From Mobula hypostoma (taxonomy: Eukaryota), in the NCBI RefSeq assembly GCF_963921235.1, contig NC_086097.1, forward strand, positions 25,422,001 to 25,486,000: a stretch of 64,000 nt of DNA, read 5' to 3'. The translations under genes and the position numbers were made by a program. The notes beneath the pieces are model-generated. The model worked only from the letters and a program-made list of their open reading frames with translations, ran no database searches and was not told the origin of the DNA. The stretch's first letter is position 1. The number at the start of each line of letters is the position of its first letter. Shown in pieces: positions 1 through 64,000 of the stretch.

Positions 1-193
1 CGTGTATTGGAACATTCAGCAAAAAATGTCATTTGCATTAACAACTAACACAATCTAAGGATGCACTGGGGGGAGCCGGCAAGTTTCACCACACATTCCG
101 GCGCAAACATGGCATGGCCACAATGCTCAATACAGAACACAACAACAACAGAACAACAGCAAAACAAGCCCCTTTCCTCCCTCCCTCCCTCAT

Positions 194-208
194 ATCTCTC
201 TCTCTCTT

Positions 209-277
<69 letters not shown>
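194..277. repeat. (CT)n-(CA)n compound microsatellite
   Basis: About 31 CA units preceded by a CT tract. Confidence 0.97.
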
Positions 278-279
<2 letters not shown>

Positions 280-554
280 CCTCCAACCCTAAAGCTTTCC
301 TATCTATAAATCTACCCAAACATTGTAATTATATATGTCTCTACCATTTCCTCTGGTAGCCCGTTCCATATAAACACACCATCTTGTGTGAAAAAGGTAC
401 CCCTATAATCCCTTCTAAATGTTTCCCTTCCCATCTTAAACCAGTGCCCTCTATTGGAATCTGAAACCAGCATTGCTTCAGAGCGTGAAGTAACTTTTCA
501 CTTCCTCACTAGCTTTTCTTGCCCATTATTTTAAGTCTTCATGAGTTTTTTTCC

Positions 555-832
555 AGAGGGTGAAAGGTGAAAGGTGAAATATTTAAAAGGAACATGAGGG
601 GGAATTTATTCACTCAGAAGGTGGAGAAAGCCTGGAATGAGCTGCCAGCAGAAGTGGTGGAGGCGGGTTCAATTTCAGCACTTAAGAGAAATTTGAATAT
701 GTACATGGATGGGAGGGTTATGGAGGGAGATGGTCCAGGAGCAGGTCAATGGGACTAGGCAGAATAATACTTTGACATAGATGAGATGGGTTGAAAGCCT
801 ATTTCTGTCCTGTAGAGCTCTATAACTCTATA
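555..832 (+). mobile_element. CR1 3'-end fragment (others at ~1945-2320, 4212-4855 minus, 39100-39335, 46830-47195)
   Basis: RGNLFTQKV..WNELPAEVVEA; (CTCTATAA)n tail. Confidence 0.8.
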
Positions 833-1337
833 ATTCATTTTAGCCTATTTGATTTAACAAACTTCATTTATAATTTCAAAATAATTCAAAATCTCCTCTT
901 ATCTTTCCATCTCTAAGAACAGCAACACCAGCTTTTCCACTGTAGAGTGCAGCAGTCATTGTTCACAATGTGAGCTCCTCTACAAGGGAGAAAAAATGAC
1001 GCTGAGGTATGGTGGTTGGATGCAAGCTGCTCTCCACAGATCCACTCCTAACTTCCATTATAATCCTCTGATTCTTTTAAATCTACTTCAGTACACTGTT
1101 GTAATTAATTGATCTGTATGGACTGCATGCAAGACAAGTTCTTCACTGTACCTTGAAGCTTTCAATGCCCTCCACTTTGAGAGAGATTTCCTAGAGTCAG
1201 TAGTAAAGTTGTCACATATTTTCAAGAGGGCATTGATCATATTCTTCCCTTCCCCTTTGTCCCCTGGTAAATTTTTCCCATGACAAAGCTCGGAACAAAC
1301 TGACTCATTCAGAAGGCTGGTGCTGGAAATCTGAATG

Positions 1338-1822
1338 ATATACTTTATACTTTATTGTCGCCAAACAATTGATACTAGAACGTACAATCATCATAGCAAT
1401 ATTTGCTTCTGCGCTTCCCGCTCTCTGGATTACAAATAGATAGTAAATATTAAAAATTTAAATTATAAATCATAAATAGAAAATAGAAAAATGGGAAGTA
1501 AGGTAGTGCAAAAAAAAAGAGATGCAGGTCCGGGTATTTGGAGGGTACGGCCCAGATCCAGGTCAGGATCCGTTCAGCAGTCTTATCACAGTTGGAAAGA
1601 AGCTGTTCCCAAATCTGGCCGTATGAGTCTTCAAGCTCCTGAACCTTCTCCCGGAGGGAAGAGGGACGAAAAGTGTGTTGGCTGGGTGGGTCGTGTCCTT
1701 GATTATCCTGGCAGCACTGCTCCGACAGCGTGCGGTGTAAAGTGAGTCCAAGGACGGAAGATTGGTTTGTGTGATGTGCTGCGCCGTGTTCACGATCTTC
1801 TGCAGCTTCTTCCGGTCATGGA
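1338..1822 (-). mobile_element. Rex1/Babar-like LINE 3' fragment
   Basis: ORF 1563-1793 (IIKDTTHPAN.LF..LPSGRRFRS..FFP); (TAAAGTA)n tail; highly similar to 16140-16643. Confidence 0.85.
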
Positions 1823-2559
1823 TATGAGCTCCCTATCAGGATTGACTCAATTGTGATACTGCTCTGGGATGAGTGAGTGACTTGCATCCATTTGTCCTAT
1901 CAATGTTTTTGTACCCCAACTTGCAAATCTTTTAAAGTTACATCCTCACCTGGGCCCCATATCTAAGAAAGGATGTGCTGACATTGGAGAGGTCCGCAGG
2001 AGGTTCACGAGAAATATCCTGGGAATGAAAGGTTAATTAATGCACAAGGAGCATTTGATAGCTCTGGGCCTGTACTCACTGGAGCTTAGAAGAATGAGAA
2101 GGATCTGATAGAAAAGCCTAGACAGGGTGGAGGTGGAAAGAATGTTTCCAATGTTGCAGTAGTTTTCAATAATACAGAGATGAAGAGGAATTTCCTTAGC
2201 CAGAGGGTGGTGAATCTATGCAATTTATTGACACAGGCAGCTATGGAGGCCAAGTTATTGGGTATATCTAAAGTGGACGTTGATAGCTTCTTCCTTAGTA
2301 AGGGTATCAAAGGTTACAAAGTTCAAAGCAATGGGTCCTTGCACACGGCCCTGTCGTTGCTCCTCTGCTCCTACATTGGACCACCTCTTTGCTGCCCTAA
2401 TCTCTGGACCTTTGCTCTTTAGCGTCTGCCTAATGCAGGTAGAAAAAGGTCATCCAAGTGATCTGATTTACCAAAATCAGTCTGTGCATAGACCAGTAGG
2501 CATTCCTTATCTTAGCATAACAGTGGTCTAGTGTGTTGGGACCTCTGGTGTACAGGTTA

Positions 2560-3085
2560 TATGCTGATGTGCTGTAATGGACAAGGTTTTCTTCAATCAA
2601 GCCTGAAGTCCCCGACTATGATTTGAAATGAATTGGGATGGACTGTTTCTTGTTTGGAGATGGCATCAAGAGGTATCTCAAGCACTTGATTATAGTCGGC
2701 CCAGATAGTATATAAACTGTAGTCAGGATTATGGAGGAGAACTCCCTTGGCATATGATTGTTAGGTGTTCAAGGTCGGGAGAACATGACTTCAACAAAAC
2801 CGCCATATTGGAGCACCACCGAACAGTTTATCATTAAACACTCACTTTTTGCCTTTTCTGAATCAGCAGTTCCATCTATACAGTAAATCGAGAAGCGTTC
2901 TGGTTTGATCATGCATCAGGCATGCCCAGAGAAAGCCACGTCTTACTCAGTCATAAAATACACCAATCCCTCATTGCTCTCTGAAACAGCAATCTTGCCC
3001 TCAGATCCTTAACTTTGTTCTCCAGCGACTGCACATTTGCTACTAAGATGCTGGATAAAGGGTGCCCGGCTTGTAGTCCCCCCGC
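2560..3085 (-). mobile_element. Degraded endonuclease region of a Rex1/Babar-like LINE
   Basis: Minus strand encodes SILVANVQSLENKVKDLRARLLFQR (~2970-3055) and FQIIVGDF (~2605-2632). Confidence 0.6.
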
Positions 3086-6000
3086 CCCACCCCCTGCCTC
3101 ACTTCTGGGAAAGCCGATGAGCCATCATCCTCTTAACGATGTCATACCTGCTTGGTTCACCAAGTCCTTCAGAAGATCATGAAGTCTGTAATCATTGTCA
3201 ATTTAAAGATGCATTGCTTTAAGGGAAATTACATGCAGCAGACTGCAGTGAGAGTAATTCAAAAGAGGTATAGTTAGCAGTATTGTCTGCAGCCCGCAGA
3301 GTGTTGCTGTGGTTCATTGGCGCCATGATGTCTGTGATCTTATGGTCTGTTCCAGCACCCCTTTGAAAATGGACCATTTAGTCCATATTGGATCTCCTGG
3401 GTCTTCTTATAACATGCATGTTTATATTTCTCAACACTACATTTTCTCTACTTCATGCCTGTTCACTTTACCAACCTATGTCCTTGTAGATTCTTATAGC
3501 ATCCTCCCCATTATTTATAATACCTGAGCTTTATCAAATGGAAACTCTCATTTCCTGTATGACTCAAAGGCTCAATAGAAGAAAAATCTACCTGACTCCT
3601 TCAGAATCAGAATCAGGTTTACTAACACATGAAATTTGTTGTTGTGCGGCAGCAGCAGAGTGCAAGACATAAAGTTACTGTAAATTGCAAAATAAATAAA
3701 TAGTGCAAAGAAAAAGGAATAATAAGGTAGTGTTCATGAGTTCATATCCTGCCAGTGAATTGGGAGGATTTTACAGAGAGAGCTTTGGTGACATCTCTGC
3801 AGCATTTTGAATGGCTGCTCTAAGTAGTCCAAATCTCAGAAACATTCATGAGGTCAGAGATCGCTGCTGTCCAGTAGACCATGACATCCAGACTTAGCAG
3901 AACTGAAACACACCAAAGGAACTGCAATACATTTCCAGCTCATCATGGTGTGTAACTTCTAGGTGAACTTGAAGGAGAAAGCCCACACAGGACTCAGATT
4001 AGTATCCGTTGGACTAAAACCACTGTGCCAGGTTAGATATTTGGCAAGATCTAGAAAGGCCCAAAATAGCCTCATCTTCCATTGGCAGCTAGAGATTTAA
4101 ACTGCCTCAAAGAATTAAAATGATGATTTAGCAACACATTAGTAAAATCTCCAGAATAGAACAAACCATCCTGAACAAACTGTCCTAACGGTACAGCAAA
4201 GGTAACATTACAGTCATAGAATTATAGAGTCATAGAGCACTAGCACACAGAAACAGACCCTTCAGCCCATCTAGTCCTTACCAAACTGTTATTCTGTCTA
4301 GTCCCATGAACCCCAACACCTGCACCATACCCCTCCCATCCATGTACTTATCCAAACCTCTTAAACATTGCAATCAAACCCTCATCCACCACTTCCACTA
4401 GTAGCTCATGCACACCCGCACCACCCTCTGAGCAAAGAAGATAGCCCTTAGATAACCCTTAAATATTTCACCTTTCTTACTCCTATATTTATCTCAGAGT
4501 AGGTTAAAAGTCAGCACAGCATAGTGGGCTGAATGGCCTGTATAATGTTTTAATGTTCTATGTTCTAAGTTTTCACCCTTAATCTATGACCTTTAGTTTA
4601 AGTCTCACCCAACCTCAGTGGAAAAATCTTTTATCTATACTCATAATTTGGTATACCTCTATCAAATCTCCCCTCACTTCACTATGCTCCAGGAAGCAAA
4701 GTCTTAACCTATTCAACCCGTAATTCAGTCAACATCCTTGTAAATTTTAATTATACTCTTTCAGTTTCATTGATATCTTAAATCTAGGTAGATGACCAAA
4801 ACTACACACAATTCTCCAAATTTGACCTCACGAATGTCTTAAACAACATCAACATTCTGCCCATCATGCCCGTCCCGGCTCTTTAAAAGCACTGCCCAAT
4901 TATACTTACTACCCTGCTCTTTCTAAATGAGCCTGAATACTTCATTCAGACACATTAGTTAACACTCACACTTAGACGGCAACATTTAGGTCGCCTGAAT
5001 CTGCTTGGACTCCAACTGGCTTTTCCCTCTCTACCTCTCCGCTTCGTTGACAAACATTTACCTTCTCGCTTTTCCTGTTCTCAGGGAAAATCATTATCAT
5101 AGAGTCATAGAGTACAACAGCACAAAACAGGCTCTTCGGCCCATCTAGTCCATGCTGAACTGTTATTCTGCTTAGTCCCCAATTGACCCGCACCTGGACC
5201 ATAGCCTTCCATGCACCAATCCAAACTTCTCTGAAACGTTGCAACCAAAATGCTATTGTCCTAAAAGGGTTTTGTCTGTTTCTCTCCCTAGAAATATCTG
5301 TGTCTTGTTGAGTACTTGCAGCATTTTTGTGTTTTATTTGAAATAAATGAACAATTATATCATTTGTTTCTGGAGCCATGGTCCAACACAATTTGGAAAA
5401 ATCAATTTCACCAGGGAAACAAAGATGTCCATCTTGTTTTGGACACAAATGGAATGCCCGCGGTGTTCTTAATAAGTAATTTTCGTATCTGCTCATTTTT
5501 AGACAATCGCTGACAATCAGTTTTGTGGAAAAGCCACCAGCAGAGAAATATAAAAGCATAATGTTACAAAAATTCTGAATCTACAGCTGACAAGGTCAAG
5601 TTTGGGGGAATGGTTGAGAAGAAATAAACCAATCTGAATTTTCCAAAAGTCTTCATGTATCGGATGTCATGCTGAGTTTCAAGCATCACACTCCTGATCA
5701 AGAAGTCCCTCTCGGAGACAAAAAATTAAAAGGCTAGTCTATCATACCTTTGACTTTGGCTACATTTGTAGAGATAGCTGGCACAGATTTTCAGGCAAGC
5801 TATGCTTGACTAGTTTAATTGAATTTTTTTGTATGTGGAGACTGCTGGATTGAAATGGAGTTAATAATAGAAATAATAAAAACTAAGGTATATGGTATTA
5901 AAATTAATACAAAAGAAAGAATGTAGAAGCAGCTGGAGTGTGGATATAAAGAGCAGGGATAAATGAACTGTTCAAGATATGTCCAGGGATCTATGATATG

Positions 6001-6751
6001 ACATTTTTTGACTTCCATTTATCTTCAACATACCGCGAACGAGCAATTAGTTATAAAGGAAGACTTGAAGACGCTATCACTGAAAGACATTTTATCACAT
6101 CGAGGTTATTAGAAAACAGAATACTTTACTACGATTAGCTAGAATATCAGTTAAAAGCAACCAGACGAACATTGGAAAAGTAGAATATGAAATACCACAG
6201 ACAAAAAATCAGTGGTTTCAATGGCACAATGGATGAATAGCCTCCCCTGAGTTGTAATTTTCCAATTCTGAAATGTGGAATAAAATAGTACTTCCTTCAA
6301 TGCCTCATCATTAAAAAATGTCATATTTCATGGCATTTTTCGAGGTACAGCGCAGTAACAAGCCCTTTCGGCCCAATGACCTTGTACCTCCCAATTACAC
6401 TCATGCCACCAATTTACCTGCATGTCCCTGGATCACGGGAGGAACCCAGAGCACCCAGTGGAACCCCATATAGTCACAAGAAGAATATACAAACTCCTTA
6501 CAGGAAGCAGTGGGGATTGAGCCCAGGTTGCTGGCACTATAATAGCATTATGCTAACTGCTACACTACTGTTATGCATATCCATTGATACAATGGATTGG
6601 ATGATGTAGAATTAATTCTTGGGACTAAATAGTAGGGATAGCTTTATTGGATTTATTTCTGAAATGGTAAACGGACAAGATCTGCTGGTTACTCAACATT
6701 AATTGGGTTGCTTAAGAAAGTTTACGTAAATCATCATTTCGTAAGTCCTCT

Positions 6752-9340
6752 TCAAGTCAAGTCAAGTCAAGTCACTTTTTATTGTCATTTTGACCATAAC
6801 TGCTGGTACAGTACAAAGTAATAATGAGACAGCGTTTTCAGGACCATGGTGCTACATGAAACTACACTGAACTACGTAAAACAACACAAAAGCTACACTA
6901 GACTACAGACCTACTCAGGACTGCATAAAGTGCACAAAACAGTGCAGGCATTACAATAAATAATAAACAAGACAATAGGCACAGTAGAGGGCAGTAGGTT
7001 GGTGTCAGTCCAGGCTCTGGGTATTGAGGAGAATGATGGCTTGGGAAATTGTTGAAGAAAGTGCAAAAATGGGTCTATCTATCAATTGCAAAAAGACAGA
7101 ATGTCTGGTGATATCCAAAAAGAAGGAGAATCCTATCTGCAGGCTGAGAATAAATGGGGAAGACATAAAACAAGTAAAGAACTTTTGCTACGTAGGAAGC
7201 TGGGTGACATCAGATGGCAGGTGTGACTTGGACATCTAAAGAAGAATAGGGACGGCAAAAGACACCTTTACGAGAATGAAGAGTATACTGACCAATACTA
7301 AACTAGGCATGACAACCCGCCTCAGAATACTGAAATGTTATGTTTATCCAGTTATGTTATATGGCTCAGAATGTTGGACAATTATCTAGTAACATGAGGA
7401 AACGAATTGTAGCAGCAGAGATGTGGTTTTTGAGGAAGATACAAAGAATACCATGGACAAAACGAATATCTAATGGGGGTGTCATGAACAAAGCAAACAC
7501 AAAAAAGAGAAATAATGTATGAGATCATGAAAAGGCAACGTAACTTCATTGGACATGTGATTAGGAAACAGGAGTTAGAATGCACGGTAATTATGGGAAA
7601 GATTGAAGGGAAGAAAGCAAGAGGAAGACAAAGACAAATGATGATGAAACAGCAGCCAGAGAATTGGATATGAATACCAATGAATTGATCCACTTGACCC
7701 AAAACAGGAGTGTGTGGACCATGGCGGTCAAAGCTCAAACTGGGCATGGCACCTGATAATGATGATGATGATGATGATGATGGCTTGGGGGAAGAAACTG
7801 TTACATAGTCTGGTCGTGAGAGCCCGAATGCTTCGGTGCCTTTTGCCAGATGGTAGGAGGGAGAAGAGTTTGTATGAGGGGTGCATGGGGTCCTTCATAA
7901 TGCTGTTTGCTTTACGGATGCAGCGAGTGGTGTAAATGTCTGTAATGGCAGGAAGAGAAACCCCGATGATCTTCTCAGCTGACCTCACTATCTGCTGCAG
8001 AGTCTTGCGATCCGAGACGGTGCAATTTCCGAACCAGGCAGTGATGCAGCTGCTCAGGAAGCTCTCAATACAACCTCTGTAGAATGTGGTGAGAATGGGG
8101 GGTGGGAGATGGACTTTTCCCAGTCTTCACAGAAAATAGAGACGCTGTTGGGCTTTCTTTGCTATGGAGCTGGTGTTGAGGGACCGGGTGAGATTCTCCA
8201 CCAGGTGAACACCAAGAAATTTGGTGCTTTTAACGATCTCTACAGAGGAGTCCTCGATGTTCAGCAGAGAGTGGTCGTTCCGTGTCCTCCTGAAGTCAAC
8301 AACTATCTCTTTTGTTTTGTTCACATTCAGAGACAGGTTGTTGGCTCTGCACCAGTCCGTTAGCCGCTGCACCTCCTCTCTGTATGCTGACTCATCATTC
8401 TTGCTGATGAGACCCACCACGGTCGTGTCATCGGCGAACTTGATGATGTGGTTCGAGCTGTGTGTTGCAGCACAGTCGTGGGTCAGCAGAGTGAACAGCA
8501 GTGGACTGAGCACACAGCCCTGAGGGGCCCCCGTGCTCAGTGTGATGGTGTTGGAGATGTTGCTTCCAATCCAGACTGACTGAGGTCTCCCAGTCAGGAA
8601 GTCTAGGATCCAGTTGCAGAGGGAGGCGTTCAGGTCCAGTAGGCTCAGCTTTCCAATCAGTTTCTGAGGAATGATTGTGTTGAATGCTGAACTGAAGTCT
8701 ATAAACAGCATTCGAACGTATGTGTCTTTTTCGTCCAGGTGGGTTAGGGCCAGGTGGAGGGTGATGGCAATGGCGTCATCTGTTGAACAGTTGGGACGGT
8801 ACACGAACTGCAGGGGGTCCAGTGAGGCGGGCAGCAGGGTCTTGATGTGCCTCATGACGAGCCTCTCAAAACACTTCATGATGATGGATGTGAGTGCAAT
8901 GGAACGGTAGTCATTGAGGCAGGACACTAAAGACTCCTTCGGCACGGAGACGATGGTGGCAACCTTGAAGCACGTAGGAATGACGGCACTACTCAGAGAG
9001 ATGTTGAAGATGTCAGTGCTAGCTGGTCTCTGCTAGCTGGTCTGCACATCCTCTAAGCACTCTGCTAGGAATATTGTCTGGTCCAGCAGCCTTCCGTGGG
9101 TTGACCCTGCACAGGGTTCTCCTCACATCGGCCAGGGTAAGACACAGCACATGGTCATTTGGAGGAGGGATGGTCTTCATCGCCGCCACATCGTTTTCTG
9201 CCTCAAAATGAGCATAGAAGTTGTTCAAAGCATCTGGGAGGGAGGCATCACCAGCAGAGGCAGGTGGTGTTGTTTTGTAGTTGGTGATGTCCTGAATGCC
9301 CTTCCACATGCGCTGCGTGTGGAAGCCCAACTTCCAGACA
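6752..9340 (-). mobile_element. Rex1/Babar-like LINE, 5'-truncated, (CTTGA)n tail
   Basis: ORF 8127-8945: [57 protein letters not shown] upstream. Confidence 0.88.
7046..7776 (+). mobile_element. RTE-clade LINE 3' fragment with (GAT)n tail inserted in the Rex1-like LINE
   Basis: GLSINCKKT..FCYVGS..RRIG.AK..LYGSECW. 13-bp TSD ATGATGGCTTGGG at 7033-7045 and 7777-7789. Confidence 0.88.
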
Positions 9341-10540
9341 TCATTGATGCATGAACCAATGAGAAAGAAACTTACTCCATTGTTTGTTGGGTCAAAGTGC
9401 AGACTTAAAGACCAGTGCATTTATTACTGTTAGCATACCTTAATCTCTGCTTTTCTAAATGTGTGTTACTTCCGCTCTGTAAATCAACATAGTTCATTCT
9501 CAATAGAGCCATAATCACAGAGTCATACAGCACCAAAACAACCCACTCAGCCCAACTCATGCATGCCAACCAAGATGTCTATCTGAGTTAATTCCATTTG
9601 CCTCTATTTGCCCCCATATCCTCTAAACTAGTAGCTCTCAACCTTTTTCTGCTCATGGCTCACTTACGACTTTTATTTACATCTGTGCTCCCCACTCTCC
9701 ATAGTCTCAGTGAGTTGCTAAAGTATTTTTTTCAGATATGTCTGACAGGTAAAATATATCAATGTGTTCTCCAAGCTGCTTATCTGTTGTTCGTCATTAA
9801 GTCAAGTCTGACTCTTCATGACCTCATGGACCATAGGGTCCAGGGTTTTCAAAGCAAGATATGAAAGTAGACTGCCAGGCCTTTCTTCCATGCTGATACT
9901 GCTGCTGCCCAGGTTGGGACCCTGCCTTGAAATCCAGTGCTGATACCACTACCCCTCTAGCCGGCCCTATGACGCTATACCAATGTGCAAAAAAGAAACA
10001 AAGACAATTACCCCTTGATAACTATCGCATCTCTGTATGCATTAGTAGCTATGTAATATCTTCATTTCCTCACAAAGTTGTCAAGATAGGCAATCAAAGT
10101 GCATTTGATTTGATGAAGTTGACAGCCATCATTACACCAGCAAAAGTGCCGTGCAAACATCCTGCCAACTCTTGTGCTCTGTGCCCTGACTGATGAAAGA
10201 AAGTCTGCCAAATGCCTTTATTACATCCTTGTCCACCTGTGATGCCACTATCCTACTATTTTGTGTGACTTCAACTGTCATTTTTGGAGAAAGCCTCTAT
10301 CTGGAGTTGGCCAGAGCTTAACGGAATGCAGAATAGAAGCTTGGGGAGTACCACTTTTGTCCTAGTGTTTGAATTTACACATTATTGTGTGCAGTTCTGG
10401 TCACTTACCTAAAGGAAAGGTATCAATAATTTACCACCCTCTGACTAAAGTAATTTTTCCATATCTGTTCTAAATGGACGTCCTTCAATCCTGAAATTGT
10501 ACCCTCTTATCCTAGACTCCCCTACCATGGGAAATAACTT

Positions 10541-10936
10541 ATCAGGAAGGTTTGTGCAGTGTTCATTCGCCAGAAAAAGGTCAGTTCCTTTAAGCCGTTC
10601 TATTTCCTTCGTCAAGAATCCTTTAGCCAGAATCAGCAGTAACGTCACGTCTTTGAAGAAATCCATTTCCAGAGAAGTCTCTCCTTATTGACTGTGTAAA
10701 TCACTTGGACTTTAGAATTTACCATTTTAAGACTGTGTTTGAAATTATCACTTTAAGACCGTGTTCGAATTTACCACTTCAAGAACTGTTCCAGAGTTGC
10801 CGTATAGCAGTTAACTTCCAGTTAAGTTAGTCGTTTGAATACTTTTCGCTATTGTTGAGCAGAGCTTAATAAATGTTTATGCTTGTTTTTAAAAACCTGA
10901 CTCAATTATATATTCATTGTTGCTGGTCATGTGACA
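10541..10936 (+). mobile_element. Possible LTR 3' remnant with three ~26-bp tandem units (10714-10792)
   Basis: GAATTTACCATTTTAAGACTGTGTTT-like unit x3, AATAAA at ~10868, ends GTGACA. No 5' TG end or TSD found. Confidence 0.35.
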
Positions 10937-11039
10937 AAATGATGAAGCGATGCAAGCGTGAAACGAGCTACCGGCAGAAGTGGTGGATGTGGGTTCATTT
11001 CAATATTTAAGAGAAATTTGGATAAGTATAGTACATGGA

Positions 11040-14000
11040 TGGGAGAGATACTGTACACAGAGTATAAGAAATAAGGTGGATAATCTTGTTGCACAAGTAC
11101 ACATTGTCAGGTATGATGTTGTGGCCATCACTGAATCATGGCTCAAGGATGGTTGTAGCTGGGACCTGAATGCCCAAGGTTACACGTTATATCGGGAATA
11201 GGAAGGTAGGGACAGGGGGTGGCGTGGCTTTGCTGGTGAAGAATGTCATCAAATCAGTAGAAAGCTGTGACATAGAATTGGAAGATGTTGAATCCTTGTG
11301 GATTGAGAAACTGAAAGGGAAAAAGGACCCTGATGGCAGTTACATACAGGCCTCTCAACAGCGTTTGGGATGTGCACCACAGATTACAATGGGAAATAGA
11401 AAAGGCATGTCAAAAGGGCAATATTATGATAGTCATGGGAGATATAAATATGAAGGTCAATTGGAAAAATCAGGTTGGTAATGGATCTCAAAAGAGTGAG
11501 TTTGCTGAATGCCTGTGAGATGGCTTTTTAGAGCAGTTTGTCATTGAACCTACTAGGGGATCAACTATTCTGGATTAGATGTTATGTAATGTATGTAATG
11601 AACCAGAGGTGATTAGGTAGCTTAAGGTAGAAGAACCCTTAGGAGGCAGTGATAACAATATGACTGAGTTCAACTTGAAGTTTGATAGGGAGAAAGTAAA
11701 GCCTGACTTAGCAGGATTTCAGTGGAGTTAAGGAAATTACAGTAGTATGAGAGAGGAATTGGCCAAAGTAAATTGGAAAGAGATGCTGGCAGGGACGACT
11801 GCAGAGCAGCAATGATGTGAGTTTCTGGGGAAAACGAGGAAGGTATAGGATAGATATATTTCAAAATCTATGAAATATTCAAATGGCAAAATAATACAAC
11901 CGTGGCTGACAATGGAAGTCAAAGCTAATATAAAAGTGGAAGGGAGGGCATACAACAAAGCAAAAAATTAGTGGGAAGATAGAGGATTGGGAAGCTTTAA
12001 AAAACCTACAGAGAGCAACCAAAAGAGTCATTTGGATAGAAAAGATGAAATATGAAACCAAGCTGGTAAACACTATCAAAGTGATTAGTAAAAGCTTTCT
12101 CGGGTATGTAGAACATAAAAGAGAGATGAGAGTGGATATAGGACCATTAGAAAATGGGACCAGAGAAATAGTAATGGAGGACAAGGAGATGGCAAATGAA
12201 CTAAGTGAGTATTTTGCATTAGTCTTCACTGTGGAAGACACTAGCAGTATGCCAGATGTTGAAGGGCGTGGGGGAAGAGAAGTGCAGTTACTATTACAAG
12301 GGAGAAGAAGAAGAAGAAGAAATTGCCTTTAAACTCATGAGAGAGCATAGGCCATCAACTTTTTGCTGTTGATGTTTCTGTAGCAGGCAATTTCTTTTTT
12401 ATGAGGTCAAGTTGCTAGCTCAATGCTCAACCCAGCACGGATGGAAAGCGTGCAAGGGAGATTACAAAGGGGAAGGTGCTCCGTAGGGCGCAGATCATCT
12501 GGCCCGGGTGACTCATGTACTAAGGGTACATAAGTCACCCAGGCCATATGATCTGCACCCTACGGTTCTGAAAAAGGTAACAACAGAGGAATTAGTAATG
12601 ATCTTTCCAAAATCATTAGACTCTGGCATGGTGCCAGAGGACTGGAAAGTTATAAATGTCACTCCATTCTTTAAGGAAAGAGGGAGGCAGAAGAAAGGAA
12701 ATCATAGACCAGTTAACCTGACCTCAGTGGTTGGGAAGATGTTGGAGTCAATTGTAAAGAATGAGGTTATGGAGTAGTTGGTGACACAGGACAAGATAGG
12801 ACAAAGTTAGCATGGTTTCCTTAAGGGAAAATCTTGCCTGACGTTGAAATTCTTCGAGGAGATTACAAGTAGGATAGATAAAGGGGATGAGTGGATATTG
12901 TATATTTGGACTTTCAGAAGGCCTTTGACAAGGTGCCAAACATGAGACTGCTTACCAAGTTAAGAGTCCCATAGTATTATAGGAAGGTTACTGGCATGGG
13001 GAGAGCATTGGCTGATTGGTAAGAGGCAGCGAGTGGGAATTAAAGGATCCTTGTCTGATTGGCTCCCAGTAACTAGTGGTGTTCCGCAGGGGTCAGTGTT
13101 GGAACCGCTTCTTTTTATGCCATATATCAATAATTTAGGTGATGGAATTGATGGCTTTGTTGCCAAGATTTCAGATGATACGAAGATTGGTGGAGGAGCA
13201 GGTAGTGTTGAGGAAACAGGTAGGCTGCAAAAGGACTTAGACAGATTAGGAGAATGGGCAAGAAAGTGGGAAACGAAATCACAATGTTGGAAAATGCATG
13301 GTCATGCAGTTTGGTTCAAGAAATAAATGTGCAGACTATTTTTGAAACAGGGAGCAAATCCAAAACTCTGAGATCCAAAGGGACTTGAGAGTCCTTGTGC
13401 AGGACATCCTAAAGGTTAACTTGCAGGTTGAGTCAGTGGTAAGGAAAGCAAATGCCATGTTAGCATTCATTTCAAGAGGTCTAGAGGACACAGGGCTTTA
13501 TAAGGCACTGTTGAAGTCTCACTTGGGCTCCTCATCTAAGAAAAGGTGTGCTGCCATTGGAAATGGTTCTGAGAAGGCTCACAAGGACAATTCCAGGAAT
13601 GAAAAGCTTATCATTCAAGTAACGTTTGATAGCTCTGTGTCTGAACTCGCTGGAATTTAGAAGGATGAGAGGGGATCTCATTGAAATTTTTCGAATGTTA
13701 AAGGGCCTAGACTGAGTAGATGTGGAAAAACTGTTTCTCATGGTGGGGGAGTCTAGGACAAGAGGGCACAGCCTCAGAATAGAGGGGCATCCATTTAAAA
13801 CAGAGATGCGAAGAAATTTCTTTAGCCAGAGGGTGGTGAATTTATGGAGTTTGTTACTACAGGCAGTGTGGAGGCCAGGTTGTTGATGTATTTAAGGCAG
13901 AGCTTGTAAGGTTCTTGACTGGACACAGCATCAAAGATTACGGGGAGAAGGCCAGGGAGTGAGGCTGAAGAGAGCAGAAAAGGCTCAGCCATGATTGAAT

Positions 14001-14060
14001 AGTGGAGCAGACTGAACAAGCCAAATGGCCTAGTTCTTCTCCTATGTCTTATGGTCTTAT
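11040..14060 (+). mobile_element. Decayed CR1 LINE ORF2 + 3'UTR
   Basis: SIRNKVD..YDVVAITESWL, YRPLNS, VPEDWK, GVPQGSVL, KISDDTK fragments; TCTTATGGTCTTATGG tail. Confidence 0.9.
12308..12460 (-). mobile_element. Short retroposon 3' fragment with (CTT)n tail inserted in CR1
   Basis: Flanked by ATTACAAGGGAGAAG (12293-12307) and ATTACAAAGGGGAAG (12461-12475), 13/15 identical. Confidence 0.6.
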
Positions 14061-14167
14061 GGATATGGAGGGCTACAGCCAAGGAGCAAATCGATGGAAC
14101 CAGGCAAAATAACAGTTCAGCACAGACTAGATAAGCCAAAGGGCCTGTTTCTGTGCTGTAGTGATCC

Positions 14168-14720
14168 ATGACTCTACGAAGCTATATTACTGCATGGTGT
14201 GGAAACTGCAATGCAACCAACAGGAAGGCTCTACAACAGGTAGTTAAAACTTTACAATGCATCGCCAGCACCAGCCTACCCGCCATCAACATATATATAT
14301 ATATATATACAGAAATTAGCCTGAAAAAGGCCAGTAACATCATGAAGGATCCCACCCACCCCGCTCATGGACTGTTGTGTCCCACTCCCATCGAAGAGGA
14401 GGCTATGTAGCAACCATGCCAGGACCACAATTACTTTCCCCAAGCAGTAAGGACCTCCATCCACTAATCCACAGCTCCACACCTGCAAACATCACTACTT
14501 TATCATTTCCAATCAGTCACCTTATGCACAGACACTTATGCATATAAAATCAATCTATGCACAATATGTAAGATATCGTATGCATTTATATTTATTGTGT
14601 TTTTATTGTATTCTTTGTGATTTTTGTTTTGTGCTGCATTGGAGCTGGAGTAACAATTATTTTGTTCTCTTTATGGAAAACCTTAATGGAAGTGACATTA
14701 AACAATCTTGAATCTTGACT
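14168..14720 (+). mobile_element. Older Rex1-like 3' fragment (similar pieces at ~24130-24555, 25650-26100, 27000-27240, 41770-42130, 56120-56470, 62570-63130)
   Basis: ITAWCGN..RKALQQVV, IMKDPTHPAH motifs; (TCTTGAA)n-like tail. Confidence 0.7.
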
Positions 14721-15902
14721 CAATTATCCTAAATTCCTAGTTGGATAAATTAAACCAAAATTATCTTAAGACTTTGGTTTGGGACTGTGATGAATTAAAG
14801 TTTCTGGTTTTAGAGTTTCCAAAATGTGAAACCATTCAAAAGATAATTGCTTCCTTAAAAATAGCAAGTGTTGGCCATTTCTTGTTGAAATAATAAGGAT
14901 AGAACAGCGGGACTCTTTATAGTTTTCCTAATTATTGGCCATTAACAGTTTCAGGCAGATGGCTGTTACATCTCTGAAAATATCAACTAGTTAAATATGT
15001 TTGAATTATCAATTTACCATTAACTGCAAGTTATATAAATTAAAAATATTTGTTCAAAACTATTTCAACCTCGTGATTAAAAGCCTCGATAAGATTTTCT
15101 CTAAAGCAAATGGAAAGCAGGGAAAATTAAAAAGAATAAAAGAAAATCTAGATTGCAAGATTTTTACTTGAAAGCAATTCTAAAGATGAAAACTACTGTC
15201 ATATAAGAAATTAATTTGGGACTGGTATCAATGAGAATAAAAACCAAAATGACTTTAGATGCTATTATATAAACGATGATTAGCTTTTGGCTGCTTAATC
15301 AGTTCCTTTGTACAGTACCAAAAAAAACAAACTACTGGAGAAATTCAGTGGGTTAGGCAGCATCTGTGGAGACAAAGGGATTAATGCAGGATATCAGCCT
15401 GAAACACTGACTAACTCTTTACCACCACACATCATGCCTGACCTCCTCGGTTCCAGCATCTGCACTCTCTTCAGATTTTGATTCATTTATCACATGCACA
15501 TCAAAACATACAATGAAATGTGTTGTTTTTGCATTAACAACCAACACAACTTAAGGATGTGTTGGGGATAGCCCGCAAGTGTCACCACATATTCCAGTGC
15601 CAACAGAACATACCTTACGTCTGTTTTGTATAGTAGGGCCAACTGAGTTTTCTGAATCAGTATCTGCCCTTCAATCAGAGTAGAAAAATGGCAGACAATA
15701 AATGCTGGAGATTGAAGTAACTGGAAACTCTCAGAAACCTAGTCAGCAATATGTTGCCACATAGTGGAATCTGAATATTAAGCTACTTTCTATATTCAGA
15801 TGTTGACTGGGCTGGTGGACATTGCCAGAATATCTGCATTATTGCAGACACTAATTTAGAAAAATAACGGACCTCACAGCAATGAACAATAATTGACAAT
15901 TT

Positions 15903-16643
15903 ACATCGGTGGTGCGCAAGTGGAACAGGTCAAAAGCTTTAAGTTCCTCGGGGTCGATATCACAAATGACCTGACTTGGTCCAACCAAGCAGAGTTCACT
16001 GCCAAGAAGGCCCACCAGCGCCTTTACTTCCTGAGAAAACTAAAGAAATTTGTCCTGTCCCCTCACTAATTTTTATAGATACACCGTAGAAAGCATTCTT
16101 CTAGGGTGCATCACAACCTGGTATGGAAGTTGTCCTGTCCAAGACCGAAAGAAGCTGCAGAAGATCGTGAACACGGCGCAGCACATCACACAAACCAATC
16201 TTCCGTCCGTGGACTCACTTTACACCACACGCTGTTGGAGCAGTGCTGCCAGGATAATCAAGGACACGACCCACTCAGCCAACACACTTTTCATCCCTCT
16301 TCCCTCCGGGAGAAGGTTCAGGAGCTTGAAGACTCATATGGCCAGATTTGGAAACAGCTTCTTTCCAACTGTGATAAGACTGCTGAACGGATCCTGACCT
16401 GGATCTGGGCTGTAGCCTCCAAATATCTGGACCTGCCTCTCGGTTTTTTTGCACTACCTTACTTTCCACTTTTCTATTTTCTATTTATGATTTATAATTT
16501 AAATTTTTAATATTTACTAATTTTAACTATTTTTAATATTTAATATTTGTAATCCAGGGAGTGTGAAGCACAGAATTAAATATCGCTGTGATGATGGTAC
16601 AGTCTAGTACCAATTGTTTGGCAACAATAAAGTATAAAGTATA
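15903..16643 (+). mobile_element. Rex1/Babar-like LINE 3' fragment
   Basis: FKFLGV.I..DLTW..KKAHQRLYFLRKL, ORF 16050-16397, (TAAAGTA)n tail. Confidence 0.88.
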
Positions 16644-16874
16644 ATTCAACCTGAACATTACCACTATTTCTCTTTTAGCAGATGCTGCCTGAGTAACTGA
16701 ATAAGTCAGGATTTTGACTTATCAACGATAATCGTGCATTAACCAGTAATTTCACTGTCTGACTGTAAGTTGCAGAAAAACAAAAGGTCACTTCACTGAA
16801 GCTCGGTTATCCCAACCACAATTTCATTTAGCAACAGACACAAAGTGCAGGAGGAGCTCTCAAGGTCAGGCAGC

Positions 16875-17495
16875 TGTCCTGTGGGGATCATGGCTTACTC
16901 CGACTGTCAAAAGTCGCTTCCATCATGATTGGCTGGTTTAGAAACTACAGCTGCTTTTCCAATTGGATAGCTGCCTGGTGTCCGGTTTCAAATATCTTGG
17001 GTGTATAGAGAGCACGCGTGGGAGCTTCGTACTTTTCCTTTTGTTAAGGCAAGCAGTGGACACGGCCATTGGAAAGGTGTGCTCTGTGCTTGCTTTTAAC
17101 TAAGTATGTTTGTTGAATATTCAGCTTTGTAGTTTCTGTAACTTGGGGAACATGAATTTTTACTGTACGTCAATAAATTATTAATATATATATTCAAAGT
17201 TAGTGCCTTCTGTCTCACTTACCAGACTCACAAAACCGATTCAATGTTATTGAAGCACCTTCAATAACTCCAAAAGAGTGAGGTTTGGTAAAATACTGAA
17301 AGGCTTTTATTCGCTGTACAATACGACCTCCACAACCTCCACGGTGAGTGTCTGCCCCCAGACTGAGGGGGAGGGGCAAGGCGAAACACCTTTATACAGG
17401 ACTCTGTGGGAGGAGCCACAGGGGCAGTCAGCAGAGGGGCGTGTCCAGACAGTTAACCCAGTTACAACATATATATATGGTTTACCACAATTATA
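16875..17495 (+). mobile_element. Probable second solo LTR (hosting the above) inserted in a Penelope terminal repeat
   Basis: Begins TG; two ATTGG/CCAAT boxes, TATAGA, AATAAA; flanked by GCAGC at 16870-16874 and 17496-17500. The PLE terminus rejoins across it. Confidence 0.45.
17251..17489 (-). mobile_element. Probable solo LTR (239 bp)
   Basis: Minus strand TGTGGTAAACC...GC box...TATAAA...AATAAA...TCA. Flanks GTTAT/ATTAT (4/5 match). Confidence 0.55.
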
Positions 17496-17604
17496 GCAGC
17501 ACGTATGGAGGGGAGTAAACAGTCAACATGTTAGACCAAGACAATTCATCAGGACTAAAGTCCTGAATTACAGAAGGCTGCTAAACAAGATACAAGGACC
17601 AGAA

Positions 17605-19120
17605 AAATGTAAGTGTCACTCCACTCTTTAAGAAGGAAAGGACACCAAAAACAGGAAATTATAGGTCATTTAGCCTGACTTCAGTGGTTGGCAAGAGTTA
17701 GAGTCAATTATTAAGAATGAGCATTCGCAGTACTTGGAGGCAGATAATAAAATATGCTGAAACAATCATGGTTTCCATTAGGGGATATCCTACCTGACAA
17801 ATCTATTGGTATACTTTGAGGAGGTAACAGGCAGGATCAACAAAGGAGAGTTAGAGGATGTAATCTACTTGGCTTGTCAGAAGGACTTTGTCAAAGTGAC
17901 ATACACGAGGCTGTTAAACAAGGTAGAACCCATGGTATTACAGGGAAGGTACTAGCATGGACAGAAGATTGGCTGATTGGCAGGAGGTAAAGAGTGGGGA
18001 TAAAGGGGATGTTTTCTGATTGGCTGCTAGGGACTCGGGTCGTCCCACAGGGGTCAGTCTAAGGTCTGATACTTTTCATGCTGTATGTCAATTGATACTT
18101 TTATGACCACTTTTGCATGTAGTACAAAGATAGGTAGAGGGCCAGGCAGTGTTGAGGAAGCAGAGAGTCTGCAGAAGGATTTAGACAGATTAGGAGAATG
18201 GGCAAAACTGCGCAGATGGAATACAGAGTAGGGAAGGCTACGGCCATGCACTTTGGTAGAAGGAATAAAGGCACAGACTGTTTTCTAAACAGGGAGCCAA
18301 TTCAGTAATCAGAGATGGAATAGGAACAAATACAGATTTCTCTAAAGGCGAACTTGCAGGATAAGTCGGTAGTGAGGAAGGCAAATGCAAATATCATTTT
18401 GATAGGGCTAGAATATAAAAGCAAGGTTATAATGCTGAGGTTTTATAAGACATTGATCAGACGACATTTGGAGCATTGTAAAAGTTTTAGACCTCATATC
18501 TATGAAAGTTTGTGCTGGCATTAGAGAAGGCCCAGAGGAAGTTTAAGAGAATGATCCCAAAAACGAAAGGTTAACATATTAAAAACATTTAATAAACAAG
18601 AGAAATTCTGCAGATGCTAGAAATCCAAACAACACACACAAAATGCTGGAGGAACTCATCTGACACACAAAATGTTGGAAAAACTCAGTTCTGGTCCTGT
18701 ATTCACTTGAGTTTAGAAGAATGAGGGTGGATGAATGCCTTATTGATTTGTACTGAATATTGAAAGGCCTAGATAAAGTGGACATGCAGAGGTTGTTTCC
18801 AGTAGTGGGAGAGGCCAGGACCAGAGGCACAGCCTCAGTGTTGAAGGACATCCCTTCAGAACAAAGATGTGGGGGAATTTCTTTAGCCAGAGAGTGGCAA
18901 ATCTGTGGAATTCATTGCCACAGAAGGCAGTGGAGACCAAGTCATTGGGTATATTTAAAGTAGAGGCTGATTGGTACTTAATTAGTAAGGGCATCAAAAA
19001 TTATGGAGAAAAGGCAGGAGAATGGGGCTGAGAAGGAAGCTAAATTATCCATGATCAAATTGCGTAACCAACTCATTTAACCTAACGGCCTAATTCTACT
19101 CCTATGTCTTATGGTCTTAT
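17605..19120 (+). mobile_element. Decayed CR1 3' half
   Basis: VTPLFKK..NYR..SLTSVVGK, KGLDKVD..LFP..RTRG remnants; TCTTATGGTCTTAT tail. Confidence 0.85.
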
Positions 19121-20135
19121 AGAAAAGAAGGAGAACTGAAGTAAGTATAAGAAGGAGGTGCAAGGAGTACAAGCTGGTAGGTGATAGGTGAGGAGGAAGA
19201 TGAATGGGTGGAGAGGGGGGGTATGATGTGAGAAACTGGGAGGTGGCAGGTGGAAGATGTAAAGAGCTAGAGAAGAAGGGATCCACTCTTCATTCTCGGT
19301 ACCCTCTCCCTCTCATCCCTTCTCTTCTCCTAAAGTGCCCATCACCTTCCTCTGATTCCTTTCTCCTTCCCTTTCTTCCATGGCCTACTGTCCTCTCCTT
19401 ATCAGATTCCTTCATCTTTAGCCCGTTACATCTTCCAGCTATTAGTACATGGATGGGAGGAGTATGGAGAGCTATGGTCTGGTTGCAGGTCGATGTGACT
19501 AGGCAGTTTAAATGGTTGACCACGTACTAGACAGGCTGAAGGGCCTGTTTCTGTGCTGTAGTTTTCTATGACTCTCTGTCTCCTCCCAGCTTTTTACCTC
19601 ATAGCTGCAGTGAAAGTAGTGGAGTAGACAAAGAAATATTTTCCTCATCATTACATGGATCAACTAAACTGCCAGTAGATTTTAACTTACTGTGGGAACT
19701 AGATAACTCAGGTTGGAGGAGCAACACTTCATACTGCATCAGGTTAACCTCCAACCCGACAGCACAAACATTGATTTTTCCAATTATTGGTAATTACTCC
19801 CTCCTTCCCCTTCTCTTTTTCCATTCCCCATTCTGGTTACCCTCTAATTCTTTCTCTTCCCTCTGGCTTCCCTCCTCCCTCCTTTCCTTCCATGGCTCCC
19901 CTCCTTCCAGATTTCTTCTTTTTCAGCCTCCAGCTTCTTACTTCCTGCCCCATCCCCCACCCCCAACCACTCATCTGGTCTAACTGCCAGCTTGTACTTC
20001 TTCCCTTCCCCCTACCTTTTTTTGCTGGCTTTCCTTTCCTTTACAGTCCCTATGAAAGGTCTCAGCTCAAACGCCGACTGTTTATTCCCTTCCATAGATA
20101 CTACCTGACCCCCACAGAGTCCCTCCAGCATTTTC
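19120..20135. mobile_element. Degraded Penelope-like fragments (inverted junction near 19285; plus-strand 3' end 19690-20135)
   Basis: Purine-rich/pyrimidine-rich mirror at 19120-19440, LRLEEQH-like coding remnant at ~19705, terminal repeat at 20040-20135. Confidence 0.62.
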
Positions 20136-21059
20136 TGTGTGTTGTTCAAGATTTCTAGCATACACAGAATTTCTTGAGTCTAAGAAAGACTGGAAAATTG
20201 CAAATATCACCTCACTCTTCAAGAAGGAGGAAAAGTAGAAAAAAAGAAAATTGTAAGCCAGTTAGTCTGAGCACAGTGATCGTGAAGATGTTGAAATCAA
20301 TCGTTAAAAATGTGGTTTCAGGGTACACAGAGGCACATGACAAAATAGGCCATAGTCAACATGGTTTCCTCAAGGGAAAATCTTGCCTGACAAATCTGTT
20401 GGAATTCTTTGAAGGAGTAACAAGCAGAAATAACAAAGAAGAATCAGTTGATTTTCAGAATGCATTTGACAACTTGCCTCACATGAGGCTGCTTAACAAG
20501 CTCAGAGCCTATGGTATTATAGGAAAGATTGTAGCATGGATAAAGCAGTGGCTGATTGGCAGGAGGTGAAAAGTGGAAATAAAGGGAGCCTCTTCTGGTT
20601 AGTTGCCAGTGACTGGTGGTGTTCCACAGGAATCTGTGGAGGGACCACTTATTTTCACATTATATGACAATGATTTTGATGATGGAGTTGATGGCTTTGT
20701 TGAAGAGTTTGCGGATGATATGATGATAAGTGAAGGGTCAGGTAGTTTTCAGGAAGTAGAGAGGCTACAGCAGGACTTTGACAGATTAGGAGAACGGGCA
20801 AAGTAGTGGCAGATGGAATAGTGTCGGGAAGTGTATGGTCAAACACTTTGGTAGAAGAAATAAAAGAGTAGACTATCTTCTAAATGGAGAGAAAATTCAA
20901 AAATCTGAGGCACAAAGGGATTTGGAGTCCTTGTGCAAGATTCCCTATAGATTAATTTATAGGTTGAGTCTGCAGTGAGGAAGGCAAATATGATATTAGC
21001 ATTCATTTCAAGAAGACAAGAACATAAAAGCAAGGATGTAATGTTGAGGCTTTATAAAG

Positions 21060-22293
21060 CAGGGGTCCCCAACCTTTTTTGCACTGCGGACCGGTTTAAT
21101 ATCGACAATATTCTTGCGGACTGGCCTACCGGGGGCGGGGGGGGGCGCGGTGGAGTAGGGTTGCCAACAGACAAGAGTAGCAGTCAAATGCGTTGTTTAC
21201 CCAAAAGACTACAATGACCATGAAACCTTGCACGGGCACCAATGTGCATGCGCATCGTGACCTGCCAATTCCCCCACCCCGCCCCCAAGCAAATCCGTTT
21301 TGGCGATTCTGTTCGTGGGGGTGGGTGTTAATCACTACCAGAATATAGGTGATAAGTGGGTAATACACTCAATTTTGTTTCTAAAAGGGTTTATCTAACG
21401 AATTTAATATTAAACACAGAGCGCATATTTTCCTCGCATGGATATAATGATAAGTCAATTATTGGGGAGCTTGAAGTGTTGAACGAGCTTCCAGTAGAAG
21501 TGGCAGAAGCAGGTTCGATATGATCATTTAAAGAAAAATTGGATAGGTATATGGACAGGAAAGGAATGGAAGGTTATGGGCTGAGTGCAGGTCGGCGGGA
21601 CTAGGTGAGAGTAGCGTTCAGCACGGACTAGAAGGGCCGAGATGGCCTGTTTCCATGCTGTAATTGTAATACAGTTATATAGGTCACTTATAAGTCAATA
21701 GCATCATAACATTTTAAGTAACATTTGGATATTAAACGCACAGCACATATCTTCCCCGTATGAATATATAAAATCATTGCAACACACCAATATCGCTGAA
21801 TCAGTGGGAGCCCCTGGGCTTGTTTCCCTGCAACAAGACGGTCCCATCAAGGGGTGATGGGAGACATCGATACTCGAAGGGGGATCCTGATGTCCAGTCT
21901 ATTCCGCAGTTTAGTTTTCGTTGCATTCATTGCAGAAAACTCCACTTCGCAGAAAAATGTTGGAAATGGAACCAACGTTTTCAGTGCTTTCGTGGCTATC
22001 TCAGGATATTTAGCCTTGACTTTGATCCAAAATGCCAACAGAGATGTTATGTCAAACATACTTTTCAGCCCGTCGTCATTTGCAAGCTCGAGGAGTTGAT
22101 CGCCTTCCCACCCTGACACGGATGACACGCGGGTCATGACCTCGCACGCGTAATGGCTGATCAGTGGCCGTGACAGGGAATGAGGAAAGGTGCAGCTGAC
22201 TCATATCGCCAAGTCATATCGCTCCCTCACGGCCCGGTAGCGCATGCTCTGCGGCCCGGTACCGATCCGCGGCCCGGTGGTTGGGGACCGCTG
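21060..22293 (-). mobile_element. hAT/Charlie (MER1/Charlie3-like) internally deleted DNA transposon inserted in a CR1
   Basis: TIRs CAGGGGTCCCCAAC ... GTTGGGGACCGCTG. 8-bp TSD TTATAAAG at 21052-21059 and 22294-22301. Retains the hAT C-terminal dimerisation domain. The host CR1 reads LRLYKA|LMRPHL across the insertion. Confidence 0.93.
21847..22137 (-). pseudogene. hAT (Charlie/Buster-type) transposase C-terminal dimerisation-domain fragment
   Basis: FWIKVKAKYPEIATKALKTLVPFPTFFCEVEFSAMNATKTKLRNRL matches the hAT dimerisation motif (FW..YP.L...AL..L.PF.TTYLCE..FS....KTK.RNRL). Confidence 0.88.
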
Positions 22294-25200
22294 TTATAAA
22301 GCACTGATGAGACCTCACTTAGTGTATTGTGAGCAGTTTTGGGTCCCTTATCTTAGAAAGAAAGTGCTGATACTGGAAGGGGTTCAAAGGAGGTTCACAA
22401 AACTTAATTCCAGGATTGAATGGTTTGTCATATGAAGAACGTTTCATGGATTTGGGCCTGTACTGACTAGAATTCTGAAGAATGGGGGCGTGACCTCATT
22501 GAAATCTATCGAATGGTGAAAGATTTTGATAGGGTGGATGTGGAGAGGATGCTTCCTATGGCAAGGGAGGCTAGGACCAGAGGACACAGCCTCAGAATAG
22601 AGGGGTGTCCTTTTAGAATGGAGATGAGGTGGAATTTCGTTAGCAGGAGAGTCATGAATCTGTGGAATTCATTGCTACAGGCAGCTGTGGAGGCCACGAC
22701 TTTATATATATTTAAGGCAGAAGTTGATAGATCCTTGGTCAAAGCATGAGGGGATACAGGAAAAAGGAGGGAGATTGGGGCTGACAGAAAAAATGGATCA
22801 GCCACGATGAAATGGAACAGCAGACTCGATGGGCCAAATGGCCTAACTTTGTTCCTATACCTTATAGTCTTATGGTCTAAAATGAAGGGAATTGGAATAA
22901 AGGGGATATGCTGGAAGACTAAGAGGAAGAGAAATGAGTGAAGATTTGTTTGTTTCTCAGACATCAACATAAAGTGTGTGGGCTGAATGGCCTGTTCCTC
23001 GGCTAGGTATTGATCAGATGGGTGGCATGGGTTTGTTCAGCTGCAACGTCCTATTACTGATAGATAGATAGATGGATGATGAGGGATAAAGGGAGGGAGG
23101 AAAGAAAGAATGAAGTAAGGAATTTATCAGTTTGATTTGTTCAATTTATGCACCTTTGAACTGGCTCTAACTTGCCATAATTGTACTGAAATCTGTGCTT
23201 GGGAAACATTAATGACTATTCACTGGCTGCACCTGGGCCCAGCATGATGAAGCTGGAAACTCTGAATGCAACCCTGGGAAACCCAGCGTGGGCTCATCAT
23301 GTGATTCCAGCGGCAGAATATGCAACTTGTAATGAAAGGTAAGTGAATGTAAGCTTAAATAACAAATCAGAAATTACATGGACTTGCTGGCAAAACTTTT
23401 CCACTTAAACAGTGAAGAAGTATCATTTGGGGATGATTTAGCAGGATAGAACTCAATTGCTAATTCCCAATTTTATTCCAAGAATAACAAATGGTGCCTG
23501 GCATCCATTATGTTGCTTTTCAGCAATCAACTTTATAACATTTGGTAAGCTTCAGTGGTTATATCACAGTTATTATTCCTCCAGTGTGGACATTATCACA
23601 TATTAATTACATGATGTACTCGAGCCAGCATCTCCTGAAAGAACTGTCGGTACAACCCTAAAACAAGATAAACCAGAATGAAGCAGATGCTGCCAAGTGC
23701 AAATACATGATGAAAATAATGAGTACGCCAGTAATTTCAAGATGCTAGTTTCATCTTGTATTTCAAACAGTTGTTTGATGGCGCTGTGTATTTGATCTGA
23801 AACCACTCAGTGAAATCATTGCCACGTAATCACTGCCAGATATCTATTTCTCTGTACAAGTGAATCACGTAAAAAGGCCAGCCACTTCAAGCCATCCCTC
23901 AAATTAAAGAAACAGTCAAACATGAAGCTATTTTAACACACTAATCTACACACGCTCTGTTAAACTGTCAACACTCAACAAAGCTATAATGAAAAGCCAT
24001 TGAAAAATATTGTAGAGAATACTCAGTGCTGCCTTCAAATGTCAACACCTCCACAATGGATGTGAACAAAATTACAATTGTCTCAGGATTCATTTATTCT
24101 AGCAAGTATGAAGACTCGGGCTTTATTCAATGACCCTACCATCCAGGCTATTCTCTCTTCTAAGACTCCCACACGCCATGCTCTCTTCTCACTACTGTCA
24201 TCAGAAAGGAGGTACAGGAGCCTTAGGACCCACACCATTAGGTTCGGGAACAGTTACTACCCTTCAACCATCGTGAAGATAGCTCCTGAAACAAACTCCT
24301 GAACCAGCAAGGGTAACTTCACTCACTTCAACACTGAATTGATCCTACAACCAATGGATCCATTATCAGAACTCTACAACTCATGTTCTCAAAAGTATTT
24401 ATTATTTATACATTTATCCTGCATTGTGTATAGTTTTTGATTGCTTCTATTGTATTTCTTTGAATCTACTGGGAATGCCCACAAAAAATGAATCTTAGGA
24501 TAGTATATGGCCACATATACTGTACGTACTTTGATAATAAATCTTCTTTGAACTATGTTCTGTGCTTATAAATGACCAGCAGTAATATGACAGCTTGATT
24601 ATATGCTACAAATTTTGAATGTTAGTCACATCTGTAGGGTTTATCCACTCCTTCCCAGCACACAGCCCCATCTCACCAAGCCAAGTGAAAACTAAACATC
24701 ATCTCGTGAATTAAGCACCTGGAAAGGTGTAGTGTCAAGCCCTACCATTACTTCTTAGAGTTAATTAATTATCCAAATTAAGATTGGTTCGCAGCTAGCT
24801 GGCTATAAATTTACAGAAGTACATACAGTATGTTATGGAAGTTACCCAAGCCTATGAAGTTACCAATGATGAATTGCAGATGCTGGAAATCTATAGAACA
24901 CAATTGCTAATTCCCAATTTTATTCCAAGAATAATGACTCAAAGAAGGGTCTCAGCCCAAAATGTCGACTCTTTATTCCCCTTCGTATATGCTACCATAC
25001 TATGATGAGCCAGGTTTCACAAGATTTCACAAATCTATATCAACCACTATAGTACTTGAAGATCATACAATTAAAAAAATAGATTAAATAAATATTTAAC
25101 AATACATTTTTGTATAATTGTATAGAAACTCATTATAAGAGCAGCATTATAGAGAGACAGCAAGAAAATTCACTTGTCTTGTGCCAGATAGCCAAGGTTC

Positions 25201-26177
25201 AGAAAAAAATATAATTACTCATTATTTATTGTGTTGCATGCTGCTCCTCAAAAGTTAATGAAGCTCGTGCATTATGAAAGCAGTAGTCATTTAGTCACTG
25301 AGTAAATAAATGTTGGCTAAATATATAATATTAAGTTTTGCTCTGTAATCTATCAGAAAAAAAGAGCAGAATGTACCCAATATGCACATGCTAACTAGAA
25401 AGATATCAATATCCTCCACTCTGCAGAATTCCAAAAGCAAAGTGGATCTTGTTCTTCGTACCTTAGCCAACCTCTGGTTAGTGAATGTCCTTGATTATTT
25501 TCAAGTGAGGTAGTCCAAATGATCACACAGCAAAGACAAAACTGTGTTTTATTTGCCTTCAGCATGTTTCCTCAGCACTCCAAGATAAAGGACAGGGGCA
25601 ATGGAAATCAGGCTCTATTCAGACCTAAGTTCAATTGCCCATCATAATCAGAATCAGGTTTACTACACTTACATATGTCATGAAATTTGTTGTTTTGCAA
25701 CAGCAGTACAGTGCAATACATAGAAAAGTACTATAACTTACAGTAAGAGATATATATAAATAAACAAGTAGTGCAAAGAGAGTGCAAATAGCTAGGTAGT
25801 GTTTATAAGCTTACAGTCAAAGATTCAAGATTTAAAGTACATTGATTATCAAAGTATCTATGCAGGATACAACAGTATCTGCCCAAAAGTAGTAACAAAA
25901 AAAAGTGACCAGAACTAGAACTAGAAACTAGAACACATCATAAACTGTTCAGAAAACTGATGTAAGAGGGTAAGAAGCTGTTCTTAAATCATCTTCGGGT
26001 TCCTGCATCTTCTCCCTGATGTTAGCAATGAGCAGTGGCATGTCCTGGAAAGTGAGGGTCTTTAATGATGGATGCCACCTTCTTGAGGCGTCGTTTATTG
26101 AACTGTCAAACAACAACTCTAGCTGTGGCTTGATCATAGTGGAATTTCAGTGGGTCAGGGAAGCAGAGTGATCTAAA

Positions 26178-26934
26178 CACTCAGTGGCAACTTTATTCGG
26201 TATACCTGTTCATTAATGCAAATATCTAATCAGCCAATCATATGGCAGCAACTCAATACATAAAAACATGCAGACATGGTCAAGAGCTTCAGTTGTTGTT
26301 CAGACCAAACATCCAAATGAGGTAGAAATGCTATTTAAGTGACTTTCACTGTGGAATGATTATTGGGTGGTTTGAGCATCTCAGGAACTGCTGATTTGCT
26401 GAGATGTTCACGTACGTGGCCAAGTGGTTAAAGCATTTGTCTAGTTATCTCAAGGTCGCTAGTTCAAGCCTCAGCTGTGGCAGCGTGTTTGTGCCCTTGA
26501 GCAAGGCACTTAACCACACATTGCTCTAGTCTGTGCGAGGAGTGGCGCCCCACACAGACTTCCAATCTGCGCCTTGTAAGGCATGAAAATGCCCGACACA
26601 GGCCTCTCATGGTCTGAGTCAATGTTCCCTCCCTCCCCTCACGCACAGCAGACTCTCGGGTTTACAGAGAATGGTGTGGAAAAACAAAAAAACATTGAGT
26701 AAATGTCAGTTCTATGAGCAAAAATGCCTTGTCAGAGGAGGATGGCCAAACTGGTTCAAATTGACAGGAAGGTGACAGTAACTCACATTACAACAATGGA
26801 GTGGAGAAGAGCATCTTCGAATGCACAACATGTCGAATCTTGAAGGGTATGAGCTACAGCAGTAGAACAACAATAAACACTCAGTGGCCACTTCATTAAG
26901 TTCAGGAGGGATCTAAAAATATGGTCACTGAGTG
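26178..26934 (+). mobile_element. Tc1-like non-autonomous transposon with N-terminal transposase remnant
   Basis: TIRs CACTCAGTGGCAACTTTA / ATATGGTCACTGAGTG-TA. Decayed HTH coding (LSDF..GMI.G..LSISGTADLL..SR...RVYREW). Extra TIR copy at 26878. Confidence 0.75.
26413..26638 (+). mobile_element. tRNA-derived SINE inserted in the Tc1 remnant
   Basis: A-box TGGCCAAGTGG, B-box AGTTCAAGCC, (CCCT)n tail, TSD TCACG at 26408-26412 and 26639-26643. Confidence 0.8.
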
Positions 26935-28071
26935 TATATTCATAAGATAAAGGTGCAATTTGGTGGGACCAAGAGACTGTTGTTTGTATATATAGCAAAC
27001 CGGATGCCACTGTAAGGTCATGCACGAGTACAACCTTCCCAACCATCAAGGACATCTTCAAAAAGGTGAATCCTCAAGAAGGCGGCGTCCATCACTAAGG
27101 ATCTCCACCAGTCAGGACATGTCCTCTTTTCATTACTACCATCAGGGAAGAGGTACAGGAGCCTGAAGATACACACTCAACATTTTAGGAACCGCTATTT
27201 CCTTTCTGCTATCAGATTTATGAATGGTTCATGACCCATTTTTTTGATTTATTTTATCTTATTTAGCAATGCAGTGCTGAGTAGGCCCTTCCAGCCTTTC
27301 CAGCCACGCCACGCCGCCCCACCCCAAAATCCATCAACCATCATTAACCCTAGCCTAATCAAGGGGCAATTTACCAAGACAAATTAACCTACATGGTACA
27401 TCTTTGGACTGAGGGAGGAAACCAGAACACCTGGAGAAAACCCAGGGATTTTCCAGGAATTCCTACCCTGAAGAAGTTTAAATCTTCCCTTCGACAGGAG
27501 TTCAGTGAAACCCTCTCTCACTGTGATCCCTGCTGCTCTCCAACTCTTTGACCACGTGCTTACCACCCATCGCCTTGTGTTTCTCCCTCCCCTCCCCCCA
27601 TCTTTTAAATCTACTCCTCAGCTTTTTGTTCTACAGTCCTCCCAAAGGATTTCAGCCCGAAACGTCAACTTGGACAGTTGCATTACTAGGTTGCTCACTA
27701 AAGTTGACCAGCAAGGAATTAAACAATAGGAAATATTAAAGATCAGCTTTATTTGTCACATCTACATTAAAACATACTCTGAAATAGGCTGCTTGCAGCA
27801 ATGGCCAACACAGTCCAAGGATGTGCAGAGAGAAGTCCACAAGTGTCACCATGTGTTTGGCACTAACGTAGGATGCCCACAGCTGGAGTCTGCAGGGAGC
27901 GCTCATGGAGTGAGGTCGCTTCTTTGGCTTCGCTCCATCCCCGTTATTCTTTTCAACCTTTGATCTCCTTGATCTAATCAACTTTAAGTACACCAGAAGA
28001 TTTATTTTATCTTCTTGATTTACTGATTAATTGATTTCCTTTCGTCAACTGCAAACCTCGAGTTTAGAGAA

Positions 28072-28932
28072 ATGAGTACAAGATCTAGAACCAAAAATGG
28101 GAAAGACGCTGATGGGAACGGAGCAAAGAAGAAAGGTGATTCTAAACAAACGGAATTAACTTACGAAGTTATGGAGGAAATGTTTGAGCAGCAGCGGATA
28201 AAGTTATCTCATAGCTTATCGGCTCAATTTGAACAACATCGCCAAAGCCTCAATGAAGATTTAAAATCAATCACGGACTCTTTGAAATCCCTGGATTCTG
28301 ATGTTCAGAAACACGGTGCCAAAATTTCTGAACTGGATACTAAATCTCAGAAGACGGACACAAAAGTCGAGATCTTAGAGAAGAATCTAGCTTCGACTAC
28401 TAAACAACTCCAACAACTTAAATCCAAAGTTATTGATCTCGAGAATCGATCGAGAAGACAAAACTTACATTTAATCGGTTTACCCGAGGATGTTGAGGCT
28501 GGAGATCCTGCAATATTCTTTGCTCAACTTTTAAAGGATTCGTTCGGTTCAGTTTTTCCCAATGATCCTCCATTACTCGATCGCGCCCATCGTATACCGT
28601 GGACAAAGTCGGCAGCAATTGCTTCTAAACCTAGACCAGTTATTCTTCGTTTCCATTATGTCAATGTTAAAGAACAACTTCTTCAGGTTGCTCGTCGACA
28701 AGGGATGATCAAGTATCGCCAGCATTCCTTCAGGATAGTTCAAGATTACAGTCCTGAAGTGATGAAGGAACGACTGACTTTTAAACCTCTAATGTTGGAA
28801 TGCTATCAAAAAAATCTCAAACCGGCACTATTGTATCCTGCACGTCTCAGAATCTCTCTTCCCGATGGAAATCGTCGTGTTTTCCATTCTACGACTGCTG
28901 CCCGAAGCTTTTTGGACGATGTTCCCTTCTGA
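28072..28932 (+). CDS. L1 ORF1p (coiled coil + RRM + CTD, Transposase_22-like), intact 286 aa
   Basis: Motifs DLENRSRRQNL..IGLPE, DRAHR, PRPVILRF, QDYSPEV, LLYPARL. Confidence 0.93.
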   Translation: MSTRSRTKNGKDADGNGAKKKGDSKQTELTYEVMEEMFEQQRIKLSHSLSAQFEQHRQSLNEDLKSITDSLKSLDSDVQKHGAKISELDTKSQKTDTKVEILEKNLASTTKQLQQLKSKVIDLENRSRRQNLHLIGLPEDVEAGDPAIFFAQLLKDSFGSVFPNDPPLLDRAHRIPWTKSAAIASKPRPVILRFHYVNVKEQLLQVARRQGMIKYRQHSFRIVQDYSPEVMKERLTFKPLMLECYQKNLKPALLYPARLRISLPDGNRRVFHSTTAARSFLDDVPF

Positions 28933-29770
28933 TACAGATACCCTCTCTTAATCTGTGTCGGGTGCTTCCAGCACCAATTCTTTTCTCTTCTGGTGTTTTC
29001 TTTATAAAATGAACCTCTTATTATCGCGTGAAGAAGGTTTATTTTAAGTCTAAGATTTTTGTTCTTTATTTACTACTATAGTTGTTACTCTATAACTTAT
29101 ATAGATTATTTATCTTCTGTAAATTAACATCAGTTTTTTTTAGTTAACCTTTTGTTTTAACTTTTCCTTTTTCGTTATTATTTATGATTTGATTCGACGA
29201 TCATTTTTAGTTATATGTTTCCTACTTTTGGTTTTTGCATAATCAAAATGGCGACTTGTCTTTCTTTTTGCTTAACCTCCTTTGTTTCTTTTTTGGGACG
29301 CCATGTTCCTATGCTTCTTCTTCCCATAATCCTTCTTTCATTTTAGAAGCGATTTTTTATTTATTCGTTTATAACTAATTATATGTACTGACTGCTTTTT
29401 TAATTTATATATTTTACTAATTTTTATTATGTAGATTAATTATTATATTGGTTATTTTTTACATGCATTAGTTTCTGGGAGATCTTTTATCTAACATATA
29501 TTTTTGGAGTTGCCCCCTGCAGAAATGGGTTTAGAATTAGTTTTAGTTAGAGCTTCCTTCAGCCATTTCTGGCTTAGTTCGGGGTTCTTGGGGATGGGGG
29601 GTGGGTCAGTCTTTTTCTTTTTTAATTTTTTCTATTGGGCTGTTTCAGAACTACCAAGATGTCCGCAGTGTCGAGATTTCCGGTTCCTCTCTAACCATGT
29701 ATTCCTCTTCCGGTTTTATGAGTTCACATTGTGGTTAACCCTTTTCTTAACAAAGGGTTAACTCTTAATT

Positions 29771-32700
29771 ATGGCTCATACTATTAATTTTGTTTCTTGG
29801 AACACAAATGGTTTAAACCATCCTATAAAACGGAAAAAGGTTTTCAAAGTGTTCCAAAGACTGAATGCTCATATTATTTTTGCACAAGAGACTCATGTAA
29901 GGAAAGAGGATAATCAACACTTCTTTAAGTTTTGGAAAGATAAACAATATCACTCAAATGCTCAAGCCAAAATCAAAGGTGTTTCAATTTTTATTGATCC
30001 TTCAATTACATTTATTCATCAAGACATTATTTTGGATCCTAATGGCAGATTTTTGTTCATTACTGGGGTACTTTTTAATAAAAAGGTTGCTATGGTGAAT
30101 GTTTATGCTCCGAATGTGGATTACCCTGAATTTTTTAAACAATTATTCACTTCCTTTCCTAACTTAAACAAGTATATGTTGATAATGGGTGGTGATTTTA
30201 ATTTATGTCTGAATCCCATGTTGGACAGATCCATAGCTAGTCCGGCTTTACCGAACAAGTCGGCTACTATTATTAATTCTTTTATGTTGGATTCTGGGAT
30301 TTTAGAAATTTGGAAATTTCTACATCCAAATGACAAGGAATTCTCCTTTTTTTCACATGTTCACCGTTCTTTTTCCCGAATTGATTATTTTTGATTGACT
30401 CCCGTTTGATTCCAGATGTACTTGATTGTAATTATGACAGTATTGTTATTTCAGATCATGCTCCACTGAAACTTTCCATCAAGTTAATGGACACCTCCTG
30501 TACTAGCCGACAATGGCGATTTAACCCTATTTTGCTTCAAGATCAAGATTTTGTCAAATTTATAAAGGAGCAGATCGATTTCTTTTTTTCAACTAATAAT
30601 ATGGACGAAGTTTCCAATGTAACTGTTTGGGATGCCTTTAAAGCTTATATCCGTGGTCAGATCATTTCCTATTCGGCTGGTTTGAAAAAACGTGTTAACA
30701 ATGAAATACTTTTGTTGGTTGATAAATTTAAAAAAGAAGTCGATAAAAAATATGCTATTTCTCCCAGTAAGGAGCTGTACAAACATAGAGTTGAACTCCA
30801 ATTGGAACATAGCTTATTATTAACATCCTCCATCGAAAATCAATTAATGAGAACTAGGAGTGATTTTTATATTCATAGCGATAAATCGGGTAAATTACTG
30901 GCTAACCATTTGAAATTTGATTCGGTTAAACGTCAAATTACTAAGATTCGTAAACAGGATGATACTTTCACAGTGGATCATGCTGGGATAAATCAAACCT
31001 TTCAAGAATTCTATACCTCTTTATATCACTCTGATTTTCCTCATGATTCTAATTTTATGCATGACTTTTTAAGTAAATTGAGTTTTCCGAAATTATCACC
31101 CGAAGAGTCCCTATCATTAGAAACTTCCATTTCAGAGGAAGAAATAATAACTGCAATCTCATCTTTGAATTCTGGTAAAGCACTCGGTCCGGATGGGTTT
31201 ACAGTGGAATTTTTTAATTTTTCTTCCTCCATTCTTTCCTCTAAGTTGTCTAGAATATTCAAGGAAGCAATCAGTTTAGGTAAATTACCACAATCGTTTT
31301 ATGAAGCCTCTATTTCCTTAATTCTTAAAAAGAATAAAGATCCTATTGATTGTACATCATACAGACCGCTATCTCTTTTGAATGTAGACTCTAAAATTTT
31401 TTCAAAAATTCTAGCAACTAGATTGGAGAAGGTGTTAGCTCAAATTATTTCTATGGATCAAACCGGATTCATTAAGAATCGCTGTTCATCCTTTAATATT
31501 AGGAGGTTAATGAATATTGTTTATACCCCTTCATTTACCACCCCGGAATGTACTATCTCTTTAGATGCTGAGAAAGCTTTTGACAGAGTCGAATGGCCTT
31601 ATTTATTTAATGTTCTTGAGAAATTTAATTTTAATTTGACATTTATATCTTGGATTAAACTGTTATATTACTCCCCGGTAGCCTCGGTTTGTACAAATAA
31701 TTATAGATCTCCCTTTTTTCGTCTTTTTCGTGGCACTAGGCAAGGTTGCCCTCTTAGCCCTTTGCTATTCAATATTGCTCTTGAACCTTTAGCAATTGCT
31801 ATTCGTAACTCGCCAAATATTGTTGGTATTACCCGTGGGAACGAAATACATAAGTTATCATTATATGCAGATGATTTGCTGCTATACATCTCTAACCCGG
31901 AGAAGTCAATTCCTGCTATTTTAGATTTGTTAGCTCAATTTAGTAACTTCTCTGGTTATAAATTGAATCTTAATAAGAGTGAATTATTCCCTTTAAATAA
32001 GCATGTACCTATTTATCGATTTTTACCATTTAAACTGGTTAATGATTCATTTATATATTTAGGGATAACAATTACGAAAAAATATAAAGATTTATTTAAA
32101 GCTAATTTTTTACCTTTAATTGATCAGATTAAACTGTTATTTACCAAATGATCGCCAATCTCTTTGTCTTTGATTGGTCGGATTAATGCTATTAAGATGA
32201 TCATTTTGCCTAAATTTTTGTATATATTCCAATCAGTCCCAATTTTCATCCCAAAATCTTTTTTTGATAATGTAGATTCAAAAATTTCCTCATATATTTG
32301 GCAGAATAAAAATCCTAGGTTAGGTAAAAGGTATTTACAGAAGTCTAAAAAGGAGGGGGGGCTTGCCCTCCCGAATTTTAGATTCTATTATTGGGCAATT
32401 AATATTCGATATTTAAAATTTTGGTTACGAGATTTGGACGTATCTTTAAACCCTCATTGGGTAAATCTTGAATCTAATTCATTACAAGGGCTTTCCTTGG
32501 GTTCGGTTTTAGGAACTTCACTTCCTTTTACTTCTTTTAAATTATATAAACAAATGAATAACCCAATAGTTAAGCATACTTTACGTATATGGTTTCAATT
32601 TCGAAGATTTTTTGGGTTCAATCAATTTATCCTATCAAGCCCTATCTTGTCAAACTTTCTTTTTCAACCTTCCACGATGGATCAAGCCTACTCTGATTGG

Positions 32701-33546
32701 AAAATTAAAGGTATAATATCTTTTCGCGATTTACTTATGGATAATTGTTTTATGTCTTTTGATCAACTTTCTAATAAATATAACTTACCCAGATCTCACT
32801 TTTTCAGATATTTACAGATTAGGAACTTTTTAATTACTCTTTCCCCTAATTTCCCACATCCATATCCAACGGATATTTTGGAAAAAATTTTAGATTTAAA
32901 TCTCTCTCAGAAAAGTGTTGTAGCAATCATATATGATATAATTTTGAATTTATGTCCTGATGCTTCTAATAAAATTAAAGCTGACTGGGAAAGAGAACTT
33001 GAGATTAATATACCGACTGAAAAATGGGAAAAAATTCTTCAGTTGGTGAATTCATCCTCTATATGTGCTAAGCATAGGCTGATACAGTTTAAAGTAGTGC
33101 ACAGGCCTCATATGTCCAAAGATAAACTATCTCGCTATTACTCTTATATTAATCCAATATGGGACAGATGTCATTCCGAGATAGCTTCTCTAACCCACAT
33201 GTTTTGGTCATGTCCCCTGTTGCAGAAATATTGGAAAGATATTTTTGATATTATTTCAACGGTTTTAAATATAGACTTACAACCTCATCCAATTACTGCT
33301 ATTTTTGGACTACCAATGATAGATTTAAATAATTTAACCTCTTCATCACGAAGAATGATTTCATTTCTTACTTTAATGGCCAGAAGGTCTATTTTATTGA
33401 ATTGGAAAGAGATTAACCCTCCTAAGGTATTTCATTGGTTTTCACAAACTATGCTGTGTTTGAATTTGGAGAAAACAGTTTATGACCCTTCCATCAAGTT
33501 TGAAAAAACTTGGAGGCCATTCATTCAGCATTTTCACTTAATGTAA
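29771..33546 (+). pseudogene. L1 ORF2 (EN-RT-CCHC) broken by one 1-nt frameshift and one nonsense codon
   Basis: SWNTNGL, QETH, GGDFN, SRIDYF|LID (T5 run at 30388-30392 is one T short), SDHAP, YRPLSLLN, LDAEKAFD, GTRQGCPLSP, YADD. In-frame TGA at 32149-32151. Knuckle reads WDRC...HMFWSC. Confidence 0.93.
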
Positions 33547-34512
33547 TATCTTTATTTCCAAACCTATTCTATTTCTCTGTATTGTTGTTGGAGGGGAATG
33601 GAGTCGTCGGCATTAAGGTTTTCTTCTTTTTCATTTTTAAGTTTTTAGATTTGCCCAAGTCTTTTAGTTTAGTTGATTAATTTTGTCTTTCTTTTGAGTT
33701 GGGGTTTTTTGTTTTGGTTTTGGTTTTTTTCTTTTTCATGTTTTTTTTAGTTTTTTTTGATCTGTATTATCCGTTGTTAGTTTTATATGATTGGGAGTTT
33801 TGTCAAATTTCAATATTGGACTTTACGATTACTGTTTGTAAGGGTAACAATTTATCTCCTATTATTTGTATCATTGCTATGTTTTGTTTATATATTCTAA
33901 AATTAATAAAGAGATTGAAAAAGGATGCCCACAGCTTACTAACCCTTACTAATCCATACAACTTTGGAATGTGGGAGGAAAGTGGAGCACCCGGAGGAAA
34001 CCCACACAGTCACAGAGGAAACATACAAACTCCTTAAAGAAAACAGCAGGAATTGAACCTTAATCACTTGCACTGTAAAGAACTACGTTAACCGCTACAC
34101 TACAGTGCTGCCCACCTACTAGGTACTAGGTAGGAACCAGGTAAGAAAGAATATTAACATACAAGGGCAAAGGGCAAGGAAATCAGATGAAAATACTTTT
34201 AGTGAACAAGCATGCATGGACATGCTCATCTACGTGGGCTCTTTCTGTGCTGTGACTTCTGGTAAATAATTGCTACACTAAATCCTGCTGGAAGGTCAAG
34301 ACACAGAGTGCATGATTCTGAGAAGCACAATGACAATGAGAGGATGTGTGCTGATTGATAACATGCATCACTGATTACATTGATTTGCGACAAAAAGTTA
34401 TGGTGCTGGTTCACAAATGTGACCAATAGTTTTGTTTTCTTTTCCGAACTGCCATACCTGTGGCTACATTGGTCACATTTCGGTCAGATTCTCTCCCTCA
34501 AGAAATTCTTAC

Positions 34513-34677
34513 CTTTGCTTCCAGTTCTTGCTTCAGTGTGAGGTATTTCCTCCTGAGTTTGGTGTTTTCTGCCTCGCCCTGAATGAGCTCTTCTGCGAGT
34601 TTATTGCATTCTGTTTTCATCTTTTCCACTTGGCGCCGCTGAGCTTTTGCGAAGTTCCTCTCTTCTGCTTGTTCAGC
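34513..34677 (-). CDS. CEP128: CEP128 next coding exon, 165 nt, phase 0-0 (AEQAEERNFAKAQRRQVEKMKTECNKLAEELIQGEAENTKLRRKYLTLKQELEAK)
   Basis: Not in the ORF track. Acceptor tgttctgcttctTAG|GCTGAA, donor GCAAAG|GTaaga. Continues in frame from the 1002-nt exon and resembles human AESLEEKNMAKIHRGQLEKLKSQCDRLTEEL as recalled. Confidence 0.9.
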
Positions 34678-34949
34678 CTAAGAAGCAGAACATGGCAAGT
34701 GGGTGATCAACAGTTCCAGAAGCGTACACTACAACTTAACTCCACATAATCACACAGTTCTGTGAGCCTTGATAAAGTGAAATAACACATTCACAAAATA
34801 TGCTTTTCTTTATGTGAATATGTAAAAAAGTAAATTAAGGGGAAAAGACACTGACAAACATATTTCAAATGCAACGTGGCTGCTGAGATTCTCAAATTAC
34901 AACTGTGATTCTGTTTTCAATAAATATTGAATGACTAGTTTTGGATTAG

Positions 34950-35173
34950 ACACAAACAAGAGAAAATCTGCAGATACTGGAAATCCAAGCAACACACACA
35001 AAATGCTGGAGGAACTCAGCAGGCCAGGCAACATCTATGGAAAATAGTATAACCAACGTTAAGGACCAAGACCCTTCAACAAGACTGTGAAGGGTCTCGG
35101 CCTGGAACATCAACTGTACTCTTTTCTACAGATGCTGCCTGGCCTGCTGAGTTCCTCCAGTATTTTGTGTGTG
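34950..35173. mobile_element. 224-bp fold-back mini-element made only of two Penelope terminal-repeat ends
   Basis: ACACACAAAATGCTGGAGGAACTCAGCAGGCCAGGCA... pairs with ...TGCCTGGCCTGCTGAGTTCCTCCAGTATTTTGTGTGT. Perfect 14-bp TSD TAGTTTTGGATTAG at 34936-34949 and 35174-35187. Confidence 0.85.
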
Positions 35174-36659
35174 TAGTTTTGGATTAGTATTCAATTTTTA
35201 ATTTATGCAGGAGTAAGTCCAACTTATACTAATGAGAAAGGAAAATGGAACCCATCAGTCATTGTTTCTGTCATATTACAGAAAGTGTCAACCAATGAAT
35301 CTCACAATGGAGCATGTAGTTTTATTATTAAAATTATAATATGGGAAATAGGTTTCACCCTTGTATTAAATAAATTTTATTTTGCTGTTTGAGGCGACGC
35401 GAGGTATTATTTCAACTTGGGATCTGGTTTGTCAATGGAAAGTGACTGCCCCATCTCCACTTCTTCAACATCCAGGAGTAAACAAGAGGGCATTTAACAC
35501 GCGTGTGGTTACAATATGATGCGGTTGAAACATTTTTCATTAGAAGTCAGACTGTCTTCAAACTCTAAACTAAGTTGGAAGTCTATTTGATAAGAGAGAC
35601 TCTTGACCTCACAATTCAAGATTCAAGATTATTTACTGGCATTCTTCAGCACACAAGTATAAAGGAGAATGAAATGATTGTCACTCTGATCCAATGCAGC
35701 ATAAACACAATAAGCATAAAGAACACAGTAAAGAAATACAATAAATATAAAAACATAAGATTAGCTTATATAGCTAGACTAATTGCATGTTCATAAAGTA
35801 ACACTAGGCACAGGAGTATCTGTACATCAGGTGACTGTGACAGGTAATGAAAAGTCATGGGGTGAGTTAATGGGTGGAGGTGCCTCAGCGTGGCCCTTGC
35901 ACCATTCTGTCGACCCACACTGCACTTTTTCTGTAACTTTAACACTATATTCTACATTCTACTATTGCTTTTCCCTTGTACTACCTCGATGTACTGATAT
36001 GATGAAATGATCGGCAAGCAAAACTAAGATTTTCATTATACTTTGGTACATGTGACAATAATAAACCAATTATCAGTTTTAAGTGGGTTTCTTTGGCTTC
36101 ATTCTAAAGAATGGAAAATTAATTTTGCAAGAAACTTGCTGATACAGGGCTTAAAACATCAACTGTCCCTTGCCTCCACAGCTGCTGCCTGAGCTGCTGA
36201 GTTCCTCCAGCATTTTCCTTTTTGTTGCTCCACATTATAGCATCTTCATTCTCTTGTGTCTCAGTATCACTAAAACCTTCATTGTTTCTGTCATAACGAG
36301 TTCCAGCTCTCATACACACAAACTGGTTGGTATTTATTAAAGATTAGCTTTAATTGTCACATTTCATTGAAACACACAGTGAAATCCGTCATTTGTTTCA
36401 AATCAAATCAATGAAGATTGTGCTGTGCAGTTCGTAAGTGTCACCATGCTTCTGGCACCAACATAGCATATCCACAACTCACTATACAAAACCATACGTC
36501 TTTGGAATGTAGAAGGAAACTGCAGCACCCAGGAGAAACCCACGTGATCATGGGGAGAACATATATACTCCTTTATTTTGCTTTATTTTCTGCTTTTTTT
36601 GCTATATTACAATGGTCAACACAAGTTTTAAGTCTCTGTGTAGTAATCAGTTGTTAATT

Positions 36660-36935
36660 GGGGCAGCACAGTGGCACAATGATTAACACAACACTTTACA
36701 GTACCAGCAAACGGGTTCAATTCCCGCTGCTGTCTGTAAGGAGTTTGTATGTTCTCCCCATGACCGTGTGGGTTTCCTCCGGGTGCTTCAGTTTCCTCCC
36801 ACAGTCCAAAGACTTACCTGTTGGTAGGTTAATTTGTTATTGTAAATTGTCCCATGATTAAGCTAGTGTTAAATTGGGAATTGCTGGGTGGCGTGGCTCG
36901 AAGGACCAGACGAGCCTGTTAATAAAATAAATAAT
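36660..36935 (+). mobile_element. V-SINE-like element
   Basis: GGGCAGCACAGTGGCAC head, B-box GGTTCAATTCCC, V-domain-like GTGGGTTTCCTCCGGGTGC, A-rich end. Related copies at 6340-6570 (-) and 37715-37975 (+). Confidence 0.7.
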
Positions 36936-36984
36936 TGAAAGCTTGACAGTTTCTTGTTCAATTAAGGACAAACTGGAGATACGA

Positions 36985-38370
36985 GAAACAACAGATGCTA
37001 GAATATGGAGCAACAAGCATATGGAACTCCACATAAAAAGCTGAAGGAACTCTGCGAGTACGGCAGCAGCTATGGAGGGAAATGGACAGTCAGCATTTCA
37101 GGTCAAGACCCTTCATCTGGGCTGAAAGATAGAAGGGTGATAACCAGAATAAAGCGATGAGGGGATGGGGTGAAGCAAGAGTTGCCAGGTGACAGATGAA
37201 TCCAGCTGACAGCAAGGGTGATAGGCAGATGGGGGGAGGAGAGAGTGAGAATAACAGAAGCTGGGACGTGATAGCTGGAAGTGATAAGGGGCTGGAATCT
37301 TATCACAAAGGAAGGCAGAGCATGGATTCAAGACAGGGAGATGGGGAAGGCAGAGGGTAGTAGTTGGGGAGGGAAACCAATGGGAAGAGGAGGAGGAGGG
37401 GAGCTGAAAAGGGAAAGACTGAGAGAGTAAAAAGGACTGGCAGGGCGCAATTTATTGGAAGTTGAAGAATCTAATGTTCAAGCTTTAATGTTCAAGATGA
37501 TAGACTACCGAGGCAGAATACAACGTGCTGTTCCTCTAGTTCACATTTAACCTCATCCTGACAGTACAGGAAGCCGAGGACAGACATGCAGTGTGGGAAT
37601 GGGGAGGAGTTAAAATGGCTGGCATCTGGGAGATCCAGATAGCCACAACAGACAGAACATAGGTGCAGGGTGAAGCACCCAGCCTTACTGATGTAGAGGA
37701 AGCTACATCACTATTTGCAGCTCAGGGTTTCGGAGTTGCGAGTTTAATTTCAGTGCAATCTGTAGGGAGTTTGTACATCTTCTCCATGAATACATGGGCT
37801 TCATCCTGGTGCTCTGGTCTCTTCCCACAATCCAAAGACGTAACAGCTAGTAGATTAATTGGTCATTGTAAATTGTCCTGTGATTAAATAGGTGGCTTGC
37901 TGGGTGGTGTGGCTCAATGGGCCAGAGGGGCTTTTTCCGTGCTGTATCTTTAAATAAACTTAAAAAAATAAAACCAGGAGCACCAAATGCAATACGTAAG
38001 GCCAGAGGAGATGCATGTGAAAGTAGCCTCACCGGGAAGGACTGTTTAGGGCCCTGGATGGTGGTAAGGGAGGAGAGATAGGGGCAGATCTTACACCTCT
38101 TGTGGTTACAGGGGAGAGTTACTCGAGTGCAAGTAGGACAGGTGGAGAGGGATGAGCAGACCGGGATGTCACATAGGCAGAGATCCCTGCGGAAAGAGGT
38201 AAGGAGGGAAAAGTGCATTGGGAGGTGGGATCACGTCGTAGTTGGGAGAGGTTGTGGAAAACAATAGGCTGGATGCACAGGCAAGACATATCAGGTACAT
38301 TGGCAATTCCTTTTCCCTCTATAGATACTGCTCGACCTGCTAAGTTCCTCCAGCAGTCCGTTTGTGCTGG
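36985..38370 (-). mobile_element. Older Penelope-like fragment interrupted by a SINE (37715-37975), with a short inverted arm at ~38305-38370
   Basis: Same terminal repeat and purine-rich UTR as the other PLE copies. CNHKRCKICPY..LTTIQGPKQSF motif in ORF 37847-38218. Confidence 0.72.
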
Positions 38371-39982
38371 GTACAAGGTCTTCACTTCGATAAAACCAGT
38401 CTGAGGGGCTGAATGCTCTAATCCTGCTGCTGTGTTTTAAAGTGTTTTATCAGCCATAAACTGTTCTGAGATATCCTGCAGACACAGCGTAAATGATTTC
38501 TTTGACTTTTTCCCCAAAATTTGATCGAATGAAGGACTTATCTGATTATTCTGAAACCGTGCCATAAAAAAAACCAAAATCAAATTCTCTTGAAAATCAA
38601 ACAACTGCAGATGCTATAAATCAGAAATCGCAACAAAGTGCTGGCAATTCTCAGCAAGTCAGGCAGCTTCTGTGAAGGAAGTAAAAGAGTTAACATCTCA
38701 AGTCAGTGACCCCACACAACTGAAAAAGTGCCAAAACAAGCATGTTTTCACAATCGGTGCCGGGTGGGGGAGGATGAAGAGACCAAAGCGGATTTCTGGA
38801 TTAGAGTGAGGACCAATACTGAGTGACTAAATGCTTTTTGGGACATTTTTATAGGATTAATAATGGAAATTAGAGAGAGTATTAAAGAAAAACAAATAAA
38901 CATGCTAGAACCATACAAAATTATGAGAGGTACAGATAGGGTGAATGCAGATCAGATTAATTTATTTCTCACATGTACATTGAAACATATAGCGAAAAAC
39001 ATTATTTGCATTAACAACTAAAGCAGCCTAAGGGTGTGCTGGGGGAATCCCACAAGTGTCACCAAATATTCCAGTGCCAACACAGCATGCCCACAGGATT
39101 AAATATTTAAGGGAACCTGAGGGGGAACGTCTTCACGCAGAGGGTGGTGTAAGTGTGTTACAAGCTGCCAGCTTAAAGGGTAGATGCAGGTTCAATTACA
39201 ACATTTAAGAGAAGTTTGGATAGGTACGTGGGTGGGAGGATCTGGAGAGATATAGTCCAAGCGCAGGTAAGTGGGATTAGGCAGAAGATCAGGTCAGTAT
39301 GGACTCTTGTTTCTGTGCAATTGTATGCTATGTCTCCATATTTGTGACAGGCAGGACACAGCAGCTGCTGGAATCAGAAACAAGAGGGCTTAAAATAATG
39401 CTGGAAAGGCAGGCAACAATTGTAGACAGAGAAAAACTGAGGAATAGGTCACCATCGATCTTTCAGCCTTGACCTGAAACATCAACCATTCATTCCCTTC
39501 CTTAGATGCTGTATGACCTGCTGAGTTCCACCAGCATCCTGTGTGTGTGTCTATTGTTCTAACTGGGAGGAAAGAGGGCAAGAGAAAATGTGCAGGAGAT
39601 AGAGGAGATGCAGCTGAGAGCCCTGCCAACTTTGGTGAAGAAGAAAGGAAAACATCTTGGAAGTACTGACTGGAAATTCTCATCACCTGAACAGATGCGA
39701 TGGAGATGGAGAAAGTGTGAGCATGGAGTGGTTCATTAGTAGAAGCAGAGTGGGAGGAGGAGTAGTCTATGAACTAGAGAGCTCTAGAAGTCTTGTATCA
39801 TCTGAACCACCTTGTTCTCAACCCTAACATAACAGTCCCTTTGTACTCTCCATCCATCCTTCCCACTGTTAAAAGTATTCATACTGCAATATGAATACTT
39901 TAACCTGAAATTCTACTTAAGAACCACTAACCTGAAATATTAACACTGTTCCTTTTCTTCTTTCACCAATAATTGCCCTTAC

Positions 39983-40984
39983 CTTTAATGCACTGATGGT
40001 ATTTTCTAGTTTATCCTGTTCTTCTTGAACTTGCTTAAGTACTTCCTGCATTTTCTTCTCATGCTTATTTCTTAGACTCTGCATCTCTGATTTGACATCC
40101 GCAAGTTCCTTTTTGTGAGCATCCTTCTCCAACTTCAGCTGGTTGCTGAAGGAATCAATCTCTTCCCGGGCCAGGGTATGCCTCACTTGGGATTCTGAGA
40201 GTCTCTTCTTAATCTCCTTCTTAGAGCTCTCTTCTTGAGTCAGTTTAGCACTGAGCTCAGATCGAATGGTATTCAGCTCGGTGATTGTTTGCTGCATTTC
40301 CAAGAGCTTCTCCTGGCCTCTCTCATGCTGATCCTTCAGCATCATCAGTTCCTCCACGAGCTGCTGCTTCTCCTCTTTGGCCTTAGTGTGCAACATGCAC
40401 TCCTCATGCACGTCGGCACCCAGCTTGCGTACACACTCCCTGGCATCCCGCAGTTCACCGTCCAGGTGCAGCAGCCTCGACTTCAGCTCATTGAGCTCCA
40501 CGTCCTTCCTTCGGATGTCCTCTTCCTGCTGCACTCGTTTCAAGATGATATCATTGAGCTCCCTACGGAGGCTCTCCATCTGCTGCAAGGAGGCATCGTG
40601 TTGCCCCTGGAGCGCATCTTTCTCTTTACTCACACGGTTATGCTGTTCCATCCACTGATCGACAGCCTCCTTCTGCCTCTCCACGTCACGCTCCAATTTC
40701 TTGCATTTCACTTTCCACTGTCTGATGGACTCCTGAGCCTTTATCTTCAATTCATCCCTCCTCTTTTCACTCTCCTGTCGAAGGAGTTCGACCTCTTTCC
40801 ACTGAGTCCTGAATCTTTCAGCCTCTTCATTAGACTCTTTTAATTGACGGGATAAGTCCGCAATTTCCAAACCTGTAGATTTACGATCTTGCATGCAGTC
40901 TTCATAACATTTCTGGATTTCTTGAAGTTGGTTCAACATCCTCAGCTGTTGTTTCTCTCTCTTCGCCAGGTCTGAGCTGAGAAC
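39983..40984 (-). CDS. CEP128: CEP128 (centrosomal protein 128 kDa) large internal coiled-coil coding exon, 1002 nt, phase 0-0
   Basis: Stop-free frame inside ORF 39917-40999. Acceptor ttttttgttgtgtccaaAG|GTTCTC, donor TTAAAG|GTaagg. Peptide ...KRRDELKIKAQESIRQWKVKCKKLERDVERQ...QLKLEKDAHKKEL...ENTISALK matches my recollection of vertebrate CEP128 (LKAQESIRQWKLKHKKLER). Confidence 0.92.
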
Positions 40985-41084
40985 CTTTGGACACAACAAA
41001 AAAATGTCATCAGTATACTGCTTCCAGCTGGCAGCAACTCATAGCAACTACCCATTCAGGCATCTGAATATCCGTGATGAAATA

Positions 41085-41715
41085 TTTTAAGGATCAGCTA
41101 GAAGGACAGACGCACCAACACCAGCATGTTGGAGGAGGCCAACATAAACAGCATATCCAAGTGTGATAGGTCATATACTTGTGATGCCCAACTCGGTCTT
41201 CCCAAACAGATCCTTTACTCTCAGTTGAAGGTATATCAGTGAGCCTCTAGTGGGCAAAGGAAATGCCTCAAAGTTGACATCAAAATCAACCTGAAGAAAT
41301 TCAATATTATATCTAAAAACGAAGAAGCCATTGCACTCAATGGATACACCTGGAAGAAATCTGTTCAAGGGGGAACGGTGCTATATGAGAACAACCTCCA
41401 CTGTGCTGCAGAGAACAAGCGGAAGCTGCGAAAGAAGAAATGGACAACCACTACAGCTGCCACCACTCACTTGTGCCCAGACTGCACCAGAATATGTGGA
41501 TCCTGGATTGCCCTCTACAGCTACCTGAGGATCCACCGATAGACAATCTCTTAGGAGAACATCATACTTGACTCAAGTGATCACATTTTAGCCTCTGGTG
41601 GGCAAAGGAAACACTTCAGAGTTAACTTCAAAATCAGCCTGAAGAAGCTCGACTTGTTATTTAAAAACTGTGAAAACGTTGCACTGGACAGATACACTTG
41701 GAGGAAATCTGGTCC
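41085..41715 (+). mobile_element. RTE-like LINE 3' fragment with C-terminal Cys motif, followed by a partial second copy
   Basis: LPKQILYSQL, GQRK..K..K.NLKK, CPDCTRICGS remnants; 41590-41710 repeats 41245-41365. Confidence 0.68.
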
Positions 41716-42484
41716 TCCAGCCAGAGGAACCGATTTTAGCAAGTAACTACCCGGGCTCTACAATGGGTTGATAAAACTGCCCAACTCATCATCAGCACCA
41801 GCCTACCCCCATCAAGGACATAAAAAACAGAAGGTGCCAGAAACAGCCAGTATTATCTTGAAGGATCCTACCCATAGTGCTTATGGAATGTTTGTCCTTC
41901 TCCCATCTGGGAAAAGGCAACGCAGCATCCATGGCAGGATGACCAGACTCAAAAACAGTTACTTCCCCCAAGCCGTCCAGCTGATCAACACCTTCCTATC
42001 TTTTGTATTTATAATTCTTGTACTCTTTAAGCTTATTATGTTTTTTATGTTACAACGGATCCAGAGTAACAATCCTTTCGTTCTCCTTTAAGCTTGTGTA
42101 CTGATGAACGACAAACAATCTTGAATCTGGAATGCCAAAGTGGAATTCCACTTAAATAGAAAATAAGAAATCTGAAATCTTTAAATCCACATATTGCAGT
42201 TACTAGAGGAGAAGCAATAAAGCAACTTTAATGAAAACAATCATTCCTTTACGAGCAGTGCCTTTGCTGTTTGACAATGGTCCGGTTTGATCCTCGGCAT
42301 AACATTCGAACCACAGCTTGACAAAGTGATCACCAATGAGGTGTCAAGCATTCCCAGCTGAGGACTGGGATACAAAAGTGCTATAGTTAAATTACAGGAC
42401 CAACAGCCAGAGTTCTGGACCAGAGATCATCAATTCAAACCTATGGGTTCAAATCCCACCATTGCTGCAGTATTTACAATCACC

Positions 42485-44830
42485 ATAGGATCATAAGACA
42501 TTGGAGCAGAATTATGCCATTTGGACCATTGACTCTGCTCCACCATTCAATCATGGCCGATCCTTTCTCCAGCCCCACCCAACGGCCTTCTCCCTGTAAC
42601 CTTTGATATCATGTCCGATCAAGAACCGATCAAGCTCTGCCTTACATACGCCCAACGACCTGGCCTCCATAGCTGCCTGTGGTAATAAATTCCACATATT
42701 CACAACCCTCTGGCTAAAATAATTTCTCCGCATCTCTGTTTTAAATGGACGCTATCCTGAGGCTGTGCCCTCTTTCCTAGACACCCCCACCATGGGAAAC
42801 TTCCTTTCCACATCTACTCTGTCTAGGCCTTACAACATTCGAAAGGTTTCAATGAGATTCCCCCCTCATCCTTCTAAATTCCAGCGAGTACAGATCCAGA
42901 GCTATCAGACGTTCTTTGTATGATAACCCTTTCATTCCAGAAATCGTTCTTGTGAATCTCCTCTCCAATGCCAACATATCTTTTCTGAGATGAGGATCCC
43001 AAAACTGTTCACAATACTAAAGGTGAGGCCTAACCAGTGCCTTATAAAGCCTCAGCATCACATCCTGCTCTTTCATTCCTAGAATCATCCTTGTGAGCCT
43101 CTTCTGAACCATCTCTAATGCCAGCACATCTTTTCTTAGATAAGGAGCCTACGTAAGGCCTCAACAGTGCCTTATAAGGCCACAGCAACACATCCCTGCT
43201 CTTGTATTCTAGACCTATTGAAATGAATGCTAACATTACATTTGCCTTCCTCACCATCGCCTCCACCTGCAAGTTAACCTTCAGGGTATTCTGTACAAGG
43301 AATCCCAAGTCCATTTGTATCTCAGAATTTTAGATTTTCTCCCCATTTCGAAAATAGTCTGCACATTAATTTCTACTACCAAAGTGCATGACCATGCATT
43401 TTCCAACATTGTATTTCATTTGCCACTTCCTTGCCCATTCTCCTAATCTGTCTAAATCCTTCTGCATCCTACCTGTTTCCTCAACACTACCTGACCCACC
43501 ACCAATATTTGTATCATCTGCAAACCTGGCAACAAAGCCATCTATTCCATCATCTAAAACATTTACATACAGCATAAAAGGAAGTGGTCCCAACACCGAC
43601 CCCTGCGGAACACTACTAGTCACTGGAAGCCAACCAGAAAAGGATCCTTTTATTCCCACTTGCTGCCTCCTACCAATCAGCCAATGCTCTAACCATGTTA
43701 GTAACCTTCCTGTAATACCATGGGCTCTTAACTTAGTAAGCAGCCCCATATGTAGCACCTTGTCAAAGGCCTTCTGAGAGTCTAATTATACAACATCCAC
43801 TGCATCCCCTTTATCTATCCTACTTGTAATCTCCACAAAGAATTCCAACAAGTTCGTCACGCAAGATTTTCCCTTAAGGGGAACATAATTTTGTTTTATC
43901 TTGTGCTGTGTCACCAAGTACTCCTTAACCTCATCCTTAACAATTGACTCCAACATTTTCACAACCACTGAGGTCAGGCTAACTGGTCTATAATTTCCTT
44001 TTTGCTGCCTTCCTCCTTTCTTAAAGAGAGGAGTGAAATTTGCAATTTTACAGTCCTCTGGCACCATGCCAGAGCCCAATGATTTTTGACAGATCATTAC
44101 TAATGCCTCCACGATCTTTACCACTAACTCTTTCAGAACTATAGGGTGCAGTTCATCTGGTCTGGGTGACTAATGTACCCTTAGGTCTTTCAGCTTTTTG
44201 AGCACCTTCTCCCTTGTACTAGTAACTGCACTCTCTTCTCTTCCCTGGCACCCTTCAAAATCTGGCACACTGCTAGTGCTTCCACAGTGAAGACTGATGC
44301 AAAATACTAATTTAAGCCATCTGCCATCTCCTTGGCCCCCGTTATTATTTCTTCCAGCCTCATTTTCTGGTGGTCCTACATCCACTCTCATCTCTCAAAT
44401 ATGTAAAAAAAATAAAAGAAAAAGCTTTTACTGTCCACTTTGATAGTGTTTGCTAGCTTGCTTTCATATTTCACCTTTTTCCTCCTAATGATTCTTTTAG
44501 TTGCTCTCTGCAGTATTTTAAAAACTTCCCAATCCTCTGTCTTCCCACTAATTCTTGCTTAGTTGTGTGCCCTCTTTTGCTTTTACATTAGTTTTGGCTT
44601 CCCTCGTCAGCCACAGATGTACTATTTTGCATTTAAGTATTTCTTCATTTTTGCAATACATCTATCCTACACCTTCTTCAATTTTCCCAGAAACTTATGC
44701 CATTGCTGCTCTAGTGTCATCCCTGCCAGGATCTCCTTCCAATTTCCTTTGGCCAGCTCTTCTCTCATACCACTATAACTTCCTTTACTCCACTGAAATA
44801 TTGCTAAGTCAGACATTGCTTTCTCCCTAC
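42485..44830 (-). mobile_element. Decayed CR1 ORF2 3' two-thirds with internal ~140-bp tandem duplication
   Basis: ORFs 43786-44124, 43366-43758 (VPQGSVLGP, RFADD) and 42551-42733. Segments ~42930-43070 and ~43072-43200 are diverged duplicates. Confidence 0.88.
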
Positions 44831-44909
44831 CACATAGATTTTTTTAAAAAGCTTGTCTCAGTAATTACAACTATACTGTACTGTCATAAAACTCCTTTTG
44901 GTTCGCTAA

Positions 44910-46755
44910 CAAGAGAAAATCTGCAGATGCTGGAAATCCAAGCAACACACACAAAATGCAGGAGGAACTCAGCAGGCCAGCCAGCACAGTCGATGTTTCA
45001 GGCCGAGCCCCTTCAGCAGGACTGGAGAAAAAAGGATGAGGAGTCGAGCTAAAAGGTGGGGTGAGGGAAGGGAAAATCATGGGAAGGGGAGGGGTGAAGT
45101 AAAGAGCTGGGAAAGTGATAGGTGAAAGAGAAATAAGGCTGGCGAAGGGGGAATCCAATAGGAGAAGACAGAAGGCCACAGAAAAAGAAAAGCGGTGGAG
45201 GAGCACCAGAGGGAGGCGATGGCCAGGCAAGGCGATAAGGTGAGAGAGGGGAAAGGGGATGGGGAATGGTGAAAGCAGGGGCGAGCCATTACCGGAAGTT
45301 TGAGAAATCAATGTTCATGCCAGCAAGTTGGAGGATACCCAGACAGAATATAAGGCATTGTTCCTCAAACCTGAGTGTGGCTTCATCGCGACAGTAGAGG
45401 AGGCCATGGATAGACATATCGGAATGGGAATGGGAAGTGGAATTAGAATGGGTGACCACTGGGATATCCCGCTTTTTCCAGCGGGTGGAGCATAGGTGCT
45501 CAGCAAAGTGGTCTCCCAATCTATGCCGGCTGTCACCGGGAGCACCAGACACAGTGCTCTCAATTCTCTCAGTTCTTCCGTCTCCACTGCATCTGCTCTC
45601 ATGATGAGGTTTTTCATTCCATAACGAAGAAGGTGTCCTCCTTTTTCAAAGAAGGTGGCTTCCCTTCCTCCACCATCAATGCTGCCCTCAAATACATCTC
45701 TTCCATTTCACACGTCTGCTTTTACCCCATCCTCCCGCCACCCTACCAGTGATAGGGTTCCTCTTGTCCTCACCTACCACCCCACCAGCCTCCGCGTCCA
45801 GCACATAATTCTCCGGAAATTCCACCATCCCCTATGGGATTCCACCACCAAGCACACCTTCCCCCCACTCCCACCACCTCCCCACTTTCTGCTTTCCACA
45901 GGGATTGCTCTCTATACAACTCCCTTGTCCATTCATCCATCCACACTGATCTCCCTCTAGGCATTTATTCTTGCAAGCAGAACAAGTGCTACATCTGCCC
46001 CTACACTTCCTCCCTTACTACCATTCAGGGCCCCAAACAGTCCTTCCAGATGTGGCTACACTTCATCTGTGAGTCTATTGGGTCATATACTGTGTCCGGT
46101 GCTCCCGATGTGGCCTCCTGCATATTGGTGAGATCTAATGTAGATTGGGAGACAGCTTCACTGAGCACCTACATTCTGTCCAGCAGAAAAAGAGTGATCC
46201 CCCAGTGACAACCCATTTTAATTCCACTTCCCAATCCCATTCCCACTCTGATATGTCTATCCATGGCCTCCTCTATTGTCGCGATGAGGCGACACTCAGG
46301 TTGGAGGAACAACACCTTATATTTCATCTGGGTAGCCTTCAACCCGATGGCATGAATATTGATTTCTCAAACTTCTGGTAATGGCCCCACTGCCACCTTC
46401 ACCATTTCCCATCCCCTTTTCCCTCTCTCATCTTATCTTCTTGCCTGGCCATCGCCTTCCTCTGCTGCTCCTGCCCACCTTTTCTTTCTTCCATGGCCTT
46501 CTGTCCTCTCCTATTCGATTCCTCTTCTCCAGCCTCGTATCTCTTTCACCAACAACCTCTGAGTTCTTTACTTCACCCCTCCTCCTCCTCCCGGTTTCAC
46601 CAATCACCTTGTGTTTCTTCCTCACCTCCTCTCACCTTTTAACTCTACTCCTCATCTATTTTTGTCCAGTTCTGCTGAAGGGTCTCGGCCTGAAACATCA
46701 GCTGTACTCTTTGCCATGGGTGCCACCTGGCTTGCTGAGTTCCTCCAGCATTTTG
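44910..46755. mobile_element. Penelope-like element: minus-strand arm 44910-45555 fused head-to-head to a longer plus-strand copy 45556-46755
   Basis: GIY-YIG C-terminal fragments on both strands (ORFs 45289-45552 -, 46145-46381 +). Linker motifs SQFFRL..ICS, RVPLVLTYHP, C..NKCYICP. TSD TTTGGTTC(G/A)CTAA at 44897-44909 and 46756-46768. Confidence 0.87.
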
Positions 46756-48153
46756 TTTGGTTCACTAATTTCCTTTGAGAAGGGAAATCAGCTATCCTTC
46801 TCTAGTCTGGACAATGTGTGATCAATGTGTTTGAAACCTATCGAATATTGGAAGACCTAAACGTGGAGAGGATGTTTCCAACAGTGGGACAGTCTAGGAC
46901 CAGAGTGCACAGCCTCAGAACACAAGACATCCCTTTCAAACAGAGATAAGGAGGAATTTCTTTAATCAGAGTGTACTGAATCTGTGAAATTCATTGCCAC
47001 AGGAGACTGTGGAGCCAAGTCACTGGGTATATTTAAAGTGAAGGTTAATCGGTTCTTGATTAGTAAGGGCATCTAATGTCACGGGAAGAAGGCAGGAGAA
47101 TGGGGTTGAGAGGGAAAACTAAATCAGCCATGATAAAATGGTGGAATAGACTCAATGAGCCAAATAGCCCAATTATATTCCTGTGTCTTATGGTCAATGA
47201 ACTGTTTCCCCAGTTCAGGGCAAATTAGAAACAGTCAATAGGCATCAGTATTGGTATTCACGTTGTTTTGAATTTATAATTTGCACCATTTGTTCCCCAT
47301 TGTATCTTGGATGTTTGTCAGAATTTGTTAAGTATAGTTTTTCATAAATTCTGTTCTCTTTATTTCCCTGTAAATCCCAGCAAGTAAATGAATCTCAAGA
47401 TAGTACATGGTAACATATAGATAGATAGATAGATATACTTTATACATATATGTACTTTGATAGTAAATTTACTTTGAACTTTGATCCTGTGAATGAATAA
47501 ATTAGCAATTGACTACGGTATGAAATGTGAGTAAGAGGAGGAATAATATGATGGCTTCAGCATTTGCATTCTGAAGGTAACTGTGTGCAGAAGATCATAC
47601 TCAATCTCTGAGGCTGTCTGATCAAACTACATTTATTTCTGGAGGCCCAACAAGTTAATTATTTAACTTCTATTATTAGAATTTGTAGAAGTTGGACATA
47701 AAAGAATAGTTATATGGAGGACTAACAAGACACTCACAGTGAAAGTCAAAGTTGAGCTTGTTGTCATATGCATAAGCACACGTATGAAAACCTTAACTTG
47801 CAGCAGTATCAAAGACACGCAACGACAGATACACAACATCCGCAAGAAAAACAAATTAACAAATTATAAAAGAATGAAAACAAATAAAACAAAAAAGTCC
47901 ATTGTAGTCCATTCCAGTGGCCCAATCAGCAGCAGGAGCAGGCTACAGCAACAAAGTTTCTTGCAAGTCAGTGATGCTTATTTAAAAGTACAGAAGGGAC
48001 AAGCGGGGCAGCCGTTGTTGGGAGTAGGCCAGTGGTGAGAGTGTCAGGCTTTGGCTCAAAGGAGGCTTCAGCTCAAAAGAGGCGTTAGCTCTGGGTAAGC
48101 TTCTATTAAGGTTCCCTTTTTTTCTCTCTTACTGTACCTAGTGTAGCAAATGG

Positions 48154-51100
48154 GATAAAAGAGGCACGACTGCGCAGGCACGTGACCTCAGAGCACGGAA
48201 GGCTTAAAAAGGGAAGCAATCTTCAACATTCTTTATCCGATTCACAGCAAGCAGGCAGCGGAGTAAGTTGCTGTTTTTCGGGAGAAAATTCAGATTTTTT
48301 TTAACTACTTGGGATAAAAGAGGCACGACTGTGCAGGCGCGTGACCTCAGAGCGCGCAAGGCTTAAAAAGAACACCGCCATATCAAGCAGGCAGCGTCGG
48401 AGCTGGCAACGGAGTGAGAGGGTGCAGGGTGATAGGGCTTTGGCTCAATGGGCTTAGGCGGAAACAGGAAGAGACTTCCTGCGACCAATGAGTCTCATAG
48501 TAAAGGGGTAGGTTACAGGTTTATTTATTTAGTAATAACAGTAGCATTAGAGGTATGCATCTAGGATTAGTGTTGTGCATGGAGTGCCAGATATGGGGAC
48601 ACTGGGAGACTCCCAGCCTCCCCAAGGATTACATCTGCACCAGGTCCATTGAGATGAGGCTCCTTAAGGACCATGTTAGTGATCTGGAGCTGCAACTTGA
48701 TGACCTTCAGCTAATTAGGGAAAGTGAGGAGGTGATTGATTATACCTATATAGAGATAGTGGACAGCATCTCTGTGACAGTCCGCCTCAGAAATCGATAT
48801 ATCGTTTTAGATACTGTTGGAGAGGTTGACCTGACAGGAAGACCACAGCGAACGGGACTCTGGCACTCTGCCCAGTGCCGTGATCAAGAGAACAAGGAAA
48901 AATGCAGTAGTTACAGGGGATTCTATAATGAGAGGAACAGAGAAGAGATTCTGCGAGCTGGACAAGAATACCCTGATGGTGTGTTGCCTCCCTGGTGCCA
49001 GGGTACGGGATGTCTCAGATCGGGTCCAGAGTATTCTGAGGAGAGAGGGCGAGCAGCCAGAAGTCTTGGTACGTGTTGGTACCAATGACATAGACAGAAA
49101 AAGAGAGGAGGTCCTGAAGGAAGATTACTGGGAACTAGGAAGAAAATTGAAAAGCTGGACCTCCAGAGTAATAATCTCAGGATTACTGCCTGAGCCACGC
49201 GCTAATGAAGGTAAGAATAGCAGAATTAAGCAGATGAATGTGTGGCTAAGTAACTGGTGCAGGGGGCAGGGCTTCAAATTTTTGGATCATTGGGATCTAT
49301 TTTAGAATACAGAACACAGAACATAGAATAGTACAGCACATTACAGGCCCCTCGGCCCACAATGTTGTGCCGACCCTCAAACCCTGCCTCCCATATAACC
49401 GCCCACCTTAAATTCCTCCATATACCTGTCTAGTAGTCTCTTAAACTTTACTAGTGTATCTGCCTCCACCACCGACTCAGGCAGTGCATTCCACGCACCA
49501 ACCATTCTCTGAGTAAAAAACCTTCCTCTAATAACCCCTTGAACTTCCCACCCCTTACACTTCCCACCCCTTACCTTAAAGCCATGCTCTCCTGTATTGA
49601 GCAGTGGTGCCCTGGGGAAGAGGCGCTGGCTATCCACTCTACCTATTCCTCTTAGTATCTTGTACACCTCTATCATGTCTCCCTCATCCTCCTTCTCTCC
49701 AAAGAGTAAAGCCCTAGCTCCCTTAATCTCTGATCATAATGCATACTCTCTAAACCAGGCAGCATCCTGGTAAATCTCCTCTGTACCCTTTCCAATGCTT
49801 CCACATCCTTCCTATAGTGAGGCGACCAGAGCTGGACACAGTACCCAAGCGTGGCCTAACCAGAGTTTTATAGAGCTGCATCATTACATCACAAGTCTTA
49901 AATTCTATCCCTCAACTTATGAAAGCCAACACCCCATAAGCTTTCTTAACTACCCTATCTACTTGTGAGGCAACTTTCAGGGACCTGTGGACATGTACCC
50001 CCAGATCCCTCTGCTCCTCCACACTACCAAGTATCCTGCCATTTACTTTGTACTCTGCCTTGGAGTTTGTCCTTCCAATGTGTACCACCTCACACTTCTC
50101 TGGGTTGAACTCCATCTGCCACTTCTCAGCCCACTTCTGCATCCTACCAATGTCTCTCTGCAATCCTCGACAATCCTCTACACTATCTACAACACCACCA
50201 ACCTTTGTGTCGTCTGCAAACTTGCCAACCCACCCTTCTACCTCCACATCCAGGTCGTTAATAAAAATCACGAAAAGTAAAGGTCCCAGAACAGATCCAT
50301 GTGGGACACCATTAGTCACAACCCTCCAATCTGAATGTACTCCCTCCACCACGACCCTCTGCCTCCTGCAGGCAAGCCAATTCTGAATCCACCTGGCCAA
50401 ACTTCCCTGGATCCCATGCCTTCCGACTTTCTGAATAAGCCTACCATGTGGAACCTTGTCAGATGCCTTACTGAAATCCATGTAGATTACATCCACTGCA
50501 CTACCCTCATCTATATGCCTGGTCACCTCCTCAAAGAACTCTATCAGGCTTGTTAGACACGATCTGCCCTTCACAAAGCCATGCTGACTGTCCCTGATCA
50601 AACCATGATTCTCTAAATGCCCAGAGATCCTATCTCTAAGAATCTTTTCCAACAGCTTTCCCACCACAGACATTGGTCTATAATTACCCGGACTATCCCT
50701 ACTACCTTTTTTGAACAAGGGGACAACATTCACCTCCCTCCAATCCTCCAGTACCATTCCCATGGACAATGAGGACATAAAGATCCTAGCCAGAGGCTAA
50801 GCAATCTCTTCCCTCACCTCGAGGAGCAGCCTGGGGAATATTCCGTCAGGCCCCGGGGACTTATCCGTCCTAATGTATTTTAACAACCTCAACACCTCCT
50901 CTCCCTTAATATCAACATGCTCCAGAACATCAACCTCACTCATATTGTCCTCACTGTCATCAAGTTCCCTCTCATTGGTGAATACCGAAGAGAAGTATTC
51001 ATTGAGGACCTCACTCACTTTCACAGTCTCCAGGTACATCTTCCCACCTTTATCTCTAATCAGTCCTACCTTCACTCCTGTCATCCTTTTGTTCTTCACA

Positions 51101-54100
51101 TAATAGAAGAATGCCATGGGGTTTTCCTTTACCCTACTCGCCAAGGCCTTCTCATGCCCCCTTCTTGCTCTTCTCAGCCCTTTCTTTAGCTCCTTTCTTG
51201 TTTCCCTAAATTCCTCAGTAGACCCATCTGATCCTTGCTTCCTAAACCTCATGTATGTTGCCTTCTTCCACCTGACTAGATTTTCCACCTCACTTGTCAC
51301 CCATGGTTCCTTCACCCTACCATTCTTTATCTTCCTCACCGGGACAAGTTTATCCCTAACATCCTGCAAAGAGATCTCTAAACATCGACCACATGCCCAT
51401 AGTACATTTCCCTGCAAAAACATCATCCCAATTCACACCCGCAAGTTCTAGCCTTTTAGCCTCATAATTTGCCCTTCCCCAATTTAAGATTTTCCTGTCC
51501 TCTCTGATTCTATCCTTTTCCATGACAATGCTAAAGGCCAGGGAGCAGTGGTCACTGTCCCCCAAATGTTCACCCACTGAGAGATCTCTGACCTGACCCG
51601 GTTCGTTACCTAGTACTAGATCTAATATGGCATTACCCCAGTCGGCCTGTCAACATACTGTGACAGGAATCCGTCCTGGACACACTTAACAAACTCTGCC
51701 CCATCTAAACCCTTGGAACTAATCAGGTGCCAATCAATATTAGGGAAGTTAAAGTCACCCATGATAACAACCCTGTTATTTTTGCACCTTTCCAAAATCT
51801 GCCTCCCAATCTGCTCCTCTGTATCTCTGCTGCTACCAGGGGGCCTATCGAATACCCTCAATAGAGTAACTGTTCCCGTCCTGTTCCTGACTTCCACCCA
51901 TACTGACTCAAAAGAGGATCTTGCTACATTACCCACCCTTTCTGTAGCTGTAATAGTATCCCTGACCAGTAAGGCCACCCCTCCTCCCCTTTTTCTGCCC
52001 TCTCTATCCCTTTTAAAGCACTGACATCCAGGAATATTGAGAATCCATTCCTGCCCTGGTGCCAGCCAAATCTTTGTAATGGCCACTACATCGTAATTCC
52101 ATGTATGTATCCAAGCTCTCAGTTCATCACCTTTGTCCCTGATGCTTCTTGCATTGAGGTACACACACTTTAGCCCTTCGCCTTACTACCTTTACATCCT
52201 TTATTCTGCTTCTCTTTCCTCAAGACCTCTCTATATGTCAGATCTGGCTTTACTCCATGCACTTCTTTCACTGCTCTATCGCTCCGGATCCCATCCCCCT
52301 TGCAAATTAATTTAAACCCTCCTGAACCATGCTAGCAAACCTACCTGCAAGGATATTGCTCCCCCTCGAGTTCAGGTGTAACCCATCCAATCTGTACAGG
52401 TCCCACCTTCCCCAGAAGAGATCCCAATGATCCAAAAATCTAAAACCCTACTCCCTGCACCAACTCCTCAGCCACGCATTCAACTGCCATCTCCTCCAAT
52501 TCTTACCATCACTGTCACATAGCACTGGCAGCAATCCTGAGAACGCCACCCTTGAGGTCCTGTTCTTCAGCCTTCTGCCTAGTTCCCGAAACTCACACTT
52601 CAGGACCTCATCCCTCTTCCTGCCTATGTCGTTGGTACCAACATGTATCACGATTTCTGGTTGCATTCCCTCTCATACCAGGATGTTGTGCACTTGGTCA
52701 GAGACATCCCGGACGGACCCTTTGGGGAGGTATGACTTATACAAAAATGATGGGTTACACCTGAACTCAAAGGGTACTAATATTCTGGTGGGATTGTTTA
52801 ATATAGCTGTTAGGGAGGGTTTAAACTAAGTTGGCAGGGGGAAGAAAACCAAGGTGTTAGGGTCGAGGAAGAGGAAAATAGAAATAAGTCAAGGATACTG
52901 TGCAGCAAAGATGGCAAGAAGGACAGGCAGGTGAATAGATTTGCTGTGATAATTTGCTGTGCAGTAGAAATATAGCAAAATCGGTAATAGATACTGATCT
53001 AAATATACTGTACTTAAATGCACGCAGCATTAGAAATAAAGTGGATGACCTTGTTGTACAGCTACAGGTTAAAAGATATGACATTGTGGCCATCACCAAG
53101 TCACGGCTAAATGATGGATGTGATTGGGAGCTGAATGACCAAGGGTACACAGTGTATAGGAAAGATGGGAAGGTAGGTAAAGGGGGTGGCGTGGCCCTGA
53201 TGGTAAGCAACTATATCAAATCACTAGAAAGAAGGGACATCAGATCAGAAGAGGTAGAATCCTTATGGGTCGAGTTAAGAAATGGCAAGGGTAAAAAGAC
53301 ACTAATAGCAGTTATATACAGGCCTCCAAACAGCAGCCGGGATGTGGACTACAAGTTACAGCTGGAAATAGAAAAAGCGTGTCAGAAGGAAAATATCAAG
53401 ATAATTATGGGGGATTTTAATATGAAAGTGGATTGGGAAAGTCAGGAAGGTACTGGATCTCAGGAGAGGGAGTTTGTAGAATGCCTACGGGATGGCTTTT
53501 TGGAGCAGCTTGTCCATAAGCCCACTAGGGGACCGGCTGTTTTGGATTGGGTGCTGTGTAATGAACCTGAGGTGATTAGAGAGCAGGAGGTAATGGAACC
53601 CCTTGGAAGTAGTGATCATAATATGATTGAGTTCAGTTTCAAATTTGAAAAGGAGAAACTGGTATCAGATATTTCAGTGGAACAAAGGAAATTACAGTGG
53701 TATGAGAGAGGAACTGGCCCAAGTCGATTGGAAAAGTAAGCTAGATGGAGGGACGGTAGACCAGTATTGGATGAATTTCCTACAAGAAATAAGGAAAGTG
53801 CAGGAAAAATATATTCCAAGAAAAAAGAAAATCATGAATGGAAAAATGGCACAAATGTGGCTAACGAGAGAGGTTAAGGCTAAAATAAAAGCAAAAGAGA
53901 AGCAAAAATTAGTGGGAAAACTGAGGACTGTAAGTTAGAAACTTACAGAAGGAAACTAAGAAAGTCATTAGGAAAGAAAAGATGAATTATGAAAGGAAGT
54001 TGACAATTAACATAAAAAAGGATACTAAGAGTAAAAGAGTGACACGGGTAGATATAGGACCGATTGAAAATGATGCTGGAGAAATTATAATGGGTAACAA

Positions 54101-55364
54101 AGAGATGGCAGAGGAACTAAATGAGTATTTTGCATCAGTGTTCACAGTGGAAGACATTAGCAACATACCTGATAACCAGAGGTCTCAGGCAATAGAATTA
54201 GGTACAGTCAAGATTACTAGAGAGAAAGTGCTTGGGAAGCTAAATGGACTAAGAATAGATAAGTCTCCCAGACCGGATGAGGTGCACCCACGGGTTCTGA
54301 AGGAGGTGGTTTTGGAGATTGTGGAGGCATTGGAAATGATCTTCCAGGAATCAATGGACTCTGGCATAGTTCCGGAGGACTGTAAGGTCGCAAATGTAGT
54401 TCTGCTGTTTAAGAAAGGAGGGAGGCAGCAAAAAGAAAATTACAGACCTATTAGTCTGACATCGGTAGTTGGGAAGTTATTGGAGTGGATCCTCAAGGAC
54501 AAGGTTATGAAATACCTCTAGGTGCATGATAAGATAGGATGAGATGAGATACAATGTTGAGAAATGTACGGTTGTACATTTTGGAAGAAGAAATAATCGG
54601 GCAGATTATTATTTAGATGGGGAGAAAATTCAAAATTCGGAAGTGCAAAGGGACTTGGGGGTCCTCGTGGAGGATACCCTAAAGGTTAACCACCAAGTTG
54701 GATCGGCAGTCAGGAAAGCGAATGCTATGTTGGCATTCACTTCAAGAGGAATAGTGTATAAGAGTGAGGAGGTGTTGATGAGGCTCTATGGGGCACTGGT
54801 GAGACCTCATTTGGAATACTGTGTGCAGTTCTGAGCCCCCCATCTTAGAAGGGATGTTCTGATGTTGGAAAGAGTTCAGAGAAGATTTATGAGGATGATT
54901 CCTGGAATGCAGGGGCTAACATATGAGGAGTGTTTCTGGGCTCTTGGACTGTATTCATTATAGAAAAATGAGAGGGGATCTCATAGAAACATTTTGCATG
55001 TTGAAAGGGTTGGACAGAGTAGATGTGGAAAGGCTGTTTCCCTTGGTGGGTGAGTCCAGGACAAGAGGCCACAGTCTTAGAATTAGAGGGTACCCATTTA
55101 AAACAGAGATGACGAGAAATTTTTTTAGCCAGAGGGTTGTAGATTTATGGAATTCTTTGCCACATACAGTTGTGGAGGCCCGATCATTGAGGGTGTTTAA
55201 GGAGGAGATTGGTAGGTATCTAATTAGTCAGGGTATCAAGGGATATGGGGAAAAAGCTGGAAATTGAAACTAGATGGGAGAATAGTTTAGCTCATGATGG
55301 AGTGGCGGAGCAGACTCGATGGGCCGAACGGCCTACTTCTGCTTCTTTGTTTTGTGATCTTGTG
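48154..55364 (+). mobile_element. Near full-length CR1 LINE (ORF1 zinc finger + SGNH esterase, ORF2 EN-RT with RT core deleted), interrupted by an antisense CR1
   Basis: Tandem 5'UTR units at ~48151 and ~48311. ORF1 motifs CMEC..C, VTGDSI..G, CLPGA, VGTND, DHWDLF|WGRYDLY.DGLHLN. ORF2 YLNARSIRNK..GDFN..SDHN. Deletion near 54540 removes the RT core. 6-bp direct repeat AAATGG at 48148-48153 and 55365-55370. Confidence 0.88.
49304..52720 (-). mobile_element. 5'-truncated CR1 LINE of a different subfamily nested in ORF1 of the above
   Basis: ORFs 52448-52666 (esterase), 51622-52164 (EN), 49912-50778 (RT with KFADD), 49377-49676. Short (TATTC/TGTTC)n tail at ~49304-49330. Confidence 0.92.
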
Positions 55365-57937
55365 AAATGGCTGTTTTGTGTTCTTCATGCCAGATGGTGG
55401 AGTCCTGGGAGACCCAGAGTCTCCCAGGGAACTACATTTGCATGAAGTGCAGAGGACACAGACTCAGAATACAAGAACATCCCTTTACAACAGAGATGAG
55501 CAGGAATTTCTTTTGCCAGAGGGTGGTGAATCTTTGTACTTCAATGCATCTTGAATTATATTGGATTAATTATTTTGTTTTACATATGTGCTCTGTGTGA
55601 TACAGTAGATGTATTGTAGATGTACCATGGTCCAGAGGAATGTTGTGTCATTTGGTTTGCAATAAACTTGATGACAATACACTTGAACTTGAATTCATTG
55701 CCACAGATGGTTGTGGGGGCCAGTCATTGGGTATATTCAATAGCTTTTTATTAGCAAGGGTGTCAAAGGTTATGGGGAGAAGGTAAGAGAATGGCATTTA
55801 GAAAGATAATAAATCACACATGAAGGAACGATGGAGCAGACCCAATGGGCCATATTCCCTTATTCTGCTCATGTGTCTTATGATCTCAGATCTCTTTAGG
55901 CCACCTGCTTATTCTTTCAATTGATGCAGAGAGAATAAAAAATGTTACCAAACAACCCAATTGTCTAAAATCTAAATTGGTAAATTGGTTTATTACCTAG
56001 TTACATTCCTACCAACTACCGGGCATTTCTACCCAGACTGGAGCTCTAAACATAGCTTCAGAGGGACAATAAAACCACAGAGCTTTTAACCACCATTTGA
56101 CTGAGTTGAGTCTTAAATCACAGGAGCTTCAGGACCCACACACCAGGTTTTGGAACAGTTATTATCCCTCAACCATCAGGCTCTCGAACCAAGGGGGATA
56201 ACTTCATAACCTATGGACTCACATTCAAGGACTCTTCATCTCATGTTTCCGATATTTATTGCTTGCTTGTTTGTTTGTTTGTTTGTTTGTTTATTTATGT
56301 TTTTTCTCTTTTGTATTTGCAGTTTGTTCTCTTTTTTAGTTGGTGTCTGTCCTGTTGTTGGGCACAGTCTTTCACTGATTGTATTATGTGTCTTGGATTT
56401 ACTATGGATGCTCACAAGAAAATGAATCTCAGGGTTGTATATAATGACATTTAAGTACTTTGATACTTGTAAACATACTATTGCCCCCTTCCCACTCTCA
56501 ACGCTCAATAGGGACCCATATCAGAATCAAATTTATCATCACTCAAGTACGTCATGGATTTTTTTTTGTTTTATTGCAAGAGTACAGTGCAATACATAAA
56601 ATTACTACAGTACTGTGCTACAGTCTTAGGCACCTAGCTCTATATATGTGCCTTAGACCTTTGCACAGCACTGTAGATTAGAAGAAAAGGTTTAATTCTT
56701 CAAAAAAGCACTGAAATAAATTATGCTTTGATCTTGATTCTCAGTGAGGTTTGCTTGCATCTTTGAAACCATTTCCCCAAATGATTGGAAATTTGTTTAA
56801 TTATTCTAGCATCTGAATCATAATATACGATACAGAAGGCACCAACAGCGTCTGAAAGCCTGTATGGACCGGTGAGTCTTTTCCACTTATCACTACTCAT
56901 CACATGCTCATATTTATTTTGGCTCTCAGCAGAACATCAAATGTGTCGAGTAATTTGATTTTCCTTTTCCTAATATTAGTTGTAGCCAAGAATAATGTAT
57001 TTAATGACAAATTAATAGCACCCTCTAAGAGGATAATGAGAATAATCAGCTAAAGTAATTGTTGCTCTTATTCGTTGAATTACAGGCTAAATTCCGCATG
57101 GGAGAGAATATTAATTATCCACACATGTTGATAACTAATCAGTTTCCCGGGGTGGGGGGGGGAATTAATTTGTAGCAAGGAAGCCAAAGAGGCCCTGTTG
57201 TTCCTCAAGCCCCAAACAGATAGAAAATGCAAAAATCTGTTCAGATGCAAAGAATAAGACTCTAATTCCAATGTTTAGCAGTTGCCCACTGAGGTATTAT
57301 CTCAAAAAACACAGCAACATAATTGGACCATGAAAGATGTTTGCCCAGAAAATAGACAATGTTGAGCAAATGTTTTATGCCAAACTTCTTATTAAGGCCA
57401 TTATATGCACATAAGACCATACCAGCAATGATTTATTATTTTCACGTACCTACAATATTTAAAAACCAGGACAAGTACATAGTAAAGTTGATAGAGTAAT
57501 TAAGAAGATGTGGGCTGTGTTGATCTTCATTAGTTGGGGAATTGAATTCAAGAGCCACAAGGTAGTGTTGCAGCTCTATAAAACCCCAGTTAGACCACAC
57601 TTGGAATATTGTGTTCAGTTTTGGACATCTCATTATAGAAAGGATGTGGAAGCTTTAGAGAGGCTGCAGAGGAGATTTACCAGGATACTGTCTGGATTAG
57701 AGGGCATGTCTTATGAAGACAGGTTGAGCAAGTTAGGGCTTTTCTCTTTGGAGCAAAGCAGGATGAGAGGTGACTCGATAAAGATGTACAAGATGACAAA
57801 AGACTTAGATTGAGTGCCTAGCTGGAAACTTTTCCCAGCCCAGAAATAGCTAAATCAATGGGGCATTATTTTAAGCAACACACATCAAAGTTGCTGGTGA
57901 AAGCAGCAGGCCAGGCAGCATCTCTAGGAAGAGGTAC

Positions 57938-57973
57938 AGTCGACGTTTCAGGCTGAGACCCTTCGTCAGGATT
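57938..57973 (-). ncRNA. Minimal type I hammerhead ribozyme motif in Penelope terminal repeat (on the CEP128 pre-mRNA strand)
   Basis: Minus strand: aauc-CUGACGA-AGG gucucag CCU-GAA-ACGU-C-gacu. Intact core, 3-bp stem II, palindromic ACGU in place of stem III, GUC cleavage triplet, one mismatch in stem I. Confidence 0.7.
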
Positions 57974-58956
57974 AACTGAAGGAAGCGTTAGTAAGAGATT
58001 TGAAAGTGTGAGGGGGAGAGGGAGATCCAAAATGATAGGAGAAGACAGGAGGGGCAGGGATGGAGCCAAGAGCTGGGCAGGTGATTGGCAAAGGGGATAT
58101 GAGAGGATCATGGGACAGGGGGTCCGGGAAGAAAGACAAGGTGGGGGGGGGAACCCAGAGGATGGGCAAGGGGTATAGTCAGAGGAACAGAGGGAGAAAA
58201 AGGAGAGTGAGAGAAAGAATGTGTGTATAAAAATAAATAATGGATGGGGTACAAGGGGGAGGCAGGGCATTAGCGGAAGCTAGAGAAGTCGATGTTCACG
58301 CCATCAGGTTGGAGGCTACCCAGACGGAATATAAGGTGTTGTTCCTCCAACCCGAGTGTGGCTTCATCTCTACAGCAGAGGAGGCCGTGGACAGACATGC
58401 CAGAATGGGAACAGGACGCGGAATTAAAATGTGTGGCCACTGGGAGATCCCGCCCCCTCTGGCGGACAGAGCGTAGGTGTTCAGCAAAGCGGTCTCCCAG
58501 TCTGCGTCGGGCCCCGCCAATATATAGAAGGCCACATCGGGAGCACCGGACGCAGTATATCACCCCAGCCGACTCACAGGTGAAGTGTCGCCCCACCTGG
58601 AAGGACTGTCCGGGGCCCCAAATGAGATGGCGTGAACATCGACTTCTCTAGCTTCCGCTAATGCCCCGCCTCCCCCTCGTACCTCATCCGTTATTTATTT
58701 TTATACACACATTCTTTCTCTCACTCTCCTTTTTCTCCCTCTGTCCCCCTGACTATACCCCTTGCCCATCCTCTGGGTTTCCCCCTCCCCTTGTCTTTCT
58801 CCCCGGACCTCCTGTCCCATGATCCTCTCATATCCCCTTTGCCAATCACCTGCCCAGCTCTTGGCTCCATCCCTCCCCCTCCTGTCTTCTCCTATCATTT
58901 TGGATCTCCCCTTCCCCCTCACACTTTCAAATGTCTTACTAACTCTTCCTTCAGTT

Positions 58957-58992
58957 AGTCCTGACGAAGGGTCTTGGCCTGAAACATCGACT
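58957..58992 (+). ncRNA. Minimal type I hammerhead ribozyme motif in Penelope terminal repeat
   Basis: AGUC-CUGACGA-AGG gucuugg CCU-GAA-ACAU-C-GACU. Perfect 4-bp stem I; palindrome decayed ACGU>ACAU (CpG-type change). Confidence 0.65.
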
Positions 58993-59302
58993 GTACCCCT
59001 TCCTAGAGATGCTGCCTGGCCTGCTGCGTTCACTAGCAACTTTGATGTGTGTTGCTTGAATTTCCAGCATCTGCAGAATTCCTGTTGTGGGCATTATTTT
59101 GAGCTGATTGGTGGAAAGTATAGTGGAAATGACAAAAGCAAATTCTTCAGAGAAAGAGTGGGTGCATGGAATGCCCTGCCAGGGGTGGTGGTAGAGGAAG
59201 ATACATTAGGAACATTCAAGAAACTCTTAGATAGGCACATGGATAATAAAAAAAATGGAGGGCTATGGAGGAGGGAAGGGTTAGACAAATCTTAGTTTAG
59301 AG

Positions 59303-59382
59303 CAGGGGTTCCCAACCTGCATTCCACAGACCCCCTGCTTAATGGTTTTGGTCCATGGCATGAAAAATGTTGGCAACACCTG
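59303..59382. mobile_element. 80-bp hAT-Charlie MITE
   Basis: TIRs CAGGGGTTCCCAAC / GTTGGCAACACCTG. Perfect 8-bp TSD GTTTAGAG at 59295-59302 and 59383-59390. Confidence 0.88.
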
Positions 59383-59419
59383 GTTTAGAGGAATATGGGC
59401 CAAACACAGACAAATGTGC

Positions 59420-62400
59420 CTCAGTCTTGCCATATGGTTTGGAGACATGTGTACCTCAGTGACCTGAAGGATATGTTGGCTGGAGTCAGGGCCTTGTGCT
59501 TTGACTCTTGGTAGGGTCGCCCATGCCAAACAGGTCAAAGGGTAGAGGCCAGACTAAGAATGGTCCACCAGTTCTCCAGGCTTGGGGGGTTCAGCTTAAG
59601 GCTAACAATCCTGACTGGTACAAAAAAGCTTTTACAGAAACAGCAATGAAGAATCCTACATCTCTGTGCAAAGGTATTCCTCAGTCTCTACCTGGAATTT
59701 GCGTGACCAACAGTAGCGAAAACCAAGAGGAAGCTATCGGAATGAAGTAAGCCCTCAGAATGAAGTAAGCCCTGTACACCACCAGGATCAAGAACAAAAT
59801 TGTTTTTTGGAAGGTTCGAACCATATACAACACCGCAAGCTAGCACAAATAAATGCAGAAATGCATTGTTACAGCCTATGGGAGGAGAAGATGGCAGCGC
59901 ACCTGCGTGTGTGCAGCTCTCCAGTGAAAAATGATGTTGTATTTGTTAAATAGGGGCCGTGGACAATTCTAATTTGATGGAGAATGGACGTGAAAGCACA
60001 GAGGAACATCTGGAGAAATTTCTGAAACGCCCTGTTGTCGTTACTGTGTGTTCGGGAATCTTTCGGAGGGTAGGCCTCAAAATCCCCGGCCTTGCCTGCT
60101 TTCAGCGACCGAGAAGGAGGTCGAATCGTTCGGACAGAGATGGCGCTCAGTACTTGGTGTCGGAGAGCTGATCGGAGCTCGAAGTTTTTGGATGACTCAG
60201 AGTCGGATTGTGGTCGGCATGGCAGGGAGAGTTTTTCTTCCTTCTCCTGTCTGCGTGAGATGTGGGACATTTGAGAAACTTTGAACTTTGCTGTGCTCAC
60301 GGACTTCTTCATCAAGTTCTGGTATTGTTACACTGTTTGTAACTATATGTCATAATTATGTGGTTTTGTCAGTTTTTTTCAGTCTTGGTTTGTCCTGTGT
60401 TTTGTGATATCACACCGGAGGAAATAATGTATCATTTCTTAATGCATGCATTACTAAATGACAATAAAAGAGGACTACGTGTCTTCATAATCATACATAT
60501 ACTGGGCATCAGTGAAAGCTGATGGACAGGGTCTAGCAGACTAAAGGCAGCAACTAGTGAAGCAGTTTTATATTCAGGAAGGGAAGGTGGTCAGCATCAT
60601 AATGGTATAGCTGTCACTTTGAAAAAAGGCATTGAGAAGTACTTGCTGGAGTGGAAACCAATCAACAGTATGCTGATGAGAGTCAGGCTGAAAGGGAAGC
60701 AAGTGAACGTGACTGTGATCCAGTGCTATGCTCCAACTAACAATAGTGACATTGAAGAAAAGGACATCTTCTATGAACAGCTGCAATCAGTGGTAGGGTT
60801 AACACCACCCCATGACATAATCATCAACATGGGAGATCTAAATGCCAAAGTGAGAAATAACACCTCACATTTCACTAGGGTCATGGGCACACATGAATGT
60901 GGAACGATGAATAACAATGGTGAAAGACTGGTGGAATTCTGTGCCATGAAAAACCTGGTCATAGGAGAGACCTTCTTTCCACACTGTGAAATCCACAAAC
61001 TGACATGGTGCTCACCCAGTGGATGTGACAAGAACCAGACTGACCCTCTAAATATCAATGGTAAGTGGAGACAATCTTTGCAGGATGTAAAGGTGAAAAG
61101 AGGAGCAAATACAGGAAGTGATCACTACCTTGTTGCAACAGTGATGAAACTCAAGCTGAGAAGACATTTTTATGTTTAAAAGCTCAAAGACACCAGTGTG
61201 AGATCTGCTTTCACTATTCAGCTTAAGGACAGATTTCAGGCCTTGATAGACCTTTACGAGGATGTGTCAAAAGACAAGACTGACACAATGTGGAAACTGA
61301 TTGCCTCAGTTTTCAAGGAAAGCAGTGAGTCTTGTCTAGGGTAGAGAGCTGGAACCAAGAACACAGTATGGATACCGCAGGAAACATGGACAACCTTAGA
61401 AGAAAGACAGAAAATTAAGAAGAAAATGTTAGATGCAAAGTCAACATGAATTAAGGTGAAACTTCAACAAGCGTAAAGTGAACTAACAAGGAAGTGAAGA
61501 GACTTGTAAGAAAGGATAAGGGAGTCCACATGAAAGACCTTGCAGAGGCTGAAGCAGCAGCTATTCGAGGTGATCATTAAAATATAGACAAGATTTCAAA
61601 GTTGGTATGCAGAAAGTTTCAGACCAGATCCAGTTGTCCTGTGAGAGATAAGAATGATCTGCTTTGACAACTGAGAAAGAGCAAGAAACACGACGGTTGC
61701 AGTATTTCAGAGAATTACTGAATAGATCATCACCAACTGAAGAACCTGACATACAACAGGCAGCAGAGGACCTTGACATCAACACAGGTCCACTCAAGAA
61801 AGAAGAGATTGTTGCCGCACAGCTCCAGGACGTTACAGTTTGAACACCAGATTGTTCAAAGCTGAAACAAAAGTTGCAGCAGCCATCCTGCAACTACTGT
61901 TTACTATAATCTGGGAACAGGGTCAAGTCCCTGTTCCCAAGAAAGGAGTGCAGAGTAACTGCAAGAACTGGCGTGGCATCACACATTTGTCAGTGCCCAA
62001 CAAGATTCTTGCCAAAGTCATTGTCTATCAGATTGCACATGCTGTTGAAGTCTGCTTGAGGAAAAAGCAAGCTGGCTTCAAGAGAAACAGAGGCTGTGTC
62101 GACCAGATCTTCACACTGTGCAACATCATAGAATGGTGCACAAAGTAGCAGAAACAACTATATGTGAATTTCATGGACTTTGAAAAGGCTTTTGATAGCA
62201 TCCACAGGGAGAGCCTCTGGCAAATTCTTAGATCATATGGGATCCCTTCCAAAATTGTCCAGCTTATTCAGAGTTTCTATGATAATTTTACTTGCACAGT
62301 TGGGTACTACAATTTGAGCTTTGAAGTCAAGGCAGGAGTCAGGCAAGGCTGTGTGATGTCAGTGATATTGTTTAACCCGGTGATTGACTGGGTTTTGAGG

Positions 62401-62560
62401 CAAAGAAAGAAAGATAAGCAGACAGGCATTAGGTGGACTCTATTCTCTACTTTTAGAAGAGTTTGACTTCGCAGATGACCTCACATTACTATCACATACA
62501 TTACAGGACATGCAAGAGAAAACTCAGTGTCTGTGTACCTTTGGTGGACAGGTTAGGGTC
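59420..62560 (+). mobile_element. Decayed RTE-clade LINE including 5'UTR, EN and RT
   Basis: ILGISE, IQCYAPTN, MGDLNAKV, NGERLVEFC, SDHYLV, NWRGI, DFEKAFDS, GVRQGC, DFADD at ~62465. Confidence 0.88.
59879..60494 (+). mobile_element. ~615-bp non-coding insertion (SINE-like or non-autonomous LINE derivative) inside the RTE endonuclease
   Basis: RTE frame reads AEMHCYSL|HILGISE across it. Starts GGGAGGAGAAGATGGCAGCG, is CpG-rich in its 5' half, and has AATAAA near its 3' end. Confidence 0.7.
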
Positions 62561-63139
62561 AACCAGAGTTAGCTGACTTTAATGCTGCGGTAGCGTTTCC
62601 TAGACGGAAGCAGCTGAATCAGTTTATGGTTGGGATGACTGGTGTCCCTGATGATCTTCCAGGTCTCCTTTCTGCACCTGCTGCTATAAATGTCCTCAAT
62701 GGAGGGAAGTTCACATCCACAGATGCACTGGGCTGTCTGTACACTCTCTGCAGTACCTAGTGATCAAGGTTGGTGCAGATCCTGTACCAGGCAGTGATAC
62801 AGCCAGTCAGTATGCTCTCAATGGTGCCCCTGTAGAAGGTCTTGAGGATTTGTGAGCCCACGCCGAACTTCTTCAGTTGCCTGAGGTGGAAGAGATGCTG
62901 TTACGCTTATTTTGCCACAAATCTGGTGTGTACAGTCCAGGTGAGATCATCAGTGATATGTATACCAAGGAACTTGAAACTGCTCACCCTCTCAACTGCA
63001 GACCCGTCGATGTTGATCGGGCTGAGCCTGTCTCCGTTCCTCCTGTAATCCACATTCAGCTCTTTTGTTTTTTGGACACTGAGGGAGAGGTTGTTATCCT
63101 GGCACCACTGTGTCAGGCTGTCAACCTCTCTGTAAGCTT

Positions 63140-63770
63140 AGGGAATAGAAGAGGGAAGGGGGAGGGAATTTTTTTTTCCCAGAAGGAGAAATTGATGTTC
63201 ATGCCATCAGCTTGGAAGCTATGCAGACGGAATATGAGGTGTTCCTCATTCACCCTGAGAGCCTCAATGTGGCAAAAGAGGAGGCTTTGGGGATAGGATG
63301 TCAGAATGGCAATGGGGATAGGAATTAAAATGGTTGGCAACTGGGAAGTTCCACCTCTTGGCAATTGGAGTGGAGGTGCTTAGCAAAGCGATGCCTTTTA
63401 TCACTACGAGGCCACTTTCAGGATGGAGAAACAACACCTCAAATTCTGTCTGGGCAGCCTCCAACCTGATAGCATGAACATCAATTTCTCCTTCTAGTTT
63501 AAAAAAAAATTCCCTCCCCCTCCCCTCTTCTTATTCTTTTTCTCCCATGATCTATTCCCCTCTCCTATCAGATTCCTTCTTCTCCGGCCTTTTCCCTTAC
63601 TCACCCACCTGGCTTCACCTATCATTTTCTAGCTAGTCCTCTTTCCCTCTGCCATCTTCTTCCTTTCTTTCCAGTCCTGAAGAAGAGTCTTGACAAGAAA
63701 CATTGACTGTTTATTAATTTCCATAGATGCTGCCTGACCTACTGAGTTCCTCCAGCATTTTGTGTGCATT
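63140..63770. mobile_element. Penelope-like inverted fragment pair
   Basis: Minus-strand EEHLIFRLHSFQADGMNINFS followed by a plus-strand copy ending CAGTCCTGAAGAAGAGTCTTGACAAGAAACATTGACTG and the terminal repeat. Confidence 0.72.
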
Positions 63771-64000
63771 TCTCTTTAAGTTGTGTGGTGCATTCTCTTA
63801 TAAACTATCAGTTTGGTCAGAAGGAAATGCAAGTGTAAAGAAATAAACTCGAGACTTACATTGAAACATGTTGAGAGGATTAGTGGCCAATTACTTATCT
63901 GCATCCAACAGACTTGTCCATACACAAAAAAAAACACAAAACAAACTGAGAATTGGATTTCTGGATAATTCCATTGATCTCTCTATACTCAACCCAGTCG

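Follow-up and report, generated by a model that had tools for sequence, protein, structure and literature searches.

The insertion studied here, found in a 64-kb window of the Mobula hypostoma genome (64,000 nucleotides of contig NC_086097.1, hereafter the window), consists of two inverted arms, each with a hammerhead ribozyme motif, around a loop in which many adenines of one strand have become guanines. This raises the question of which element was inserted, whether its ribozymes could act in host RNA, and which process wrote the A-to-G tract. The left arm (57873-58305, minus strand, 433 nt) comprises the final 35 nt of an ORF and the pLTR/3' UTR of the main copy, with the tail absent; the right arm (58626-59057, plus strand, 432 nt) is an inverted 5'-truncated copy. 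The arms are 94.7% identical over 433 positions, with 22 substitutions and 1 indel between them (the list of differences holds 23 entries, among which entry 57872 falls outside the arm). Between them lies a spacer of 320 nt (58306-58625), the fold-back loop, which is the unpaired part of an endonuclease fragment, and a tail of 31 nt (59058-59088, plus strand) sits on the right arm only. Alignment of arms and flanks delimits a target site duplication (TSD) of 12 bp (57861-57872 and 59089-59100, plus strand), or of 16 bp if one mismatch is allowed. A first-pass annotation had described inverted arms of ~430 bp, a 320-bp spacer and a 12-bp TSD, an anatomy borne out by the coordinates 57861-59100; it had missed a stem I mismatch at 57972, the G10.1-U11.1 pair, the right-arm tail, the GIY-YIG fragment in the spacer and the A-to-G tract. 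The contigs of DNA run X1, which may be the source sample, match both insertion junctions exactly, and no empty-site joint occurs among the 15 of 1887 joints listed from four contig runs. Summed contig depth is ~10^6 in the element versus 13-16 at the junction contigs, values that give no copy number; the Penelope family of the element shows itself to be very large.

Judged from its sequence, the insertion is almost certainly a 5'-truncated copy of a Penelope-like element (PLE) with an inverted end. The fragment at 58270-58623 (minus strand) encodes the C-terminal GIY-YIG endonuclease part of a Penelope-like ORF, 117 aa plus stop and 5'-truncated, and its spacer translation is 84% identical to the ray PLE protein P0094 (E=1.4e-52), carrying the CxxC, YIG and two His of CCHH-type GIY-YIG endonucleases; the Pfam GIY-YIG match is weak (E=0.012, under the curated cut-off), and weak in relatives as well. 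The telomerase-like reverse transcriptase (RT) that precedes the endonuclease in EN+ PLEs is absent from this truncated copy, and relatives have RT-type sequence upstream (RVT_1 in P0114, E=0.0077). The inverted pLTR, the tail at one end and the short TSD match, with no difference, the inverted pLTR, 30-40 bp tail and TSD in published passages on EN+ PLE insertions (Arkhipova, 2013, PMC3846280; Craig, 2021, PMC8557442), passages that mention no A-to-G tract, unlike the copy described here. The identification in the first-pass annotation of a Penelope fold-back thus agrees with the endonuclease translation, inverted pLTR, tail and TSD alike. A CX2-5CxxC linker before GIY-YIG is a trait common to Neptune and Nematis, two groups told apart by RT phylogeny, and it is found in P0094-P0098, P0106, P0114 and the window copy at 45756-46208; in the present copy it has been truncated away. 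The family is provisionally classed as Neptune-like because these relatives have the linker.

The fold-back arrangement is ordinary, being the normal product of Penelope insertion and common in the window, where 20 Penelope ends display the same layout. A non-LTR retrozyme was considered and rejected, as such elements, in the part of the source that defines them (bioRxiv 10.64898/2026.07.22.740005), carry a hammerhead in each of their tandem direct repeats, and here the motifs are inverted and flank coding sequence. Also dropped, as chance, were 27 metagenome-contig loci matching a 20-nt pLTR pattern, because none aligned with the element past ~28 nt.

The host gene is CEP128, for which exons encoding aa 734-788 (34677-34513, minus strand) and aa 400-733 of P0001 (39983-40984, minus strand) were located; measured along the minus strand, the acceptor of the latter comes 16.9 kb downstream of the element. 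The element thus likely sits inside a CEP128 intron of the ray, an intronic position that we infer, because no exon for aa 1-399 occurs in the 64-kb window. The earlier placement of one hammerhead on the CEP128 pre-mRNA stands as regards the strand, and the intron is the likely part of it. The target was the 3' end of an old LINE (57463-57872, plus strand), by its label presumably CR1-like, with 79% identity over 233 nt to 49887-49657, which adjoins an RT-like ORF; beyond the TSD the LINE likely resumes after 59100.

Regarding the ribozymes, the pattern CTGANGA-N8-20-GAAACRTC has two exact matches in the window, at 57942-57969 (minus) and 58961-58988 (plus), against a chance mean of 0.01 and 0/100 shuffles reaching two, and a minimal hammerhead in each arm, one per strand, was indeed what the first-pass annotation had reported. 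A descriptor search had been proposed there; the exact pattern yields these two matches, and Rfam returned no hammerhead among 8 matches at E<=10. The minus-strand motif (57936-57975) is a minimal type I hammerhead with a predicted cut between 57942 and 57941; its core and ACGU palindrome read intact, as had been claimed, and it bears an A-C mismatch in stem I at 57972 and a G10.1-U11.1 pair. The second minimal hammerhead (58955-58994, plus strand) has stem I intact and G16.2 changed to A at 58986 (ACAU), with the palindrome lost. Both display the CUGANGA and GAAA core, a UH cleavage triplet and an extra base after A9; G10.1-U11.1 occurs in both and the conserved G10.1-C11.1 in neither, and with the palindromic 15.1-16.1 (ACGU) only in the minus copy, neither has every feature of a minimal hammerhead (min-HHR). 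Helix I pairs at 4-5 bp in the plus copy and is broken by the A-C mismatch in the minus copy, a private change (the family base accounts for 89-99% of depth in 4/4 runs); across 16 window copies pairing is seen in 75% of helix I cells, and covariation in the hammerhead stems of these copies is not above shuffles. In the passages of Cervera and De la Peña (2014, PMC4209133) that describe metazoan PLE min-HHRs, these share with the present motifs a short helix I, the extra nucleotide after A9, the lack of a helix III loop and the palindromic 15.2-16.2, and pairs of such motifs lying 100-700 bp apart on opposite strands were already known; here, in contrast, helix II is only 4 bp with G-U closing instead of G10.1-C11.1, and each copy bears a private lesion.

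By these features and by structural modelling, both motifs are damaged and very probably inert in host RNA. The first-pass annotation had proposed that the minus hammerhead is potentially cleavable in the CEP128 pre-mRNA, with the inverted arm as regulator, a reading that we regard as very improbable. In its favor, the minus copy, which lies on the CEP128 strand, alone among the 16 aligned window copies combines CUGANGA with GAAACGUC; this good preservation is, however, explained by the youth of the copy. In 14 other window copies, conservation of the core does not exceed that of the flank (107/144 versus 184/238, p=0.54), a lack that was one half of the refuting test set out in that annotation. 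The masking by the inverted arm that it had also proposed is upheld by the predicted minus-strand fold, in which all bases of 57933-57978, bar 3 mismatched ones, are base-paired to the opposite arm at p>=0.95; the present hairpin could also, as that annotation suggested, be a substrate of ADAR or Dicer. In addition to the stem I mismatch, the modelled local arm duplex (-65.5 kcal/mol) far exceeds the hammerhead helices (-1.4) and those of a double hammerhead (-0.3), for which no intact partner was found among the other aligned minus-strand copies. Penelope ends in the gene lie 11 on the plus and 9 on the minus strand, with no strand bias (p=0.82). Furthermore, no cleavage was seen for metazoan min-HHR monomers in the relevant part of PMC4209133, and the corresponding part of PMC11167929 describes an Anolis PLE ribozyme that requires the element's protein and whose cleavage ends are absent from RNA-seq. 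No start or end pile-ups are listed for the four contig runs, which are uninformative on cleavage, expression and editing because they are contigs and two are only guessed to be RNA. Overall, the element type, hammerheads and masking of the earlier reading hold, in an arrangement that is ordinary, and its proposed cleavability is weakly founded.

The A-to-G tract spans 58263-58619, where at least 19 of 81 ancestral As (~23%) now read G on the element's sense (minus) strand; 16 of these sites are supported by reads, 13 by proteins and 10 by both. Polarity was taken from reads and proteins because CpG decay in older window copies confounds the DNA comparison, which gave A>G in 15/63 with 7 false-looking T>C calls. 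Among the 18 differences listed for 58262-58625, 16 are sense-strand A-to-G and the other 2 are C-to-T adjoining an edited A; from the age of the copy ~2 A-to-G changes are expected (P=7e-10 for 16). At the A-to-G sites the family base makes up 90-99.8% of depth in X1. Compared with 7 ray proteins, 13/15 amino-acid changes contain A-to-G and 0/15 T-to-C; changes by A-to-G alone number 11/15, versus 23/189 in 17 control segments (Fisher p=5e-7), and the highest number for a single one of 58 further PLE proteins is 4. Over the whole stretch, C>T exceeds G>A in 4/4 runs (46/25, 45/26, 36/22 and 38/15). The G alleles are those of a single copy, known from the assembly and contigs. A search of titles and abstract starts found no report of A-to-G tracts in genomic PLE copies; subscription papers and supplements may cover chondrichthyan elements. 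On the antisense strand, a TATA-like motif at 58226-58233 could start antisense RNA near the tract end; it is missing from older subfamilies, also contains AATAAA and is given little weight.

The arms bear on when the tract arose. The A-to-G changes at 58632, 58651 and 58668 of the right arm are the same in the left arm, and all 11 ancestral-A sites of the overlap agree, 3 changed and 8 unchanged (p=0.0015 if independent), so that the tract likely predates the insertion. Of the CpGs newly formed, 3/8 have since become TG by decay. At 58263-58264, CG persists in the right arm and TG stands in the left, a contrast that orders the events in time and speaks against an assembly error. Decay since insertion would amount to ~2.5% per arm. 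That the tract is real and older than the insertion is, on these sequence comparisons, a conclusion we hold with considerable confidence. Gene conversion between arms might also produce shared changes, and a process specific to the locus could likewise account for the 16/19 sites that lie in its own loop.

As for the cause of the tract, we consider it somewhat probable that ADAR edited the sense RNA of the element before this RNA was reverse-transcribed. The changes are dense, of a single type and on a single strand, as in ADAR hyper-edited clusters. Against ADAR, its neighbor preferences are not seen: a 5' G precedes 5/19 changed versus 19/62 unchanged As (p=0.48, a small sample), with no 5'-G depletion, 2/15 UA sites only are changed, and enrichment of a 3' G is weak (7/19 versus 12/62, p=0.11); if ADAR is assumed to leave 8% of sites with a 5' G, 5/19 has p=0.015. 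The portions of PMC5625713 on editing motifs and species describe strong upstream-G depletion in all species groups, unlike the pattern here, and abundant hyper-editing in the elephant shark, which favors ADAR. Also against ADAR, the outermost 390 nt of each arm contain no shared A-to-G among the 40 of 179 differences listed, and because of this listing the tract boundary is taken from type counts; a fold-back source RNA should be double-stranded in those 390 nt. Fold-backs with arms over the endonuclease end do occur in the window (45285-45523 with 46141-46385, and 63169-63261 with 63415-63507).

Other processes could have produced such a tract. Error-prone DNA synthesis at insertion, either through second-strand fill-in that started at the inner junction and put G opposite template T, or by RT with an unbalanced nucleotide pool, would fit the lack of an ADAR neighbor bias and a tract whose start is 6 nt away from the junction and which extends outward along both arms. 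However, separate arm syntheses should not share the same 3/11 sites (p=0.0015), there is no enrichment after A or T (6/28 versus 13/53), and ordinary polymerase error falls far short of a change in 23% of As; this explanation is therefore unlikely. Slightly less probable still is that the copy derives from a minor source locus or subfamily, already mutated, for which the origin of the A-to-G bias is not assignable. The source did have private changes, because two differences from the family that are not A-to-G (58009/58921 and 58077/58853) are common to both arms; nevertheless, non-family depth of only 0.2-0.3% at 58512, 58514 and 58263 argues against a sizeable subfamily, the tract changes strike residues conserved in 52-54/58 relatives, and a strand-specific A-to-G process is still required one round earlier.

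Far less probable is a bias acting after insertion, by GC-biased gene conversion or transcription-coupled mutation in the CEP128 intron. The minus strand is the CEP128 non-template strand, on which an A-to-G excess is expected, but gene conversion bias should yield T-to-C equally, and none of the 15 amino-acid changes is T-to-C. Moreover, four older copies in the same gene display no comparable A-to-G excess, among the arm-private changes that can be polarized from the listed differences 2/11 are A-to-G on the minus strand, and at the shared sites the A-to-G change falls on one genomic strand in one arm and on the other strand in the other arm, by which the post-insertion bias is largely refuted.

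Under ADAR editing, the sense transcript would have been double-stranded over the endonuclease region and A-to-I edited. Cleavage of both target strands by the element's enzyme, with priming from its two internal start sites, would then have left a tailed and a tailless end, by analogy with Poseidon PAc of Anolis (Frangieh, 2024). The sections of that paper on PAc (PMC11167929) describe two ends differing by the tail and two internal RT start sites, as here, and a ribozyme that is dispensable and protein-assisted in Anolis; in contrast, the present family is Neptune-like with a CX2-5CxxC linker, and its target, judged by the TSD, is not centered on ATT. Both arms would trace back to a single edited sequence, which may have been an RNA that was copied twice or a source locus with the edits already fixed, and the copy would have decayed neutrally afterwards. 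In the CEP128 pre-mRNA the antisense arm would be transcribed first, so that a long duplex would close over the hammerhead as the latter emerged. The whole account, a truncated PLE with inert hammerheads and a tract written by ADAR in sense RNA, receives from us somewhat more belief than doubt; that ADAR hyper-editing of Penelope sense RNA has here left a fossil in the germline, with both arms copied from one edited molecule, is a tentative and rather doubtful suggestion.

Similar imprints are known from other elements. In the text of PMC12925331 on avian RAV and ALV, A-to-G proviruses, with dense one-strand changes fixed after reverse transcription as here, are ascribed to ADAR on inverted-repeat RNA; the present case differs in being a germline non-viral retroelement, in having ~23% of As changed instead of nearly 50%, and in that no ADAR context is shown. 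The passages of PMC4866542 and PMC2873906 on APOBEC-edited LTR retrotransposons likewise describe hypermutated copies fixed in a vertebrate genome, although those are G-to-A by cDNA deamination, and the word ADAR is absent from PMC4866542.

The A-to-G tract matters more than the ordinary story of a ribozyme in an intron. The PLE mechanism is unsettled on which RNA strand is copied and on the templates of the arms, and an antisense template has been proposed (in the discussion of PLEs in PMC3846280); if editing made the tract, it marks the sense RNA as the strand reverse-transcribed, ties both arms to one template, and constitutes a host imprint on a retroelement class with no editing report found in the literature. 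If this is true, a genome-wide view of the strand and extent of such tracts in so abundant a family would reveal which RNA strand, sense or antisense, serves as the PLE template and how the inverted pLTR arises. It would also show whether daughter copies are killed when the host edits fold-back transcripts, and whether such editing feeds the sequence variability of PLE hammerheads, noted and unexplained where PMC4209133 treats it.

One unusual mutational scar, a tract of A-to-G changes, marks an otherwise ordinary fold-back Penelope-like element (PLE; 57873-59088); element type, layout and ribozyme motif are all of known kinds. Arm alignment defines a left arm (57873-58305, minus strand) and an inverted right arm (58626-59057, plus strand), with 22 substitutions and one indel distinguishing the two, and a tail of 31 extra nt on the right arm (59058-59088). 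The first-pass annotation had proposed these inverted arms with a 320-nt spacer between them and a 12-bp target site duplication (TSD) on both sides, and all were recovered at these positions; both junctions also occur as exact contigs in one DNA sequencing run, possibly the source sample. Translated on its minus strand, the spacer yields a GIY-YIG endonuclease C terminus with 84% identity to a ray Penelope-type protein (the Pfam match of this fragment by itself is weak), and close relatives of the element display the CX2-5CxxC linker given for Neptune and Nematis in PMC8557442. The insertion comprises a 5'-truncated main copy on the minus strand and, at its 5' end, a shorter inverted copy plus tail, a layout described as typical (PMC3846280, PMC8557442) and identical to that of the PLE insertions in the same sources; a 31-bp tail with 9-10-bp TSDs is reported in PMC3846280.

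The ORF at 39917-41038 (minus strand) displays 100% identity over 90% of its length to the ray (Mobula) CEP128 protein. Exons for amino acids 400-733 and 734-788 were mapped, both on the minus strand, and no match to amino acids 1-399 was found anywhere within the 64-kb window; therefore, the element likely sits in the CEP128 intron upstream of the large exon, whose acceptor is 16.9 kb away, and the minus-strand hammerhead is the copy in the pre-mRNA. Sequence flanking the element on the left is similar (79% over 233 nt) to another LINE 3' end found in the window. Among other repeats, a near-full-length L1-like element with ORF1, endonuclease and reverse transcriptase (RT) and a few stops lies antisense to CEP128 (28027-33546, plus strand); ORF pieces at 48835-49305 (minus strand) and 52431-52829, which we take to be esterase-like, lie upstream of LINE endonuclease/RT fragments; and a short, perfect-looking hairpin (56595-56690), with weak miRNA model matches below gathering scores, is probably a MITE-like repeat.

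A hammerhead had been proposed for each arm, and each arm holds one match to the core pattern, the only two in the 64 kb (0.01 expected); opposite-strand pairs of minimal hammerheads were already known (PMC4209133). Both copies are damaged. In the minus copy the full core and ACGU are preserved, as previously noted, but position 57972 is A, where the family base is G (89, 94, 99 and 99% of depth in four runs; G-C at this pair in 12/16 aligned copies), so the middle pair of its 5-bp stem I is broken. The plus copy has a complete stem I but ACAU, and stem II is closed by G-U in both. Modelled helix energies are -1.4 kcal/mol for the minus copy and -7.6 kcal/mol for the plus copy, with -0.3 kcal/mol for a minus-minus dimer, versus -65.5 kcal/mol for the minus motif duplexed with the antisense arm. 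The predicted fold of the full minus strand (-1013 kcal/mol) pairs the motif with the other arm, in agreement with the masking suggested earlier, and the same pairing is predicted for a transcript ending just past the motif. Minimal monomers reportedly show no cleavage (PMC4209133), and the Anolis motif is described as cleaving only with the element's protein, with no ends in RNA-seq (PMC11167929). Given the stem I mismatch, these energies and the inactive monomers, the potentially cleavable ribozyme proposed for CEP128 pre-mRNA is unlikely, and the hammerheads of both arms are likely inert; editing or dicing of the present predicted hairpin is plausible. Contrary to the expected conservation of core over flanks, the core was no better conserved among 14 other copies (74% vs 77%), and no stem covariation exceeded shuffles among aligned copies, indicating a motif inherited from the active element and decaying after insertion.

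Family ends number 20 in the window (11 plus, 9 minus). Other fold-backs include a mini fold-back in which two ends, each with a hammerhead, meet at the motif (about 34936-35187, 14-bp TSD candidate) and one at about 18597-20177; TSD candidates of at least 8 bp were found in 3/7 other pairs tried, and none in the remaining four. About 400 contigs per DNA run lose their match right at the hammerhead 5' edge (57971), which implies that only the stretch from motif to tail is common to many family members, these having other UTRs or being short copies. An opposite-strand joint (57948/58368) was counted in the two runs guessed to be RNA but in neither DNA run; it may represent a different, expressed fold-back with its junction at the hammerhead. 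Most aligned copies of the repeated end (pLTR) have a pyrimidine run, YAG and ATG some 20 nt downstream of the hammerhead cleavage site (59000-59011, plus; 57920-57931, minus), resembling a 3' splice site ahead of a start codon; in the present copy, TACTAAC, a pyrimidine run and CAG also precede the motif (58937-58954 and 57976-57993). Introns in the PLE 5'-UTR are known (PMC8557442), and the minus-strand signals could be cryptic CEP128 acceptors masked by the hairpin. A TATA-like, AATAAA-containing AT run (58226-58240, plus; element antisense strand), absent from older subfamilies, is separated from the final A-to-G site by about 30 nt.

The tract (58263-58619) was first seen by comparing family contigs with the locus. 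Among the 40 of 179 variant sites listed, 18 fall within 58262-58625, of which 16 are A-to-G when read on the element sense strand and two are C-to-T adjoining an apparently edited A. Comparison with seven ray proteins over 117 columns, which is independent of the contig sites listed, revealed 15 amino-acid differences, 13 containing A-to-G, one G-to-A, one A-to-T and none T-to-C. Both sources combined give at least 19 changed sites out of 81 ancestral As, and copy age alone would predict about 2. A-to-G-only changes account for 11/15 differences in the element vs 23/189 in controls drawn from the seven proteins and from 10 segments of the window (p=5e-7), and none of 58 further PLE proteins, each compared with its own majority, had more than four. 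Over the whole stretch, C>T sites exceed G>A sites by 14-23 in all four runs, near the 16 single-orientation spacer sites; given the G>A totals, many further shared edits in the outer arms are unlikely, from which we infer the tract boundary. The three tract sites that fall within the arms match between them, and none of the other eight As is changed in either arm (p=0.0015 if the arms were independent); of eight CpGs created by the changes three have since decayed, one of them in the left arm only. The changes are therefore old germline changes and probably arose before the insertion, subject to the caveat of conversion between arms.

When a reverse-transcribed element shows dense one-strand A-to-G change, the simplest cause is that its RNA underwent A-to-I editing, and ADAR is the agent we somewhat favour. 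Element RNA would have been duplexed over the endonuclease end, edited and then reverse-transcribed, both arms deriving from one edited sequence. The window contains fold-backs with arms over this end, a source type able to give the needed duplex: an older one of about 1.86 kb (44910-46768, 8-bp TSD candidate), which contains RT-thumb, linker and endonuclease sequence and has the endonuclease end within its arms, and another whose arms comprise only that end plus roughly 30 nt of UTR, with its left arm seemingly broken by another repeat (63147-63774). Hyper-editing is reported as abundant in one cartilaginous fish, the elephant shark (PMC5625713), and A-to-G tracts are described in avian retroviral proviruses (PMC12925331). 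The main result against ADAR is sequence context: changed As show no 5' G depletion (5/19 vs 19/62 unchanged) and only 2/15 UA sites changed, whereas upstream G depletion is presented as general among hyper-edited sites (PMC5625713). Polymerase error could instead have made the tract, which we regard as improbable, and a pre-mutated source, whose cause would be unassignable, is marginally less probable still. No A-to-G tract in PLE copies was reported in the literature searched, largely through titles and the openings of abstracts but also in text of PMC2873906, PMC4866542 and PMC12925331. If editing by ADAR holds, one-strand sense A-to-G change implies that the template was sense RNA, which would agree with the in vitro work on PAc and go against the antisense template proposed in PMC3846280.
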